From: Anaerolineae bacterium
GTDB lineage: Bacteria > Chloroflexota > Anaerolineae > DTPP01
Direction: 5' to 3'
Length of the DNA: 64,000 nt
Assembly (NCBI GenBank): GCA_049969295.1
Contig: JBMFPD010000001.1
Span: 332 to 64,331 of the forward strand
Of this stretch, positions 1 to 64,000 are shown piece after piece. The position numbers and the translations under genes were made by a program. Numbering within the stretch: position 1 is the stretch's first letter; each line of letters starts with the position of its first letter. Below the pieces are notes generated by a model, which searched no databases, was not told the origin of the DNA, and saw only the letters and a program-made list of their open reading frames with translations.

Positions 1-324
<324 letters not shown>

Positions 325-396
325 CCCTCCGGGGAATTTATGCTAAAGTATGTGTTCGTGGGTCGCTTTTGCCGGTCCTATACCTTTGGCTGTGCA

Positions 397-431
397 GAAG
401 GCCCTCGCTGTGGTGTGCAACGAGGGCCTTC
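397..431 (+). promoter_or_regulatory. Perfect 11-bp GC hairpin (GAAGGCCCTCG/CGAGGGCCTTC) in the rpoC-rpsL spacer; possible partial terminator or leader structure
   Basis: Inverted repeat read directly from the sequence. No clear U-tract follows it. Confidence 0.3.
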
Positions 432-481
432 TTGAGCCCAGCGGGAAGCCCTTGTCTTGTGAGGAAAGCGGGAGGTTCATC

Positions 482-913
482 TTGCCGACCATCAACCAAC
501 TGATTCGGAAAGGCCGGAAACCGGTCCAGAAGAAAGAAAAGGCGCCCGCTCTGCGGTTCACCTTCAACGCCCTCAAGAACCGCATGCGGAAGATGCCGCG
601 CGGCAACCCGCAGAAGCGGGGGGTCTGTACCCAGGTCAGGACGATGACCCCCAAGAAGCCGAACTCCGCCCTGCGGAAGATCGCCAGGGTCCGCCTGACC
701 AACGGCATTGAGGTCACCGCCTACATCCCGGGCGAGGGCCACTCCCTGCAGGAGCACTCGGTGGTCCTGGTCCGTGGAGGCCGCGTCAAGGACCTGCCGG
801 GCGTGCGCTACCACATTGTGCGCGGCGCGCTGGATGCCGGGGGCGTGGAAGGGCGCAAGCGGGGCCGGTCCAAGTACGGCACGCGCCGGCCGAAGCAGAA
901 GGCTGTCGCGTAG
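482..913 (+). CDS. rpsL: 30S ribosomal protein S12
   Basis: The motif [11 protein letters not shown]... begins at a TTG preceded by GGAGG. The track ORF 350..913 was trimmed at its 5' end. Confidence 0.9.
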
Positions 914-978
914 GCGGGGAGTTCTGCAGGGGCTGGGGCGCAGTGCCGCCCTTTCAAGCCGGGTTGGAGAAGGGAAGC

Positions 979-1449
979 ATGCCAAGACGGTACCGTCCAG
1001 AACGACGAGAGGTCCCACCAGATATCAAGTACCAGAGCGTGCTGGTGGCGAAGTTCATCAACCACCTGATGCGCAACGGCAAGAAGAGCCTCGCGGAGCG
1101 CATCATGTACGAAGCCATGGACATCATCCGCGAGCGGACCAAGCAGTCTCCGCTGGAGGTGTTTGAGCGGGCCGTGGCCAACGCCACGCCGGTCCTGGAA
1201 GTCAAGCCCCGCCGGGTGGGTGGGGCAACCTACCAGGTGCCGGTGGAGATCCGGCCCGAGCGCCGCACCAGCCTGGCCATGCGGTGGCTGGTCCAGTCGG
1301 CCCGCAGCCGGCACGGCAAGAGCATGGCCGAAAAACTGGCCGCCGAGTTGATGGATGCTGCCCAGGGCCAAGGGGCAACGATCAAGCGCAAAGAAGATAC
1401 CCACAAGATGGCGGAGGCGAACCGAGCATTTGCCCACTATCGCTGGTAG
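979..1449 (+). CDS. rpsG: 30S ribosomal protein S7
   Basis: N-terminus [15 protein letters not shown]...KY...; an internal ATG with an RBS is used as the start. Confidence 0.9.
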
Positions 1450-1633
1450 TCCCCTGGAGCGCATCCCCCTGCCTGGCCAGCCTGCTGGCGGCGTGGGAGG
1501 CCTGTCCTTTCCGTTGTTGTTGCGCCACAAGGCAACAATCACAGGCCTCCGGTAATTGAATGAGAGCAGTCCCTCGCGGACTGGATGTGGACAACTGGAG
1601 AGCGGTACACGATCGGGACGGTGGAGGAGCCCG

Positions 1634-3712
1634 ATGGCCCGGCCCTGTCCTCTGGAACGGGTTCGCAACATCGGCATGATCGCCCACATTGATGCGGGCA
1701 AGACGACCACGACGGAGCGGGTCCTGTTCTATGCCGGGCGGACCCACCGCATGGGCAATGTGGACGAAGGCACCACCGTCACCGACTGGATGGAGCAAGA
1801 GCGGGAACGGGGCATCACCATCACCGCCGCCGCGGTGACCTGCTTCTGGCGCGACCATCAGATCAACATCATTGACACGCCCGGGCACATTGACTTCACG
1901 GCAGAGGTCCAGCGCAGCCTGCGGGTGCTGGACGGCGGGGTGGTCATCTTTGACGCCGTGGCCGGCGTGGAGCCCCAGTCGGAGACGGTCTGGCGGCAGG
2001 CCGACCGCTATGGCGTGCCCCGCATCTGCTTCATTAACAAAATGGATCGGTTGGGGGCCGACTTCTGGCGGGCGGTGGAGACGATCCGCGAGCGCCTGAA
2101 CGCCAACCCGGTGGCGGTACAGGTCCCCATCGGGGTGGAGGCCTCCTTCCAGGGCCTGGTGGACCTCATCACGGGCAAGGCCCTCCTCTACGCCGATGAC
2201 CTGGGCACAGTCATCCGCTCCACGGAGGTCCCAGAGGACCTGCAGGAGGAAGTGGCCCTGCGCCGCGCCCAGATGCTGGAGCAGATCGTGGAGACGGACG
2301 ACGCCCTTCTGGAGCGGTACCTGGAAGGGGAGGAGATCGCCCCCGAGGCGCTCCGGCGGGCCCTGCGGCGGGCCACCATCCAGGGCAAACTGGTCCCGGT
2401 CCTCTGCGGTGCGGCGTTGCGGAACAAGGGGGTGCAGCCCCTCCTGGATGCGGTGGTGGACTACCTGCCCTCGCCCCTGGACGTGCCCCCGATCCGCGGG
2501 ACACACCCGAAGACGGGCGAAGTGCTGGAGCGGCCGCCGGAGGAGAACGGCCCCTTGACTGCGCTGGCCTTCAAGGTGGTCTCCGACCCCTACGTGGGGC
2601 GTCTGGTCTACTTCCGGGTCTATTCCGGCAAGGTCCGTTCGGGGCAGGCGGTGCTGAACGCCACCCGGGACTGCAAGGAGCGGATGGGGCGCATCCTGCG
2701 GATGTACGCCAACCACCGCGAGGAGGTGGAGGAGGTCCACACAGGGGACATCGGCGCGGCCCTGGGCCTGAAGATGACCTTCACCGGGGAGACGCTGTGC
2801 GACCTTTCCCACCCCATCGTCCTGGAGCCCATCACCTTCCCGGAGCCGGTCATCTCCGTGGCCATTGAGCCCAGGACGCAGGCCGACCAGGACAGGCTGA
2901 CGGAAGCCCTGGAGCGGCTGGCGGAGGAGGACCCCACCTTCCGGGTCCGGGTGGACGAGAACACCGGCCAGACCATCATCTCTGGCATGGGCGAACTGCA
3001 CCTGGAGGTGCTCCTGGACCGGATGGTGCGGGAGTTCCATGTGGCGGCCCACGTGGGCAAGCCGCAGGTCGCCTACCGGGAGACCATCACCCAGAAGGTG
3101 GAGGCCACGGCGCGGTTCGTGCGGCCGGGGACGGTCAAGCCGCAGTTCGCCGAGGTGACGCTGGAGGTGGAGCCCCTGCCCAAGGGAGGGGGGCTGGTCT
3201 TTGAGAACCGTCTGCCGGAGAAGGTCTGGCCGCCTTCGGTCATCGCCGCGGTGGAGGCTGGCGTGCGGGAGGCCATGGAGAGCGGCATGCTGGCCGGCTA
3301 CCCAATGGTGGACGTCAAGGCGGTGCTGGTCCACGCGGCGAGCGACGAAGAAGGGGCCTCCGAGCAGGCCTTCAAGGTGGCTGGGTCCATGGCCTTCCGC
3401 GAAGCGGCGCGCAAGGCAGGGCCGGTCCTGCTGGAACCGATCATGAAAGTGGAGGTGGTGACGCCGGATGCCTTCACCGGCGACGTGTTGAGCGACCTGA
3501 ACGCCCGCCGCGCCCAGATTGAGCGGATGGAACTCCGCTCCGACGGGATGCAGGTGGTCCGGGCCCTGGTGCCGCTGGCACGCATGTTCGGCTATGCCAC
3601 CGACCTGCGCTCCGCCACCCAGGGACGGGGGACCTTCACCCTGGAGTTTGACCACTACGCCCCGGTCTCCCAGGAGGTGCTGGAGAAGATGCTGGGCGGC
3701 TGGGTGGCCTGA
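1634..3712 (+). CDS. fusA: Elongation factor G
   Basis: G-domain motifs [17 protein letters not shown] and NKMD are present. The start MARP... was trimmed and is preceded by the RBS GGAGGAG. Confidence 0.92.
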
Positions 3713-3715
3713 GCG

Positions 3716-3807
3716 CTCTTCCCGGCGCAGAGGGCACGCCAGGAGGCGTGCCCTACGGTCTGTCGTGCCAGAAGGCCGTCAGAGTTCTATAAGCGGGTCA
3801 GCCCTGT
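3716..3807 (+). repeat. Conserved intergenic element, copy 1 (core CTCTTCCCGGCGCAGAGGGCACGCC-AGGA-GGCGTGCCCTACGGTCTG); ~95% identical to copy 2 across the full extent
   Basis: Begins 3 nt after the fusA stop. Contains the perfect 9-bp inverted repeat GGGCACGCC/GGCGTGCCC. Copies recur at 29205, 34153 and 60210 (the last in reverse orientation). Confidence 0.7.
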
Positions 3808-3826
3808 CCCAAAGAGGGGGTGGGAT

Positions 3827-3854
3827 TTGCCAAAGGGACCCCTCTGCGTATAAT
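3827..3854 (+). promoter_or_regulatory. Sigma-70-like promoter for tuf (-35 TTGCCA, 16-nt spacer, -10 TATAAT)
   Basis: Hexamers read directly from the sequence, downstream of a CCCCTCT hairpin. Confidence 0.5.
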
Positions 3855-3945
3855 ATGGGAGTTTGCGTGCCCCAGATAGGGGCCTTGCGATGTTTTCCGG
3901 CGGCTCCTGGGAGCCGCGCTGAGTACCAGGGAAAGGAGAGGAACC

Positions 3946-5145
<1,200 letters not shown>

Positions 5146-5236
5146 CCAAACGTGTTCTGGGGGGCGCACCGGCCCACGGTGCGCCCCCACCACGGAATCG
5201 GACCGACAAGACCGCAGACCGGGCTTTGGGGGAACC

Positions 5237-5545
5237 ATGGCGAAGCAGAGAATTCGGATTCGGCTGAAGGCATACGATCATCGGGTCCTGGACCAGTCGG
5301 TGCAGCAGATCGTGGAGACGGCAGAGCGGACCGGCGCGCTGGTGGTCGGGCCTGTGCCCCTGCCCACGCGCATTGAGCGGTTCACCGTGATGCGGTCTCC
5401 CTTCATTGACAAGGACTCGCGGGAGCAGTTTGAGATCCGCACCCACAAGCGCCTGATTGACGTGGTGGATCCTGGCTCCAAGACCATTGACCAGTTGATG
5501 CGGCTGCAGTTGCCGGCTGGCGTGGACATTGAGATCAAGCTCTAG
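5237..5545 (+). CDS. rpsJ: 30S ribosomal protein S10
   Basis: [15 protein letters not shown]... starts at an internal ATG. The 5' extension in the track ORF is spurious. Confidence 0.9.
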
Positions 5546-5697
5546 GCGTGGGTGCCTCCGGCCCCGAACGCTCTGGGCTTCGCGGCCCGTGTATGGGGTC
5601 CCCTCCGAAGGCCCGGAACACTTTTGGAGAAGGGAGGAGGGAGCCCAGGGATGATGCGGCCGTTCGGCCGGCAGTCCCTGCTCCCAGGAGACAGGCT

Positions 5698-6330
5698 ATG
5701 AAGGGAATCATCGGCAGGAAGATAGGGATGACCCAGATCTTTGACGAGAAGGGTGAGGTCATCCCGGTCACGGTCATCCAGGCGGGCCCCTGCTATGTGA
5801 CGCAGGTCAAGACAGAAGCGACCGATGGCTACAACGCGGTGCAGTTGGGGTTTGAGGAAGTGCCACCCCGCAAACTGAACCTGCCGCTGTTGGGCCATCT
5901 GAAGAGGGCTGGTGTGCCGGCCTTGCGCCACCTGCGGGAGTTCCGGGCCAAGGACGCGGCCAACTACCGCCCGGGCCAGAAGATCACCGTGGAGGTCTTC
6001 TCGCCTGGCGACCATGTGGACGTGGTGGGCACGTCCAAAGGGCGGGGCTTTGCCGGCGGGGTGAAGCGCTACGGTTTCGGGGGTGGGCCCAAGACCCACG
6101 GCCAGTCCGACCGCCACCGGGCACCGGGTTCGGTGAGTTCGGGGACCACCCCGGGCCGGGTCTGGAAGGGGAAGCGCATGGCTGGCCACATGGGCAACCG
6201 CCGGGTCACCGCGCAGAACCTGACCGTCGTCCGCGTGGACGCGGAGCGCAACTTGCTGGTGGTGAAGGGGCCGGTGCCCGGACCCCGCAATGGCCTCGTG
6301 GTTGTCAAAGAAGCCAGAAAGCAGGGGTAG
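5698..6330 (+). CDS. rplC: 50S ribosomal protein L3
   Basis: [15 protein letters not shown]... starts at an internal ATG. Confidence 0.9.
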
Positions 6331-6342
6331 AGGAGACGGGCG

Positions 6343-6969
6343 ATGCGACTTCCTGTGCACGATATGACGGGGCAAAAGGTGGGCGAGGTGGACTTGCCGG
6401 AGGAGATCTTCGGCATTGAGCCGAACGTGCCGGTCATGCACCAGGCCCTGGTGCGCCAACTGGCCAACGCCCGCCTGGGGACCCACGATACCAAGACCCG
6501 CGGTGAGGTGAGCGGTGGGGGCCGCAAGCCCTGGCGCCAGAAGGGGACCGGCCGGGCCCGCCAGGGGAGCACCCGGGCCCCGCACTGGCGCAAAGGGGGC
6601 ACCGTCTTCGGGCCGACCCCGCGCTCCTACGAGCAGCGGATGCCGAGGAAGATGCGTCGGCTGGCCCTCCGCTCCGCCCTCTCGGTGAAGGCGGCGGAGG
6701 CTGGGATCGTCCTCGTGGACCGGCTGGAGATGGAGGCCCCGCGCACCAAGGACATGGAGGAGGTGCTGGCCAACCTCTCCCTGGACGACAGCGTGCTGGT
6801 CCTCCTGCCGGAGCGGAACTGGGCCGTGGAGCGGTCTGCGCGCAATCTGCCCCATGTCAAGACCCTGCGGGCCCATTACCTGAACGTGCGGGACCTCCTG
6901 GAGTACCGTTACGTCCTCATGCCGCTGGGGGCCTTGGACGTCATCCGCGGGTTCCTGGGCCAGGACTGA
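6343..6969 (+). CDS. rplD: 50S ribosomal protein L4
   Basis: MRLPVHDMTGQKVGEVDLPE... Confidence 0.9.
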   Translation: MRLPVHDMTGQKVGEVDLPEEIFGIEPNVPVMHQALVRQLANARLGTHDTKTRGEVSGGGRKPWRQKGTGRARQGSTRAPHWRKGGTVFGPTPRSYEQRMPRKMRRLALRSALSVKAAEAGIVLVDRLEMEAPRTKDMEEVLANLSLDDSVLVLLPERNWAVERSARNLPHVKTLRAHYLNVRDLLEYRYVLMPLGALDVIRGFLGQD

Positions 6970-7012
6970 GGCGCACGGGGCTAGCCACGGCAGAGGGAAG
7001 AGGGGGTTGACG

Positions 7013-7300
7013 ATGCACGTCTACGAAGTGCTCAAGCGTCCGGTGATGACGGAAAAGAGCATGTTGCTGGCCGACGGAGGCAAGTACGTCTTTGAGGTGG
7101 ATCGCCGGGCCAACAAGCACCAGATCAAGCAGGCCGTGGAGACCGCTTTCAACGTGCACGTGGTCTCGGTGAACATCATCAAGATGCCGCCGAAACGGGC
7201 CCGGTACGGACGGCGCGTGGTGGTGAAGGAGCCGATGTGGAAGAAGGCCATCGTGACCCTGGCTCCCGGGGAGAGGCTCCCGGTGTTTGAAGGCGTCTAG
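7013..7300 (+). CDS. rplW: 50S ribosomal protein L23
   Basis: The L23 family fits. The ATG at 7013 has an RBS; a TTG at 7007 is an alternative start. Confidence 0.85.
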
Positions 7301-7371
7301 TCCCCCTGGGGCAGGAGGCTGCTGCTGACCTCAGGGTCGCCTGGGGGAACCGTGGAAGTGAGGTAGAGCGC

Positions 7372-8208
7372 ATGGGTATCAAGGTCTACAAACCGACTTC
7401 GCCGGGGCGGCGAGGGATGACCGTCTCCACCTTTGAGGAGATCACCCGCACCGAACCGGAAAAGTCCCTGGTGGTGCCGCTGAAGAAGCACGCCGGGCGC
7501 AACGTCCAGGGGCGCATTACCGTGCGACATCGGGGTGGTGGGCACAAGCGCCGCTACCGGATCATTGACTTCAAGCGGGACAAGTTCGGCATCCCAGGGC
7601 GGGTGGATTCCATAGAGTACGACCCGAACCGGTCGGCCCGCATCGCGCTGATCGTCTACCCGGATGGTGAGAAACGGTACATCCTGGCCCCTCTGGGGCT
7701 CAAAGTGGGGGACACGGTGGTCTCCGGCCCGGAGGCGGATATCCGGGTGGGCAACGCGCTCCCCATCCGGAACATCCCGGTGGGGACCATGATTCACAAC
7801 ATAGAACTGCACAAGGGCCGTGGTGGGCAGTTGGTGCGTTCGGCGGGCACGTCGGCCCAGTTGCTGGCCAAGGAGGGGAACTACGCCCACGTGCGCCTGC
7901 CGAGCGGTGAGGTGCGGCTGGTCCACGTGGATTGCATGGCCACCATCGGCCAGGTGGGGAACGTGGACCATCAGAACATCAGCCTGGGCAAGGCAGGGCG
8001 CAGCCGCTGGCTGGGCCGTCGCCCGGCGGTGCGCGGGTCGGCGATGACCCCCAGGGACCACCCCCACGGGGGTGGCGAGGGACGTTCGCCCATTGGCATG
8101 CCTTCGCCCAAGACCCCCTGGGGCAAGCCCACGCTGGGCTACAAGACGCGGCGCAACAAAGCCACGGATAAGTACATCGTGCGGCGTCGTGGGAAGCGCC
8201 GCGGGTAA
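7372..8208 (+). CDS. rplB: 50S ribosomal protein L2
   Basis: [15 protein letters not shown]... Confidence 0.92.
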
Positions 8209-8222
8209 GGAGAGGTTGAGCG

Positions 8223-8510
8223 ATGTCCAGGTCTCTGAAGAAAGGGCCGTACGTCGATCCCAAACTGCTGCGGCGCATTGAAGAGATGAACCGACGGGGC
8301 GAGAAGCGGGTCATCCGCACCTGGTCGCGGGATTCCACCATCTTCCCGCAGATGGTGGGCCACACCATTGCCGTGCACGATGGCCGGCGGCACGTGCCCA
8401 TCTACATCACCGAGAACATGGTGGGGCACAAGTTGGGCGAGTTCGCGCCCACCCGCTTCTTCCGTGGCCACATCGTCAAGGAAAAAGGGACCCGTCGGGG
8501 GCGAGGGTGA
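8223..8510 (+). CDS. rpsS: 30S ribosomal protein S19
   Basis: [12 protein letters not shown]... Confidence 0.92.
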
Positions 8511-8516
8511 GAGCCG

Positions 8517-8855
8517 ATGGAAGTGCGAGCCGTGACCAAGTACGTGGGCATTTCGCCCCAGAAGGTGCGCCGGGTCATTGACCAGGTGCGAGGGAAACCG
8601 GCCGAGGAGGCCCTGGCTCTGCTGCAGTTCATGCCTCAGGCCGCTGCCCGGCCGGTGGCCAAGACCATCCGGTCCGCTCTGGCCAACGCCGAGGAGAACT
8701 TCGGCCTGGCCCGGCAGGACCTCTACATCGCCAAGATCGTGGCCGACCAGGCTCCCACGCGGCGGTGGCGGCGCTTCGGCCCCCGCGGGCGGTTCAAGCC
8801 GATCCTGCGGCGGGCGTCGCACATCACCGTGGTCCTGGCCGAGCGGGAAGGATAA
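8517..8855 (+). CDS. rplV: 50S ribosomal protein L22
   Basis: L22 family; operon order matches. Confidence 0.9.
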   Translation: MEVRAVTKYVGISPQKVRRVIDQVRGKPAEEALALLQFMPQAAARPVAKTIRSALANAEENFGLARQDLYIAKIVADQAPTRRWRRFGPRGRFKPILRRASHITVVLAEREG

Positions 8856-8895
8856 CACAAGGACCTGGGCAGGAGTCTCGTAGAGGAGGGATTCG

Positions 8896-9570
8896 TTGGG
8901 GCGCAAAGTACATCCGATCGGCTTCCGGCTGGGCCTCATCAAGGATTGGCGGACCCGCTGGTATGCGGAGGGGAGCCAGTACACCAAGTTGCTGGAAGAA
9001 GACCGCCGCATCCGCCGCCGGATCCTGGAACTGAATCCGAACGCGGCCATCTCGTTCATTGAGATTGAACGGTATCCGAACGAGGTCACGGTGACCATCC
9101 ACTCGGCCCGGCCCGGCATCCTCATCGGGAGGCGCGGGCAGAACGTGAACGTGCTGCGGAACGAACTGCAGCAGTTGACGGACAAGCGGGTCAAGGTGGA
9201 TGTGAAAGAGGTGGAGAACCCGGACCTGGATGCCCGGCTGGTGGCCCAGAGCCTGGCGGAGCAGCTGGAGCGGCGTGTGGCCTACAAGCGGGCCATGAAG
9301 CGGGCCGTGGAGCGGGCCATCCAGGCTGGAGCGAAGGGGGCCATGGTCACCTGTGGCGGACGGCTGGCCGGCGCGGAGATGGCCCGGCGGGAGACGGTCC
9401 GGGAAGGCCGCGTGCCCCGGCACACCCTGCGGGCCGACATTGACTACGGCCAGGCGGAAGCCCTCACCACTTTCGGCCGCATCGGCATCAAGGTCTGGAT
9501 CTATAAGGGCGATGTGCTCCCCGAGAAGGCGGCCGAGGCGGCCGAGGCTGTGGCGGCTGTAGAGGGCTAG
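8896..9570 (+). CDS. rpsC: 30S ribosomal protein S3
   Basis: [13 protein letters not shown]... starts at a TTG preceded by the RBS GAGGAGG. Confidence 0.9.
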
Positions 9571-9626
9571 GCCGTAACGGGGGGCCTGGGCTCAGCGCGA
9601 ACTTGGGCAAAGGGAGTGGCATAACC

Positions 9627-10046
9627 ATGTTGATGCCGAAACGAGTCAAGTACCGCAAAGCGCAGCGAGGCCGCATGAAAGGACGGGCCCTCCGGGGCTC
9701 CGAGGTCGTCTTCGGGGAGTACGGCCTGCAGGCGCTGGAGCCTTGCTGGATGACCAGCCGGCAGATTGAAGCAGCGCGGCGCGCCATCGTGCGCTACGTG
9801 AAGCGCAGCGGCCGCCTCTGGATCCGCATCTTCCCCGACAAGCCAGTGACGGCCAAGCCGGCCGAGACCCGCATGGGCGGTGGCAAGGGGAACGTGGACC
9901 ACTGGGTGGCCGTGGTCAAGCCGGGCCGGATCCTCTTTGAACTGGCGGGTGTCCGGGAGGAAGTGGCACGGGAGGCCCTGCGGCTGGCGGCCCACAAACT
10001 CCCCATCCGCACCCAGTTCGTGAAGCGGACGGAGGAGACCCTATGA
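9627..10046 (+). CDS. rplP: 50S ribosomal protein L16
   Basis: [11 protein letters not shown]... starts at an internal ATG. Confidence 0.9.
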
Positions 10047-10255
10047 AGGCACGGGAACTCCGGGAACTGAGCAACGAAGAGCTCCGGCGGCGGCTGGACG
10101 ATGCCTACCAGGAGCTGTTCAACCTGCGCTTCCAGTGGGCTACGGGGCAACTGAAGAACCACGCCCGCATGACGCAGGTGAAGAGGGATATCGCCCGCCT
10201 GAAGACCGTCCTGCGCGAGCGGGAACTGCAGGCTGAGGTGGGCCAGGAGGCGTAG
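10043..10255 (+). CDS. rpmC: 50S ribosomal protein L29
   Basis: L29 family. The start overlaps the rplP stop in ATGA. Confidence 0.9.
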
Positions 10256-10257
10256 CG

Positions 10258-10533
10258 ATGAGGGAACGGCGAAAGCGCCTGGTGGGCCGCGTGACCAGCG
10301 ACAAGATGGACAAGACGGTGGTCGTGCGCGTGGAGCGTCTGAAGCGCCACCCACTGTACGGCAAGGTGATCCGGGTCTTCAAGAAGTACAAGGCCCACGA
10401 CGAGGGGAACCAGTGCCGGGTGGGGGACCTGGTGCGCATTGTGGAGTCGCGCCCCCTCAGCAGGGAGAAGCGCTGGGTGGTGGAGACGATCCTGGAACGG
10501 GCCCAGGAAACCCCGGAGGTCCCCCAGGCCTGA
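10258..10533 (+). CDS. rpsQ: 30S ribosomal protein S17
   Basis: S17 family. Confidence 0.9.
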
Positions 10534-10597
10534 GAACCCGTGGGCCTCAAGCCCTGGACGGCAGGGGGCCAGGGCACGGGTGTGAGGGGGTGTCATC

Positions 10598-10966
10598 ATG
10601 ATCCAACAGGAAACCAGGTTGGTGGTGGCAGATAACACGGGAGCCAAAGAGATCCTGTGCATCCACATCATGGGCGGCTCCAAGCGGAAGTACGCCACCG
10701 TGGGCGACATCATCATCGCCAGCGTCAAGGAGGCCACCCCGACGGCGGCGGTCAAGAAGGGCGATGTGGTGCGGGCGGTGGTGGTCCGCACGGCCAAGGA
10801 GTACCGCCGGCCGGACGGCTCCTACATCAAGTTTGACGACAACGCGGCGGTCATCCTGGACGACAGGGGGAACCCCAAGGGGACGCGCGTCTTCGGCCCT
10901 GTGGCCCGCGAACTGCGGGAGAAGGGGTTCATGCGCATCGTCTCCCTGGCCCCAGAGGTCCTGTGA
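10598..10966 (+). CDS. rplN: 50S ribosomal protein L14
   Basis: [18 protein letters not shown]... Confidence 0.92.
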
Positions 10967-11009
10967 GCGGGAGCCGCGCGGCGGAGAGGTTCCGCGAGGA
11001 AGGTGGGCG

Positions 11010-11363
11010 ATGAGGAAGATCAGGAAGGGCGATACGGTTGAGGTGATCAGCGGGGACGAGAAGGGCCGGCGGGGGACCGTGCGGGAGGTCCTGCCGGGCC
11101 GCTGGTCCGGGCGCCGTACGGGGCCCAACCCGAACCAGGACCGGGTGATCGTCTCCGGGGTCAACCTGGTGAAGAAGCACCAGCGGCGGACGGGAGACGT
11201 GCGGACCCAGTTCGGCATCATTGAGCGGGAGGCCCCTATCCACATCTCCAACGTGGCGCTGGTGTGCAAGCACTGCGACCGCCCGACGCGGGTGGGCTTC
11301 CGAGTCTTTGAGGATGGTTCCAAGGCGCGCTACTGCAAGCGCTGCGGGGAACTGATTGACTGA
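11010..11363 (+). CDS. rplX: 50S ribosomal protein L24 with a C-terminal CxxC...CxxC zinc-ribbon extension
   Basis: MRKIRKGDTVEVISG... from an internal ATG. The C-terminus reads CKHCDRPTRVGFRVFEDGSKARYCKRCG. Confidence 0.85.
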   Translation: MRKIRKGDTVEVISGDEKGRRGTVREVLPGRWSGRRTGPNPNQDRVIVSGVNLVKKHQRRTGDVRTQFGIIEREAPIHISNVALVCKHCDRPTRVGFRVFEDGSKARYCKRCGELID

Positions 11364-11429
11364 CAGGCGTGGAGAGCCAGAGGCTGGGGCTCGCCTTCTC
11401 CGGGTCCGCAGCCTTGAGGAGTTTGGGGA

Positions 11430-11972
11430 ATGTCCAGGTTGAAGGAACGGTACCGAAACGAAGTGGTCCCGCAGATGATCCGGGAGTTCGGGTATCGCAA
11501 CCCGATGGAAGTGCCGCGGGTGGTCAAGGTGGTGGTCAACATCGGCCTGGGCGAGGCGCTGGAGAACGTCAAGGCGCTGGATGCGGCCAGCCGGGACCTG
11601 GCCACCATCACCGGCCAGAAGCCCATCATCACCCGGGCCAAGAAGTCCATCGCCGGCTTCAAACTGCGGGCAGGGAACCCCATTGGGGCGAAGGTGACCC
11701 TCCGTGGGAAGCGGATGTACGACTTCCTGGACCGGCTGTTCAACGTGGCCCTGCCTCGCCAGCGGGACTTCCGCGGGGTCTCGCCCGACGCCTTTGACGG
11801 CCGGGGGAACTACACCCTGGGGCTGCGGGAACAGTTGGTCTGGCCGGAGATTGACTACGACTCCATTGACAAGGTGCGCGGCATGGAGATCACCATTGTC
11901 ACCACAGCGCGGACCGACGAAGAGGCCAGACACCTGCTGCGGCTGATGGGGATGCCGTTCCGGCGGCAGTGA
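11430..11972 (+). CDS. rplE: 50S ribosomal protein L5
   Basis: L5 family. Confidence 0.92.
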
Positions 11973-12003
11973 GGCAAGGGCCTGTACCACCAGGAGGGAT
12001 TCC

Positions 12004-12186
12004 GTGGCGAGAAAATGCATGTTCTACCGGGAGCAGCGTCGGAAGTACAAGGTGCGGGTGCGGAACCGGTGCAAGATCTGCGGGCGGCCCCGCGGCTACA
12101 TGCGGCGCTTCGGCCTGTGCCGCATCTGCTTCCGCCGGGAGGCCCTGGAGGGCCACATCCCTGGCGTGGTCAAGTCCAGCTGGTAG
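12004..12186 (+). CDS. rpsN: 30S ribosomal protein S14 type Z (zinc-binding, 60 aa)
   Basis: Carries CKICGR...CRIC; starts at a GTG. Confidence 0.88.
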
Positions 12187-12247
12187 GACGGGCCGCGCCG
12201 GCCCGGGGAAGAGGCCGACGGGAACTCTGCGTGAGGAGAGTGGGGTG

Positions 12248-12643
12248 ATGATGACGGACCCGATTGCCGATATGTTGACCCGCATCCGGAACGCGGCCAT
12301 GGCCCGGCATGGCTATGTGGTCATGCCCAGTTCCAAACTGAAGGTGGCCATCGCCCGCATCCTGCGGGAAGAGGGATTCATCCAGGATTATGACGTGACC
12401 CAGGACCGTCCCCAGCCCCGGTTGCGCATCTGGCTCAAGTACACGCCGGACCGCCGGCCGGTCATCACGGGCCTGGAGCGGGTGAGCAAGCCCGGACGCC
12501 GGGTCTATGCCAAGCGGCGGGAGGTCCCCTGGGTGCGCAGCGGGGTGGGGATCGCCATCCTGTCCACGCCGAAGGGCGTGATGACGGACCGGCAGGCCCG
12601 CCGCCTGGGCGTCGGTGGCGAGGTCATCTGCTACGTCTGGTAG
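12248..12643 (+). CDS. rpsH: 30S ribosomal protein S8
   Basis: [16 protein letters not shown]... with an RBS upstream; the track ORF was trimmed. Confidence 0.9.
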
Positions 12644-12684
12644 GCCGGACGGGGCCTTGGGGATCTGGAAGCAGGAGGTGAGCG

Positions 12685-13233
12685 GTGTCTCGGATAGGGC
12701 GGATGCCCATCGCCCTGCCCAAGGGCGTGGAAGTCAAGGTGGAACCGGGCAACCTGGTGACGGTGAAGGGGCCGAAGGGCACCCTGACCCGGGCCTTGCA
12801 CCCGGACATGCAGATTGAGGTGGCGGAAGGACAAGTGGTGGTGCGCCGGCCCAGCGAGGCCCGGCACCACCGGGCCCTCCACGGGCTGACAAGGGCCCTT
12901 CTGGCCAACATGGTCACCGGGGTTTCGCAGGGGTTCCGCAAAGACCTGGAGATCGTGGGGGAGGGGTACCGTGCGGAACTCCAGGGCCGGAAACTGGTCC
13001 TCTCCCTGGGGTTCTCCCACCCGGTAGAGGTGGAGCCGCCCGAGGGGATCTCCTTTGAGGTGGACCGGTCGGGGCGCAAGTTCAGCGTCCTGGGCATTGA
13101 CAAGGAACTGGTCGGCGAAGTGGCGGCCAAGATCCGCGCCAAGCGCCCGCCCGAGCCCTACAAGGGGAAGGGGATCCGCTACGAGGGCGAGTACGTGCGG
13201 ATGAAGGCCGGCAAGGGCGGCAAGGGCAAGTAG
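12685..13233 (+). CDS. rplF: 50S ribosomal protein L6
   Basis: [15 protein letters not shown]...; GTG start. Confidence 0.9.
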
Positions 13234-13299
13234 CAGGAATCTAGGGTGGGCCGGAAACCTCTCCGGCCCGGCTCAAGAACAAGCGAGGGCAGGTGGTCT

Positions 13300-13668
13300 A
13301 TGACGGCAGAGGTGGATAAGCGACGGGCCCGTGAGCGGCGGCACCTGCGGGTGCGGAAGAAAGTCTTCGGCACGCCGGAGCGCCCGCGCCTGAACGTGTA
13401 CCGGAGCCTGAGCCACATCTATGCTCAGGTGATAGACGATACCCGGGGCGTGACCCTGGTCTCCGCGTCCACCATTGACCCGGAAGTGCGGCCCCAGGTG
13501 CAGGGGCTCCCCAAGACGGAGCAGGCGCGCCTGGTGGGCAAGAAGGTGGCCGAGCGGGCGCTGGCCAAGGGGATCACCAAGGTGGTCTTTGACCGCGGCG
13601 GCTACAAGTACCACGGCCGGGTGAAGGCCCTGGCGGAAGCCAGCCGCGAGGCCGGGCTGGAATTCTAG
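13300..13668 (+). CDS. rplR: 50S ribosomal protein L18
   Basis: ...[15 protein letters not shown]... from an internal ATG with an RBS. Confidence 0.85.
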
Positions 13669-13723
13669 GCGAGGGGAGGCTGGAAGGTCGGCACGCCGAC
13701 CTTGTGGAGGAGGCAAACCACGC

Positions 13724-14266
13724 ATGGATACGAGAGGATACGGAGCCGCCTCGTTTGAGGAGATGGAGTACGACGAACGGGTAGTCCACATCGCCCGGAC
13801 AGCCAAGGTGGTCAAGGGCGGACGTCGGTTCAGTTTCCGCGCCGTGGTGGTGGTGGGCGATGGCAAGGGCCGCGTGGGCGTTGGCATCGGCAAGGCGGGC
13901 GAGGTCCCCGATGCCATCCGCAAGGGGTCCGAGAAGGCCAGGCGGAACATGGTGCGGGTCCCCATGGTGGGGAGCACCATTCCCCACGAGGTGCTGGCCA
14001 AGTTCGGGGCGGCTGAGGTCCTGCTGAAGCCCGCGTCCCCGGGCACGGGGGTCATCGCTGGCGGTGCAGTGCGCGCCGTGGTGGAGGCGGCGGGCATCCG
14101 GGACATCCTCACCAAGTCCCTGGGCAGCGAGAACATCATGAACGTCGCCATGGCCACCTGGGAGGCCCTCAAGCAACTGAAGGATGTGGAGGAACAGGCC
14201 CGGTTGCGGGGCCTGCCTTTGGAACGGGTGGCTCCGTTCTGGAGGAGGTCCGGAGATGCCTCGTGA
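13724..14266 (+). CDS. rpsE: 30S ribosomal protein S5
   Basis: ...[11 protein letters not shown]... Confidence 0.9.
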
Positions 14267-14471
14267 GGACGAGAAGAAGGTGGCTCCGCCCAGGCTGCGC
14301 ATCACCTGGGTGAAGAGCGACATCGGCTACGACAAGCGGCAGAAGGGGACCATCCGGGCCCTGGGCCTGCACCACCTGGGGGACACGGTGGAGCACGAGG
14401 CCACGCCGGCCATCCGCGGGATGGTGGCGAAGGTCATCCACCTGGTGAAGGTGGAAGAGGTCCAGGGGTGA
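14256..14471 (+). CDS. rpmD: 50S ribosomal protein L30
   Basis: [21 protein letters not shown]... from an internal ATG. The start overlaps the rpsE 3' end by 11 nt. Confidence 0.85.
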
Positions 14472-14493
14472 AGGTGTGAGGAGCGGAGAAGCG

Positions 14494-14952
14494 ATGAAGT
14501 TGCACGAGTTGCGGCCTGCCGAGGGGGCCAAGAAGAAGCGGAAGCGCGTGGGACGCGGCATCGCGGCCGGCCAGGGCAAGACCGCAGGGCGCGGCACCAA
14601 GGGCCAGAACGCCCGGACGGGCGGAGGGGTTCGCCCTTACTTCGAAGGCGGCCAGCTGCCCCTGGTGCGGCGGCTGCCCTTCAAACGGGGCTTCACCAAC
14701 ATCTGGCGCATTGAGTACACGCCGGTCAACCTGGAGCGCCTGGACCGCTTCCCGGCCGGGAGCGAGGTGACCCCCGAGACGTTGGCCGAGGCCGGCATCA
14801 TCAAGTCGCCCCGGGAGGCGGTGGTCATCCTGGGCCAGGGCGACCTGGACCGCCCCCTGACGGTCAAGGCGCACCGGTTCTCCGCCTCGGCCCGGGAGAA
14901 GATCCTCAAGGCCGGGGGCACGGTGGAGGTCCTGGAGTACCAGAGGGCGTAG
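14494..14952 (+). CDS. rplO: 50S ribosomal protein L15
   Basis: [22 protein letters not shown]... Confidence 0.9.
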
Positions 14953-14993
14953 GAGTTGGGCCGGACAAGGCCTGACCGAGGAGAGGCGAGGAC

Positions 14994-16316
14994 ATGTTAC
15001 AAGCAGTGCGCAATGCCTTCCGACTGCCTGACCTGCGGCGGAAGATCCTCTTCACCTTCTTCATCCTGGTGATCTTCCGCCTGGGCGCGCACGTGCCGGT
15101 GCCGGGCGTGGATGCGGAGCGGCTGCGGGCCCTGTTCCAGAGCAACGAACTCCTGGGGCTTCTGGACCTGTTCTCGGGCGGCGCGATGTCCACCTTCTCG
15201 GTCATGGCCATGGGGGTCTACCCCTACATCACGGCGAGCATCGTCATGCAGTTGCTCCAGCCCCTGATCCCGCAGTTGGAGCAGCTGGCCAAGGAGGGGG
15301 AGCAGGGCCGCCACAAACTGAACCAGTACACCCACTGGCTCACGGTGCCCCTGGCGGCGATGCAGGCCTTCGGCTCGGCGAGCCTGATGGCCCAGCAGGG
15401 GATCCTGGTGAACTTCGGTCTCAAGCCCGAGACCCTGATCCCCACCCTCTCCACGGTCCTGACCATGACCGCGGGGACCATGTTCGCCGTGTGGCTGGGC
15501 GAACTGATTGACGAGCAGGGGGTTGGGAACGGCGTCTCCCTCATCATCTTCGGAGGCATTGTCGCCCGGGTGCCGCAGACGGTGGGGGCCTACCTCATCG
15601 CCCAGGAATGGGGCCGCCTCATCGTCCTGCTGGTCATCATGGTGATCACTGTGGCCGCCATCGTGGTGGTCCAAGAGGGGCAGCGGCGCATCCCGGTCCA
15701 GTACGGGCGGCGGGTGCTGGCCATGCGGGGCAACCGGCTGCGGGTGGCTGGCGGCCAGAGCAGTTGGATCCCCCTGCGGGTCAACTCGGCGGGGATGATC
15801 CCGCTCATCTTCGCCCAGAGCATCATGCTGCTCCCTGGGACCATTGCCGGCTACTTCGTCTATTCCAACGTGGGGTGGCTGGCCAGCGTGGCCCAGACGG
15901 TCTCGCGGATCTTCGACCCCAACGGGTGGGTCTACGGCATCTTGTACTTTCTGATGGTCATCGGGTTCACGTACTTTTACACGGACGTGATCTTCCGTCA
16001 GCAGAACCTGCCGGATACCCTGCAGAAGCAGGGCGGGTTCATCCCGGGGATCCGGCCTGGCAAGCGCACGGAGGAGTACCTGAACGGGGTCCTGCAGCGT
16101 ATCACCCTGGTGGGGGCGATCTTCCTGGGCGCGGTGGCGATCCTGCCCTGGTTGAGCAGCCTCATCACCGGCGAGTCGGTCGGCCGGGGCGGGATGATCA
16201 TCACCAGCGCTGGGCTCCTCATCGTGGTCGGTGTCGTGCTGGACACCATGAAGCAACTGGAGGCCCAGCTCCTGATGCGGCACTACGAGGGCTTCATCCG
16301 CAGGGCAGCCTCCTGA
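14994..16316 (+). CDS. secY: Preprotein translocase subunit SecY
   Basis: 440 aa multi-pass membrane protein of the SecY family, at the SecY position in the spc operon. Confidence 0.92.
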   Translation: MLQAVRNAFRLPDLRRKILFTFFILVIFRLGAHVPVPGVDAERLRALFQSNELLGLLDLFSGGAMSTFSVMAMGVYPYITASIVMQLLQPLIPQLEQLAKEGEQGRHKLNQYTHWLTVPLAAMQAFGSASLMAQQGILVNFGLKPETLIPTLSTVLTMTAGTMFAVWLGELIDEQGVGNGVSLIIFGGIVARVPQTVGAYLIAQEWGRLIVLLVIMVITVAAIVVVQEGQRRIPVQYGRRVLAMRGNRLRVAGGQSSWIPLRVNSAGMIPLIFAQSIMLLPGTIAGYFVYSNVGWLASVAQTVSRIFDPNGWVYGILYFLMVIGFTYFYTDVIFRQQNLPDTLQKQGGFIPGIRPGKRTEEYLNGVLQRITLVGAIFLGAVAILPWLSSLITGESVGRGGMIITSAGLLIVVGVVLDTMKQLEAQLLMRHYEGFIRRAAS

Positions 16317-16330
16317 GGGGTCGGTGGGCG

Positions 16331-17011
16331 ATGCCGAAGGACGGTCGCACCTTCATCGTGCTCCTGGGCGCGCCAGGCGCGGGCAAGGGGACGCAGGCGG
16401 AACTCCTGCAGAAAGACTACGGGCTGGCGCACATCTCCAGTGGCGACCTCTTCCGCGAGCATCTGGAGAAGGGGACACCGCTGGGCAAGTTGGCCCAGGC
16501 CTACATGGACCGTGGCGAGTTGGTCCCCGACGACGTGACCATCGCCATGGTGCGGGAGCGGCTGCAGGAGCCAGATTGCCAGAGAGGAGCCATCCTGGAC
16601 GGGTTCCCCCGCACGGTGGCCCAGGCAGAGGCGCTGGACGCCCTTCTGAGGGAGATGGGGGAACGGATCTGCGTGGTCCCGTACGTGAAGGTGTCGCCGG
16701 AGGTGCTGCTGGAGCGGCTGAGCGGGCGGTGGACCTGTCGCCAGTGCGGTGCGGTGTACCATGTGCTCTACAATCCGCCCAAGGTCGCCGGGGTGTGCGA
16801 CGAGTGCGGTGGGCCCCTGTACCAGCGCCCGGACGACACGCCGGAGACACAGCGGCGGCGGATTGCTGTGTATCTGGAGCAGACCGCTCCGCTCATCGCT
16901 CGCTACCAGGCCCAGGGCCTGCTGGTGGAGGTGGACGGGGAACGGCCGATTGAAGAGGTGCACGCGCTCTTACGGAAGGCGATAGAAGACTCATGCGGCC
17001 GTCCATCGTGA
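16331..17011 (+). CDS. adk: Adenylate kinase with a four-Cys zinc lid
   Basis: P-loop GAPGAGKGTQ; lid cysteines CRQCG...CDECGG. The track ORF 15608..17011 has a spurious 5' extension. Confidence 0.9.
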   Translation: MPKDGRTFIVLLGAPGAGKGTQAELLQKDYGLAHISSGDLFREHLEKGTPLGKLAQAYMDRGELVPDDVTIAMVRERLQEPDCQRGAILDGFPRTVAQAEALDALLREMGERICVVPYVKVSPEVLLERLSGRWTCRQCGAVYHVLYNPPKVAGVCDECGGPLYQRPDDTPETQRRRIAVYLEQTAPLIARYQAQGLLVEVDGERPIEEVHALLRKAIEDSCGRPS

Positions 17012-17781
17012 TCGTTAAGAAAACGGCGGCAGAACTGGCGCTGATGCGGGAGGCGGGCCGGATCGTGGCCCTGGCCCTGCAGGCCATCCGCGAGGCAGCG
17101 GAGCCTGGCGTCAGCACGGCGGACCTGGACCGCCTGGCGGAGGAGGTCATCCGCAGCCACGGGGCCATCCCCTCGTTCCTGGGGGTCCCCGGGGGGCCAG
17201 GCCGGCCGGACTTCCCGGCCACCATCTGCACCAGCCTGAACGAGCAACTGGTCCACGGCATCCCCCGGCCGGATGTGGTGCTGAAGCCGGGGGACATCCT
17301 GAGCGTGGACGTGGGGGCGATCTACGAAGGCTGGCACGGCGATGCGGCCATCACCCTGGGGATCGGCCGCATCTCGGACGAGGCCAGGCGGCTGATCGCC
17401 GTGACGGAAGGGGCCCTCCGGGCGGGGATTGCGGCGGCCCGGGCGGGCCGGCGGGTGGCCCACATCTCCAGGGCCATCCAGCGCTACGTGGAGCGCCACG
17501 GTTTCAACGTGGTGCGGGAGTACACGGGGCATGGCATCGGCCGGGAGATGCACGAGCCGCCGCAGGTGTTGAACTACCACACCCCCAGCATGCCAGAGGG
17601 GCCGGTCCTGGAGCCAGGCATGACCCTGGCCCTGGAACCCATGGTGAACGCGGGGACCTACCGCACCAAAGTCCTGGCGGACGGGTGGACGGTGGTCACG
17701 GCGGACGGACGGCTTTCGGCCCACTTTGAGCACACCATTGCCATTACAGAAGGCGAGGCGGAGATCCTGACTCGCCTGTGA
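16993..17781 (+). CDS. map: Methionine aminopeptidase type I
   Basis: MAP family; overlaps the adk 3' end by 19 nt. Confidence 0.9.
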
Positions 17782-17801
17782 AGGAAGAGGAGGAAGGTGA
17801 C

Positions 17802-17915
17802 ATGAAAGTCCGACCCTCGGTGAAGCGGCGTTGTGAGAACTGCAAGATCATCAGGCGGCGCGGCGTGGTGCGGGTCATCTGCAAGAACCCGCGGCACAAG
17901 CAGCGCCAGGGCTAG
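17802..17915 (+). CDS. rpmJ: 50S ribosomal protein L36 (37 aa, shorter than the track's 60-aa cutoff)
   Basis: Translated by hand: [37 protein letters not shown], with the RBS AGGAGGAAGG upstream. Confidence 0.9.
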
Positions 17916-17976
17916 ACCGTTGGGAGGAGGTGCCCTGTCCACAGGGCAGGGGGCAAGTTTCTGAGGAGGTTGCTGG

Positions 17977-18360
17977 ATGGCACGTATCGCTGGGCGGGAC
18001 CTGCCGCGGGACAAGCGGGTGGAAGTGGCCCTGACGTACATCTACGGCATCGGGCCGTCGCTGAGCCGCGAGATTCTGGCCAAGACGCAGATCAACCCTG
18101 ACACCCGGGTGCGCGACCTGACGGAGGCCGAGGTCAGCCGGTTGCGGGAGGTGATTGACCGCGAGTACCGGGTGGAAGGCGACCTGCGCCGCGAGGTGGC
18201 CATGAACATCAAGCGGCTCATGGAGATCGGTTGTTACCGGGGGATCCGGCACCGGAAGAACCTGCCCGTGCGTGGGCAGCGGACCCGCACCAACGCCCGG
18301 ACCAAGCGCGGGCCGCGCAAGACGGTGCCCGGGAAGCGGCGGTCTCGGGCCAAGAAGTAA
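17977..18360 (+). CDS. rpsM: 30S ribosomal protein S13
   Basis: [26 protein letters not shown]... Confidence 0.92.
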
Positions 18361-18421
18361 GAAGGACGGGGGGCTTCTGGATGGCCCCCGGTGGCAAGGT
18401 TTTCTGCAAGCAGGAGGAACC

Positions 18422-18820
18422 ATGGGACGCGCAAGGCGTGGTACGAGCAGGGCTTCGCGGCGGGAGCGGCGGGTGGTGCCGCTGGCGCAGGCACACATCC
18501 AGTCCACGTTCAATAACACGATCATCACCATCACGGACCCCCAGGGGAACACCCTGACCTGGGCCAGCGCGGGCTCGGCCGGCTTCAAGGGGTCCCGGAA
18601 GAGCACGCCCTACGCCGCGCAGGTGGCTGCGCAGCAAGCGGTGCGGCAGGCCCAGGACCTGGGCGTGCGGGAAGTGGATATCTTCGTCAAAGGCCTGGGG
18701 CCGGGCCGGGAGGCAGCCATCCGCTCGCTCCAGAGCGCGGGGCTGCGCATTCGGTCCATCACCGATGTGACGCCAGTGCCCCACAACGGGTGCCGGCCGA
18801 AGAAGAAACGGCGCGTCTAG
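18422..18820 (+). CDS. rpsK: 30S ribosomal protein S11
   Basis: The S11 family fits. The start is an internal ATG after the RBS AGGAGGAACC. Confidence 0.9.
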
Positions 18821-18902
18821 GGCGAGGCATGCGGGGAGCCAGGGCGCGGGAGGCCCGCGCCTGGCGGGCAGATGAGCAGTGCGGAACACATGCGGAGGAA
18901 CC

Positions 18903-19538
18903 ATGGGCAGGTATACAGGTCCCGTTTGTAGGCTTTGCAGGCGCGAGGGCATGAAGCTGTTCCTCAAAGGGGAACGGTGCTATACGGACAAGTGCGCGGT
19001 GGAGCGCCGGCCGTATCCCCCAGGGATGCATGGGCAGAAGGCGCGCTTCCGGCGCAAGGAATCGGACTACGCGCTCCAGTTGCGGGAGAAGCAGCGCGCC
19101 AAGCGCATCTACGGGGTGTTGGAACGGCAGTTCCGTCGCTACTACCAGGAAGCATTGCGGCGGCCGGGACCCACGGGGGCCAACCTCTTGACCATCCTGG
19201 AGACCCGGCTGGACAACGTGGTCTACCGCCTGGGGTTCGCCGACTCCCGCGCCCAGGCGCGGCAACTGGTGCGGCATGGGCACTTCTTGCTCAATGGACG
19301 GAAGACCGACATCCCCTCGGCCCTGGTGAAGCCGGGGGACGTGGTGAGCGTGCGGCCCGAGAGCCGGCGCCTCACCTACTTCAAGGAACGGGCGGAGGTC
19401 CTGGAGTCCAAGCCCTTGGTGAACTGGCTCAGCCGTGATGCCATGAGCCTCTCGGGGAGGGTCCTGAGCCTGCCAGAGCGCAGGGATATTGACGTGGACC
19501 TCAAAGAGCAGCTGATCGTAGAGTACTACTCACGGTAG
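18903..19538 (+). CDS. rpsD: 30S ribosomal protein S4
   Basis: [16 protein letters not shown]... Confidence 0.9.
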
Positions 19539-19590
19539 CGCGACGGCATCCGGGCGGGCCGCCTGGGACACGGGGCCTGGGCCCTGCAGT

Positions 19591-20583
19591 GTGGAGGAGG
19601 AGACCTTGGTATCCAATCTGGTGCTCCCAAGAATAGAAACCGTTGCCAGTTCGCGCAACTACGGTCGCTTCAGCATCGGTCCGTTGGAGAGCGGGTATGG
19701 CGTCACGCTGGGCAACGCCCTGCGGCGTGTGCTCCTCTCGTCCCTGCCGGGCGCGGCGGTGACCTATATCCGCGTGAGCGGGGTGCCGCACGAATTCACC
19801 ACCATCCCCCATGTCAAAGAGGACATGATGGCCTTCATCCTGAACGTGAAGCAACTGCGGCTGAAACTGGACGGGGACGAGGAGGTGCGCCTGCGCCTGG
19901 CCGTGCGGGGCCAGGGCGTGATCACGGCGGCGGACTTGGAGTGTCCGCCCAATGTGGAGATCGCCAACCCGGACCTGTACCTCCTCACGGCCGATTCGGA
20001 TGAGGCCGACCTGGACATTGAACTGGTGGTCGCGCCGGGGCGAGGGTACTCGCCGGCCGAGGAGCGGGTGCGCGGCGGCAGCATCGGTGAGATCGCTGTG
20101 GACGCCATCTTCAGCCCGGTGCGCAAGGTCAACTACGAGGTGGAACGGGCCCGCATCGGCCATGCCACCAACTACGACAGGCTGCTGATGGAGATCTGGA
20201 CGGACGGGACCATCTCGCCGGAAGAGGCTCTCTCCAGCGCGGCCAAGATCCTGGTGGACCACTTCCTCCTGGTGGCCAACCTGGGGCGGGAAGCCGCCCC
20301 CGAGGAGGAGAGGCGCGCCTTGGGCGGGCCGGAGGTGACGATCCCGCCGGAGGTGGCGGAGACGCCGGTGGAGGAGTTGGGGCTCAGCGTGCGGGCCTAC
20401 AATTGCCTCAAGCGGGCCGGCATCACCAAGGTGGGGCAGGTCCTGCAGCGCCTCCAGAAGGGCAAGGGCGAACTCCTGAGCATCCGGAACTTCGGCGAGA
20501 AGTCACTGGAGGAATTGCTGGCGAAACTGGAAGAAAAAGGCTTCCTGGAGGGCGTGGAGATCCCGGAGGACAACGCGGAATAG
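19591..20583 (+). CDS. rpoA: DNA-directed RNA polymerase subunit alpha
   Basis: RpoA N-terminal and C-terminal domains are recognisable. GTG start; a TTG at 19606 is an alternative. Confidence 0.88.
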   Translation: MEEETLVSNLVLPRIETVASSRNYGRFSIGPLESGYGVTLGNALRRVLLSSLPGAAVTYIRVSGVPHEFTTIPHVKEDMMAFILNVKQLRLKLDGDEEVRLRLAVRGQGVITAADLECPPNVEIANPDLYLLTADSDEADLDIELVVAPGRGYSPAEERVRGGSIGEIAVDAIFSPVRKVNYEVERARIGHATNYDRLLMEIWTDGTISPEEALSSAAKILVDHFLLVANLGREAAPEEERRALGGPEVTIPPEVAETPVEELGLSVRAYNCLKRAGITKVGQVLQRLQKGKGELLSIRNFGEKSLEELLAKLEEKGFLEGVEIPEDNAE

Positions 20584-20623
20584 GGACGCCCTCCGGGGGT
20601 TGGTGTGGGGGAGTTGAGCGGCC

Positions 20624-20992
20624 ATGCGACATAGAGTGGCAGGCAAGAAACTGAGTCGCTCCACAGGGCACCGAAAAGCCCTGCGGAAGAATCTCATGAA
20701 GGCACTTTTCATCCACGGGCGCATCAGGACGACGGAGGCGAAGGCGCGGGCTATCCGGCCCGAGGCGGAGAAGCTGATCACGTTGGCCAAGCGGGGACTT
20801 GCCGACGCGTCGTACGGCGTCCACGCGCGGCGACTGGCGGCCGCCCGCCTGAGCGACAAGGAGGCGGCCAAGGTCCTCTTTGACCAGGTGGCCCCCAAGT
20901 ACGCCGAGCGCCCGGGGGGCTACACCCGCATGCTGAAGTTGGGGCAGCGCCAGGGCGACGGCGCGGAGATGGTCATCCTGGAGTTGGTCTAG
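20624..20992 (+). CDS. rplQ: 50S ribosomal protein L17
   Basis: L17 family. Confidence 0.9.
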   Translation: MRHRVAGKKLSRSTGHRKALRKNLMKALFIHGRIRTTEAKARAIRPEAEKLITLAKRGLADASYGVHARRLAAARLSDKEAAKVLFDQVAPKYAERPGGYTRMLKLGQRQGDGAEMVILELV

Positions 20993-21009
20993 GTCCCTGC
21001 GGGAGAAGG

Positions 21010-21816
21010 ATGGGCATGGCCGCCTGCACGGGCCCGGACACCGGGCCGGCCGGGGCAGGTCCTCGGGAAGGGAGGGGACCTATCCGCCGGGTGAAGGCGG
21101 TGATCGCCTACGAAGGCACGGACTTCCTGGGGTTCCAGAGGCAGGCCCAGGGGCCGACGGTCCAGGGGGTGCTGGAGGAGGTTCTGGCGAGGATCGCGGG
21201 CCACGGTGTGCGCGTGCTGGGGGCTGGCCGGACGGACGCCGGCGTCCATGCCGAAGGGCAGGTGGTGGCCTTTGACCTGGCCTGGCGCCACCCCCTGGAC
21301 AACCTGCGGAACGCGCTGAATGCCCTCCTGCCGCGGAGCATCGCCGTGCTGGAGGTGGCCTGGGCACCGGAGGGGTTCCACCCCCGGTTTGACGCCGTGA
21401 GCCGGACCTACCGCTACCGGGTCTTCAACCGGCCGGTGCGCAGCCCCTTCGAGGAGCGGTTCGCGTGGCATGTGCCGGAGCCGCTGGACGTGGAGCCGAT
21501 GAACGCGGCGGCGGCCTTGCTGGTGGGCGTGCACGATTTCGCTTCCTTTGGCCAGCCGACCCAGGGCGAGGCCACGGTGCGGGAGGTCTACCGGGCGCAC
21601 TGGGAGCGCCGGGGAGACCTGGTCGTCTTTGAGGTGGAGGCCAACGGGTTCCTGCGGGGAATGGTGCGCAGCCTGGTGGGGACGCTGGTGGAGGTGGGCC
21701 GGGGACGGCTCTCGCCGTCCGAGGTGGGGCGGATCCTCCAGGCCCGCGACCGGAGTGCGGCGAGCCCGACGGCCCCGCCCCAGGGGTTGTTCCTGGTCCA
21801 CGTGCGGTATCCGTGA
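21010..21816 (+). CDS. truA: tRNA pseudouridine(38-40) synthase
   Basis: ...AYEGTDFLGFQRQ...GRTDAGVHA... The start is uncertain: 21010, 21016, or a GTG at 21091. Confidence 0.8.
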   Translation: MGMAACTGPDTGPAGAGPREGRGPIRRVKAVIAYEGTDFLGFQRQAQGPTVQGVLEEVLARIAGHGVRVLGAGRTDAGVHAEGQVVAFDLAWRHPLDNLRNALNALLPRSIAVLEVAWAPEGFHPRFDAVSRTYRYRVFNRPVRSPFEERFAWHVPEPLDVEPMNAAAALLVGVHDFASFGQPTQGEATVREVYRAHWERRGDLVVFEVEANGFLRGMVRSLVGTLVEVGRGRLSPSEVGRILQARDRSAASPTAPPQGLFLVHVRYP

Positions 21817-21870
21817 GGGCGGTTCGGGGCTGGCCAGGGGGCGAGAGTTTTGAGAAGGAGTTGAGCGGCT

Positions 21871-22299
21871 GTGAGAACGTATGCGGTCAAGGCTTCGGAG
21901 ATTGAGCGGCGGTGGTACGTGGTGGATGCCCGGGGCAAGACCCTGGGGCGTCTCGCCTCGGAGATCGCCAAGATCCTGATGGGGAAGCACAAGCCCTACT
22001 ACTCCCCGCACCTGGATTGTGGGGATTACGTGGTGGTGGTCAACGCGGCCCAGGTCCGGGTGACGGGGCGCAAGTTGCGGGAGAAGATGTACTACCGCCA
22101 CTCCCTGTACCCTGGCGGGCTGAAGGAGATCCCCCTCTACCGGATGCTGGAGAAGCATCCGACGCGGGTGCTGGAACTGGCGGTGCGCCGGATGCTGCCC
22201 CAGAACCGCCTGGGTCGGCGGATGTTCAAGAAACTCAAGGTCTACGCAGGGAGCGAGCACCCTCACCAGGCGCAGAAACCTGAGCCTCTGGACCTGTAG
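21871..22299 (+). CDS. rplM: 50S ribosomal protein L13
   Basis: [20 protein letters not shown]...; GTG start. Confidence 0.9.
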
Positions 22300-22316
22300 G
22301 AGGAGAGGAAGGGGTT

Positions 22317-22712
22317 ATGGAAGGCCAATACTACGAGGCGGTCGGCAGACGGAAGACGTCCACAGCGCGCGTGCGCATCTACCCTGGCGGGCAGGGGCGC
22401 ATCCTGGTGAACGAGAAGCCCCTGGAGGAGTACTTCCCCCGGCCCCGGGATGTGCACCACCTTCTGGAGCCGCTGAAGGTGACGGGGTACCAGAGCGCGC
22501 TGGACGTGACGGTGCTGGTCAAAGGAGGGGGCATCTCCGGACAGGCGGGAGCGGTGCGCCACGGGCTGGCGCGCGCCCTTCTGCTCCTCAACCCCGAACT
22601 GCGCCCGGTGCTCCGGAAGTACGGCTTGCTCACCCGGGACCCCCGCATGAAGGAGCGGAAGAAGCCTGGCCTCAAGCGGGCGCGGAAGGCACCGCAGTAC
22701 ACCAAGCGCTAG
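22317..22712 (+). CDS. rpsI: 30S ribosomal protein S9
   Basis: S9 family, ending ...KAPQYTKR. Confidence 0.9.
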   Translation: MEGQYYEAVGRRKTSTARVRIYPGGQGRILVNEKPLEEYFPRPRDVHHLLEPLKVTGYQSALDVTVLVKGGGISGQAGAVRHGLARALLLLNPELRPVLRKYGLLTRDPRMKERKKPGLKRARKAPQYTKR

Positions 22713-22756
22713 GCTGTGGCTGGCGGGCTTGTCCCGCTGGCGAAGGGAAGACGCGA

Positions 22757-22793
22757 AAGGGGTGGCCTCCCTGGGGGGAAGGCCACCCCTTTT
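22757..22793. terminator. Rho-independent terminator (stem GGGGTGGCC/GGCCACCCC followed by TTTT) between the convergent genes rpsI and the ABC permease
   Basis: Hairpin and T-tract read directly from the sequence. Confidence 0.7.
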
Positions 22794-22851
22794 CGCGCCG
22801 GTGGGCTGGCTGGTGAGCCAGGAGCCCCCGTCCCGGGATGGGAAAGGTTCT

Positions 22852-23748
22852 CTACCCCTTCAGCGCCCCGGCCAGGAGGCCGCGGGTGACGTACCGCTGG
22901 AGCAAGAGGGCCAGGACCACCGAGGGCAGGAGCCCCATGAGGATGCTGGCGCAGACCAGGGAATAGTAGACGTGGTAGTCGGTGACCAGGGTGGCGATGA
23001 GCACCGGCACGGGGTAGACTTCCGACTTCGTGTTGACGATGAAGGGGATGAGGAACTCGTTCCAGGAGAGGATGAAGACGATCACCCCGGCCGCGCCCAT
23101 CCCGGGGGCTGAGAGGGGCAGCACCACCCGCAGGAAGGAGCCGAACCGGGTGCATCCGTCAATGCGGGCCGCATCCTCCAGTTCCTCCGGCAGGGAGGCG
23201 AAGAAGGACTGCAGGATCCAGATGGTGTACGGAAGGAGGAAGCCCGTCAGGGTGAGGATGACCCCGATGAGGGTGTTCAGGAGTTTGAGGGTCCGCAGGG
23301 TGACGAAGAGGGGGATCATCAGCACCATGAGGGGGACCATGCGGCTGGCCAGGTTGGTGTACATGAAGCCCTGCGTCCACCGCTGGCGGAGCCGGGCGAT
23401 GGCATACGCGGCCATGGACCCGATGACCAGGTTCAACAGGGTCGTCGTGGTGGCGATGATCAGGCTGTTCAGGAAGACGCGCTTGAACTCAAAGACGATC
23501 CTCGGCAGGTGGTAGAAGCCGGTGTCGTGGAGGATGTCCTCCCGGCCGAAGAGGATCACCTGGAAGTTCTGGGCTGTCACCTCTGTGGGGATGAGGCGCA
23601 TGTAATCCTCCACCAGGGACTTCTCCGTCTGGATGGCTCCCAGGAAGAGGAAGAAGACCGGGCCGAGGATGAACAGGGTCACCAGGATGTTGGCCAGGCT
23701 GATGCCCACCGCATCCAACCGAAGCCATCGGCGCAGCGTTCGGGCCAT
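22852..23748 (-). CDS. Carbohydrate ABC transporter permease (MalG-like)
   Basis: Six transmembrane segments and the EAA motif ...ASLPEELEDAARIDG... Confidence 0.85.
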   Translation of the reverse strand: MARTLRRWLRLDAVGISLANILVTLFILGPVFFLFLGAIQTEKSLVEDYMRLIPTEVTAQNFQVILFGREDILHDTGFYHLPRIVFEFKRVFLNSLIIATTTTLLNLVIGSMAAYAIARLRQRWTQGFMYTNLASRMVPLMVLMIPLFVTLRTLKLLNTLIGVILTLTGFLLPYTIWILQSFFASLPEELEDAARIDGCTRFGSFLRVVLPLSAPGMGAAGVIVFILSWNEFLIPFIVNTKSEVYPVPVLIATLVTDYHVYYSLVCASILMGLLPSVVLALLLQRYVTRGLLAGALKG

Positions 23749-23760
23749 GCTCGTTCCTCC

Positions 23761-24717
23761 CTACGCGTACTCCACCCGGCGGTAGACCACCAGGATATAG
23801 GTGACGGTGATGATGGCGATGACCAGGGCCATCACGTAGGCCGCGGCCGCCCCCACGCCGATCTCCAGGTAACTGAAGGCGTGCTGGTAGGTGTACCAGG
23901 AGGCCACCCAGGTCCTGTCGCCCGGCCCCCCAGCCGTGATGGCGAAGATCTCGTCGAAGACCATGAAGGCGAAGGCCGTGCGCAGCACCAGGATGATGGC
24001 CAGGGTGGAGCGGATGAGAGGGAAGGTGATGAAGCGGAACCGCGCCAGGGCCCCGGCTCCATCCACCTTGGCCGCATCGTACAGGTCCTCGGGGATGCCC
24101 TGGAGCGCGGCGTGGAAGAGGAGCACGGAGAAAGGCGTCACCCGCCACATGAAGGCCACCACCACCGAGAAGAGGGCGAGTTTGGGGTTCCCGGCGAACT
24201 GCATGAACTGGTCAATGAGGCCCAGTTTATAGAGGATGACGTTGAGGTAACCGAAGGAAGGGTTGTAGATGTAGAACCACATCAGCCCGTTGGCGATGGG
24301 AGGGACGGCCCAGGGGAGGAGCATCAGGGCCTTGTTGATGGTGCCAAAGACGCGGGCCCGGGTGTCGTTGATGATCAGGGCGATGCTGAGCCCCAGCGTC
24401 ACCTCCAGGGCCACCGTGGACCCCACGAACTCGGCGGAGTGCAGCATGGACCGCCAGAAGACGGGGTCCCGGAAGATGGTCCCGTAGTTCTTGAGACCCA
24501 CGAAGGGCAAGTTCCCCTTGGCCAGGCCCTTGAGGGTCACCTCGTGGAGGGAGAGCCACAGGGCGTAGAGGATGGGGTAGGCGATGATGGCCAGGAGGAA
24601 GAGGACGGCTGGCAGGACCAGGAGGAAGGCCAGGAGGCCTGGCCTGAGTTCGCCCTTGCCCACCCAGGTCCGGAGCCGCGCCCAGAGGGAAGGCCGAAGG
24701 GCCTCGGTCCGCTCCAT
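23761..24717 (-). CDS. Carbohydrate ABC transporter permease (MalF-like)
   Basis: CUT1-type permease with the EAA-like motif ...GIPEDLYDAAKVDGA... Confidence 0.85.
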   Translation of the reverse strand: MERTEALRPSLWARLRTWVGKGELRPGLLAFLLVLPAVLFLLAIIAYPILYALWLSLHEVTLKGLAKGNLPFVGLKNYGTIFRDPVFWRSMLHSAEFVGSTVALEVTLGLSIALIINDTRARVFGTINKALMLLPWAVPPIANGLMWFYIYNPSFGYLNVILYKLGLIDQFMQFAGNPKLALFSVVVAFMWRVTPFSVLLFHAALQGIPEDLYDAAKVDGAGALARFRFITFPLIRSTLAIILVLRTAFAFMVFDEIFAITAGGPGDRTWVASWYTYQHAFSYLEIGVGAAAAYVMALVIAIITVTYILVVYRRVEYA

Positions 24718-24803
24718 GGGAGAACCTCCTCGGTTCGGGAAAGGGGGTGGCCCTGACCTGTTTGCAGGGCCACCCCGCGCGCAGCCTGGGGCCGGTCCGC
24801 GTG

Positions 24804-26225
24804 CTAGCCGGCCACTTCCTTGTGCTTGGCGATCATCTCATCGCAGGCCTGGTCCGCGGTGATCTTGCCGGCCAGGCAGTTGGCGATGGAGACCTGGGCC
24901 GCGTCCTGCCACTTCTGGTGCCAGGGCTTCATCATGGCCGGGACGACGATGAACTTGACCGTGGCCTTCTCCCACTGCTTGAGGTTCAGGTCCACGTCGG
25001 TCCACTTCTTCCAGGCCTCGCGGATGGCCGGGTGGCGGTTCACGCTGTTGAACCCGCTGCCCAGCATGGCCCCGATGCCGTACTTCATGGCCGCGGTGTA
25101 GTTCCCGTCCTTGGTCTTGCCGCCCGCGGCCTGCAGGAGCATCCAGGCCCACTCCTTGCTCTTGGCCGTGGAACCAAGGGTGAAGACCTCTGTCCAGCCC
25201 ATGGTGCGGCCATCGCCGAAGCACATCATCTGCTTGACCCGCCCCTTGATGGGCGATTCAGCCTCGCTGTTCAGGAGGCTCATGTAATAGTGGTGGGGGA
25301 AGAAGTGGAAGGTGTACTTCCCGGTCCAGAAGGCCTTGCAGGCCGGGATGTAGCGCAGTTCCAGCGATTCGGGGGCGGTGATCTTCCATTCCTGGAAGGT
25401 CTTCGCCCACCAGGCCAGGGCTTCGCGGGCCTTGGAGCCAGGGCCGAGGGTGGGGTTGGCGTCCTTGTCAAAGACCGTGCCGCCCCAGTTCCAGACCAAC
25501 TGGTAGAACTGGAAGGTCAGGTGCTCGGCTCCCTGCCCAGCCATCCAGAGGATGGGGTACTCGGCGACGCCATCCTTCTTGAGTTTGAGGCACACATCCA
25601 CCAGTTCTTCGTAGGTCTTGGGGGGCTCGGTGATGCCAGCCTTCTCAAAGTGGTCCTGGAAGTAGGCCCCGATGTGGAACGACTGGTAATAGGGGAGACC
25701 CCAGATCTTGCCGTCCAACTTCACCGTCTGGCGGCAGAGTTCGTTCATGTCGTTCCAGTACTCTTCCACGCCCGGGAGCCCGTCCAGAGGCTGGATGACC
25801 TCGTTGTCAATCCACTCGCCGAGCCAGGGCGTGAGGGTCTTGATGACGTCCATCTGTTCGCCGGCCGCGTAGAGGGTGTTGACCTTGGCGTAGACCTGCT
25901 CCACGTTGGGCTCGGCCACTTTCTCCACCGGGAGCCCCCAGTCCGCCTCAAACTGGGCGGCCACTTCGTCCTCCGTCTTCCCCCAGGGCCAGTAGACCCA
26001 GAAGACCTTGTCGGGCTTGGCAACTGCCGGGGCGGTGGCCCAGGCAGGACCGGCCGGGACTGGGGTGGGCGTGGGAGCAGCAGGAGCCGGCGTGGGGGTG
26101 GGGGGCACAGGTGTGGGCGTGGCCTGGGGGCCACAGGACGCAAGGAGGCCGCTTGCTGCCAGGCCTCCGGCGGTGACGCCCGCCATCTTCAGGAACTGCC
26201 GACGGGTGACCTTCGGACCAGCCAT
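24804..26225 (-). CDS. ABC transporter extracellular sugar-binding lipoprotein with a Tat-type signal
   Basis: MAGPKVTRRQFLKMAG...LLASC combines a twin-arginine motif with a lipobox, followed by a Pro/Thr linker. The start at 26225 follows an AGGAGG, whereas the track start at 26273 does not. SBP_bac_1-like fold. Confidence 0.8.
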   Translation of the reverse strand: MAGPKVTRRQFLKMAGVTAGGLAASGLLASCGPQATPTPVPPTPTPAPAAPTPTPVPAGPAWATAPAVAKPDKVFWVYWPWGKTEDEVAAQFEADWGLPVEKVAEPNVEQVYAKVNTLYAAGEQMDVIKTLTPWLGEWIDNEVIQPLDGLPGVEEYWNDMNELCRQTVKLDGKIWGLPYYQSFHIGAYFQDHFEKAGITEPPKTYEELVDVCLKLKKDGVAEYPILWMAGQGAEHLTFQFYQLVWNWGGTVFDKDANPTLGPGSKAREALAWWAKTFQEWKITAPESLELRYIPACKAFWTGKYTFHFFPHHYYMSLLNSEAESPIKGRVKQMMCFGDGRTMGWTEVFTLGSTAKSKEWAWMLLQAAGGKTKDGNYTAAMKYGIGAMLGSGFNSVNRHPAIREAWKKWTDVDLNLKQWEKATVKFIVVPAMMKPWHQKWQDAAQVSIANCLAGKITADQACDEMIAKHKEVAG

Positions 26226-26490
26226 CTTTTCCCTCCTTTCTGGATGCTTTTGGGGGTGTTGGGTGCAGCCCATTTACAGGCAGCGACTTCGGACTGAAGT
26301 GCCCAAAGGCACCTTCCAAAGGGGTTGTTCCTCCTGGCCTCACCTCCTTTCCTGGCTTCGGCGGAAGAGCGATGGCCTCACGCGCCCCAGGGGCAGGGAA
26401 AGGGCACCTTTGCCCTTGGGTTGTGGGCGGCCAAGGGCGCCGTCTGGGGTATCTGGATCTGCCGCAAGCAAGGGGGATAGTTCCTGAGAC

Positions 26491-26519
26491 GTTATATCAC
26501 AAACCGGTACATCTGTCAA
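26491..26519 (-). promoter_or_regulatory. Sigma-70-like promoter for the ABC operon (-35 TTGACA, 17-nt spacer, -10 TATAAC), giving a ~260-nt leader
   Basis: Read from the reverse complement. The leader contains the palindrome AAGGGCAccttTGCCCTT (~26400). Confidence 0.45.
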
Positions 26520-26622
26520 ATCGCCCGGGCAGGCCTTGCGGCTGCGTTTCGTGGTGGGCCGCCCGAGCGACCCCGCCGCTCGCCCGGCGCTGGCGCAGGA
26601 CGGTGTCCGATGGCCTTCTGAC

Positions 26623-26651
26623 TTGACGCTGCGGGCCTCGCGCCCGTATAA
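26623..26651 (+). promoter_or_regulatory. Sigma-70-like promoter for the NUDIX gene (-35 TTGACG, 17-nt spacer, -10 TATAAT)
   Basis: The -10 hexamer overlaps the first ATG of track ORF 26651, which argues for the downstream start. Confidence 0.5.
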
Positions 26652-26710
26652 TGCCCGCAGCCGCCACAGGGCGGAGCGAGAGGACCCGTCTTCCCCCCGC
26701 AGGAGGGCGC

Positions 26711-27349
26711 ATGCCGAGACCCGAACGCTCCATCTGGACCGTGGAGGATTTCCGCCGGGCGCTTCAGGAACCTCTCCCGGGGCTGGGAGCACAACTGCGG
26801 ATGTCGCCACGGCCCCGCCCCACGCGCCCCTGGCCCCCGGGGCATTCCTCCCGGCGCGCCGGCGTCCTGCTCCTCCTCTACCCGAACGCAGGGGAGTGGT
26901 GGTTCCCCCTGACCCTGCGCACGGAGGGTCTGGCCACCCATCAGGGGCAGGTCTCCCTGCCAGGCGGGGCCTGGGAGCCAGAGGACCCCAACCTCCAGCA
27001 CACCGCCCTGCGGGAAACCGAGGAAGAACTGGGGGTGCCCTCGGAGACGCTCCAGGTGCTGGGCAAACTGACCCCCCTCTACATCCCGCCCAGCGATTTC
27101 TGCATCCACCCCTTTGTGGCCGTGGCAGACGCGCTGCCCCGCCTCCACCCCGACCCCACGGAGGTCGCCCAGGTCATCCAAACGCCCCTCCGGGTCCTCC
27201 TGGACCCAGGGGCGCGTCAGTGGGAAGAGCGGCCGGTGCGCGGCGTGCTGGCCCGTGTCCCCTACTTCGCCATTGAGGGGCACAAGGTCTGGGGGGCCAC
27301 GGCCATGGTCCTTTCGGAGTTCGCCGCCTGCCTGGAACGCCTTGGGTAG
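26711..27349 (+). CDS. NUDIX hydrolase (CoA pyrophosphatase-like)
   Basis: Nudix box GQVSLPGGAWEPEDPNLQHTALRETEEELG. The start at 26711 follows AGGAGGG. Confidence 0.8.
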   Translation: MPRPERSIWTVEDFRRALQEPLPGLGAQLRMSPRPRPTRPWPPGHSSRRAGVLLLLYPNAGEWWFPLTLRTEGLATHQGQVSLPGGAWEPEDPNLQHTALRETEEELGVPSETLQVLGKLTPLYIPPSDFCIHPFVAVADALPRLHPDPTEVAQVIQTPLRVLLDPGARQWEERPVRGVLARVPYFAIEGHKVWGATAMVLSEFAACLERLG

Positions 27350-27398
27350 AGGCGCTGCCTCCTGCGCCCTGGGGCTTGCCGGGCCCCCCGACCCTGGT

Positions 27399-29072
27399 TC
27401 AGGGCACCCGCAGCACCGCCCCCTGCGCCGCCGAGGTCACCAGGGCGGCGTAGCGGGCCAGGTAGCCCGTGGTCACTTTGGGCGGGATGGGCGTCCAGCG
27501 GGCCCGTCGCTCCGCCAGCACCTCCTCGGAGACCAGGAGTTCCAGCTTCCGCGCCGGGATGTCAATGCGGATGCGGTCGCCATCCTCCACCAGGCCGATG
27601 GGCCCACCGGCCATGGCTTCTGGCGAGACATGCCCGACGGCCGCGCCCCGCGTCGCCCCGGAGAAGCGGCCATCCGTCAGAAGGGCCACCCGCCCGTCCA
27701 GGCCCATCCCTGCCAGAGCCGAAGTGGGGGCCAGCATCTCCCGCATCCCCGGGCCGCCCCTGGGCCCTTCGTACCGCACGACCGCCACGTCGCCCGGCTG
27801 GATGCGCCCGCTCAGGATGGCCTCCATGGCCTCCTCTTCGCTGTTGAAGACCCGGGCCGGGCCCTCGTGCACCCGCATCTGCTCCACCACCGCCGACTGC
27901 TTGACCACCGCCCCCTCCGGTGCCAGGTTGCCCCACAGGATGGCGATGCCGCCGTCCGGCGCGTGGGGGTTGTCCACCGTGCGGATGACCTCCGGCCGCC
28001 GGATGCCGGCGCCCTGCAGGTTCTCCCCCACCGTCTGCCCGGTGACGGTCAGGGCGTCCGTCTCCACAAGGCCGTGGCGGGCCAGTTCGGCCATCACCGC
28101 GGGGACCCCGCCCGCACGGTCGAAGTCCTCCAGGTGCCATGGTCCAGCAGGGCTCAGGCGCACCAGGTTGGGCGTGCGCGCGCTGATGGCGTCGAAGAGG
28201 CTCAGGGGCAGGTCCACCCCGGCCTCGTAAGCGATGGCCGGCAGGTGCAGCACCGTGTTGGTGGAGCCACCGATGGCCATGTCCACGGCGATGGCGTTGC
28301 GGAAGGCGGCAGGGGTCAGGATGTCCCGCGGGCGCACACCCTGCTTCAGGAGGTGCATCAGATGCCGGCCGGCTTCCTTCGCCAGCCGCACCCGCGCCGA
28401 GAGGACCGCCGGGATGGTCCCGTTGCCCGGCAGGCCCATGCCCAGGGCCTCCGTCAGGCAGTTCATGGAGTTGGCGGTGAAGAGGCCGCTGCACGACCCA
28501 CAACTGGGGCAGCAGGTCCGTTCCAGTTCGGCCAGTTCCTCGGCCGTGATCTCGCCGGCCTGGAAACGGCCCACGGCCTCCGAGATGGTGGCGTAGTCGG
28601 TGGCCCGGCCCTGGAACTCGCCAGCCAGCATCGGCCCCCCGCTCACGACCACAGCCGGGATGTTCAACCGGGCCGCCGCCATGAGCATCCCCGGCACCAC
28701 CTTGTCGCAGTTGGGGATGAGGACCAGGCCGTCCAGTTCGTGGGCCATGGCCATGGCCTCCACGCTGTCGGCGATGAGTTCCCGGCTGGGGAGAGGGTAG
28801 CGCATCCCCTGGTGCCCCATGGCCATGCCATCGCAGATGGCGATGGCCGGGAACTCCAGGGGCACGCCCCCTTCCATCCGCACCCCTGCCGCGGCGGCCC
28901 GGGCAATGGTATCCAGATGGAGGTGGCCGGGGACCAGGTCGTTCTGGGAATTGACGATGCCGATGAGGGGGCGGCCGATTTCCTCGTCAATGAGGCCGTC
29001 GGCGTAAAGGATGCTCCGGTAAGGTGCACGACGCGGGCTGCGCTGGCGGAACTGGATGCGTTCCTCGTACAT
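27399..29072 (-). CDS. ilvD: Dihydroxy-acid dehydratase
   Basis: 557 aa from [13 protein letters not shown]..., with the motifs CDGMAMG and CPSCGSCSG. The track ORF has an 84-aa spurious N-terminal extension. Confidence 0.9.
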
Positions 29073-29114
29073 GGCTGGACCTCCTGTGCGAGAATCTCTG
29101 GGACGGATGGGCGG

Positions 29115-29144
29115 ATTATAAACCCCAGCGCGGGCAACCGTCAA
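29115..29144 (-). promoter_or_regulatory. Sigma-70-like promoter for ilvD (-35 TTGACG, 18-nt spacer, -10 TATAAT)
   Basis: Read from the reverse complement. Confidence 0.4.
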
Positions 29145-29204
29145 CCACCAGAGGGGAGTCGGCAGGGCTGTCCCCGTTTTTACAAAAGGGGAAGGCCATG
29201 ACCG

Positions 29205-29298
29205 CTCTTCCCGGCGCAGAGGGCACGCCAGGGAGGCGTACCCTACGGTCTGCTGTGCCAGAAGACGGTCAGAGTTCTGTAAGAATGGGTCAGCCCTG
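29205..29298 (+). repeat. Conserved intergenic element, copy 2
   Basis: ~95% identical to 3716..3807; the palindrome is GGGCACGCC-AGGGA-GGCGTACCC. Confidence 0.7.
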
Positions 29299-29317
29299 CC
29301 CGCGGCCTCCGCGGCAA

Positions 29318-29346
29318 TTGACATTCGGCTGGAGTTCTTTTACAAT
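29318..29346 (+). promoter_or_regulatory. Sigma-70-like promoter for the EF-G paralogue (-35 TTGACA, 17-nt spacer, -10 TACAAT)
   Basis: Consensus hexamers read directly from the sequence. Confidence 0.55.
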
Positions 29347-29473
29347 ATTGATTGGCCCCTCGTCGGTGCTCTTTACTATAGGGCGGGGTTGCATTTCCTC
29401 AGTTCTGCACCGGCCTGGGGTGCCGGGGCGTCCCGGCAAGGCACGATTCAGGAACCGCTTTGAGGAGGGTTGG

Positions 29474-31552
29474 ATGGCGCAGTACGCGTTGGATAAGATC
29501 CGCAACATCGCCCTGCTGGGGCACCTGAGTGCCGGCAAAACGTCGCTGGCCGAGGCCATGCTCTACGACAGCGGGGCGACCACCCGTCTGGGGCGTGTGG
29601 AGGACGGCAACACCGTCACCGACTACGACGCCGAGGAGATCCGCCGCAAGATCTCCGTCAGCATGGCCATGGCCCCCTGCGAGTGGAAGGGGGGCAAGAT
29701 CAACGTCATTGACACGCCCGGCTACGTGGACTTCATCGGCGAGGTGAAGAGCGCGGTCTGGGCCGCCGATGCCGCGGTCATCGTGCTGGATGCCGTCTCC
29801 GGCGTGGAAGTGGGGACCGAACAGGTCTGGTCAGTGGCCGACGAACGGCACCTGCCCCGGCTGGCTTTCATTAATAAGATGGATCGCGAGAACGTCAATC
29901 CCGAAGCGGTCCTCGGGCAGTTGCAGGAGGTCTTCGGGGCCCGCATTGCCCGGGTCCAGATCCCTGTGGGCAAGGAGGCCGGTTTCCGTGGGGTGGTGGA
30001 CCTTCTGACCATGAAGGCGTACCTGGGGCCAGAAGGGAAGCCTCAGGAGATCCCTGCTGAATTGCAGGCTGAGGCCGAGGAGGCCCGCTTTGCCCTGGTG
30101 GAACTGGCGGCAGAAGGCGAGGATGCCCTGCTGGAGAAGTACCTGGAGGAAGGGGCCCTGACGGAAGAGGAGATCGCCCGGGGCCTGCGCACTGCCATCC
30201 TGCGGGGCCAGGTCCTGCCGGTCGTCTACGGGGCAGCCACCGCCAACCTGGGCATCCAGGCCTTCATGGACGCTGTCTTCGCCCTCCTCCCCCACCCCGG
30301 TGAGGTGCCCGTGCGGGCCAGGGACCTGGGCACGGGCGAAGAGGTGGAACTTCGCTCCGAGGAAGATGGGCCCCTGGCCGCCATGGTCTTCAAGACCATG
30401 GCCGACCCCTACGTGGGCAAGATCTCCTACCTGCGCATCTTCTCCGGCGTCCTGGAGTCGGACTCCCGCGTCTTCAACCCCCGGACCGGCCAGGAGGAAC
30501 GGATCGGCCAGCTGGCCATGATGCGGGGCAAGGAGCAGATCCCCGTGCCGGCCCTGCGGGCTGGCGACATCGGCGCGGTGACCAAACTGGCGGAGACGGC
30601 CACGGGCGATACCCTGTGCGACCGGGGGCGGCCCCTGGAACTGCCCCGGCCGACCTTCCCCTACCGGCCCTTCTGGGTGGCGGTGAAGCCGGAGACGAAG
30701 GCCGATGCGGCCAAGATCACCACAGCCCTCACCCGCCTGTGCGAGGAAGACCCCAGCCTGGAGTGGCACCAGGAGCCCAGCACCAAAGAGATGATCCTGA
30801 CGGGCATGGGGGACGTGCACATTGACGTGGCGGCGCGCCGGCTCAAGGAGCGCCTGGGGGTGGGTATCGTGCTGGCCGTGCCCAAGGTCCCCTACCGGGA
30901 AACCATCACCAAGACCGTGAGCACCCAGTACCGCCACAAGAAGCAGACCGGCGGCGCGGGCCAGTTCGCCGAGGTGCACCTGCGGGTGGAACCCCTGGAG
31001 CGGGGGGCTGGGTACGAGTTCGTCTGGGAGGTCTTCGGCGGGCACATCTCCAGTTCCTTCCAGCCCTCCATTGAAAAGGGGATCAAGCAGGTGATGGAAC
31101 AGGGCGTCATCGCCGGGTACCCGGTGGTGGACGTCAAGTGCGCGGTCTATGACGGCAAGGAGCACCCGGTGGACTCCAAGGACATCGCCTTCCAGATCGC
31201 CGGGCGGGAGGTGTTCAAGAAGGCGGTGCTGGAGGCGTCCCCCGTCCTCCTGGAGCCCATCATGAACATCACGGTCACCGTCCCGGAGCAGTTCATGGGC
31301 GATGTCATCAGCGACCTGACCAGCGTGCGCCGGGGCCGCGTGCAGGACACGCAGTTGGAGCACGGCAAGGCCATCATCCGGGGGCAGGCGCCCCTGGCAG
31401 AACTCCTGCGCTACGGGCCGGACCTGCGCTCCATGACCCAGGGGCGGGGCTACTACACCATTGAACTGTCCCACTACGAGGTGGTGCCGCCGCACGTGGC
31501 GGAGCCGGTCATCGCGGCGGCCCGGCGAGAGCGGGAAGAAAAAGAGAGCTGA
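29474..31552 (+). CDS. EF-G-like GTPase paralogue (EF-G2-type) with an atypical G-domain: P-loop GHLSAGKTS, switch II DTPGYVDF (catalytic His replaced by Tyr)
   Basis: 692 aa from MAQYALDKIRNIALLG..., after the RBS GAGGAGGG. All five EF-G domains are recognisable. The track ORF has a 150-aa spurious extension. Confidence 0.85.
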   Translation: MAQYALDKIRNIALLGHLSAGKTSLAEAMLYDSGATTRLGRVEDGNTVTDYDAEEIRRKISVSMAMAPCEWKGGKINVIDTPGYVDFIGEVKSAVWAADAAVIVLDAVSGVEVGTEQVWSVADERHLPRLAFINKMDRENVNPEAVLGQLQEVFGARIARVQIPVGKEAGFRGVVDLLTMKAYLGPEGKPQEIPAELQAEAEEARFALVELAAEGEDALLEKYLEEGALTEEEIARGLRTAILRGQVLPVVYGAATANLGIQAFMDAVFALLPHPGEVPVRARDLGTGEEVELRSEEDGPLAAMVFKTMADPYVGKISYLRIFSGVLESDSRVFNPRTGQEERIGQLAMMRGKEQIPVPALRAGDIGAVTKLAETATGDTLCDRGRPLELPRPTFPYRPFWVAVKPETKADAAKITTALTRLCEEDPSLEWHQEPSTKEMILTGMGDVHIDVAARRLKERLGVGIVLAVPKVPYRETITKTVSTQYRHKKQTGGAGQFAEVHLRVEPLERGAGYEFVWEVFGGHISSSFQPSIEKGIKQVMEQGVIAGYPVVDVKCAVYDGKEHPVDSKDIAFQIAGREVFKKAVLEASPVLLEPIMNITVTVPEQFMGDVISDLTSVRRGRVQDTQLEHGKAIIRGQAPLAELLRYGPDLRSMTQGRGYYTIELSHYEVVPPHVAEPVIAAARREREEKES

Positions 31553-31565
31553 TTCCACACCCCAA

Positions 31566-31602
31566 GGAGGGCAGGGCCGCAGCCCTGCCCTCCTTTTCTT
31601 TT
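31566..31602. terminator. Rho-independent terminator (12-bp stem GGAGGGCAGGGC/GCCCTGCCCTCC followed by TTTTCTTTT) after the EF-G paralogue
   Basis: Read directly from the sequence. Confidence 0.7.
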
Positions 31603-33265
31603 ACAAGCCCGAGGCGCGCCGTGGGGCGGGAGCCCCGTGGCGCAGGGGCACGCGCAGGGTGACCTGGGTGCCGCGGTCCGGGCCGCTGGTCGCGGACTCA
31701 ATGGTCAGGGTGCCGTCAATCAGGGCGCTCCGCTCCTTCATGTTGAGGAGGCCGAAGGAGCGCCGCTTGTCGTAGTCCTTTTCCACGGCCGCGACGTTGA
31801 ACCCCACGCCGTCGTCCCGCACCGTGACCACCAGTTCCTCGCCCTGGGCCTCCAGGCGCAGCCAGACGTGCTGGGCCTTGGCGTGCCGCTTGATGTTGTT
31901 CACCGCCTCCTGGATGATGGAGAAGACGGTCCCTTCCACCTGTAGGGGCAGCCGCTCGTGGAAGTTGACCACCTCTAAAGAGACCTCAAACTCCTCGCTC
32001 CCCTGCAACTGCTCCACATAGGACTGCAGCGCGGCGACCAGGCCCTGGGTCTCCAGGATGACCGGGCGCAGTTCAAAGAGGAGGAGCCGGGTTTCCTTGG
32101 TGGCCTGGCGCACCAGGCGGCGCAGGGCGTCCAGTTCGGCGTAGACGGCATCGGGTTTCACCTCCAGGAGCCGCTCCACGTGGTCCAGGCCCATGCCGAT
32201 GGCCGCCAGCAACTGCACCGTGCCGTCGTGGAGGTTGCGGGCCAGTTCGCGCCGCACGTCTTCCTGGGCCTTGATGATCTTGTCCCGCTCCTCCCGCAGG
32301 GATTGGTAGAGGCGGGCGTTGTCAATGGCGATGGCGGCCTGGGCGGCAATGCTCTGGAGCATGCTCAGGTCTTCCGTGTCAAACCCGGACGCATCCAGTT
32401 TGTTGAGCACTTCCAGCACGCCGATGGTGCGGCCCCGGATCTCCAGAGGCACAGCGGCGATGGAGCGGGTGGTGAAGCCGGATTGCTTGTCCACCCGGTC
32501 CAGGAAACGGGGGTCCTTCTGCACGTCGTTGACGATGACTGGCTGGCCGTGGGTGGCCACCCAGCCGGCGATCCCCTCGTTCAGGCCGATGCGGAGTTTG
32601 CGCACTTCGGCGCTCTTCTCGCCGATGGCGTACTCAAAGACCAGTTCGTTGGTCTCGGTATCAATGAGCATGAGGGAGGCAGCCGCGGCGTTGACGATGG
32701 TGGTGGCCACCTCCGTGGTTTCGTCCAGGAGTTGCCCCAGGTCAAAGGTGGAGACCATGCTCTGGCCCACCTGGAGGAAGAGTTCCATCTGGGTGAGGCG
32801 GTGCTCCGTCATCTGCACACGCCAGAGGAGCGCGGCCCACTCCCCCAGGAAGGTCAGAAGGGCGCGCAGGTCTGCCTCCCGGTCCTCGGGGAACCCCACG
32901 TTGGGGGGGACCTGCACCGAGAGGGAGCCCATCAACGCGCCGTTGCCCAGGATGGGCGCGCTGAGGAGCAGGGGCAGCCCCTCGCCCAGAGGGTGGCGGG
33001 CGATGGCCAGGCGCGGCACGGGAGCCTGCCTCCCGCGGGCGCTCTCCAGGCGGGCCTGGACACCCCTTTCCCAGCGGTCCACCTGCTCCGCCGCCTTGGG
33101 GTGGAAGGTGCCGAACTGGACGCGGAGGGGAGGTGTCCCCACGAAGAGCAGGGAACCAGCAGGGGCATCGGCCACGCGACAGGCGGTGCGGAGGGAGGCC
33201 TCCAGGAACGAAGGCAGGTCCTTGCTCTCGGTCAGGTGCAGAAGCGTCTCCACCGACAGGCTCAT
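31601..33265 (-). CDS. Sensor histidine kinase with tandem GAF domains, a HisKA_3 H-box and a HATPase_c domain
   Basis: H-box ...ARNLHDGTVQLLAAIGMGLD...; C-terminal kinase signature region ...IQEAVNNIKRHAKAQ...DDGVGF... Confidence 0.8.
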   Translation of the reverse strand: MSLSVETLLHLTESKDLPSFLEASLRTACRVADAPAGSLLFVGTPPLRVQFGTFHPKAAEQVDRWERGVQARLESARGRQAPVPRLAIARHPLGEGLPLLLSAPILGNGALMGSLSVQVPPNVGFPEDREADLRALLTFLGEWAALLWRVQMTEHRLTQMELFLQVGQSMVSTFDLGQLLDETTEVATTIVNAAAASLMLIDTETNELVFEYAIGEKSAEVRKLRIGLNEGIAGWVATHGQPVIVNDVQKDPRFLDRVDKQSGFTTRSIAAVPLEIRGRTIGVLEVLNKLDASGFDTEDLSMLQSIAAQAAIAIDNARLYQSLREERDKIIKAQEDVRRELARNLHDGTVQLLAAIGMGLDHVERLLEVKPDAVYAELDALRRLVRQATKETRLLLFELRPVILETQGLVAALQSYVEQLQGSEEFEVSLEVVNFHERLPLQVEGTVFSIIQEAVNNIKRHAKAQHVWLRLEAQGEELVVTVRDDGVGFNVAAVEKDYDKRRSFGLLNMKERSALIDGTLTIESATSGPDRGTQVTLRVPLRHGAPAPRRASGL

Positions 33266-33283
33266 GGGCAGTTCAACTTGGGT

Positions 33284-33949
33284 TCACAAGGTGATATCCA
33301 GAAGCCCCTCGCCGATCTTGCGCAGCGTCTCCGCGGACAGCTGGCTCAGGAGCATGGCCACCCGGATGTAAAGCACGTTGGAGGGCTGCGCGATGAACGC
33401 CCGGACGTCCTCCGGCATCTGGGCCAGGCTGGAGAGGGGGGCCTCCCCCTGCTCCTCCTGGGGGAGGAGGTCCGGGTCCACGAAATGAGAGAGGGAAAGG
33501 CCGATGGCCTCGGCCAGGCGTTCCAGGTCCGGGAGGGGGAGGTCCTCCTCGCCGAACTCCACGGCAGCCAGGCGCTCTGGGGGGTAGCCGACGACCTCCG
33601 CGCACTCCCTGAGGGTCTTCCCCCGGGCGAGCCTGGCCTGGCGCAAGAGGACGCCGATCATCTTGCGGCGGATGGCCAGGTACTCCCGGACGTCGGCGGG
33701 GATGGAGGCTTGGGGGACGGGCTTGTCGTCCAGGAGGCTGGCGATGGGCACGCCGTAGATGCGGCTCAGGAGCTCCAACTGGGGCAGGGAGGGGGAGGCG
33801 TCGCCCCGCTCGCAGCGGGCGAGGAGGGAAGGGGAAAGGCCAGCGCGTGCGGCGGCTTCCTTGTGGGAGAGGTTGGCGGCCAGCCGGGCCCTCCGCAGGA
33901 GCCGGCCCAGGAGTTCACGGCGGGTTGGCGGAACACACGGCTCAGTCAT
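33284..33949 (-). CDS. Transcriptional regulator with two tandem XRE-type helix-turn-helix domains
   Basis: Two HTH_XRE-like segments (LRRARLAANLSHKEAAARAGLSPSLLARCERG and LRQARLARGKTLRECAEVVGY...). Lies 18 nt upstream of the kinase. Confidence 0.7.
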   Translation of the reverse strand: MTEPCVPPTRRELLGRLLRRARLAANLSHKEAAARAGLSPSLLARCERGDASPSLPQLELLSRIYGVPIASLLDDKPVPQASIPADVREYLAIRRKMIGVLLRQARLARGKTLRECAEVVGYPPERLAAVEFGEEDLPLPDLERLAEAIGLSLSHFVDPDLLPQEEQGEAPLSSLAQMPEDVRAFIAQPSNVLYIRVAMLLSQLSAETLRKIGEGLLDITL

Positions 33950-34152
33950 GGCGGCCCTCCCTCTGCGCCTCCCAGCCTTCGGAACAATCGTGCATTGTCA
34001 TTCTATCTGCTTTTATACGCCGTGTCAAGCAAGGGGGTTGTTGGTTGCGGTTGCACCTTGTGTTGGTGAGTCGGGGACACGGGAAGACCGACCTCTCCCA
34101 TCCCCCCATCCCCTTCCCTCCGCATCGGGGAGGGAAGGGGGTGCCGCAACTG

Positions 34153-34200
34153 CTCTTCCCGGCGCAGGGGGCACGCCAGAAGGCGTGCTCTACGGTCCTG
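34153..34200 (+). repeat. Conserved intergenic element, copy 3 (core only)
   Basis: CTCTTCCCGGCGCAGGGGGCACGCCAGAAGGCGTGCTCTACGGTCCTG. Confidence 0.65.
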
Positions 34201-34233
34201 CGGTCCGAGGGTGGCTTGCCCGCGCTCCGCAAT

Positions 34234-34262
34234 TTGACATTCTGCGGGAATGATGCTATCCT
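34234..34262 (+). promoter_or_regulatory. Sigma-70-like promoter of the aromatic operon (-35 TTGACA, 17-nt spacer, -10 TATCCT)
   Basis: Read directly from the sequence; lies 34 nt downstream of element copy 3. Confidence 0.5.
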
Positions 34263-34293
34263 TGGGGCGAAACCGCCCTGGAGCGAGGACCGG

Positions 34294-34458
34294 ATGTCCC
34301 GTACGATCGGAGTTGAGGTGCATACAGCAGGTCCTGTTCCGGCAGGCTGCTCCGGCCGGCAGGGCGGTGATGCGCGCCGCGCGGTGCTGCAGGGCTACTA
34401 CTATTATTTTGCCTTCCTCCCCTCCTGCCCGGGCTCCGCGCAGCGTGCAGGGCCGTAG
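34294..34458 (+). CDS. Putative attenuator leader peptide (54 aa), MSRTIGVEVHTAGPVPAGCSGRQGGDARRAVLQGYYYYFAFLPSCPGSAQRAGP, with a Tyr-Tyr-Tyr-Tyr-Phe-Ala-Phe run
   Basis: ATG preceded by GAGG. The run uses the codons tac tac tat tat ttt, which are rare in this GC-rich genome. The ORF lies between the promoter and the terminator hairpin. Confidence 0.6.
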   Translation: MSRTIGVEVHTAGPVPAGCSGRQGGDARRAVLQGYYYYFAFLPSCPGSAQRAGP

Positions 34459-34494
34459 GCCCGCCCAGCGTACAGCGGTTAGCAGACTCAGGAA

Positions 34495-34530
34495 GCGTGG
34501 AGCCCAAAGGGGCCCCACGCTTCTTCTTTT
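34495..34530 (+). terminator. Attenuator terminator hairpin (GCGTGGAGCCC...GGGGCCCCACGC followed by TTCTTCTTTT) directly upstream of the aroH RBS
   Basis: GC stem plus U-tract. Its 5' arm is complementary (10 Watson-Crick pairs plus one G-U) to GGGCTCCGCGC at 34431..34441, which would act as an antiterminator. Confidence 0.6.
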
Positions 34531-34545
34531 GTGTGGAGGTCCACT

Positions 34546-34935
34546 ATGGCATGTCGGGGTGTGCGCGGCGCCACCACTGTGGAAGCGGACGAGCGAGAGG
34601 CCATCCTCGCCGCCACCGGGGAACTCCTGCAGGCCATGGCTCAGGCCAACGGCATCCAGCCGGAGGACCTGGCGGCGGTCCTCTTCACCTGCACGCCGGA
34701 CCTGACGGCGGCCTTCCCCGCCGAAGCAGCGCGGGGCCTGGGCTGGACCCACGTCCCCCTTTTGGACGCGCAGGAGGTCCCCGTGCCCAGGTCTCTCCCG
34801 CGCTGCATCCGCATCCTCATGCTCTGGAACACCGAGCGCCCCCAGCAGGAAATCCGCCACGTCTACCTGCGCGGGGCCCGGTCTTTGCGCCCCGACCTGG
34901 CCCAACACCCGGACAAGACGCCCCCAGGGCGTTGA
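34546..34935 (+). CDS. aroH: Chorismate mutase, AroH class
   Basis: [15 protein letters not shown]... matches B. subtilis-type AroH. The RBS is GGAGG. Confidence 0.85.
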
Positions 34936-34957
34936 ATTCTGAAAGAAGGAGGAAGAG

Positions 34958-35977
34958 ATGATCATCGTCATGAAGCGAGGAGCCACCCCAGAGGAACTCC
35001 AGGCCGTCGTCCGCCAGGTGGAGGAACTGGGCTTCCGCACCCACGTCTCCCAGGGGGAGGAGCGCACCATCGTCGGCCTTATCGGCGATGAACGCCCCCT
35101 GATGGAGAACCTCCACCGCTTTGAACTGATGGAAGGTGTGGAGCGGGTCCTGCCCATCCTCCGCCCCTACAAACTGGCCTCGCGGGAGTTCCACCCTGAG
35201 GACACCCAGATCCAGGTGAACGGCCAGACCATCGGAGGCCGCCGCGTGGTGGTCATCGCCGGGCCCTGTGCCGTGGAAAGCCGGGAACAGATCCTGGAGG
35301 CGGCCTGGGCGGTGCGGGAGGCCGGTGCGTCCTTCCTGCGGGGCGGGGCCTTCAAGCCCCGCACCTCCCCCTACTCCTTCCAGGGGCTGGGCGAGGAGGG
35401 CCTGGAACTCCTGGCCGAGGCGCGGGAAGCGACGGGCCTGGGCATTGTCACCGAGGTGATGGCACCGGAGCAAGTCCCATTGGTGGCGCGCTACGCGGAT
35501 ATCCTCCAGGTGGGCACCCGCAACATGCAGAACTACAGCCTTCTCCACGCCGTGGGCGAGGCGAAGAAGCCCGTCCTCCTCAAGCGCGGCTGGATGTCCA
35601 CCCTGGAGGAGTGGCTGATGGCCGCCGAGTACATCCTCTCTCACAGCAACCATCAGGTCATCCTCTGCGAACGGGGCATCCGCACTTTTGAGACCTACAC
35701 CCGCAACACCCTGGACATCAACGCCGTCCCTGCCCTGAAGCAACTGACCCACCTGCCGGTCATGGTGGACCCTAGCCACGGGACCGGCCGCTGGGAACTG
35801 GTGACCCCCGTGGCCCGCGCCGCGGTGGCGGCCGGGGCCGATGGCCTCCTGGTGGAGGTCCACCCGCACCCGGAGGCGGCCTTCTCCGATGGGGCCCAGT
35901 CCCTCAAGCCCTGTCGCTTCAAGGCCCTGATGGAGGAAGTACGGCGGGTGGCCGAGGCTGTGGGGCGGGAGGTCTAG
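34958..35977 (+). CDS. aroF: 3-deoxy-7-phosphoheptulonate (DAHP) synthase, type I-beta, with an N-terminal regulatory domain
   Basis: KDO8P/DAHP synthase family core (..[18 protein letters not shown]..) preceded by an ~70-aa N-terminal extension. Confidence 0.85.
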
Positions 35978-35990
35978 GAGGAAGGGCTCC

Positions 35991-36854
35991 ATGTCGCTTT
36001 CCTCTGCAAGGGTCGCCGTGGTGGGCCTGGGCCTTATGGGGGGCTCCCTGGCCGCCGCCCTCACACGGCGCAGGGCCTGCGCCGAGGTGGTGGGCGTCGC
36101 CCGCCGCCCCGAGACCTGCCAGCAGGCGGAAGCCGAAGGCTTCGTCCACCGGGCCACCACCGACCTCCAGACCGGGGTCGCCGGGGCCGACCTGGTGGTC
36201 CTGGCCACGCCGGTGCGGACCATCCTGCGCCTGCTGCCGCGGCTGGGCACGCTCCTCGCGCCTGGGACCGTGGTCCTGGACCTGGGGAGCACCAAAGCCG
36301 CCATCTACAGGGCGATGGAGGACCTGCCGGCCGGCCTCCAGCCGGTCGGCGGCCACCCTATGTGCGGAAAGGAAGTCCACGGCCTGGAGGCGGCGACGCC
36401 GGACCTGTACGAGGGTGCTTCCTTCGTCCTCACCCCGCTCCCGCGCACCAGCGCCGAAGCCCTGGCCCTGGCGCGCGGCCTGGCGCGGGCCGTGGGGGCG
36501 TGGCCCCTGGAGATGTGCCCCGACCGGCACGACCGACTGGTGGCCGCCGTGAGCCACCTCCCGTACATCCTGGCGGTGGTCCTCACCCGGCTGGTGGCCC
36601 GCGCCGGCCAGGAGGATGCCGAGGTGTGGGACCTGGCGGCCTCTGGCTTCCGCGATACGTCCCGCCTGGCCGCAAGCGACGTCACCATGATGCTGGACAT
36701 CCTCCTCACCAACCAGGCCCCCCTCCGCGCGCTCCTGGGGAGCGCGGTGGCGGAACTGGAGCGGATCGCTGCCCTTCTGGAGCAAGGGGACGAGGAGCGG
36801 TTGCGCGAGGTGCTGGCCGCGGCCCAGGCGGCCCGGAAGGAGTGGAAAGGATGA
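35991..36854 (+). CDS. tyrA: Prephenate/arogenate dehydrogenase
   Basis: Rossmann motif VAVVGLGLMGGSLA and a PDH domain. Confidence 0.85.
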   Translation: MSLSSARVAVVGLGLMGGSLAAALTRRRACAEVVGVARRPETCQQAEAEGFVHRATTDLQTGVAGADLVVLATPVRTILRLLPRLGTLLAPGTVVLDLGSTKAAIYRAMEDLPAGLQPVGGHPMCGKEVHGLEAATPDLYEGASFVLTPLPRTSAEALALARGLARAVGAWPLEMCPDRHDRLVAAVSHLPYILAVVLTRLVARAGQEDAEVWDLAASGFRDTSRLAASDVTMMLDILLTNQAPLRALLGSAVAELERIAALLEQGDEERLREVLAAAQAARKEWKG

Positions 36855-38158
36855 CTGCGCCGTTGCACATCCATCAGGCCGAGAGGGGATTGCGGGGTGC
36901 GGCCCGCGTCCCGGCCGACAAGTCCATCACCCACCGCGGCCTCCTCCTGGGGGCCGTGGCCACGGGGGAGAGCCGCCTGGCCAACCCCTCCCCTGCCGGC
37001 GACTGCGCCGCGACGCTGGCTTGCCTCCAGGCCTTGGGGGTGCGGGTGGAGCAAACGCCTGGCGAGTGGCGCATCCGGGGCGTGGGGCTGCGGGGCCTCC
37101 AGGAGCCGGCGGATGCCCTGGACTGCTGCCGCTCCGGGACCACCATGCGCCTCCTGGCCGGGCTCCTAGCCGGCCAGGAGGGGCTCTTCGTCCTGCGGGG
37201 CGACCCCCAACTGCACCGCCGCCCCATGGGGCGCATCGTGGAGCCCCTGCGGGCCATGGGCGCGCAGGTCACGGGCCGGGCCGGTGGAAGATTTCCACCC
37301 CTGGTCGTCCAGGGAGGCCCCCTGCAGGGGACGGCCCACCACCTCGCCGTGGCCAGCGCCCAGGTCAAGTCCTGCCTCCTCCTGGCAGGCCTCCTGGCCG
37401 AGGGGACGACGACCGTGCACTCGCCGGCCCCCAGCCGGGATCACACCGAGCGCCTCCTCCGGGCCGCGGGCGTGCCCCTTTGCGAGGACGGGGCGACGGT
37501 GGCCGTGGAAGGCCCCGTGGAGGCCCTCGCCCCCCTGGACCTCGCCGTGCCCGGCGACTTCTCCTCGGCGGCTTTCCTCCTGGTGGCGGCCTGCCTCGTG
37601 CCGGGGAGCGAGGTCGTCCTCCAAGGGGTGGGCCTGAACCCCACCCGCACCGGGCTCCTCCACGTCCTGCACCAGATGGGGGCCTCGGTGGAGGTGCGGA
37701 TGGACGAAGCCTCCAACGCGGGCGAACCTGCCGGCGACCTCCTCGTGCGGTGGAGCCCCCTGCGCGGGGCTGAAGTGGGCGGCGAGACCATCCCGGCCCT
37801 CATAGACGAGGTCCCCATCCTGGCTGTGGCCGCCACCCAGGCCGAGGGGGTGACGGTGGTCCGGGACGCGGAGGACCTCCGCCACAAGGAAAGCGACCGC
37901 ATCGCCGCCACGGTCCAGGAACTGCGGAAACTCGGGGCCCGTATAGAGGAGCGGCCCGATGGCTTCGTCGTGGAGGGGCCGGCGCACCTGCGTGGGGCGC
38001 GGGTGGACAGCCACGGCGACCACCGCCTGGCCCTGGCCCTGGCCGTGGCCGGCCTGGTGGCCGAAGGCGAGACGGTGGTGGAGGGGTTTGACCGCGCCGC
38101 GGACTCTTTCCCCGGCTTCCCGGAGGTGCTGGCTGGTCTGCTGGGGAAAGCGAGGTAA
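36851..38158 (+). CDS. aroA: 3-phosphoshikimate 1-carboxyvinyltransferase (EPSP synthase)
   Basis: MTAPLHIHQAE...KSITHRGLLLGA...; the start overlaps the tyrA stop in ATGA. The track ORF has a spurious 5' extension. Confidence 0.9.
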   Translation: MTAPLHIHQAERGLRGAARVPADKSITHRGLLLGAVATGESRLANPSPAGDCAATLACLQALGVRVEQTPGEWRIRGVGLRGLQEPADALDCCRSGTTMRLLAGLLAGQEGLFVLRGDPQLHRRPMGRIVEPLRAMGAQVTGRAGGRFPPLVVQGGPLQGTAHHLAVASAQVKSCLLLAGLLAEGTTTVHSPAPSRDHTERLLRAAGVPLCEDGATVAVEGPVEALAPLDLAVPGDFSSAAFLLVAACLVPGSEVVLQGVGLNPTRTGLLHVLHQMGASVEVRMDEASNAGEPAGDLLVRWSPLRGAEVGGETIPALIDEVPILAVAATQAEGVTVVRDAEDLRHKESDRIAATVQELRKLGARIEERPDGFVVEGPAHLRGARVDSHGDHRLALALAVAGLVAEGETVVEGFDRAADSFPGFPEVLAGLLGKAR

Positions 38159-38162
38159 TGCT

Positions 38163-39026
38163 ATGGAGATCAAAGGCACCACCCAGGTGGTGGGCCTCCT
38201 GGGGTGGCCCGTGGCCCACAGCGTCTCGCCCCAGATGCACAACGCAGCCTTCGCCGCCCTGGGGCTGGACTGGTGCTACATCCCCCTGCCCGTGCCCCCG
38301 GACGCGCTCGGGGATGCGGTGCGGGGCCTGCGGGCCCTGGGCCTGCGGGGAGCCAACGTCACCGTGCCCCACAAGGAGGCCGTGATCCCCTTCCTGGATG
38401 GCCTGGGTCCCGAGGCCCGGGCGGTCGGGGCGACGAACACGCTGGTGGTGCGGGAGGATAGCCGCCTGGAGGGGCATAACACCGACGTGGAGGGCGTGCG
38501 GGCCGCCCTGGAGGAGGCTGGCTGCCCGATCCCGGGGATCCGCGCCCTGGTCCTGGGGGCAGGCGGGGCGGCCCGGGCCGCGGCCTACGCCCTGCTCCAG
38601 GGCGGCGCGGAGGTGCAGGTTCTGGCCCGCCGGCCGGCCCAGGCCGAGGCCCTGGCGCGGGACATGGAACGGGTGCTCCCCGGAAGCCGCATCGTCCCGG
38701 GGCCCCTTGCGCCGGAGAATCTGGTCCGGGCGGCCGGGGAGGTGGACCTCCTCGTCCAGAGCACACCGGTCGGCATGTGGCCCCACGGCGACGGCTCCCT
38801 CTGGCCAGAGGAGGAACCCATCCCCCCGCACCTGTGGGTCTTTGACCTGGTCTACCGGCCGAGGGAGACGCGCCTCCTCCGCCAGGCCAGGGCAGGCGGG
38901 GCGCGGACCATTGAGGGGGCCCGGATGCTCATCCATCAGGCGGCGGCCAGTTTCCGGCTTTGGACTGGGGCCGAACCGCCCCTGGACGTGATGGCCAGAG
39001 CGTGCTGGGCCGCCCTGGGGACGTAG
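38163..39026 (+). CDS. aroE: Shikimate dehydrogenase
   Basis: MEIKGTTQVVGLLGWPVAHSVSPQMHNAAF... Confidence 0.88.
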   Translation: MEIKGTTQVVGLLGWPVAHSVSPQMHNAAFAALGLDWCYIPLPVPPDALGDAVRGLRALGLRGANVTVPHKEAVIPFLDGLGPEARAVGATNTLVVREDSRLEGHNTDVEGVRAALEEAGCPIPGIRALVLGAGGAARAAAYALLQGGAEVQVLARRPAQAEALARDMERVLPGSRIVPGPLAPENLVRAAGEVDLLVQSTPVGMWPHGDGSLWPEEEPIPPHLWVFDLVYRPRETRLLRQARAGGARTIEGARMLIHQAAASFRLWTGAEPPLDVMARACWAALGT

Positions 39027-39093
39027 GAAGACCTCATCCCGGCCCCCTTCCCCTTCTCCGGTTCGGAGAGAGGAAGGGGGCTGGTGCTTGACC

Positions 39094-39208
39094 CCAGAGG
39101 ATTCTGATCATATCTGATCATACGGACTCCTGAGCACCCCTCCCCCAGCCCCCGCATGCGGGGAGGGGGCCCAGGGGGTGGGGTTGGGGGGCGCACAGCC
39201 GTGCGTCC
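39094..39208. repeat. GC-rich hairpin repeat, family copy A (GAGGATTCTGA...CTGAGCACCCCTCCCCC...GGGGAGGGGG...GCGCACAGCCGTGCG)
   Basis: Nested poly-C/poly-G inverted repeats plus a GCGCACGGCCGTGCGC-type palindrome. Paralogous copies lie at 43898 and 58296. A separate hairpin CCCTTCCCCTTCTCC/GGAGAGAGGAAGGGGG lies at 39043..39080. Confidence 0.7.
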
Positions 39209-39226
39209 TATTTGCAGGAGGCGACC

Positions 39227-40342
39227 ATGTTGCGCATGTTGACGGCAGGCGAATCCCACGGACCCTGCCTGGTGGCCATCGTGGACGGCCTCCCGGCGGG
39301 CATCCCTCTGGACGAAGAGGCCCTCAACCGGGACCTGGCCCGCCGGCAGGTGGGCTATGGCCGCGGGGGGCGCATGCAGATAGAGCGCGACCGGGCGGAG
39401 ATCCTCTCCGGCGTGGCCGGCGGCCGGACCACTGGCGCGCCCCTGGCTCTCCAGATCCGCAACCGGGACTGGGAGAACTGGCGCGGCCGGGAGGTCCCCC
39501 CCTGGACCGTGCCCAGGCCCGGCCACGTGGACTGGGCCGGGGCCCGCAAGTACGGCCTGGAGGACCTGCGCTGGGTGGCGGAACGGGCCAGCGCCCGGGA
39601 GACGGCGGCGCGGGTGGCCGCGGGCGCGGTGGCCCGGGCACTCCTTTCCGCCGTGGGTCTCGTCGTCGGGAGTTACGTGGAAGCCATCGGCCCGGTGCGG
39701 GCAGACCTCCCGCCGGGGGACTGGCTGGAACGGGCCCAGGCCGCGGAGGCTTCCGACGTGCGCTGCCCGGACCCCGAGGCCGCCGGGAGGATGCGCCAGG
39801 CCATTGACGAGGCCCGGGCCGCGGGCGAGAGCCTGGGGGGTCTCTTCGTGGTCTTCGCCGTGGGGGTGCCAGTGGGCCTGGGCTCCTACATCCAGTGGGA
39901 CCGCCGCCTGGACGCCCGCCTGGCCCACGCTCTCATGAGCATCCCGGCCATCAAAGGGGTGGAGATCGGCGACGCCTTCGCCAATGCGGCACGGCCGGGG
40001 ACGGAGGTCCACGATGCCTTCGTCCGGGATGCCGGTGGCCGGTGGCGCCGGGCCACGAACCGCGCCGGCGGCCTGGAAGGGGGCGTGAGCAACGGGGAGC
40101 CCATCTGGGCGCGGGCGGCCATGAAGCCCATCCCCACCACGGGTAGGCCCCTGCCCAGTTACGACGTGCGCACAGGGGAGCCAGCTCCTGCGCCCTACCA
40201 CCGCGCCGATGTCTGCGCCGTGCCCGCCGCCAGCGTGGTGGGCGAGGCCATGTGCTGCTGGGTCCTGGCCGACGCCCTCCTGGAACGGTACGGTGGCGAT
40301 ACGTTGGCGCGCATCCAGGAGGGGGTGGAACGTGATCGCTGA
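39227..40342 (+). CDS. aroC: Chorismate synthase
   Basis: MLRMLTAGESHGP... with the RBS AGGAGG; the track ORF was trimmed by 5 codons. Confidence 0.9.
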   Translation: MLRMLTAGESHGPCLVAIVDGLPAGIPLDEEALNRDLARRQVGYGRGGRMQIERDRAEILSGVAGGRTTGAPLALQIRNRDWENWRGREVPPWTVPRPGHVDWAGARKYGLEDLRWVAERASARETAARVAAGAVARALLSAVGLVVGSYVEAIGPVRADLPPGDWLERAQAAEASDVRCPDPEAAGRMRQAIDEARAAGESLGGLFVVFAVGVPVGLGSYIQWDRRLDARLAHALMSIPAIKGVEIGDAFANAARPGTEVHDAFVRDAGGRWRRATNRAGGLEGGVSNGEPIWARAAMKPIPTTGRPLPSYDVRTGEPAPAPYHRADVCAVPAASVVGEAMCCWVLADALLERYGGDTLARIQEGVERDR

Positions 40343-41924
40343 AGGGCGCAACCTCGTCCTGACCGGCCTCATGGGGACGGGCAAGAGCCGCGTTGGGCGG
40401 CTGCTGGCCGCCGCGCTGGGCCGGGAGTTCGCCGATACCGACGCCCTCATCGTCCAGCGGGAGGGACGCTCCATCGCCGAGATCTTCGCCCACTCCGGCG
40501 AGCCTTACTTCCGCCAGGTGGAACTCCAGGTATGCCGGGAACTGGGAGCGCGGCGCGACCTGGTCATCGCCACGGGAGGCGGCGCGCTGGTGCACGAGGC
40601 CGGGCGGCAGGCCCTGGGGCGGAACGGCCTCGTCGTCTGCCTGCGGGGAGCCCCCAGGACCCTTGCCCAGCGCGTGGTGCAGGACGAAGAGACCCGCCCC
40701 CTCCTCCTGGGGAAGGACCCGGAGGCGGCTCTGGAGGCCCTCTGGCGGGCGCGGCGCAACGCCTACGCCCTGGCCCCTCTCCAGGTGGCCACCGACGGCC
40801 GCACTCCCGAGGAGGTGTGCCAGGCCATCCTGGATGCCCTCCAGCCCCGCCTGGACCGCCTGGAGCAGGTGCCCGTCTCGGTGCCCGGCGAGAAGGGATA
40901 CGCCGTCTGGCTGGGGGCCGGGGCGCTACGCCTCACGCCCCAGATGGTCCCCCTGCCGAAGGGCCGCCTCGCGGCTCTGGTGTGGGATGCCCACATCCCG
41001 GAGAGCCTGCCGGAGGATGTCCGCCGGGCCTGGGAGGAGGCCGGGTGCCGCGTGGCCTCCATCCCCCTGGAGGTGACGGAGGAGACCAAGACCCTGGCGA
41101 CGGCCGCCGCGCTGTACGACCGGTTCCTGGAGGCGCGCCTGGATCGGGGGACCCCGGTCCTCATCCTGGGGGGCGGGGTGACGACGGACCTGGTGGGGTT
41201 TGCCGCGGCCACCTTCATGCGGGGTCTCCCCACCTTCACCCTGCCCACCACCCTCCTGGGCGCAGTGGACGCCAGCGTGGGCGGCAAGACTGGCGTCAAC
41301 CTGCCCCAGGGGAAGAACCTGGTGGGCGTCGTCTGGCCGCCCAGGGCCGTGGCCGTGGACCCGGTGGCCCTCTACACCCTGCCTGACGAGGAAATCCGCG
41401 CCGGCCTGGCCGAGACAGTCAAGGCGGGGGTGATCGGCTCGCCCGCGCTCTTCACCCACCTGGAAACGAACGGCCTGGAGGACCTCCCCTGGATCGTGGC
41501 CGAGGCGGTGCGGGTCAAGGCCCGCGTCGTGAGCGAAGACCCCTACGAGCGGGGACCCCGTGCCTATCTGAACCTGGGGCACACCTTCGGCCACGCACTG
41601 GAGGTCCTCTCGGGGTACCGCCTCCCCCACGGACGGGCGGTGGCGATGGGGATGGTCGTGGCGGCGCGCCTGGGCGAGGTCCTGGGCCTGGTGGATGCGG
41701 CTTTCACGGCGCGCCTTGTGGCCCTCATGGAGGCCCTGGGCCTTCCCACCCGTCCTCCCGACCTCCCCTTTGACGAGGTGTGGCAGGCCATGCACGCCGA
41801 CAAGAAGAAGCAGGCCGGCCGGCTGCGTTTCGTGGTGCCGGCCGGCATCGGGAAGGTCGTCCTGCGGGACGACGTGACGGACGCCCAGGTGCGGGAAGCC
41901 TGGGAAAGGAGCATGACGCCATGA
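40332..41924 (+). CDS. aroKB: Bifunctional shikimate kinase / 3-dehydroquinate synthase (AroK-AroB fusion)
   Basis: The N-terminus has the P-loop GLMGTGKS (shikimate kinase); the C-terminal ~360 aa are the DHQ synthase fold (..[15 protein letters not shown]..). GTG start overlapping the aroC stop. Confidence 0.85.
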
Positions 41925-42352
41925 CCCATCGCATCCTGGTCCTGCAAGGCCCGAACCTGAACCTCCTGGGGACCCGGGAGCCGGAGATCTACGGCACCAT
42001 GACGCTGGAGGACATCCACCGGGCCATGGAAGAGTGGGCGCGGCCGCGCGGGGTGGAGTTGCGCTTCGTGCAGTCCAACCACGAGGGCGACCTGGTGGAC
42101 GCCCTGCACGAGGCCCGGGGATGGGCCACGGGGGTCATCTGCAACCCCGGGGCCTACGCCCACTACGGCCTTGCCCTGCGGGATGCCATCGCTGCCGTGG
42201 GCCTGCCCACGGTGGAGGTGCACCTCTCCAACGTCTACGCTCGGGAACCGTTCCGGCGGCGGTCGGTCCTCGCGCCGGTCTGCCGGGGGGTTATCGCCGG
42301 GCTGGGCTGGCGGGGGTACCTCCTGGCCCTGGAGGCCCTGGCTGGGGGCTGA
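41921..42352 (+). CDS. aroQ: 3-dehydroquinate dehydratase type II
   Basis: [25 protein letters not shown]...; the start overlaps the aroKB stop in ATGA. Confidence 0.9.
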
Positions 42353-42384
42353 GCCCGCCAGCCCTCCCGCGCCCTCCAGGGGAG

Positions 42385-42412
42385 TTGTCCCCCCTGCTGG
42401 GGATGGTATAAT
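42385..42412 (+). promoter_or_regulatory. Sigma-70-like promoter (-35 TTGTCC, 16-nt spacer, extended -10 TGGTATAAT) upstream of the small ORF and prs
   Basis: Read directly from the sequence. Confidence 0.45.
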
Positions 42413-42544
42413 ACCGACGCGACCAGGCCTGGGCCACGACGGGGCATAGAGGCAGGCCCTGCGCTGGGGCGGCGCAGGCATCGCCTCTACCGGGCGGCAC
42501 CAGGCGCGAAAGGGTCCCCAGACGACCTCAGCAGGAGGGACAGC

Positions 42545-42859
42545 GTGAGCCTTCTCAAGAAACTCTCCGGCCTCTTCGCCGGGGGTGGCGAGGCCGGCGT
42601 GCTCTGGATCTACGTCCGCTGCGATGCCTGTGGCGAGGTCATCGCCAGCCGCATCAACCTGGCCAACGACCCCAGCCCCACCTACGAGGGCGGCGACCGG
42701 GCGTTCTACCTGCACAAGACGCTCATCGGTTCTCGCCGGGGATGCTACCGCCCCATTGAGGTGGACCTGACCTTTGACGCCAACCGACGCCTCACCTCCA
42801 GGGAGGCCCGGGGAGGGACCTTCGTCACCCGGGAGGAGTTCCTGGCTCAAGAACCGTAG
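42545..42859 (+). CDS. Hypothetical small protein (104 aa) with a CDACGE motif
   Basis: GTG start after AGGAGGG; high GC3 coding bias; no family recognised. Confidence 0.55.
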   Translation: MSLLKKLSGLFAGGGEAGVLWIYVRCDACGEVIASRINLANDPSPTYEGGDRAFYLHKTLIGSRRGCYRPIEVDLTFDANRRLTSREARGGTFVTREEFLAQEP

Positions 42860-42873
42860 CAGGAGGACAAGCC

Positions 42874-43845
42874 TTGGCTCCCGAAGACCGCGCCTCCGAC
42901 CCTTTCGCCAGGGTCCGCATCTTCAGCGGCCAGTCGCACCCCGACCTGGCGCGGGAGATCTGCACCTATCTGGGCGTCCCCCTCAGCCCTTCGGAGACCC
43001 GCCGCTTCCACAACGACAACCTCTTCGTCCAACTCCAGGCGAGCGTGCGGGAGAAGGAGGTCTTCATCATCCAGTCCCTGTCGCCCCCGGTGAGCGACCA
43101 CATCCTGGAACTCCTGCTCCTTCTGGATGCGGCGCGCAGCGCCTCGGCCCGGCGCATCACCGCGGTGATCCCTTATTTCTCCTACGCCCGCTCCGACAAG
43201 AAGGACGAGCCGCGCATCTCCATCGCCGCGCGCCTCATCGCCGACCTCCTGGTCACAGCAGGGGCCAGCCACGTCCTCACCATGGCCCTCCACTCGCCCC
43301 AGGTGCACGGCTTCTTCTCCGTGCCCACGGACCACCTGAGTTCGCTCTCCATCTTTGCGGAATACTTCCGCAAGAAGGACCTTTCGGACACGGTGGTGGT
43401 CTCGCCCGACATCGGCCATGCCAAGCGTGCCCGGGACCTGGCCCGCTCCCTGGGGCTCCACATGGTAGCGGCCAACAAGCAACGTGTGGAGGACGAACGG
43501 GTGGAGGTGTTGGAGATCATCGGTGAGGTGAAGAACCGGCGGGCCATCATCTTTGACGATGAGATTGCCACCGGCGGCACGGTGATAGAGACCATCCAGG
43601 CGCTGAAGGCGCGGGGGGTGGAACGGTTCTACGTGGCTGCCACCCACGGGGTATTCTGCGGGCCGGCCAGGGAGCGCTTCGCCGCCCTTCCAGAAGTAGA
43701 AGAGATCGTCCTGACCAACACCGTCTACATGCCGCCAGAGAGGAGGCTGCCCAACATGGTCGTCCTCTCGGCAGCCCCCATCCTGGCCGAGGCCATCCGC
43801 CGCAACCTGATGGGCGAGTCGCTGCAGCCCCTTTTCGCCTACTGA
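42874..43845 (+). CDS. prs: Ribose-phosphate pyrophosphokinase
   Basis: PRPP synthetase family (..DLHSPQ..; PRPP-binding loop ..IIFDDEIATGGT..). TTG start after AGGAGGA. Confidence 0.88.
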   Translation: MAPEDRASDPFARVRIFSGQSHPDLAREICTYLGVPLSPSETRRFHNDNLFVQLQASVREKEVFIIQSLSPPVSDHILELLLLLDAARSASARRITAVIPYFSYARSDKKDEPRISIAARLIADLLVTAGASHVLTMALHSPQVHGFFSVPTDHLSSLSIFAEYFRKKDLSDTVVVSPDIGHAKRARDLARSLGLHMVAANKQRVEDERVEVLEIIGEVKNRRAIIFDDEIATGGTVIETIQALKARGVERFYVAATHGVFCGPARERFAALPEVEEIVLTNTVYMPPERRLPNMVVLSAAPILAEAIRRNLMGESLQPLFAY

Positions 43846-43897
43846 AGCCCCTTCCGCGGGATCGGAGGGCACGCGGTGGCGGGCTGCACACGTGTCC

Positions 43898-43984
43898 ATC
43901 TTCTGAGCACCCCTCCCCCCGCCTCCTCCCCGCGTGCGGGGAGAGGGCCGGGGGAGGGGTTGGAAGGCGCACGGCCGTGCGCCG
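43898..43984. repeat. GC-rich hairpin repeat, family copy B, between the convergent genes prs and the M1 peptidase
   Basis: CTTCTGAGCACCCCTCCCCCC...GCGGGGAGAGGG...GGCGCACGGCCGTGCGCC (perfect 18-nt palindrome). Confidence 0.7.
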
Positions 43985-45559
43985 CTACTCGCCAGCCCTG
44001 CGGACGCCGTACAGCCATTCGTGGTAGAGGGGGGCCAGGTCCCGGCCCGCGAGGCCCTCAGCCACCCGCAGGAAGTCCTGTCCCCGGGCGATGCGGTAGC
44101 GGTACTGGGCCGCGTAGTGCCGCAGGACCGCCAGGAACGCCTCGTCGCCCACCGCGGTGCGCAGGGCGTCCAGGAAGAGCGCACCCTTCTGGTAGACGAT
44201 GACCCCGTAGTCCGCCCGGGGGAAGGCCCCTGAAGGCTGGGCCACGGCCGCATCCCGTCCCTCCCGCACCAGGTTCTCGTACCGCTGGCGGAAGGCTTCC
44301 AGGATGCCTTTCGCCTCCTCCGGGCCGTGCACGTGCTCGTAGTACAGGACGGTGCTGTAGTTGGCCAGGGCCTCGTCCAGCCAGGGCTCATCCACCTGGT
44401 CGTTGCCCACCAGGTTGTACCACCACTGGTGGGCCATCTCGTGGGCCACTACGAACTCGGTGAAGGGGTCCTCCCGCGCGTACAGGGCCTCGGCCGCCAG
44501 GATCAGGCCCGGGTACTCAATCCCTGCCGCGCCGATCTCCGCCTCCGCCAGGTCCAGTTCGCGGTAGGGGTAGGGGCCGAAGAGGTCCCCGTAGAGGCGG
44601 AAAGCCTGCCGCGCGTAGTCCAGCACCGCCTGTCCCATCGCCGCGTGTCCGGGGAAGTAGAAGGAGCGGAGGCGCGTCCCGGAGGGATCGTCCTCCGTGA
44701 CGATCTGGTAGTCCCGGCTCAGGGCCAGGTTGAACTCCCGCGCCGGGCCGCTCACCAGGGTCCAGACGTGCCGGCCCTCCCTCCCGGCCTCGTCCACCAC
44801 GCTCCCCGTGGACGCCAGGATGTACCCCTCCGGGGCCTCCCAGACCACGCGGTAGAAGGCCATGTCGCTGTAGACCATGTCCCCGTGCTCCGGAGGGATC
44901 TCCTCGTTCCAGCCCGTCTCGTCGTAGACGGCCACCAGGGGGTAGAAGCCAGCCAGGGTCCAGGTGCCCTGGTGGACCCCGAACGCGCCGTACCCGCGGC
45001 TGGGCTCGCTGGAGACCTCTGTGCGGAAGGAGAAGGTCAGGGCGAGGCCCTGGCCCGGCGACAGGGGCGAGGGGAGGGGCAGGCGGGCCACGCTCCCCTC
45101 CTGGCGCAACTCGGGCTGGACGGCGTGGCCATCCACCTCCACGGAGGCAAGGTGCAGGCCAGCGCCAGGGCCCATCAGGTTGGGGTAGAGGCGCAGGACC
45201 AGCATGTCCAGCGGCACCGACTCGGTGTTGGTGTACCAGATGGACGCTTGCCCGAGGATGACACGCTCATCTTCCACCAGGGTGGCCGTGATGGCGTATC
45301 GGGTGGCCTGGCCCAGGAGGTCCAGGTCTCCCTGGAAGGAGGGAAGGAGAGCGGCGGCCTGGTCCTCCCCCTGCACCGGAGGCGGAGCGCTGGGGATGGG
45401 CATCGGGGCAGAGGCCGTGGGGGTTGCCCGGGGCGTGGGCTCTGCCGGTCCCGTGCTCTGGCAGGCGGCTGTGGCAACGAGCAGCACCGCCCCCGCCAGG
45501 GCAAGGAGGGAGCGCGAAAGGATGATGGAGGAAGGTGGGTGCTGGCGGGCCTCCCTCAT
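43985..45559 (-). CDS. M1-family zinc aminopeptidase, secreted lipoprotein
   Basis: HEMAHQWW...E zinc-binding motif. The N-terminus MREARQHPPSSIILSRSLLALAGAVLLVATAAC is a signal peptide plus lipobox. The start overlaps the upstream stop in ATGA. Confidence 0.8.
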   Translation of the reverse strand: MREARQHPPSSIILSRSLLALAGAVLLVATAACQSTGPAEPTPRATPTASAPMPIPSAPPPVQGEDQAAALLPSFQGDLDLLGQATRYAITATLVEDERVILGQASIWYTNTESVPLDMLVLRLYPNLMGPGAGLHLASVEVDGHAVQPELRQEGSVARLPLPSPLSPGQGLALTFSFRTEVSSEPSRGYGAFGVHQGTWTLAGFYPLVAVYDETGWNEEIPPEHGDMVYSDMAFYRVVWEAPEGYILASTGSVVDEAGREGRHVWTLVSGPAREFNLALSRDYQIVTEDDPSGTRLRSFYFPGHAAMGQAVLDYARQAFRLYGDLFGPYPYRELDLAEAEIGAAGIEYPGLILAAEALYAREDPFTEFVVAHEMAHQWWYNLVGNDQVDEPWLDEALANYSTVLYYEHVHGPEEAKGILEAFRQRYENLVREGRDAAVAQPSGAFPRADYGVIVYQKGALFLDALRTAVGDEAFLAVLRHYAAQYRYRIARGQDFLRVAEGLAGRDLAPLYHEWLYGVRRAGE

Positions 45560-47649
45560 CGTCCGAAGGCCAACCCTTCTACCTGGACCCGCCACCGGAG
45601 GTCCAGCGCCAGGCTTTCCGTTGCCGCGCTTCCCCCTAGAGGCTCCACGCGGTAGGTGTAGTAGCCCCACTCCGTGGTGATGGGGGTCACGGCCGAGATG
45701 GCCAGCACGGCCTGGGTCACTTCCCGGCCCAGGCCCAGGAGGTCCAGGGAACCGCGGTTTTCGGCATCCAGGGGCATCTCTCGGACGCGGAGGTCGCCCC
45801 CGGCCCATTCCACCAGTTGCACGGCGAAGCCCTGAGGCACGAAGTTGGTGGAGCGCACGAAGCCCCGCGCCTCCCATGTGGGGTCTTCCTCCTCGGCGCC
45901 GTCGTGGAAGCCGATCTCCGGGATGGCGATGTCGTCCAGGGCCCAGCCCGTGGCGTGGTAGGCGTCGTCGGTCACGTACTCAAAGCGCAGGAGGATTTCC
46001 CTCCCGGCGTAGGGGGTGAGGTCCATGCGTTCGTCCACCCAGCGGGGCTCGTCCCCCTTGCGGCCGCCGCTCACGCCGGTGTAGCCCCAGCCGTAGTTGT
46101 TGCCCATGGGGTTCTTGTCGCTCATGTGGGCCCCTCGGAGAAGGGTCCAGGTTGCCCCGCCGTCGGTGGAGACGGCCACGTAGCCGAAGTCCCATCCGTC
46201 CTCAATCTGGTACCAGGTGCGGAAGGAGAGGGTGGCCTGGGAGACGCCCCGCAGGTCCACGGGCCGCGTGAGGGTGATGTCGCGCTGGTTCGCCCGCCCG
46301 GAATACCAGAAAGCCCGGCCCTCCGCGGGGAACGTCGGCACGAGCCTGGTGCGGGACGAGCCGTCAAAGCGGATCGTGAGGTCCACGGCTCCATCCCTGG
46401 GTGGGGCGAGGAGGAGGTAGTCGGTGCCGTACTGGTGGACGGTCCCTTCGCCGTGGGCCGGGTAGCGGGTGATGCGCCGGCCCACCCGGACCGTCCCGTG
46501 GCGGCGGGCATAGGAGACGCTGCCGAAGGGGAGCCTCCTCTGGTCTTCGCGCGGGACGATGTTGGCCATGGCCCACTGGCGGAAGAAGGTGTCGAAGTCC
46601 ACCCCCAGGCGCGAGAGCACGGCGTCGTACCCGGCGATGCCGGTGCGCGGGTCGGTGGCCAGGGCGCGCAGCGCCTCCTCGCCGAAGCGGTCGTAGAAGT
46701 AGGCTGCGAAGAGGTACGAGGCCCCGTAGTGCACGGGCGAGCGGCCCATCTCGTCGGTCCAGGCGTTCAGTTGGGTGTCGGGGAAGAGGTCAAAGACGAC
46801 CTCGGACCCATCGGTGGTGTAGCCGTTCAGGGTCATGGCCAGTTCCGAAAGGCCCTCCTCCACCCAGCCATCCTCGCCGCGGTTCTGGTTCCACTGGATC
46901 ATGTGCTGGAACTCGTGGGCCAGCACCGCGCTGTAGAGGTCCGTGCCTGGCGTCAGGGTGTCCAGGTTGACGTAGAAGATCTCCTTCTCGTTGGATTGGG
47001 GGTGGACGGCCCTGGGGACCTCGTCCACGCTGGAGAAGTACCCACCCACGCCCGGGACCCGGCCGTTGAAGATGTGCACCCGCGCCTCGCCATCTATGCC
47101 TGGCGACCACTCCGAGCCGAAGTAGCGCCGGTTCGTCTCGTAGATGGCGTCAAAGGCCATCCCCTGCCGCCGCAACTGGTCCTCGTCGGGGGGATCTCGC
47201 AGGTCCACCTGGACCCAGAAGTAGGCGTGCTGGGAGATGTAGCGCAGTTCGGCCTCGGCCTGGAAGAAGCGGGGCTGCTCGGGGCGGCTGTGGTCCACCA
47301 CCCAGAACGCCTCTCGGTCGCCGAGGGAGCGCTCCGGCGGTTCGGTGTGGGCTGGCCTGAGGGCCTCAGGGGGCACCCCCTTCAGGCGGCGGGCCAGGTC
47401 CCCCAGGTCGCGCACGGGCAGGTCCGCCGCCAGGGCCTGGGCCAGAGCCGCTTCGTCCTCAGGGGAGGGGGGCAGGTGCAGGTCGGGGATGGCCTTGGGG
47501 ACCCGTTCTGGGAGCAGGAAGGTGGCTTGCTCCCGCACGAGCCTGTACCCCGCGTACCCGCCGAGCCCCAGGCAGGCCACGAGGCACCCGCAGCAGGCGA
47601 GGATTGCCAGGGCGACAATGGTGAGCCAGCGTGGAGCAGGTTTTCGCAT
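45556..47649 (-). CDS. M6-family (immune inhibitor A-like) metalloprotease with an N-terminal membrane anchor
   Basis: HEFQHMIQW motif and an N-terminal hydrophobic segment. Confidence 0.75.
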   Translation of the reverse strand: MRKPAPRWLTIVALAILACCGCLVACLGLGGYAGYRLVREQATFLLPERVPKAIPDLHLPPSPEDEAALAQALAADLPVRDLGDLARRLKGVPPEALRPAHTEPPERSLGDREAFWVVDHSRPEQPRFFQAEAELRYISQHAYFWVQVDLRDPPDEDQLRRQGMAFDAIYETNRRYFGSEWSPGIDGEARVHIFNGRVPGVGGYFSSVDEVPRAVHPQSNEKEIFYVNLDTLTPGTDLYSAVLAHEFQHMIQWNQNRGEDGWVEEGLSELAMTLNGYTTDGSEVVFDLFPDTQLNAWTDEMGRSPVHYGASYLFAAYFYDRFGEEALRALATDPRTGIAGYDAVLSRLGVDFDTFFRQWAMANIVPREDQRRLPFGSVSYARRHGTVRVGRRITRYPAHGEGTVHQYGTDYLLLAPPRDGAVDLTIRFDGSSRTRLVPTFPAEGRAFWYSGRANQRDITLTRPVDLRGVSQATLSFRTWYQIEDGWDFGYVAVSTDGGATWTLLRGAHMSDKNPMGNNYGWGYTGVSGGRKGDEPRWVDERMDLTPYAGREILLRFEYVTDDAYHATGWALDDIAIPEIGFHDGAEEEDPTWEARGFVRSTNFVPQGFAVQLVEWAGGDLRVREMPLDAENRGSLDLLGLGREVTQAVLAISAVTPITTEWGYYTYRVEPLGGSAATESLALDLRWRVQVEGLAFGR

Positions 47650-47665
47650 GGCCGGTCTCCGCCCG

Positions 47666-48949
47666 TCAACTTTCCCGCCGGATGCGGGCCCCCAGGGCCT
47701 GCAACTTGAGGTCCACCCGCTCGTAGCCGCGGTCTATCTGGCCGATGTTGCGGATGACGCTCTCGCCCTCGGCGCACAGGCTGGCGATGAGGAGGGCCAT
47801 GCCGGCGCGGATGTCGGGGCTCTCCAGGCGCTCCCCGTGCAGGCGGGCTGGCCCCACCACCACCGCCCGGTGGGGGTCGCAGAGGATGATGCGCGCCCCC
47901 ATGGCGATCAGTTTGTCCACGAAGTAGAGGCGGCTCTCAAACATCTTCTCGTGGATGAGGACGGTCCCCCGCGCCTGCGTCGCCACCACCAGGGCGATGC
48001 TCATCATGTCGGCTGGGAAGGCGGGCCACGGGCCGTCGTCTATCTTGGGGATGGCCTGGAGCGCGTCGTCCACCACCCGCAGGTCCTGGCCGTCGGGCAC
48101 CACCACGTCGTCGCCGCGGACCTCCACACGGACCCCCAGGCGGCCCATCACCAGGTTGATCATGCGCAGGTTCTCCACCCCGGCGTCCTTGATGACGATC
48201 TCCCCGGGCGTGACGGCCCCCAGCCCGATGAAGGAGCCCACCTCAATGTGGTCCGGGGCGATGCGCCAGCGGGTCCCGTGGAGGCGGGGGACCCCGTGCA
48301 CCACCAGGGTGTTGGAGCCGATCCCCTCAATGCGCGCGCCCATCTGGTTGAGGACGCGGGCCAGGTCCTGGACGTGGGGCTCCGAGGCCGCGTTGCGGAG
48401 GACGGTGGTCCCCTCGGCCAGGACGGCCGCCATGAGCGCGTTCTCCGTCCCTGTGACGCTGGCCTCGTCCAGGAGGATGTCTGTCCCCCTGAGCCGTTCG
48501 GCGCGCATGGTGAGGGTGGAGCCGCCGTTCTCCTCCACTGTAGCGCCCAGGGCGCTCAGGGCCAGAAGGTGGGTGTCCAGCCGCCGCCGTCCGATGACAT
48601 CGCCTCCCGGCAGGGGCACCTGGACCTCCCCCTGCCGCGCCAGGAGGGGCCCCGCCAGGAGGATGGAGCCCCGGATCTGGCGGCACAGTTCCGGATCCAA
48701 CGGAGCCTGGCGCAGGCGGCGGGCCTGCAGGGTCAGCTGGTGGTCGCCCGTCTCCTCTACCTCCACGCCGAGCGCGCGCAGGAGCGCGCACATGGTCTCC
48801 ACGTCGCGGATCCTGGGGACGTTGTCCAGGACGAGGGGTTCGTCCGTCAGGAGCGAGGCGGCGAGCATCGGCAGGGCCGCGTTCTTGTTGCCGCTGGGGT
48901 ACACTGTTCCCTGGAGGGGATATCCTCCCTCAATGACAAAGCGTTCCAT
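47666..48949 (-). CDS. murA: UDP-N-acetylglucosamine 1-carboxyvinyltransferase
   Basis: 427 aa from [27 protein letters not shown]...; the track ORF has a 100-aa spurious extension. Confidence 0.9.
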
Positions 48950-48974
48950 GGCGCTAACCTTTCCACAACGCAGA

Positions 48975-49763
48975 TTACAGGACGGTCCGCCGGGCCACGA
49001 GGCGCGCCCCTCGTCCCAGGCCCAGCGTGCGGGCGGCGTGGCCGTTGCGCTGGGCCACCTCCACCCGACCGCTGGACCCCACGAGGGCCAGGAGCGCGCC
49101 CTCCGGCACCGCTCCGTAGGCCGGCTGGAGGCCCCGGAGCAGGTGCCCCGCCACCTCAAAGGTCCAGGCCTCCGGCGGGCCATCCAAGTCTTCCGCCCTG
49201 AGGTTCGTGATGCAGTTGCCGAACCGGTCCACGTGGAGCACCTCCGCAAGCCAGGTGCCAGGGCCCGCCGCCACAGGCTTCGGGAGGTCCAGGCGCACCG
49301 GATCGGAGATGCGGGGGCCCAGGGCTTCCAGGGGCACGCCCCGTGCCAGGTGTGCGGCCACGGGCGCGAAGAGATCCCGGCCGTGGAAGGTCCGGCTCAC
49401 CGGCTGGCGGAAGAACCGGCTCTCCGTCAGGTGGACGACGGCCTTCTCCCCCGGCAGGTCCAGGGCGGGGGTCAGCACGCCGTTGTCCGGGCCGACGAAG
49501 AGGGCCTGCTCCGTACGGACGGCGATGGGCCGGCGCTCCGTGCCGACGCCAGGGTCCACCACGACGAGGTGGATGGTCTGGGGTGGGAAGCAGGGCAGGA
49601 TGCCCTCCAGCAGGAGGGCTGCGTACAGCACGTCCTGGGGCGGCACCTGGTGCGAGACGTCCACGAGCACGGCATCGGGCGCCAGGCCCAGGATCACCCC
49701 CTTCATGGCCGCCACATAGGTGTCTTCCAGGCCGAAGTCAGTGGTGAGCGTCACGATCCGCAC
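48975..49763 (-). CDS. S-adenosyl-L-methionine hydrolase (adenosine-forming; DUF62 / fluorinase-chlorinase-like family)
   Basis: ..[27 protein letters not shown].. The GTG at 49763 follows GGGGGA; in-frame alternatives are at 49784 and 49811. Confidence 0.75.
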
Positions 49764-49859
49764 AGATGTTCCCCCCGGGGGCATTGTACCGCAGGCGGTG
49801 AGGGGCGTCAACCGGGCCGCGGCCCACCGCCCCCGGTTCCGCGCGCCCCTCCTGCCCCC

Positions 49860-52697
49860 TCACCTTTCACGCACTTCCACTGGCCCCAGAAGGGCACGGT
49901 CGCCCAGGGTCTGGCCGTCCTCGTCCACGGCGGGCAGCCGGGGCATCCCCGGGCGCTCGGCATCGTACCACCCCATTTCCAGGGAATAGACCCCGGCCTC
50001 GTCCGGGATCTGCAGGGCGTACTCCTCCGCCACCACCTCTGGCGGAAACCAGGTGTTGGTGGGCCTTGCTCCGCCCCCGGGGACGCGGTCCACACCCGCC
50101 CGGACCCGTCCGTCGGGGCCCAGGAGGTGCACGAAGGCGGTGTAGGAGCGGTCCATCTCCCCCACCGCCTGCCAGTAGAGGGTGACCGTCAGCACCCCGC
50201 CCGGCCGGGCCGGCCCCTGGTGCAAGTCCGCCCCCAGGAGGAGGATGCCCTCCCCGAACCGCACGCGCAGGGGCACCTGGGGCGAGGGGGGCGCGAACAC
50301 GCGCGCCGTGGGCAGGACCCGCACCGCGCCCAGGTCCAGAGGGGCAGGGGTGAGGGGCTGGCCCCCTTGTTCCACCCAAGCCTGCAGCCGGACCTCCCCT
50401 TCCTGGGCCTGCAGGGGGACCCGCACCCGGTGCCGCGTGCGGAAGGCGTGCCCCGGAGGCCAATCTCCAACCTCCCGGCCCGGGCCGGCCAGGGGCCGCG
50501 TCTCCTCAGCCAGCACCCTGCCTCCCTGCTCCCAGGCCAGGCGCAGGGCAAGGCCGGGCTCTGGCCGCCCCTGCACCTGCCAGAAGAGGGACGCCTCCAC
50601 GAAGGCCCCACCTTGTGCGGACGCGGGCTCCAGCCCTGCCCCCAGGAAGCGCAGGCCCCCCACGTCCGCCCGTGCGGGTGTGGGGATGGGGAGGCGTTCG
50701 GGCGCGAGGGCCCCCGCTTCTGGCCCTACCTCCATCGGGCCCACGCAGGCCTCCTTCCCCGCGGGCGCGCCGGCTGCATCCAGGACGTCCAGGCCGTCGG
50801 GGGCCTCGTCTGCGTAGACCTTGAGGCAGAGGGAGTAGGGGCCCGGTGGCGTGCCGGGCTCCGCCGGGAGCGCGTACTGGGCCAGGACCACCCTCCCCAC
50901 CTCCCAGCGGAAAGCGGGGTAGGTGAAGGCTGTGGGCCGGCGGTCCTCCCGCCCCCAGGCGAGGCCCTCCGCGTCCCGCAGCGTGAGCGCGACCGTCCAA
51001 TCGGCGGAGAGGGCTTCCTTCGCCCGCCAGTAGGCTGCCACGTGGCCTGGCCTCTCCTGGTCCCACCCCAGGAACTCCAGCCGCCCGCCGAAGTCCACCG
51101 CCACGGGGTGCTGGATGGCCGGCTCCAGGGGCACGGCGAACCCCTCTGGCAGGGCGTAGTGCCGCAGTCCTACGTGCCAGAAAGTCCGCCCCACAGGGAG
51201 GGGCTCGCCCCACCGCTCCAGCATGTAGGCCACCACGCCCGTGGGGTCCACCACCTCATCCTGCCAGAGGACCAGCCACGCACCCCGCTTGCCCGCGGTG
51301 GCCCGGTTCACGCTCTCCGCGGCCTCCCACCCCAGGGGGTGCCGGGCGTCCAAGATGCGCAGGGGTGGGATCGGCACGCGCCTGGAGCCCGGCCAGTAGA
51401 CATCCCACACGGGGGCCATGTGGCCCGACACGAGGAGGATGGCTTCGTCGGGGGCGGCGTGCTCCCGCACGAACTGAGCCACGCCCCGGAAGTCCGGCTT
51501 GGTGAAGGCCGGGTCGGCGTAGAGGTTCCGGTCGGCGTAGCCCGCAACCCCCAGGACGAAGGCCAGGCCGGCGGCGGCGACGGCCCTCGCCCAACCTTCT
51601 CCCGGCGCCCGCCCCTTCCCAGCGGCGGCTCCAGCGAGGAGGAGCAGCGCGCCCGGCGAGGCGACCATGGCGTAGCGGGGGTTGAACTTGGGCACACGGT
51701 AGGCCAGACCCAGGAGGAGGGCGACCGGCACGGCCCCGTAGAGGAGGGAGAACCCAAGGCCCCAGGCGTCTCCACGCCCCCTGGCGGCGCGCCAGGCCCA
51801 GATTCCCGCCGCCAGGGCCAGGACAGCCAGGTACGGGGTCAGGAGGCGCATCCCCTCCGCCTCCAGGATGGACTCGCCTCCCAGGAAGGCCAGGGCCACC
51901 TTGCGGGCCGCCTCGTCCAGTTTGAGGGTGCCGGGCCAGTAACTCGTATCCTCATGCCAGCGCTGCACCAGGAAGGGCAGCCAGGGGAGGTAGATCGCGA
52001 CCACCGCGGCCACCGCGCCCAGCGCCTGCCAGAGTTGCCCCGCGCGGGCAAACGTCGCAGGGACGACGCGTGCGTCGCCCCTCCTGCCCGCCAGGCCCCA
52101 GGCCAGGGCGAAGCAGGCGTGGAAGGCCAGGACGAAGAAGGCGAAGTAGTGGGTGTAGACGGCCGCCCCCATCAGGGCCACATAGGGGAGCCAGGCGCGC
52201 CAGGCCCTGGCCCTGCCTTCCCGAAGGCAGGCCCAGAAGAGGCCGCTTGCCGCCAGGCAGAGGAGGGTGACCCAGGTGTAGTTGCGCGCCTCCTGCGCGT
52301 ACCACAAGTGCAGGGGGGAGACCGCCCCCAGGAGGGCCGCCAGGAGGCCCGCCCCGCGGGAGCCAGCCACGCGCCGGCCGACCCAGGCCAGGCAGGGCAC
52401 GAGGAGCACCCCGGCGAAGGCCGAGGGGAAACGCAGCGCGAACTCCCCCGCGCCGGCCAGGCGGACCCAGCCCCACACGGCGTAGTAGTAGAGGGGCGGC
52501 TGGATGTCGTCGGCGGTCCAGGCGGTGAGGTCTGGCAGGGAAAGAGTGGCGAGGTAGGCGGTCACGCCCTCGTCGTACCAGAGGCTCTGCGCCTCCAGGC
52601 GGTACATACGCAGGGCGAAGGCCAGAAGGCACAGGGCCAGGAGGGCCGCCGTCCAGAACCGGCCGTGCGCCCGCGAGGCCCCATCTTGCCGGGTCAT
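49860..52697 (-). CDS. GT-C fold glycosyltransferase (GT39/GT83 PMT/ArnT-like) with a large C-terminal tandem-repeat domain
   Basis: Multi-pass N-terminus with the DE motif (LWYDEGV). 945 aa from MTRQDGASRAHGRFW.... The start overlaps the upstream stop in ATGA. Confidence 0.75.
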   Translation of the reverse strand: MTRQDGASRAHGRFWTAALLALCLLAFALRMYRLEAQSLWYDEGVTAYLATLSLPDLTAWTADDIQPPLYYYAVWGWVRLAGAGEFALRFPSAFAGVLLVPCLAWVGRRVAGSRGAGLLAALLGAVSPLHLWYAQEARNYTWVTLLCLAASGLFWACLREGRARAWRAWLPYVALMGAAVYTHYFAFFVLAFHACFALAWGLAGRRGDARVVPATFARAGQLWQALGAVAAVVAIYLPWLPFLVQRWHEDTSYWPGTLKLDEAARKVALAFLGGESILEAEGMRLLTPYLAVLALAAGIWAWRAARGRGDAWGLGFSLLYGAVPVALLLGLAYRVPKFNPRYAMVASPGALLLLAGAAAGKGRAPGEGWARAVAAAGLAFVLGVAGYADRNLYADPAFTKPDFRGVAQFVREHAAPDEAILLVSGHMAPVWDVYWPGSRRVPIPPLRILDARHPLGWEAAESVNRATAGKRGAWLVLWQDEVVDPTGVVAYMLERWGEPLPVGRTFWHVGLRHYALPEGFAVPLEPAIQHPVAVDFGGRLEFLGWDQERPGHVAAYWRAKEALSADWTVALTLRDAEGLAWGREDRRPTAFTYPAFRWEVGRVVLAQYALPAEPGTPPGPYSLCLKVYADEAPDGLDVLDAAGAPAGKEACVGPMEVGPEAGALAPERLPIPTPARADVGGLRFLGAGLEPASAQGGAFVEASLFWQVQGRPEPGLALRLAWEQGGRVLAEETRPLAGPGREVGDWPPGHAFRTRHRVRVPLQAQEGEVRLQAWVEQGGQPLTPAPLDLGAVRVLPTARVFAPPSPQVPLRVRFGEGILLLGADLHQGPARPGGVLTVTLYWQAVGEMDRSYTAFVHLLGPDGRVRAGVDRVPGGGARPTNTWFPPEVVAEEYALQIPDEAGVYSLEMGWYDAERPGMPRLPAVDEDGQTLGDRALLGPVEVRER

Positions 52698-55141
52698 CGT
52701 CCGCCCCCTCCAGGGGATGCAAGGTCCAGTTCCCACTCCAGGTGGTCCGAGGGCCCCTCCTGCCCCGGCTCCTGGGCCGGGAGCCGCTCGCCCGTCTCCC
52801 ACCAGTACCAGCCGACCCACACCCGGTAGGGTGGCCGGTCCAGGGCATCCGGCAGAGGCAGCCGGCGCACGTCCTTGACCACCTCGCCTGGCCGCCAGGT
52901 GCTGGTGGGCACCGGTCCATCCCAGTTCGGCTGGGCATCGCTCTGAGAGACCCGCTCGCCCTCCCCGTCCAGGAGGTGGACGAAGGCCGTGTAGTCCCGG
53001 TCCGGCGCCGCCAGGGCCTGCCAGTAGAGGGTGAGGAGGAGCGTCCGGCCCTTGCCCTCCCGGACCACCCCAAGGTCGTACCCCAGAAGCCGGACCAGCC
53101 CCCCGAACTCCCCCCGCAGGGGGTGGTCCGGTGTCAACTTCGTGTCGGGCGGCACCAGGTGCAGGCGTCCCCCCGTCCGTGCAAACCGATGCAGGCGTAT
53201 CCAGGTGCCGCCGTCATAAAGACGCCAGGGGTAGTCCGCCTGTTCCACTTCCACAGGCAGGCGGCGCCATCCCGCAGCCCAATCTCCCTCCTCCACGACA
53301 CCCACCGCCACCGTGAACCAGTCCCCCAGGTCCCAGGGGACCGTGTCCACCATGACCACTTCGCCGAGCCGCCAGCGGCTGGTAGGGTACCAGAGGAGGG
53401 CCGCCAGGGGACGCTGGGTGGTATCCTCCACCACATCCCCCTCCCGGTTGAGGAAGAAGGGATAGAGGCGCAGGTCCTCCTCCAGGGGTTCCAGGGCCTG
53501 CCAGTACATGCGCAAGGACGTGAGGCGCCACCTGGGCTGGTCCACCAGGTCGAACCCCAGGAGGCGCAGGCGGCCGCCGAAGGTGATGGAAAGGGGGTAC
53601 TGGGGCGCGGGGTTGGGCGCTCGCAGGAAGTCGTAGAAGGCGTCCGGGAGGGTGTGGCGGCAGTCGGCCTGGCCCGCAGCCCGGGCAAGCAGAAGGTACC
53701 CGTCCGCGGCGTCCTGCACGCAGAAATCCTTCCTCAGAAGGCCCATCACGGCCTGGTGGAAGTCGTTGGGGTGCATGTCGGTGGTGGAGGCCGCATCCAC
53801 CAGGACGTAGTCGGCGTCCAGGACCACCGGGAAGTCGTAGATAACCTCCCGGTGGCTCAGGTGCGGGTTGAGGGGCGGCGTGGTGGAAAGGCGTGCCTCC
53901 GGGGGGATCTGCGCCGCGAAGCGGGCGAGGAGGCGGTGGTGCGGCGTCACCTCCGGCCAGGCCACCTCAGGGTTCAGGGGGGTGAAGCCCCACATCCGCT
54001 GCGCCAGGAGGCACCAAGCCAGGAGCCACGCGCACACACCCCCGAGGACCCGGGAGCGCGGCCAAGAGGTCCAGGCTGCCACCCTCCGCACGCACCAGGC
54101 CGCGCCGGTGATGGCCCCGGCCACGGCGAAGGGGACGACGAGGGCCGAGTAGTGGTACTCGCCGGAGTACATGGCCGGGTAGTCGGCCAGGAGGTTGGCC
54201 GCCAGGATCGGTGCGGCCAGGGCCAGTTCCAGAGGGCCGAGGACCGGGAAGAAGCCCACCGGGGCCAGGATGCGCGCCCAGTAGGCCAGCCGGTCTTCTG
54301 TGACGAGGAGCGCGAGCACCTCCCCTGGCTTCGTCGCCAGGGCCTGGAGGATGCCCCCGAGCCCGCCGCCCAGGTGCGCGTAGCGCTTGAAGTAAATGGA
54401 CCCTTCCGCCGCCACAGGGCCGTAGAACTGGCGACTGGAGTGGGCGATGATGCCGAAGGTGGCCACGGCAAACCAGGCAAGGCCGGCCGCGGCCACCGCG
54501 GCCCCGGCCTTCCGGTCCCGCACGACGAAGAAGAGGTACAGCCCCAGCATGAAGACCACCAGGGCCACCTCTTCCTTGACCGTGAGGCTCAGGAAGGTGA
54601 AGAGGGCGAGCCACCCGTGCCGCCGCCCCTCGCCGAAGTATAGGGCCGCGAGGAGCAGGGGCACCGCCAGGGGGCTGGCGTGGAACTCCGTCAGGTTGGC
54701 AGCCTGGAGCGCGGGGAAAAGCAGGTACGATACGGCGAAGGCGAGCCCCGCCCTCCGGCTCCCGAGGCGCTTCCGGGCCCAGGCGTAGACCGGCACCGCC
54801 CCCAGCGCCAGGACGACCGTCTGCAGCCAGAGGAGGCTCGTCACGTCGTCGTGGAGGAGGAAGACCAGGGATATCAGGAGGAAGATGGGCTCAAAGTGGT
54901 CCGTGAGGCGGGAACTCTGGCGGCCGTCGTGGCGCGTCTCCTGGACGAACCGTCCGTGCAGCGTGTTCCAGATGGGCTGGTCCATGTTGCCCAGGTCCGA
55001 GGTGTGGGTCTGGAAGGCCTCGTGCTTGCGCACCGAGAAGGCCCCGAAGTAACCCACGTACAGGGCCATGCACAGGAGGAGGACCAGGGAGGCCCAGAGG
55101 TCCCGGGAGGGCCTCCAGGCTGACTGGGGACGGGGGGTCAT
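52694..55141 (-). CDS. DUF2079-like polytopic membrane protein with a C-terminal repeat domain homologous to that of the adjacent GT-C protein
   Basis: 815 aa from MTPRPQSAWRPSRDLWASLVLLL...; the C-terminal repeats read ..FGGxLRLLGxDL..LYWQAL..DYTAFVHLL... Overlaps both neighbours in ATGA. Confidence 0.65.
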   Translation of the reverse strand: MTPRPQSAWRPSRDLWASLVLLLCMALYVGYFGAFSVRKHEAFQTHTSDLGNMDQPIWNTLHGRFVQETRHDGRQSSRLTDHFEPIFLLISLVFLLHDDVTSLLWLQTVVLALGAVPVYAWARKRLGSRRAGLAFAVSYLLFPALQAANLTEFHASPLAVPLLLAALYFGEGRRHGWLALFTFLSLTVKEEVALVVFMLGLYLFFVVRDRKAGAAVAAAGLAWFAVATFGIIAHSSRQFYGPVAAEGSIYFKRYAHLGGGLGGILQALATKPGEVLALLVTEDRLAYWARILAPVGFFPVLGPLELALAAPILAANLLADYPAMYSGEYHYSALVVPFAVAGAITGAAWCVRRVAAWTSWPRSRVLGGVCAWLLAWCLLAQRMWGFTPLNPEVAWPEVTPHHRLLARFAAQIPPEARLSTTPPLNPHLSHREVIYDFPVVLDADYVLVDAASTTDMHPNDFHQAVMGLLRKDFCVQDAADGYLLLARAAGQADCRHTLPDAFYDFLRAPNPAPQYPLSITFGGRLRLLGFDLVDQPRWRLTSLRMYWQALEPLEEDLRLYPFFLNREGDVVEDTTQRPLAALLWYPTSRWRLGEVVMVDTVPWDLGDWFTVAVGVVEEGDWAAGWRRLPVEVEQADYPWRLYDGGTWIRLHRFARTGGRLHLVPPDTKLTPDHPLRGEFGGLVRLLGYDLGVVREGKGRTLLLTLYWQALAAPDRDYTAFVHLLDGEGERVSQSDAQPNWDGPVPTSTWRPGEVVKDVRRLPLPDALDRPPYRVWVGWYWWETGERLPAQEPGQEGPSDHLEWELDLASPGGGGR

Positions 55142-56106
55142 TCGTCCGACCGCCTCTTGGCCAGGTCCCGCACAGCGCGCTCCAGTTCCTCCAGGCGGTC
55201 CTGCTGGCTCACCACCAGTTCCGCCAGGAACCCGATGAGGAAGAGGAGGAGCCCGGCCAGGACCAGGACGCCAGCGAAGATGAAGATGGGCCTCTGCTGC
55301 TTGCCCAGGGAGAGCCACAGCCCCAGCAGGTACAGGTACAGCGCGCCCCCTACCAGGAAGCACAGGAGCCCCAGGGAGCCGAAGAAGAGCATCGGTTTGC
55401 GGCTGAAGGTCAGCAAAAACTTCACGACCAGCACGTCCAGGAAGGAGACAGGGATGCGCAGGACCCCGAACTTGGACTTCCCCCGGCGGCGCGGGTAGTA
55501 GTTGACCTGCACCTCGCCCACCCGGTACCCTTTGGAAGCGGCGATCATCAGGACGAAGCGGTGCCAGTCGGAGCGCAGGGGAAGGAGGTCCTCCACCACC
55601 TCGCGGCGGAAGGCCTTGATCCAGTTCATGTCGTGGGCCTGCACCTGGAAGAGCCAGCGGGAGACGGCGTTGTAGATGCGGGAGGCGAGGACCTTGCCGT
55701 CCCGACGGCCCTGCCGCCAGCCAGCCACCACGTCGTACCCTTCCTCCAACTTGGCCAGGAGTTTGGGGATGTCCTCGCGGGGGTCCGACTCCATGTCCGC
55801 CGGGAGGAGCATCACCACCTCGCCCCGGGCCGCCCGGAAGCCGGTCTCCAGCGCCTCCGTCAGGCCCAGGTTGCGCCGGTGGGTCAGGACCCGTACGAAG
55901 GGATGGCGCTGGGCGGCAGCCGCGGCTTCCTCAGCCGTGCCGTCGGTGGAGCCGTCGTCCACCAGGACCAGTTCCCCTTCCACCCCCAGGGCGGCGAAGG
56001 CCTGGGCCACGGCCTCCACCACCTCTCCCACGTTCCCGGCCTCGTTGTAGGCTGGGACCACCACGCTCACCCGCGGCCGCTCCTTCAGCGAAGGCTTCCC
56101 GTCCAT
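55138..56106 (-). CDS. GT2 polyprenyl-phosphate glycosyltransferase (ArnC/DPM1-like) with a C-terminal membrane anchor
   Basis: ..VSVVVPAYNEAGN..VLVDDGSTDGT.. with two C-terminal TM helices. Confidence 0.8.
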   Translation of the reverse strand: MDGKPSLKERPRVSVVVPAYNEAGNVGEVVEAVAQAFAALGVEGELVLVDDGSTDGTAEEAAAAAQRHPFVRVLTHRRNLGLTEALETGFRAARGEVVMLLPADMESDPREDIPKLLAKLEEGYDVVAGWRQGRRDGKVLASRIYNAVSRWLFQVQAHDMNWIKAFRREVVEDLLPLRSDWHRFVLMIAASKGYRVGEVQVNYYPRRRGKSKFGVLRIPVSFLDVLVVKFLLTFSRKPMLFFGSLGLLCFLVGGALYLYLLGLWLSLGKQQRPIFIFAGVLVLAGLLLFLIGFLAELVVSQQDRLEELERAVRDLAKRRSDE

Positions 56107-56110
56107 CTCC

Positions 56111-57238
56111 CTACCGACCTCCTCCCCCGACCGCCTCCAGCGCCTCGGCCAGGACCGCGACCACCCGCTCCATCTGAGCCTGCGTCAGTTCCGGGTACAT
56201 GGGCAGGGAGAGGACCTCCCGCGCCGCTCGCTCCGCCTCGGGGAAGTCCCCTTCCCGGTAGCCCAGGTCCCTGTAGACTGGCTGCAGGTGCAGGGGGATG
56301 GGGTAGTGGATGCCCACGCCGATGCCCCGCTCCCGCATGTAAGCGAAGACCCGGTCCCGCGCTGGCACCCGCACCATGTAGAGGTGGTAGACAGAACGCG
56401 CGCCCGGCAACTCCTGGGGCAGGCCCACGCCCAGGGGCCGCAGGAGCCGGGCGTAGTCCGCCGCGTGGGCCCGCCGCTCCTCGTTCCAGGCGTGCAGGTG
56501 GGGGAGTTTCGCCCGCAGGATCGCCGCCTGGAGCGCATCCAGGCGGTAGCCGTAGCCAATGACGAGGTGCTCGTACTTGCTGCGGCGGCCGTGGTCCCGC
56601 AGGAGGCGCGCCTGGTCGGCGTAGTCGTCCCGGTCCGTGGCCAGCGCGCCCCCGTCCCCGTAGCAGCCCAGGTTCTTGCCAGGGTAGAAACTGAAGCAGG
56701 CCAGGTCGCCGAAGGTTCCCACCGGCCGCCCTTTGTACGCGGCACCGTGGGCCTGGGCGGCGTCCTCAATGACCGGGAGGCCGTGCCGCCGCGCGATCTC
56801 CAGGATGGGGTCCATGTCGGCGGGCTGGCCTGCCAGGTGCACGGCGATGACCGCCCGGGTGCGGGGGGTAATGGCCGCTTCCAGTTTCGCCGGGTCCATG
56901 TTGTAGGTGCGGGGGTCCACGTCCACGAAGACCGGTCTTGCCCCCACCAGGGAGACGGCCTCCGCCGTGGCGATAAAGGTGTAGGTGGTGGTGACCACTT
57001 CATCGCCCGGGCCCACGCCGAGGATGCGCAGGGCCAGGTGCAACGCCGCCGTCCCCGAATCCACGCCGACGACGTGCCGCACGCCGCAGAAGGCAGCGAA
57101 CTCCTCCTCAAAGGCCGCCACCTCCGGCCCCAGGATGAAGTTCGCCCCATCAATGCACCGCTGGATGGCGGCGTCAATTTCGTCTTTGATGCGCAGATAC
57201 TGCGCCTTCAGGTCTACCAGAGGGATGGAATCTGCCAT
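56111..57238 (-). CDS. DegT/DnrJ/EryC1/ArnB-family PLP-dependent sugar aminotransferase
   Basis: 375 aa of the DegT family (..ILGPEVAAFEEEFAAF..; PLP-lysine region ..FSFYPGKNLG..). Confidence 0.85.
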   Translation of the reverse strand: MADSIPLVDLKAQYLRIKDEIDAAIQRCIDGANFILGPEVAAFEEEFAAFCGVRHVVGVDSGTAALHLALRILGVGPGDEVVTTTYTFIATAEAVSLVGARPVFVDVDPRTYNMDPAKLEAAITPRTRAVIAVHLAGQPADMDPILEIARRHGLPVIEDAAQAHGAAYKGRPVGTFGDLACFSFYPGKNLGCYGDGGALATDRDDYADQARLLRDHGRRSKYEHLVIGYGYRLDALQAAILRAKLPHLHAWNEERRAHAADYARLLRPLGVGLPQELPGARSVYHLYMVRVPARDRVFAYMRERGIGVGIHYPIPLHLQPVYRDLGYREGDFPEAERAAREVLSLPMYPELTQAQMERVVAVLAEALEAVGGGGR

Positions 57239-57254
57239 GTCGTGCTCCTTGACA

Positions 57255-57336
57255 GACCTCCCCCCTACCCCCTATGGGGGATGGGGAGAGGTCATGCTCC
57301 AACCTCACCCCTACCCCCGTGGGGGATAGGGTGAGG
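57255..57336. repeat. Two tandem near-perfect GC hairpins (GACCTCCCCCCTACCCCC...GGGGGATGGGGAGAGGTC and ACCTCACCCCTACCCCC...GGGGATAGGGTGAGGT) between the CinA-like ORF and the DegT gene
   Basis: Read directly from the sequence. Likely a terminator or processing structure on the minus-strand transcript. Confidence 0.6.
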
Positions 57337-57744
57337 TCACTTCTCCACAACCGACTGGTACAGGGATGCCATCTCGTCGGCGATGCGCTCCCAGGCGAAC
57401 TTCTGAGCCACGTGCTGGAACCCATCCTCGCCCAACCGCCGGGCCAGGGCTGGGTCGTCCAGCACCCGCTCCAGGGCCTGGGCCAGGGCCTGGAGGGTCA
57501 TATCGTCTGCCGTGGGCCCCAGGCCCCCCGTGGTGAAGACCACCCGCGCCTTGCGCTGGATGGCCCCCAAGACCTCCCGGCCGATGGCCTCTATGTCATC
57601 GCGGACCATCACCGCCCGCTGCACCACGCCCCCCAGCCCCGTCACCCGGCGGCAGAGCCAGTGGGTGTTGGTGTCCAGGACGTCGCCGATCAAGAGTTCG
57701 TTGCCGATGGCTACGATCTCCACTGGGGTCCCCTGCGGGTCCAC
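57337..57744 (-). CDS. Chimeric 135-aa ORF: CinA-like molybdopterin-binding N-terminal domain (truncated, ~93 aa) fused in frame to a GT4-glycosyltransferase C-terminal tail
   Basis: N-terminal ..EIVAIGNELLIGDVLDTNTHWL..FTTGGLGPTADDMT..; C-terminal ..LDDPALARRLGEDGFQHVAQKFAWERIADEMASLYQ.. GTG start with the RBS GGAAGGAGG. Confidence 0.5.
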   Translation of the reverse strand: MDPQGTPVEIVAIGNELLIGDVLDTNTHWLCRRVTGLGGVVQRAVMVRDDIEAIGREVLGAIQRKARVVFTTGGLGPTADDMTLQALAQALERVLDDPALARRLGEDGFQHVAQKFAWERIADEMASLYQSVVEK

Positions 57745-57837
57745 CGTGCACCTCCTTCCCTCCGGTCCTGGGCGCGCTTCCTGCCAAAGAAACAGCCCTG
57801 CCAGGGGCAGGGCTGCCGGAAGGCGCGCAGGATGTCC

Positions 57838-58260
57838 TCACGAGTCCACGGGCCGCACGCCGTGGTAGACGCGAGGCCCGCCGATGGTCTGCAGGATGAG
57901 TTCAGGCGTCCGCCGTCCCAGGATCTGGTGGAGTTCCCGTGGCGAAAGAGGTGTGTTGCCGTTGGCCAGGAAGATGCGGAAGACCGCCGTGGCCAGAGGG
58001 GTGTGCTCGGTGATGTAGTCGGGCTTCCCGCGGCAGCAGGTCATCAGGGACTGCCACAGGGCATCCACCTGCCGTACCTCCGCCGTCTCCGGGTCCACCC
58101 AGTCTACCAACTGGGCCTCTCTGTGGTCGGGGTACTTCGCCCGGCACTCCTCGCACAACTGGCCGTGCAGTTCCAGGCGGAAGTCCCGCTTCTGCTTCTC
58201 CCACCAGCCAAAGTCAATATGGAACTTGGTATCCAGAGTGGGCTTGATCCACTTTGCCAT
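57838..58260 (-). CDS. Hypothetical protein (140 aa)
   Basis: MAKWIKPTLDTKFHIDFGWWEK... The 62 N-terminal codons of track ORF 57838..58446 are a translation of repeat C and were removed. Confidence 0.5.
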   Translation of the reverse strand: MAKWIKPTLDTKFHIDFGWWEKQKRDFRLELHGQLCEECRAKYPDHREAQLVDWVDPETAEVRQVDALWQSLMTCCRGKPDYITEHTPLATAVFRIFLANGNTPLSPRELHQILGRRTPELILQTIGGPRVYHGVRPVDS

Positions 58261-58295
58261 CAATCTTCGCCTCGCTCGGACTATTGCTCGACCAC

Positions 58296-58405
58296 GGAGG
58301 ATTCTGACAATACGCTCTTCTGAGCACCCCTCCCCCAGCCCCCTCCCCGCACGCGGGGAGGGGGCCCAGGGGGTGGGGTTGGAAGGCGCACGGCCGTGCG
58401 CCCCT
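58296..58405. repeat. GC-rich hairpin repeat, family copy C
   Basis: GAGGATTCTGACAATA...CTGAGCACCCCTCCCCCAGCCCCCTCCCCGCACGCGGGGAGGGGGCCCAGGGGGTGGGGTTGGAAGGCGCACGGCCGTGCGCC; closely matches copy A. Confidence 0.7.
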
Positions 58406-58462
58406 ACCTCTCCGTCGCCTTGGCCAGAACGACGTATCGTCAACAACCAGTGTGGCGTAGTA

Positions 58463-60049
58463 CTAGCGTTCCAGGGTCCAGAAGCCGGAGCCCACGGACC
58501 GGAAGGCGTTGTTGGTCGCCAGTTCCACGAACAACGGCCCAGGGGGGCACCTGCGCACCAGGTTCACCGCCGAGTACAGCGTCTTGGCATGGACCGTCCC
58601 CTCGGGGCTGAGCCCAGCCAGTTCAATGAAGACCTCCCGCACGATCTCGGAGAGGGGGGTACCGCGCTCCTGGTGCAGGGCCCACAGGGCATCCACCGCG
58701 TCGGGATCGTCGGCCCAGATGCACATCAGGTCGTCAAACTCGCAGGAGATGGGCTGCTTCAGCATGGAGAAGGTGAGGCGCTCGCCCTCCACCTTCGCCG
58801 TGCGCACCCACAGGCGCTTCATCCGACGGGGTTTGTAGCCCAGGACCAGGACGTGAGGGTTGGCCGTGCGTTCCACCGTCACCAGCCCCCCCACCGGGAT
58901 CTGCTTCTGGGTGTACCACTCCTTCAGGCCGTAGACGTACTTGTGCTCGTGGACCACCCAGCCTTCCCACTCGGCACCGGTCTGGGCATCTACGAAGCGG
59001 ATCTGGGTCCGCTGCTTCGCCGTACCCCTGGGGAAGAGAGGACGGGTCTTCTTGGTGAGAGGCAGGGTGCCGGCCCGCCAGTGGGGGTAGTTCAGGGTCA
59101 GGGTCACCTCGTCCAGAGAGCCCAGGTCCACCGCGCCGAGCATCTCCGCCAGGCCGTTCTCGTCGTCTATCTCCAGTTCCAGGGCCAGGAGTTCCCCGGA
59201 GAGGACGGAACGGTCGCAGGAAGGGACCTCGGCCAGGAACCAGGGGAGGGGCTCCACGGCTGGCCTGGGCATCAGGCGACGCAGGTACCATTTCCGCTCC
59301 TTCTCGGTCCCTACGTCCACGAACCGTTCATCCGTCTCCAGAGCGTAATCCAAGGAGAGGACCTGGATCTCCCGCGGGACCCCGGCCGGCAGGTCCAGTT
59401 CGGGAAGGATCTCCTCTGTCCTCACCGGGCGCCCCTTGACCTCAATGAACGCCTCGGCGATGTTGAGGTGGCCGATGTGGATATCGGCCAACATGGAGCG
59501 CGCGATCCACCGGTCCCCCAGGCGCACGAACCCCGAATCCGCGCGCCCCAGCCACGCTTCCAGTCGCTCCTGCACGCGGCCCCCGAACTCCGCAAAGAGG
59601 TCCGAGGCGGGCCTGAGGGCCAGGGGGAGAGCCCCTTTTTCGTCGTCCCAGTTCAGTTTGTGGGGGGCCTGGAGCCCCGCGGCGAACTCCCGCAGGCCTC
59701 CTTGGCCGGGGAACTCCACCTGGATGACCTCAAAGGGACCGTACTCGGGGTTGAAGCCTTCCCGCACCCCCTTCACGGTGCCCGTGGCGAAGTCCAGCGC
59801 CGGGAACACGATCTGCTGGCCCACCTGGTAGCGGTTCCGGGGCTGGTAGACCGTGCCGCGCGCCAGTTCAGCACGGATGGCCTCCTCTTCCTGGCGGCAG
59901 CGCCAGGCCATCAGGGCCGCAGCCAGGTCCTCCGTGGAGAGGGGACGGCCGGCATCCAGCAGGAGATCGCGCAGATATTCCGCATCCTCAGAGTTGACCT
60001 GGAACCTCTCCAGCCAGAACTCTGGGGTCTGGGTCTTCAGCCGCAACAC
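58463..60049 (-). CDS. Hypothetical protein (528 aa), no recognisable family
   Basis: The GTG at 60049 follows AGGAGGG; the track start at 60085 lacks an RBS. High GC3 bias throughout. Confidence 0.55.
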   Translation of the reverse strand: MLRLKTQTPEFWLERFQVNSEDAEYLRDLLLDAGRPLSTEDLAAALMAWRCRQEEEAIRAELARGTVYQPRNRYQVGQQIVFPALDFATGTVKGVREGFNPEYGPFEVIQVEFPGQGGLREFAAGLQAPHKLNWDDEKGALPLALRPASDLFAEFGGRVQERLEAWLGRADSGFVRLGDRWIARSMLADIHIGHLNIAEAFIEVKGRPVRTEEILPELDLPAGVPREIQVLSLDYALETDERFVDVGTEKERKWYLRRLMPRPAVEPLPWFLAEVPSCDRSVLSGELLALELEIDDENGLAEMLGAVDLGSLDEVTLTLNYPHWRAGTLPLTKKTRPLFPRGTAKQRTQIRFVDAQTGAEWEGWVVHEHKYVYGLKEWYTQKQIPVGGLVTVERTANPHVLVLGYKPRRMKRLWVRTAKVEGERLTFSMLKQPISCEFDDLMCIWADDPDAVDALWALHQERGTPLSEIVREVFIELAGLSPEGTVHAKTLYSAVNLVRRCPPGPLFVELATNNAFRSVGSGFWTLER

Positions 60050-60093
60050 GCTCGGGAACCCTCCTGATCTCTCTTCCGCATGCACACGGGGGG

Positions 60094-60122
60094 ATTATAC
60101 CAAGATGAGGAAGGGTTGACAA
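60094..60122 (-). promoter_or_regulatory. Sigma-70-like promoter (-35 TTGTCA, 17-nt spacer, extended -10 TGGTATAAT) for the 528-aa gene
   Basis: Read from the reverse complement; the predicted TSS is ~38 nt upstream of the GTG. Confidence 0.5.
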
Positions 60123-60209
60123 ATAGTCTCTGCGACCGGGCAGGGTCTCCCTTGCGGTTGCCTTTCGTGCTGGTCGTCTGGGCAAATCCATCTGCTCAGT
60201 TGCGAGGAT

Positions 60210-60254
60210 CAGACCGTAGGGCACGCCTCCTGGCGTGCCTCTGCGCCGGGAAGC
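60210..60254 (-). repeat. Conserved intergenic element, copy 4 (reverse orientation)
   Basis: CAGACCGTAGGGCACGCCTCCTGGCGTGCCTCTGCGCCGGGAAG is the reverse complement of the core at 3716/29205. It lies ~88 nt upstream of the minus-strand promoter. Confidence 0.65.
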
Positions 60255-60330
60255 CCCTTGTAGCATGCCCCCTGGCGTGCCAAAGATGCTGTAAAAAACG
60301 AGACAACCCCAAGCCACGGGCCCTGTGCAG

Positions 60331-60359
60331 TTGCCTTTCGGAACAAGCCGTGATACAAT
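60331..60359 (+). promoter_or_regulatory. Sigma-70-like promoter (-35 TTGCCT, 17-nt spacer, -10 TACAAT) starting a ~320-nt untranslated or unannotated stretch before the next gene
   Basis: Read directly from the sequence. Confidence 0.4.
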
Positions 60360-60686
60360 GGTCCCGATAGGCGTGAGGGCCGTCTTCCGCACCATCTGGC
60401 ATCTCTACAACCCATCGGGGGAGTTGGTTCCGTCCCGGCGCTGCCATCAGAGTTGCACCGGTCCCGAGGACCCTGCCTCGCGGTTGGCCCTGGCCACCCG
60501 GAAAGGGCTCGTCATCCTCCACAGCGTCCAGACCTTCCCCCCGCGCTGGACCCCGTCAGAAGGTACGCCATATGTGAGCCTCCGCCTTGGTAGACCTCGC
60601 TTCTGGCTCTGGGCGCCAGAGGGCAGTGGGCTTTTGACGCGAGGGGCAGCCCGTCCCCCCGTCCCAGACCCTGATGGAGGAAGAAC

Positions 60687-61511
60687 GTGAGCAGCACCTC
60701 AACCCTGTTGCAAGACGCGCTGGACAAGGCCAATCTCCACTACATGCAGGTGGAAGACGAGTTTGGACTCCTCTTCCGGGGAGACTACCGCGACGACATG
60801 CTGGTGGTGGTCAAGGAGGTGGGCGACTACGCCGTGGTCAGCGCAACCCTCCCGAAGTTCCCGCCCGCGCAGGAGGAGACAGTGGCCCACAATTACCTGC
60901 AGCTCACCTTTGACGCCGACATGTTCAAACTGGCCCGCCGCTCCAACGGCGAGTACACCATCGCTGCGGAACTTCCCCTCTCCCTGGTGACACCCCGCAC
61001 CCTGGAAGCGGCCATCCGGGGGGCAGTCCACCTGGTGGACCTGCGCCCTGAGGACCTGTTCTCCCTGGAGGAGATGTCCCAGGCCAACCTCTCCCTGAGC
61101 CTGCGCACCGCCACACTCCTGGGGCCGGAGATTGAGACCGTGGAGAAGAACCTCCCCCGCCAGTTGCGGGAGGCCGGGGTCCAGCCCCAGCCAGTCCAGG
61201 GAGGGAGGGCCTACCTCTTCACCCTCAACCTCGGGGAACTGAAGATCACCATCCTCGCCGTGAGCCAGAGGGCCGTGGTGAGCCTGGTGGCCTTCTTCGC
61301 CGACCTGCAGCCCCACGGCAACCGCCTGGCCTACTACCGCAAGATGGCTGACAGCAACCTGCACATGGACGTCTGCAAGGTGGCCCTGAGCCAGGAAGAC
61401 ACCGTGGCCTTCATGTACCAGCTCCCGGTGCCAGATACAGCGGCCCTGAAACAGGCTCTGGAGCGCCTGCAGGCCTACATCCTCCTCATCGGGCTGGACC
61501 TGGCCGCCTGA
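60687..61511 (+). CDS. Hypothetical protein with two tandem YbjN-like (T3SS-chaperone-like) domains
   Basis: Internal duplication of ~125 aa; GTG start after GGAGGA. Confidence 0.55.
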   Translation: MSSTSTLLQDALDKANLHYMQVEDEFGLLFRGDYRDDMLVVVKEVGDYAVVSATLPKFPPAQEETVAHNYLQLTFDADMFKLARRSNGEYTIAAELPLSLVTPRTLEAAIRGAVHLVDLRPEDLFSLEEMSQANLSLSLRTATLLGPEIETVEKNLPRQLREAGVQPQPVQGGRAYLFTLNLGELKITILAVSQRAVVSLVAFFADLQPHGNRLAYYRKMADSNLHMDVCKVALSQEDTVAFMYQLPVPDTAALKQALERLQAYILLIGLDLAA

Positions 61512-61746
61512 GGGGGGAAAGGCCGCTGCACCTTGCGTCAGCCGTTCGGGCGACCTCACCGCTCGCCCGGTGTCGGCACAGGCCGACGCGCCCGACCTCT
61601 CCCCCGAACCCTCTCCTCACCTGCGGGGAGAGGGCTGGGGGAGGGGTCGTCGCTTCCCGCAGGGGGACGGCCTGACCACCGGACGCGGCATCCGCAAAGC
61701 CATCCGCACAAGCACAAGATGGAACCGGGCCGAACCGCAACCCAAC

Positions 61747-61774
61747 TTGTGCCCCCTTGCGCCTGTGCTATAAT
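61747..61774 (+). promoter_or_regulatory. Sigma-70-like promoter (-35 TTGTGC, 16-nt spacer, extended -10 TGCTATAAT) 8 nt upstream of the ATG, suggesting a leaderless mRNA
   Basis: Read directly from the sequence. Confidence 0.4.
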
Positions 61775-61781
61775 CCCGCCC

Positions 61782-63365
61782 ATGAAGGACGAACCCGGCA
61801 AGATCATCACCAGCCTCAAGCACCGCCGCAGCATAGAGGCAGCCATGCGCGAGATGCTGGAAGCCGCTTCCAGCGAGGAGTTTGAAGCCATGGCTGCCCG
61901 TATCGCCCGGCAGGGTTCCCAGGTCATCCCGGTCATCCTCGCCAACCTGGGCACCACGGACGCGCGCTTCCGAAACGTGCTGGGGACCGTGGCCCGCTAT
62001 CTGGACCGCGACGAGATGGCCTACGCCTTGCGGGAGGTGGTGATGCAGCCCGGGCGCTCGGACCAGGAGCGGACCGCGGCCCTGATGATCTTGGAACGGT
62101 ACCTGGGCGAGGAGATCGGCGATTCCCTGTACGTGGAACTCTCCGACCCCCTGGAAGTGGCCCGGCAGTCCCTGCGGGAAGCGGCCGCAGAGGCGGCGAG
62201 GAGTGCTGAGGCGTACGAGGAGTACCTGCGCAGCCTGGAAGACGAGCCTATGGAGGTGGCCCTCCTGGTCCTCAGGGCAGCCGAGACGCTGGAGCCTCCC
62301 CTCATCGTGGAGCCGCTGCGCCTCCTGGCCCAGGACCCCCGGGAAGCCGTCGCTCAGGAAGCCATCCGCCTGCTGGGCACGCTGCGGGTCCCCGAGGCAG
62401 CTCTCGCCCTGCGGACCCTGCCCCCTTGCCTAGCCCCCGGCCGGCGCAAGGAAGCCGAACGGGCCCTCCGAAAACTGACCCTGGCCGGCGTCTCCACGCC
62501 GCCCCCTCTCCCCGTGGAAGAGTGCTGTCGCCTCCTGGTCAGCCCCGTGGAGGGCCAGGGGGTCCGCTCTGTCTGGGTCCTGGAGCGGACCGGGACGGAG
62601 AACCGTCTGAACCTCCTCGCGGTGATGCTCCAGGACGAGGCGGGCATCGTGGACTGCTTCGGCACAGAAGGGCTCACAGAGAGACCCTTTACTTGGTCCC
62701 CAGACCCCGGCGCCGTCCACCGGCTGAGCCTCCCCCAGCGGGGCTACAGCCTGGACCTCCTGGAAGCAGACCCGGGCTACGCAGTGCGCCTCCTGATGGA
62801 GGGCACTCAGCAGGCCCTGGAACGGCAGGGAAGCCTGCCCCTGGAGTACCGGGTGTGGGGGAAGATGCTCTGGAAATACGATCTGCCGGACCCCAGGCCC
62901 GTCCAACTGCCCGCGGTGTCCCCATCCCAGCGGGACGCGCTGCGCCCGACCCTCAGGCGCTTGCTGGCCCACCCCACCTTTGACTCGTGGACCCCCTGGA
63001 CTCCGGACGTGGAGGCCTGGATCGCGGCCTGGGGGGACCCGTCCCCTCCCAGCCTCAAGACCGACCAGGGGGCCTCCCTGGCGCGCCGTCTGGTCGCCCT
63101 GTACTATCAGGAGGAGGCCCTGGAAGCCTGTCGACGGTGGCTCCTGGCCAACAGTGAGTGGTTCCTGATGGCCGGTGAAGAGGAAATGGCTGCGCTGGCT
63201 CTGGTGGCCGCGGAAGACCTGGACGTAGACACCCGCACCGAGCACCCCTTCCTGTTGGCCCTGGCGGAGAGGGCCCTCCTCCTGGCCTGGGAGGCGGTTC
63301 AGCGAGGAGAATCCCAACCCGCAGCGAGGCGAAAACGACGTGCTCCCCGTCCCGCGAGGGGATAG
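61782..63365 (+). CDS. HEAT/ARM-repeat protein (527 aa), function unknown
   Basis: MKDEPGKIITSLKHRR... with alpha-helical repeats (..EAVAQEAIRLLGTL..). The track ORF has an 83-aa spurious extension covering a degenerate GC hairpin. Confidence 0.6.
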   Translation: MKDEPGKIITSLKHRRSIEAAMREMLEAASSEEFEAMAARIARQGSQVIPVILANLGTTDARFRNVLGTVARYLDRDEMAYALREVVMQPGRSDQERTAALMILERYLGEEIGDSLYVELSDPLEVARQSLREAAAEAARSAEAYEEYLRSLEDEPMEVALLVLRAAETLEPPLIVEPLRLLAQDPREAVAQEAIRLLGTLRVPEAALALRTLPPCLAPGRRKEAERALRKLTLAGVSTPPPLPVEECCRLLVSPVEGQGVRSVWVLERTGTENRLNLLAVMLQDEAGIVDCFGTEGLTERPFTWSPDPGAVHRLSLPQRGYSLDLLEADPGYAVRLLMEGTQQALERQGSLPLEYRVWGKMLWKYDLPDPRPVQLPAVSPSQRDALRPTLRRLLAHPTFDSWTPWTPDVEAWIAAWGDPSPPSLKTDQGASLARRLVALYYQEEALEACRRWLLANSEWFLMAGEEEMAALALVAAEDLDVDTRTEHPFLLALAERALLLAWEAVQRGESQPAARRKRRAPRPARG

Positions 63366-63401
63366 GGAGCCCGCAAAACTCTTCTGGAGGATGGAGAGGA
63401 G

Positions 63402-63599
63402 ATGTTGCCACATCTCGGCGTTCCTGAACTGATCATCATCTTGGTGATCATCATCATCATCTTCGGCGTGGGCAGGCTGCCGGAGATCGGTGGGGCCATC
63501 GGCAAGGGCATTCGGGAGTTCCGCAAGGCCCAGGAGGAGCCGGAAAAACTGCCCCCCGCCCCGTCCGAAGGGAAGAAAGAAGAGACCGAGGCCAAGTAG
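63402..63599 (+). CDS. tatA: Twin-arginine translocase subunit TatA/E
   Basis: MLPHLGVPELIIILVIIIIIFGVGRLPEIGGAIGKGIREFRKAQ... Confidence 0.85.
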   Translation: MLPHLGVPELIIILVIIIIIFGVGRLPEIGGAIGKGIREFRKAQEEPEKLPPAPSEGKKEETEAK

Positions 63600-63723
63600 T
63601 CAGAAGGGCCCCAACACAACGGCGTGCTTCAGCCCTCTGCTCGTTGGGGGGCCTTGACGCTCGGCGGAGTCGCTTCGGCGGGCAAGGCTGGCTGTCCTAC
63701 GCCCTGGCCAAGGAGAGGGCAGC

Positions 63724-64000
63724 ATGGTGGACTTCGGCCCAGAGGAGAGGGCGGAGTACCTCCGCCTTTTCTGCGAGGAGGCGGAAGAGCAACTCCGCGC
63801 CATCGGAGAGGGGCTCCTGGCCCTTCGCAGGGACCCGGGGCGGTTGGAATGGGCCCGGGAACCGCACCGCGCCGCCCACACCCTGAAGGGGTCGGCGGGG
63901 TACCTGGGCCTGGAAGGGATCGGCGCGCTGGCTCGGGCCGTGGAAAGGACGCTGAAGGGGATCGCGGAGGGCCGCACCTCCCTCACCCCGGAACGGGAAG
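63724..64000 (+). CDS. Hpt (histidine phosphotransfer) domain protein, probably a CheA N-terminus; runs off the window end
   Basis: Translated by hand: MVDFGPEERAEYLRLFCEEAEEQLRAIGEGLLAL...AHTLKGSAGYLGLEGIG... with the RBS AAGGAGAGG. Absent from the track because there is no in-window stop. Confidence 0.6.
   Translation, partial: MVDFGPEERAEYLRLFCEEAEEQLRAIGEGLLALRRDPGRLEWAREPHRAAHTLKGSAGYLGLEGIGALARAVERTLKGIAEGRTSLTPERE

Follow-up and report, generated by a model that had tools for sequence, protein, structure and literature searches.

Adjacent GT-C-type membrane proteins of an Anaerolineae bacterium share a C-terminal Ig-like domain that may bind the acceptor of glycosylation

The C-terminal Ig-like carbohydrate-binding module (CBM) of the GT136 enzyme ORF12, the O-antigen ribofuranosyltransferase of Citrobacter youngae, binds the unmodified acceptor O-polysaccharide and is dispensable for activity (PMC11127046). 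EmbA, EmbB, EmbC and AftD of mycobacteria are, in the summary given by that paper, GT-C membrane enzymes with extracytoplasmic β-sandwich CBMs that hold the acceptor polysaccharide, binding being described there for the modules of EmbC and AftD, the latter with several of them (PMC11127046). Ig-like tails that bind the acceptor are thus an established feature of GT-C enzymes, and the locus described here does not overturn current ideas. Here, a window of 64,000 nucleotides from an Anaerolineae bacterium (the whole stretch of DNA that was analysed) contains a cassette of four co-oriented genes on the minus strand, closely joined by ATGA overlaps at two junctions and a gap of 4 nt at the third, which in gene order encode the following proteins:

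56,111–57,238, minus strand: DegT/PseC/ArnB-type sugar aminotransferase, encoded by the opening gene of the cassette (NCBIfam PseC E 1.2e-87, ArnB E 4.2e-77)
55,138–56,106, minus strand: ArnC-like GT2 glycosyltransferase with C-terminal TM helices (Pfam Glycos_transf_2 E 1.4e-30)
52,694–55,141, minus strand: DUF2079 protein of 815 aa (Pfam DUF2079 E 1.3e-65, aa 39–451)
49,860–52,697, minus strand: PMT_2/ArnT-like GT-C protein of 945 aa (Pfam PMT_2, 39.4 bits; cutoff 26.1)

The coordinates of the last two genes agree with those of the initial annotation. Both are translationally coupled to the ArnC-like GT2 and DegT aminotransferase genes, the stop codon of the GT2 gene overlapping the start of DUF2079 (ATGA). 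PseC and ArnB are the NCBIfam families closest to the aminotransferase, both matched below their equivalog cutoffs. The GT2 protein is a candidate polyprenyl-phosphate sugar synthase, its best full-length NCBIfam matches being ArnC (E 4.5e-35), PgfS and AglJ, all likewise below the equivalog cutoffs, with a score of 121 bits where the cutoff is 529. The same order of four genes is seen in a relative (L080), where the orthologue of the PMT_2 protein is 59% identical and has the same architecture. The DUF2079–PMT_2 pair occurs again in L081 and, among 79 genome loci, in about 11.

The PMT_2-type protein consists of an N-terminal multi-TM catalytic domain, an α/β domain and a tail of three units. 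Its Pfam PMT_2 match (PF13231, aa 66–199) lies above the gathering threshold, and the acidic D-E motif of loop 1 is present as SLWYDEGV (aa 38–45), with Y41-D42-E43 following TM1; the LWxDE consensus is kept in 30 relatives. In the DUF2079 protein a membrane domain of GT-C fold (aa 1–384) is followed by an α/β domain (about aa 400–505) and two tail units, for which the full-length model (pLDDT 91.5, pTM 0.85) places the β strands at residues 515–662 and 673–805. The five tail units, each of about 135–150 aa, are as follows:

50,727–51,122, minus strand: GT-C tail unit 1, aa 526–657 (HMM E 1.6e-14; outside-only HMM E 4.8e-24)
50,343–50,681, minus strand: GT-C tail unit 2, aa 673–785 (HMM E 3.3e-6; outside-only HMM E 1.4e-6)
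49,863–50,300, minus strand: GT-C tail unit 3, canonical terminal type, aa 800–945 (outside-only HMM E 3e-58)
53,153–53,614, minus strand: DUF2079 tail unit 1, aa 510–663 (HMM E 5.4e-14; outside-only HMM E 3.9e-17)
52,727–53,149, minus strand: DUF2079 tail unit 2, canonical terminal type, aa 665–805 (outside-only HMM E 3e-42)

The tails of the two proteins are homologous, as the initial annotation had proposed from their common signature. The motifs that it quoted (FGGRLRLLGFDL, FGGLVRLLGYDL, LTLYWQALAAPDRDYTAFVHLL, VTLYWQAVGEMDRSYTAFVHLL and W-x-P-G-E-V-V) are found in the sequence, and unit 3 of the GT-C protein carries LYWQA, YTAFVHLL and PTxxW. With composition correction, BLASTP aligns residues 805–911 of the GT-C protein to residues 670–779 of the DUF2079 protein at 44% identity over 110 aligned residues (E 4e-17) and gives three more cross-matches between the tails. 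An HMM built solely from sequences other than these two proteins (the outside-only HMM of the list above) matches the GT-C protein at 525–659, 674–772 and 783–944 and the DUF2079 protein at 510–600 and 667–794, and revealed no further module-bearing gene in the window. Profile–profile comparison of the two family alignments, which the initial annotation had called for, is highly significant (hhalign probability 100%, E 1.7e-62) and pairs unit 1 of the GT-C protein with unit 1 of DUF2079. About three repeats of some 100 aa had been described in both proteins, the GT-C repeats beginning near residue 560. The number holds for the GT-C protein, whereas models and HMM give two for DUF2079; each unit is a complete β-sandwich of about 135–150 aa in the models; and the HMM match moves the start of the GT-C repeat region to near residue 525. 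A third, degenerate unit in DUF2079 was considered and rejected, the model showing two sandwiches separated by no more than a short linker.

The units are old and position-specific; each is closest to the unit at the same position in orthologues from other genomes and not to a unit of the neighbouring gene. GT-C unit 2, the most divergent, has position-specific orthologues of its own, with a best score of 177 bits to other middle units, while DUF2079 unit 1 is a DUF2079-specific subtype that forms the sole unit of one-unit relatives. Recent gene conversion between the terminal units of neighbours was likewise rejected, their identity averaging 25.1% within the same genome and 24.5% between different genomes.

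Structure prediction of a single repeat, also proposed by the initial annotation, confidently yields an Ig-like β-sandwich: the AlphaFold2 model of GT-C unit 3 (pLDDT 96.2) is an all-β sandwich of nine strands with one short helix. The domain with which Wzt, an exporter of O-antigen, binds glycans is among the best matches to this fold, as are Ig-like domains from GH2 glycosidases; the non-lectins arrestin, RhoGDI, NPC2 and Asf1 score similarly, Ig-like sandwiches being generic in fold. No Pfam or NCBIfam family matches the tails at E<=0.1, the profiles of both units find nothing among PDB sequences at E<0.01 (a designed repeat protein, with E 0.012, comes closest), and the precomputed Pfam field of homologues holds either '-' or PF09852 alone. 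Judged by these sequence searches, which link the unit neither to a Pfam family or known CBM nor to any solved structure, it is an uncatalogued domain family, strongly conserved at W43, H58, D71, T81, W84, Y112 and R121 (unit numbering); P74 and G110 are conserved as well. It resembles a CBM in being an autonomous β-sandwich carried by carbohydrate-active enzymes, as it accompanies GT-C domains in all 90 of the proteins scanned.

The DUF2079 model has the fold of a GT-C enzyme. Its best PDB matches are STT3, ArnT, PglB, DPY19 and ALG9 (E 2e-7 to 3e-3, probability 1.0), with a TMt of 0.47–0.48 against ArnT, and the first-loop residues D49, D54, Q55, W58 and N59 are at least 90% conserved among 57 homologues. 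D49 and D54 lie in a helix (47–61) directly after TM1 (13–41), so that conserved acidic residues occupy the first extracytoplasmic loop as in GT-C enzymes, and are candidate catalytic residues. Because of the predicted fold and these two residues, the locus contains two enzyme candidates, DUF2079 being the second and not a passive partner. A polyprenyl-phosphate sugar is the candidate donor of DUF2079, supported by the overlapping ArnC-like GT2 gene directly upstream.

The unit profile matches 33,300 protein clusters (E<=1e-3), and among the best 150 of these matches all named carriers are Chloroflexota. A genome scan with a 9-sequence alignment of the unit gave more than 596 matches, of which the best 80 all come from the same phylum. 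A word-indexed protein search with five units returned nearly only short contig-end fragments, so fusion partners were taken from the exhaustive representative search and from the genome loci. In a Pfam scan of 90 N-terminal regions the unit is always C-terminal to GT-C-type membrane domains, with matches to PMT_2 (74), PMT (29), DUF2142 (11), DUF2079 (10), TMEM260-like (8) and, once each, GT87, YfhO, PTPS_related and DUF6057; a second scan of the host regions gave the same picture. A single locus may contain two to six carriers as direct neighbours. The unit is thus attached solely to GT-C-type membrane domains in Chloroflexota and is not special to the DUF2079/PMT_2 pair. The initial annotation had taken the shared tail of this pair to suggest a common acceptor- or carbohydrate-binding module; since the module occurs on GT-C domains of at least nine Pfam families across the phylum, its presence alone is no pointer to a single common acceptor.

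Both tails are placed outside the membrane by the positive-inside rule, because the loop ahead of the last TM helix is basic in each protein (TSWPRSR in DUF2079 and KGRAPGE in the GT-C protein). This predicted topology, which agrees with the extracytoplasmic location assumed initially, draws on the charge of the last loop and the helices of the models, the Kyte–Doolittle TM segments being overlapping and ambiguous. Going by family similarity, the aminotransferase and the GT2 protein would act on the cytoplasmic face to produce an (amino)sugar linked to polyprenyl phosphate, which would then be flipped across the membrane. DUF2079 and the PMT_2 protein, as two GT-C-fold enzymes, may then pass the sugar on to an extracytoplasmic acceptor. 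The Ig-like modules, which follow the last TM helix and the small α/β domain, would bind the polymer that serves as acceptor (probably an envelope glycan) and keep it near the active site. Compared with a three-component extracytoplasmic glycosylation system of GT2 synthase, flippase and GT-C transferase, the GT-C transferase is represented twice, and no flippase gene (GtrA, SMR, MATE or Wzx-like) was found in the cassette at 49.8–57.3 kb; a gene or fusion with PF03706 (LPG_synthase_TM) that adjoins DUF2079 in relatives might fill this role.

A cassette pathway in which the tails serve as extracytoplasmic acceptor-binding modules, like the CBMs of EmbC, AftD and GT136, is the reading that we favour with moderate confidence. 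The tail would probably hold the molecule that is being glycosylated outside the cell, with carbohydrate binding suggested by the fold and by these precedents. A more far-reaching version, which we regard as doubtful, would make the unit a new and very large Chloroflexota-specific CBM family, a common adaptor through which dozens of different GT-C enzymes in each genome dock onto the same envelope polymer, with first, middle and terminal subtypes reading different features of that polymer.

The ligand could however be a protein and not a glycan, because several of the host families include protein O-mannosyltransferases; modules recognizing, for example, an S-layer or sheath protein would make both enzymes protein O-glycosyltransferases. 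The unit is found on PMT, PMT_2 and TMEM260-like hosts, of which some characterized members are described as protein O-mannosyltransferases (PMC10214176, PMC7801869), and Ig-like domains often mediate protein contacts. We nevertheless consider a protein acceptor unlikely, as the neighbouring GT2 and DegT genes are reminiscent of the Arn/Gtr-type logic of glycan or lipid modification, the closest ligand-bearing structural matches over the full domain are glycan binders (Wzt), and the module is also found on DUF2142, GT87 and YfhO-type domains, families that are associated with polysaccharide work. A purely structural role, in which the modules bind no substrate and act as a rigid stalk or spacer, as a homo- or hetero-oligomerization surface docking the two enzymes or to set a distance from the membrane, would fit the common use of tandem Ig-like domains as spacers, the match of the two-unit part of the DUF2079 model to the tandem-domain scaffold protein RbmA, the fixed packing of units suggested by the full-length pTM, and the terminal unit type common to both adjacent proteins. 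It seems to us improbable all the same: the polar and aromatic residues W, H, D, T, W, Y and R are strongly conserved across very divergent hosts, beyond the needs of a spacer, most loci have the module on single enzymes with no DUF2079 neighbour, and the near-equal identity of neighbours' terminal units within and between genomes argues against their co-evolution.

The initial annotation had cast DUF2079 as a partner that shares an acceptor-binding domain with the GT-C enzyme. A non-catalytic role as such a partner would suit the adjacent, coupled genes and the recurrence of the pair in a minority of loci, and DUF2079 is not known to have any demonstrated activity, nor did our literature search find a paper mentioning it. 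It is however very unlikely in view of the GT-C fold of the model and of acidic residues that hardly vary in the first external loop, the site of the catalytic residues in GT-C enzymes; moreover, module-bearing DUF2079 proteins also occur with no adjoining PMT_2 gene (L045, L054 and L075). Finally, a window of about 70% GC with many spurious long ORFs might raise the suspicion that Gly/Pro/Arg-rich composition or chance made the tails alike, an explanation of negligible probability that is refuted by the composition-corrected BLASTP, outside-only HMM (3e-58) and hhalign E-values, by thousands of homologues and by the confident folding of a single unit.

Chloroflexota, notably Anaerolineae, are abundant and mostly uncultured, and their envelope glycans are poorly known. 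The unit could serve as an annotation handle, a missing Pfam or CBM family marking some 33,000 GT-C protein clusters, and could set envelope-decorating GT-C enzymes apart from others; it could also provide a soluble, well-folding reagent with which to fish out acceptor polymers. Should it prove to be a shared CBM adaptor, it would offer a probe ready for use on the envelope glycans of Anaerolineae. The fold of the DUF2079 model directly supports this protein as a GT-C enzyme candidate, with D49 and D54 as candidate catalytic residues.

Among known systems, the C-terminal domain of Wzt (PDB 2r5o, 6o14, 5hno and 7k2t) is cytoplasmic, is carried on an ABC ATPase and is 10–15% identical to the unit, a likeness of fold class only and not evidence of homology, because GH2 Ig-like domains score equally well. 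EmbA/B/C and AftD belong to other GT-C families, another phylum and another envelope, and their domains are absent from the sequence-search matches of the unit and from the fold-search matches listed. Our literature search brought up no paper that connects a CBM to GT-C enzymes of Chloroflexota. The cassette follows the logic of the ArnB-ArnC-ArnT and GtrA-GtrB-GtrX systems in combining a DegT/ArnB-like aminotransferase, an ArnC-like GT2 (the candidate synthase) and a PMT_2/ArnT-type GT-C enzyme. Those systems have one GT-C protein in contrast to the two GT-C-fold proteins here, ArnT lacks an Ig-like tail, the NCBIfam scores of the cassette proteins are far below the equivalog cutoffs, and no homologue of ArnA, ArnD, ArnE, ArnF or GtrA was seen in the cassette. 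The GT136 system differs in its MATE flippase gene, of which the cassette has no recognized counterpart, in its PRPP-derived pentofuranose donor as against a probable aminosugar here, and in a single CBM copy, with no detected sequence relation, in place of two or three in tandem. Its polyprenyl-phosphate sugar synthase is a component for which the GT2 protein is the candidate here, and it shares with this locus an Ig-like β-rich domain that follows the last TM helix of the GT-C enzyme.

The two proteins that share a C-terminal repeat are encoded within a cassette of four genes on the same strand, listed here from upstream to downstream.

56111-57238, minus strand: DegT-type aminotransferase gene, upstream of GT2
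55138-56106, minus strand: GT2 gene, upstream of DUF2079
52694-55141, minus strand: DUF2079 gene, 815 aa; Pfam DUF2079 at aa 39-451, E 1.3e-65
49860-52697, minus strand: GT-C gene, 945 aa; Pfam PMT_2 at aa 66-199, 39.4 bits against a cutoff of 26.1

With ATGA start-stop overlaps at both the GT2/DUF2079 and the DUF2079/GT-C junctions, the four genes look like a single translationally coupled unit. The GT-C and DUF2079 genes have a GC3 of 0.85-0.88, the pattern of coding sequence in a high-GC genome. The GT2 protein aligns end to end with the NCBIfam models for the polyprenyl-phosphate sugar synthases ArnC, PgfS and AglJ, and the DegT protein aligns with PseC and ArnB, in both cases with scores well below the equivalog cutoffs. 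Beyond the cassette lie housekeeping genes (shikimate pathway, PRPP synthetase, peptidases, MurA and SAM hydrolase). Two large predicted peptidases follow just downstream, at 45556-47649 (-) and 43985-45877 (-); an InhA-like MAM domain (E 8.4e-33) is present in one of them and a Peptidase_M1 domain in the second. As listed, their ORFs overlap by ~320 bases, and one start codon has therefore probably been called too early. An ORF of 1,624 aa at 47955-52829 (+), lying antisense to the genes for MurA, SAM hydrolase and GT-C, was rejected as a gene: its GC by codon position (0.80/0.59/0.80) does not show the excess at GC3 (~0.9) that real genes have, marking it as a high-GC artefact. The ORFs at 58463-60085 (-), 60687-61511 (+) and 61533-63365 (+) are sizeable and have gene-like codon GC; a Pfam search of all three gave no match, nor did an NCBIfam search of the first.

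All the motifs quoted in the initial annotation are present in the sequence, and the tails of the two proteins are strongly similar. In composition-corrected BLASTP, GT-C residues 805-911 align with DUF2079 residues 670-779 at 44% identity (E 4e-17), with three more cross-alignments at E 3e-10 to 1e-5. With the two best units as its seed, an HMM places units at 526-657, 673-785 and 800-945 of the GT-C protein and at 510-640 and 665-800 of the DUF2079 protein. A second HMM, built from metagenomic sequences only with none from the window and run on its six-frame translation, recovers the same units in order at E 4.8e-24, 1.4e-6 and 3e-58 (GT-C) and 3.9e-17 and 3e-42 (DUF2079), and finds no units besides these five. 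Profile-profile comparison of the two families, the check that the initial annotation had named as able to overturn its claim, gives a probability of 100% (E 1.7e-62) and aligns first unit on first and last on last, the middle GT-C unit appearing as an insertion. On this evidence chance similarity of the tails is excluded and the shared-tail observation stands, with three corrections: about three repeats had been proposed for each protein, which holds for GT-C while DUF2079 has two; the unit is ~135-150 aa long rather than ~100; and in GT-C the repeats start near residue 525, not ~560.

An AlphaFold2 model of the third GT-C unit, computed from a 48-sequence alignment (mean pLDDT 96.2, pTM 0.89), shows a nine-stranded all-beta sandwich plus a single short helix. 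Foldseek comparison with the PDB (E ~1e-4) retrieves NPC2/ML domains, the Wzt C-terminal carbohydrate-binding domain (TMq up to 0.64), RhoGDI and CARDB, placing the modelled unit in the Ig-like/E-set fold class. This likeness to glycan binders is suggestive, and non-specific because comparable scores go to arrestins and Asf1. W43 and W84 never vary among 48 divergent units, in which conservation reaches 90% or more at L41, A45, H58, D71, P74, T81, G110, Y112, R121 and L122. Several of the conserved residues map, in the model, to the stretch of long loop and short helices that separates strands 66-72 and 89-97, a plausible putative ligand site.

The initial annotation had cast DUF2079 as the partner of a GT-C enzyme, a reading that its own predicted structure makes decidedly improbable. 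The best PDB matches of the full-length model (57 homologues; pLDDT 91.5, pTM 0.85) are STT3 catalytic subunits of oligosaccharyltransferase (E 2e-7 to 3e-5, 10-14% identity), ArnT (E 4e-6, TMt 0.47-0.48), PglB, ALG9 and the C-mannosyltransferase DPY19. The catalytic acidic residues of GT-C enzymes lie in the loop after TM1 (PMC11127046; PMC7801869). In DUF2079, TM1 (helix 13-41) is followed by a loop helix (47-61) in which D49, L50, D54, Q55, W58, N59 and T60 are at least 90% conserved, and the PMT_2 protein has a corresponding Y-D-E at residues 41-43. Given this predicted fold and the conserved acidic residues in this loop, a description of the locus as two GT-C enzyme candidates should replace that of an enzyme plus a non-catalytic partner. 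Both proteins carry a basic loop ahead of their last TM helix (TSWPRSR 358-364 in DUF2079, KGRAPGE 361-367 in GT-C); from the positive-inside rule, these loops and an Arg-rich, cytoplasmic N-terminus, we infer that both tails lie outside the membrane.

The module is a general appendage of Chloroflexota GT-C-type enzymes and is not peculiar to this gene pair, since it occurs on many GT-C-type families across loci. HMMER, run exhaustively on 1.84 billion cluster representatives, found 33,300 matching proteins at E<=1e-3 (24,924 at E<=1e-10; 10,669 at E<=1e-30); the top-scoring ones are 900-1,100 aa long with three C-terminal matched stretches, a few with four. Named cluster members are Chloroflexota proteins annotated 'glycosyltransferase family 39', 'DUF2723' or 'hypothetical', together with one JGI/IMG 'Gpi18-like mannosyltransferase', organism not given. 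When one genome from each GTDB species was scanned with a single peptide pattern, at least 596 matches were confirmed; the top 80 all come from Chloroflexota (Anaerolineae, Caldilineae, Ardenticatenales and Chloroflexia). In 79 loci, 154 ORFs carry one to three units, C-terminal in every case; Pfam assigned 90 of their N-terminal regions to PMT_2 (74), PMT (29), DUF2142 (11), DUF2079 (10) and TMEM260-like (8), with one match each to GT87, YfhO, PTPS_related and DUF6057. Eight additional representatives have the same N-terminal families, and their tails had no Pfam match. We take DUF2142, DUF2079, TMEM260-like, YfhO and DUF6057 to be members of the GT-C clan. The remaining host families PMT, PMT_2, PTPS_related and GT87 are included in that clan by Pfam (PMC7801869). 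Many of the 79 loci contain tandem arrays of two to six module-bearing paralogues. In L025, L028, L041, L066 and L079, loci from other Chloroflexota genomes, four to six consecutive GT-C-type genes each end in one to three modules, a sign that tailed GT-C enzymes have undergone large paralogous expansions.

All-against-all comparison of 554 units from 121 DUF2079 and 110 GT-C proteins showed that the nearest match of each unit is the same-position unit in orthologues, with mean best scores of 226-250 bits (first or only unit) and 243 bits (last unit) in DUF2079, and 135, 107 and 173 bits for the first, middle and last GT-C units. In the other family, the last DUF2079 unit lies nearest the last GT-C unit (107-132 bits). 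The first DUF2079 unit stands apart as a divergent subtype specific to its family, with ~50 bits against all other units, and it is the only one retained in one-unit relatives (18/121 by HMM count, the other 103/121 having two). Where DUF2079 and GT-C genes are neighbours, their terminal units average 25.1% identity within a genome and 24.5% between genomes. Position-specific kinship and equal identities thus reject recent duplication or gene conversion and mark the sharing as ancient domain accretion.

DUF2079 adjoins a window-like GT-C gene in ~11/79 loci, with GT2 nearby in ~22/79 and DegT in ~12/79. The relative L080 has the order hexapeptide acyltransferase, GT4, DegT, GT2, DUF2079, PMT_2; its DUF2079 is 72% and its PMT_2 protein 59% identical to those of the window, the latter along its entire length, the three units included. 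Upstream of DegT, where L080 has an intact GT4, the window has a chimeric-looking 135-aa ORF, 57337-57744 (-), whose residues 8-96 match the CinA/MoCF_biosynth N-terminal domain and residues 90-135 the C-terminal end of GT4 (E 4e-21 against L080 GT4); most of the GT4 gene seems to be gone by deletion, fusion or assembly chimera. Another relative, L081 (51% identity), has the order oxidoreductase, acyltransferase, GT2, GT4, PF03706 membrane protein, DUF2079, PMT_2. This PF03706 (LPG_synthase_TM, YbhN-like) gene, L081:6023-6994, lies directly upstream of DUF2079, and some DUF2079 relatives of ~1,200 aa (P0305, P0307, P0326, P0348, P0356, P0360 and P0365) are fused N-terminally to PF03706. No PF03706 gene was found in the window's cassette and no flippase was identified in the window; the PF03706 proteins fused to or beside DUF2079 may be the missing flippase.

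In the pathway we consider most likely, the DegT enzyme would aminate a nucleotide-activated keto-sugar, which the ArnC-like GT2 would then move onto polyprenyl phosphate. The lipid-linked sugar would be flipped across the membrane, with the PF03706 proteins of relatives as candidates for this step, and DUF2079 and the PMT_2 enzyme, both shown here to have the GT-C fold, would each pass it to an acceptor outside. The tandem Ig-like units would project from the last TM helix and bind the acceptor polymer, raising its local concentration or positioning it over the active site. Recognition of a protein acceptor by the modules, to which the presence of protein O-mannosyltransferases in some host families lends some support, seems to us unlikely, and we give just as little credence to the modules being a stalk or docking surface. 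The proposal in the initial annotation to use the module as a handle for finding the substrate is reasonable; since the module is common to GT-C domains of at least nine Pfam families, any specificity would need to be sought in the unit subtypes, not in the whole family.

The domain family itself is very large and appears undescribed, because the unit had no match in a sequence-level search of solved structures in the PDB, the C-terminal 420 (GT-C) and 310 (DUF2079) residues had none in Pfam and NCBIfam at E<=0.1, and a literature search found no paper on it. Ig-like acceptor-binding tails on GT-C enzymes are, as such, already known. According to PMC11127046, the carbohydrate-binding modules (CBMs) of EmbC and AftD interact with the acceptor polysaccharide. 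The closest precedent for acceptor binding by the tail units described here is the CBM of the GT136 enzyme ORF12. This CBM bound unmodified O-polysaccharide, but under the assay conditions used the enzyme was active without it (PMC11127046).
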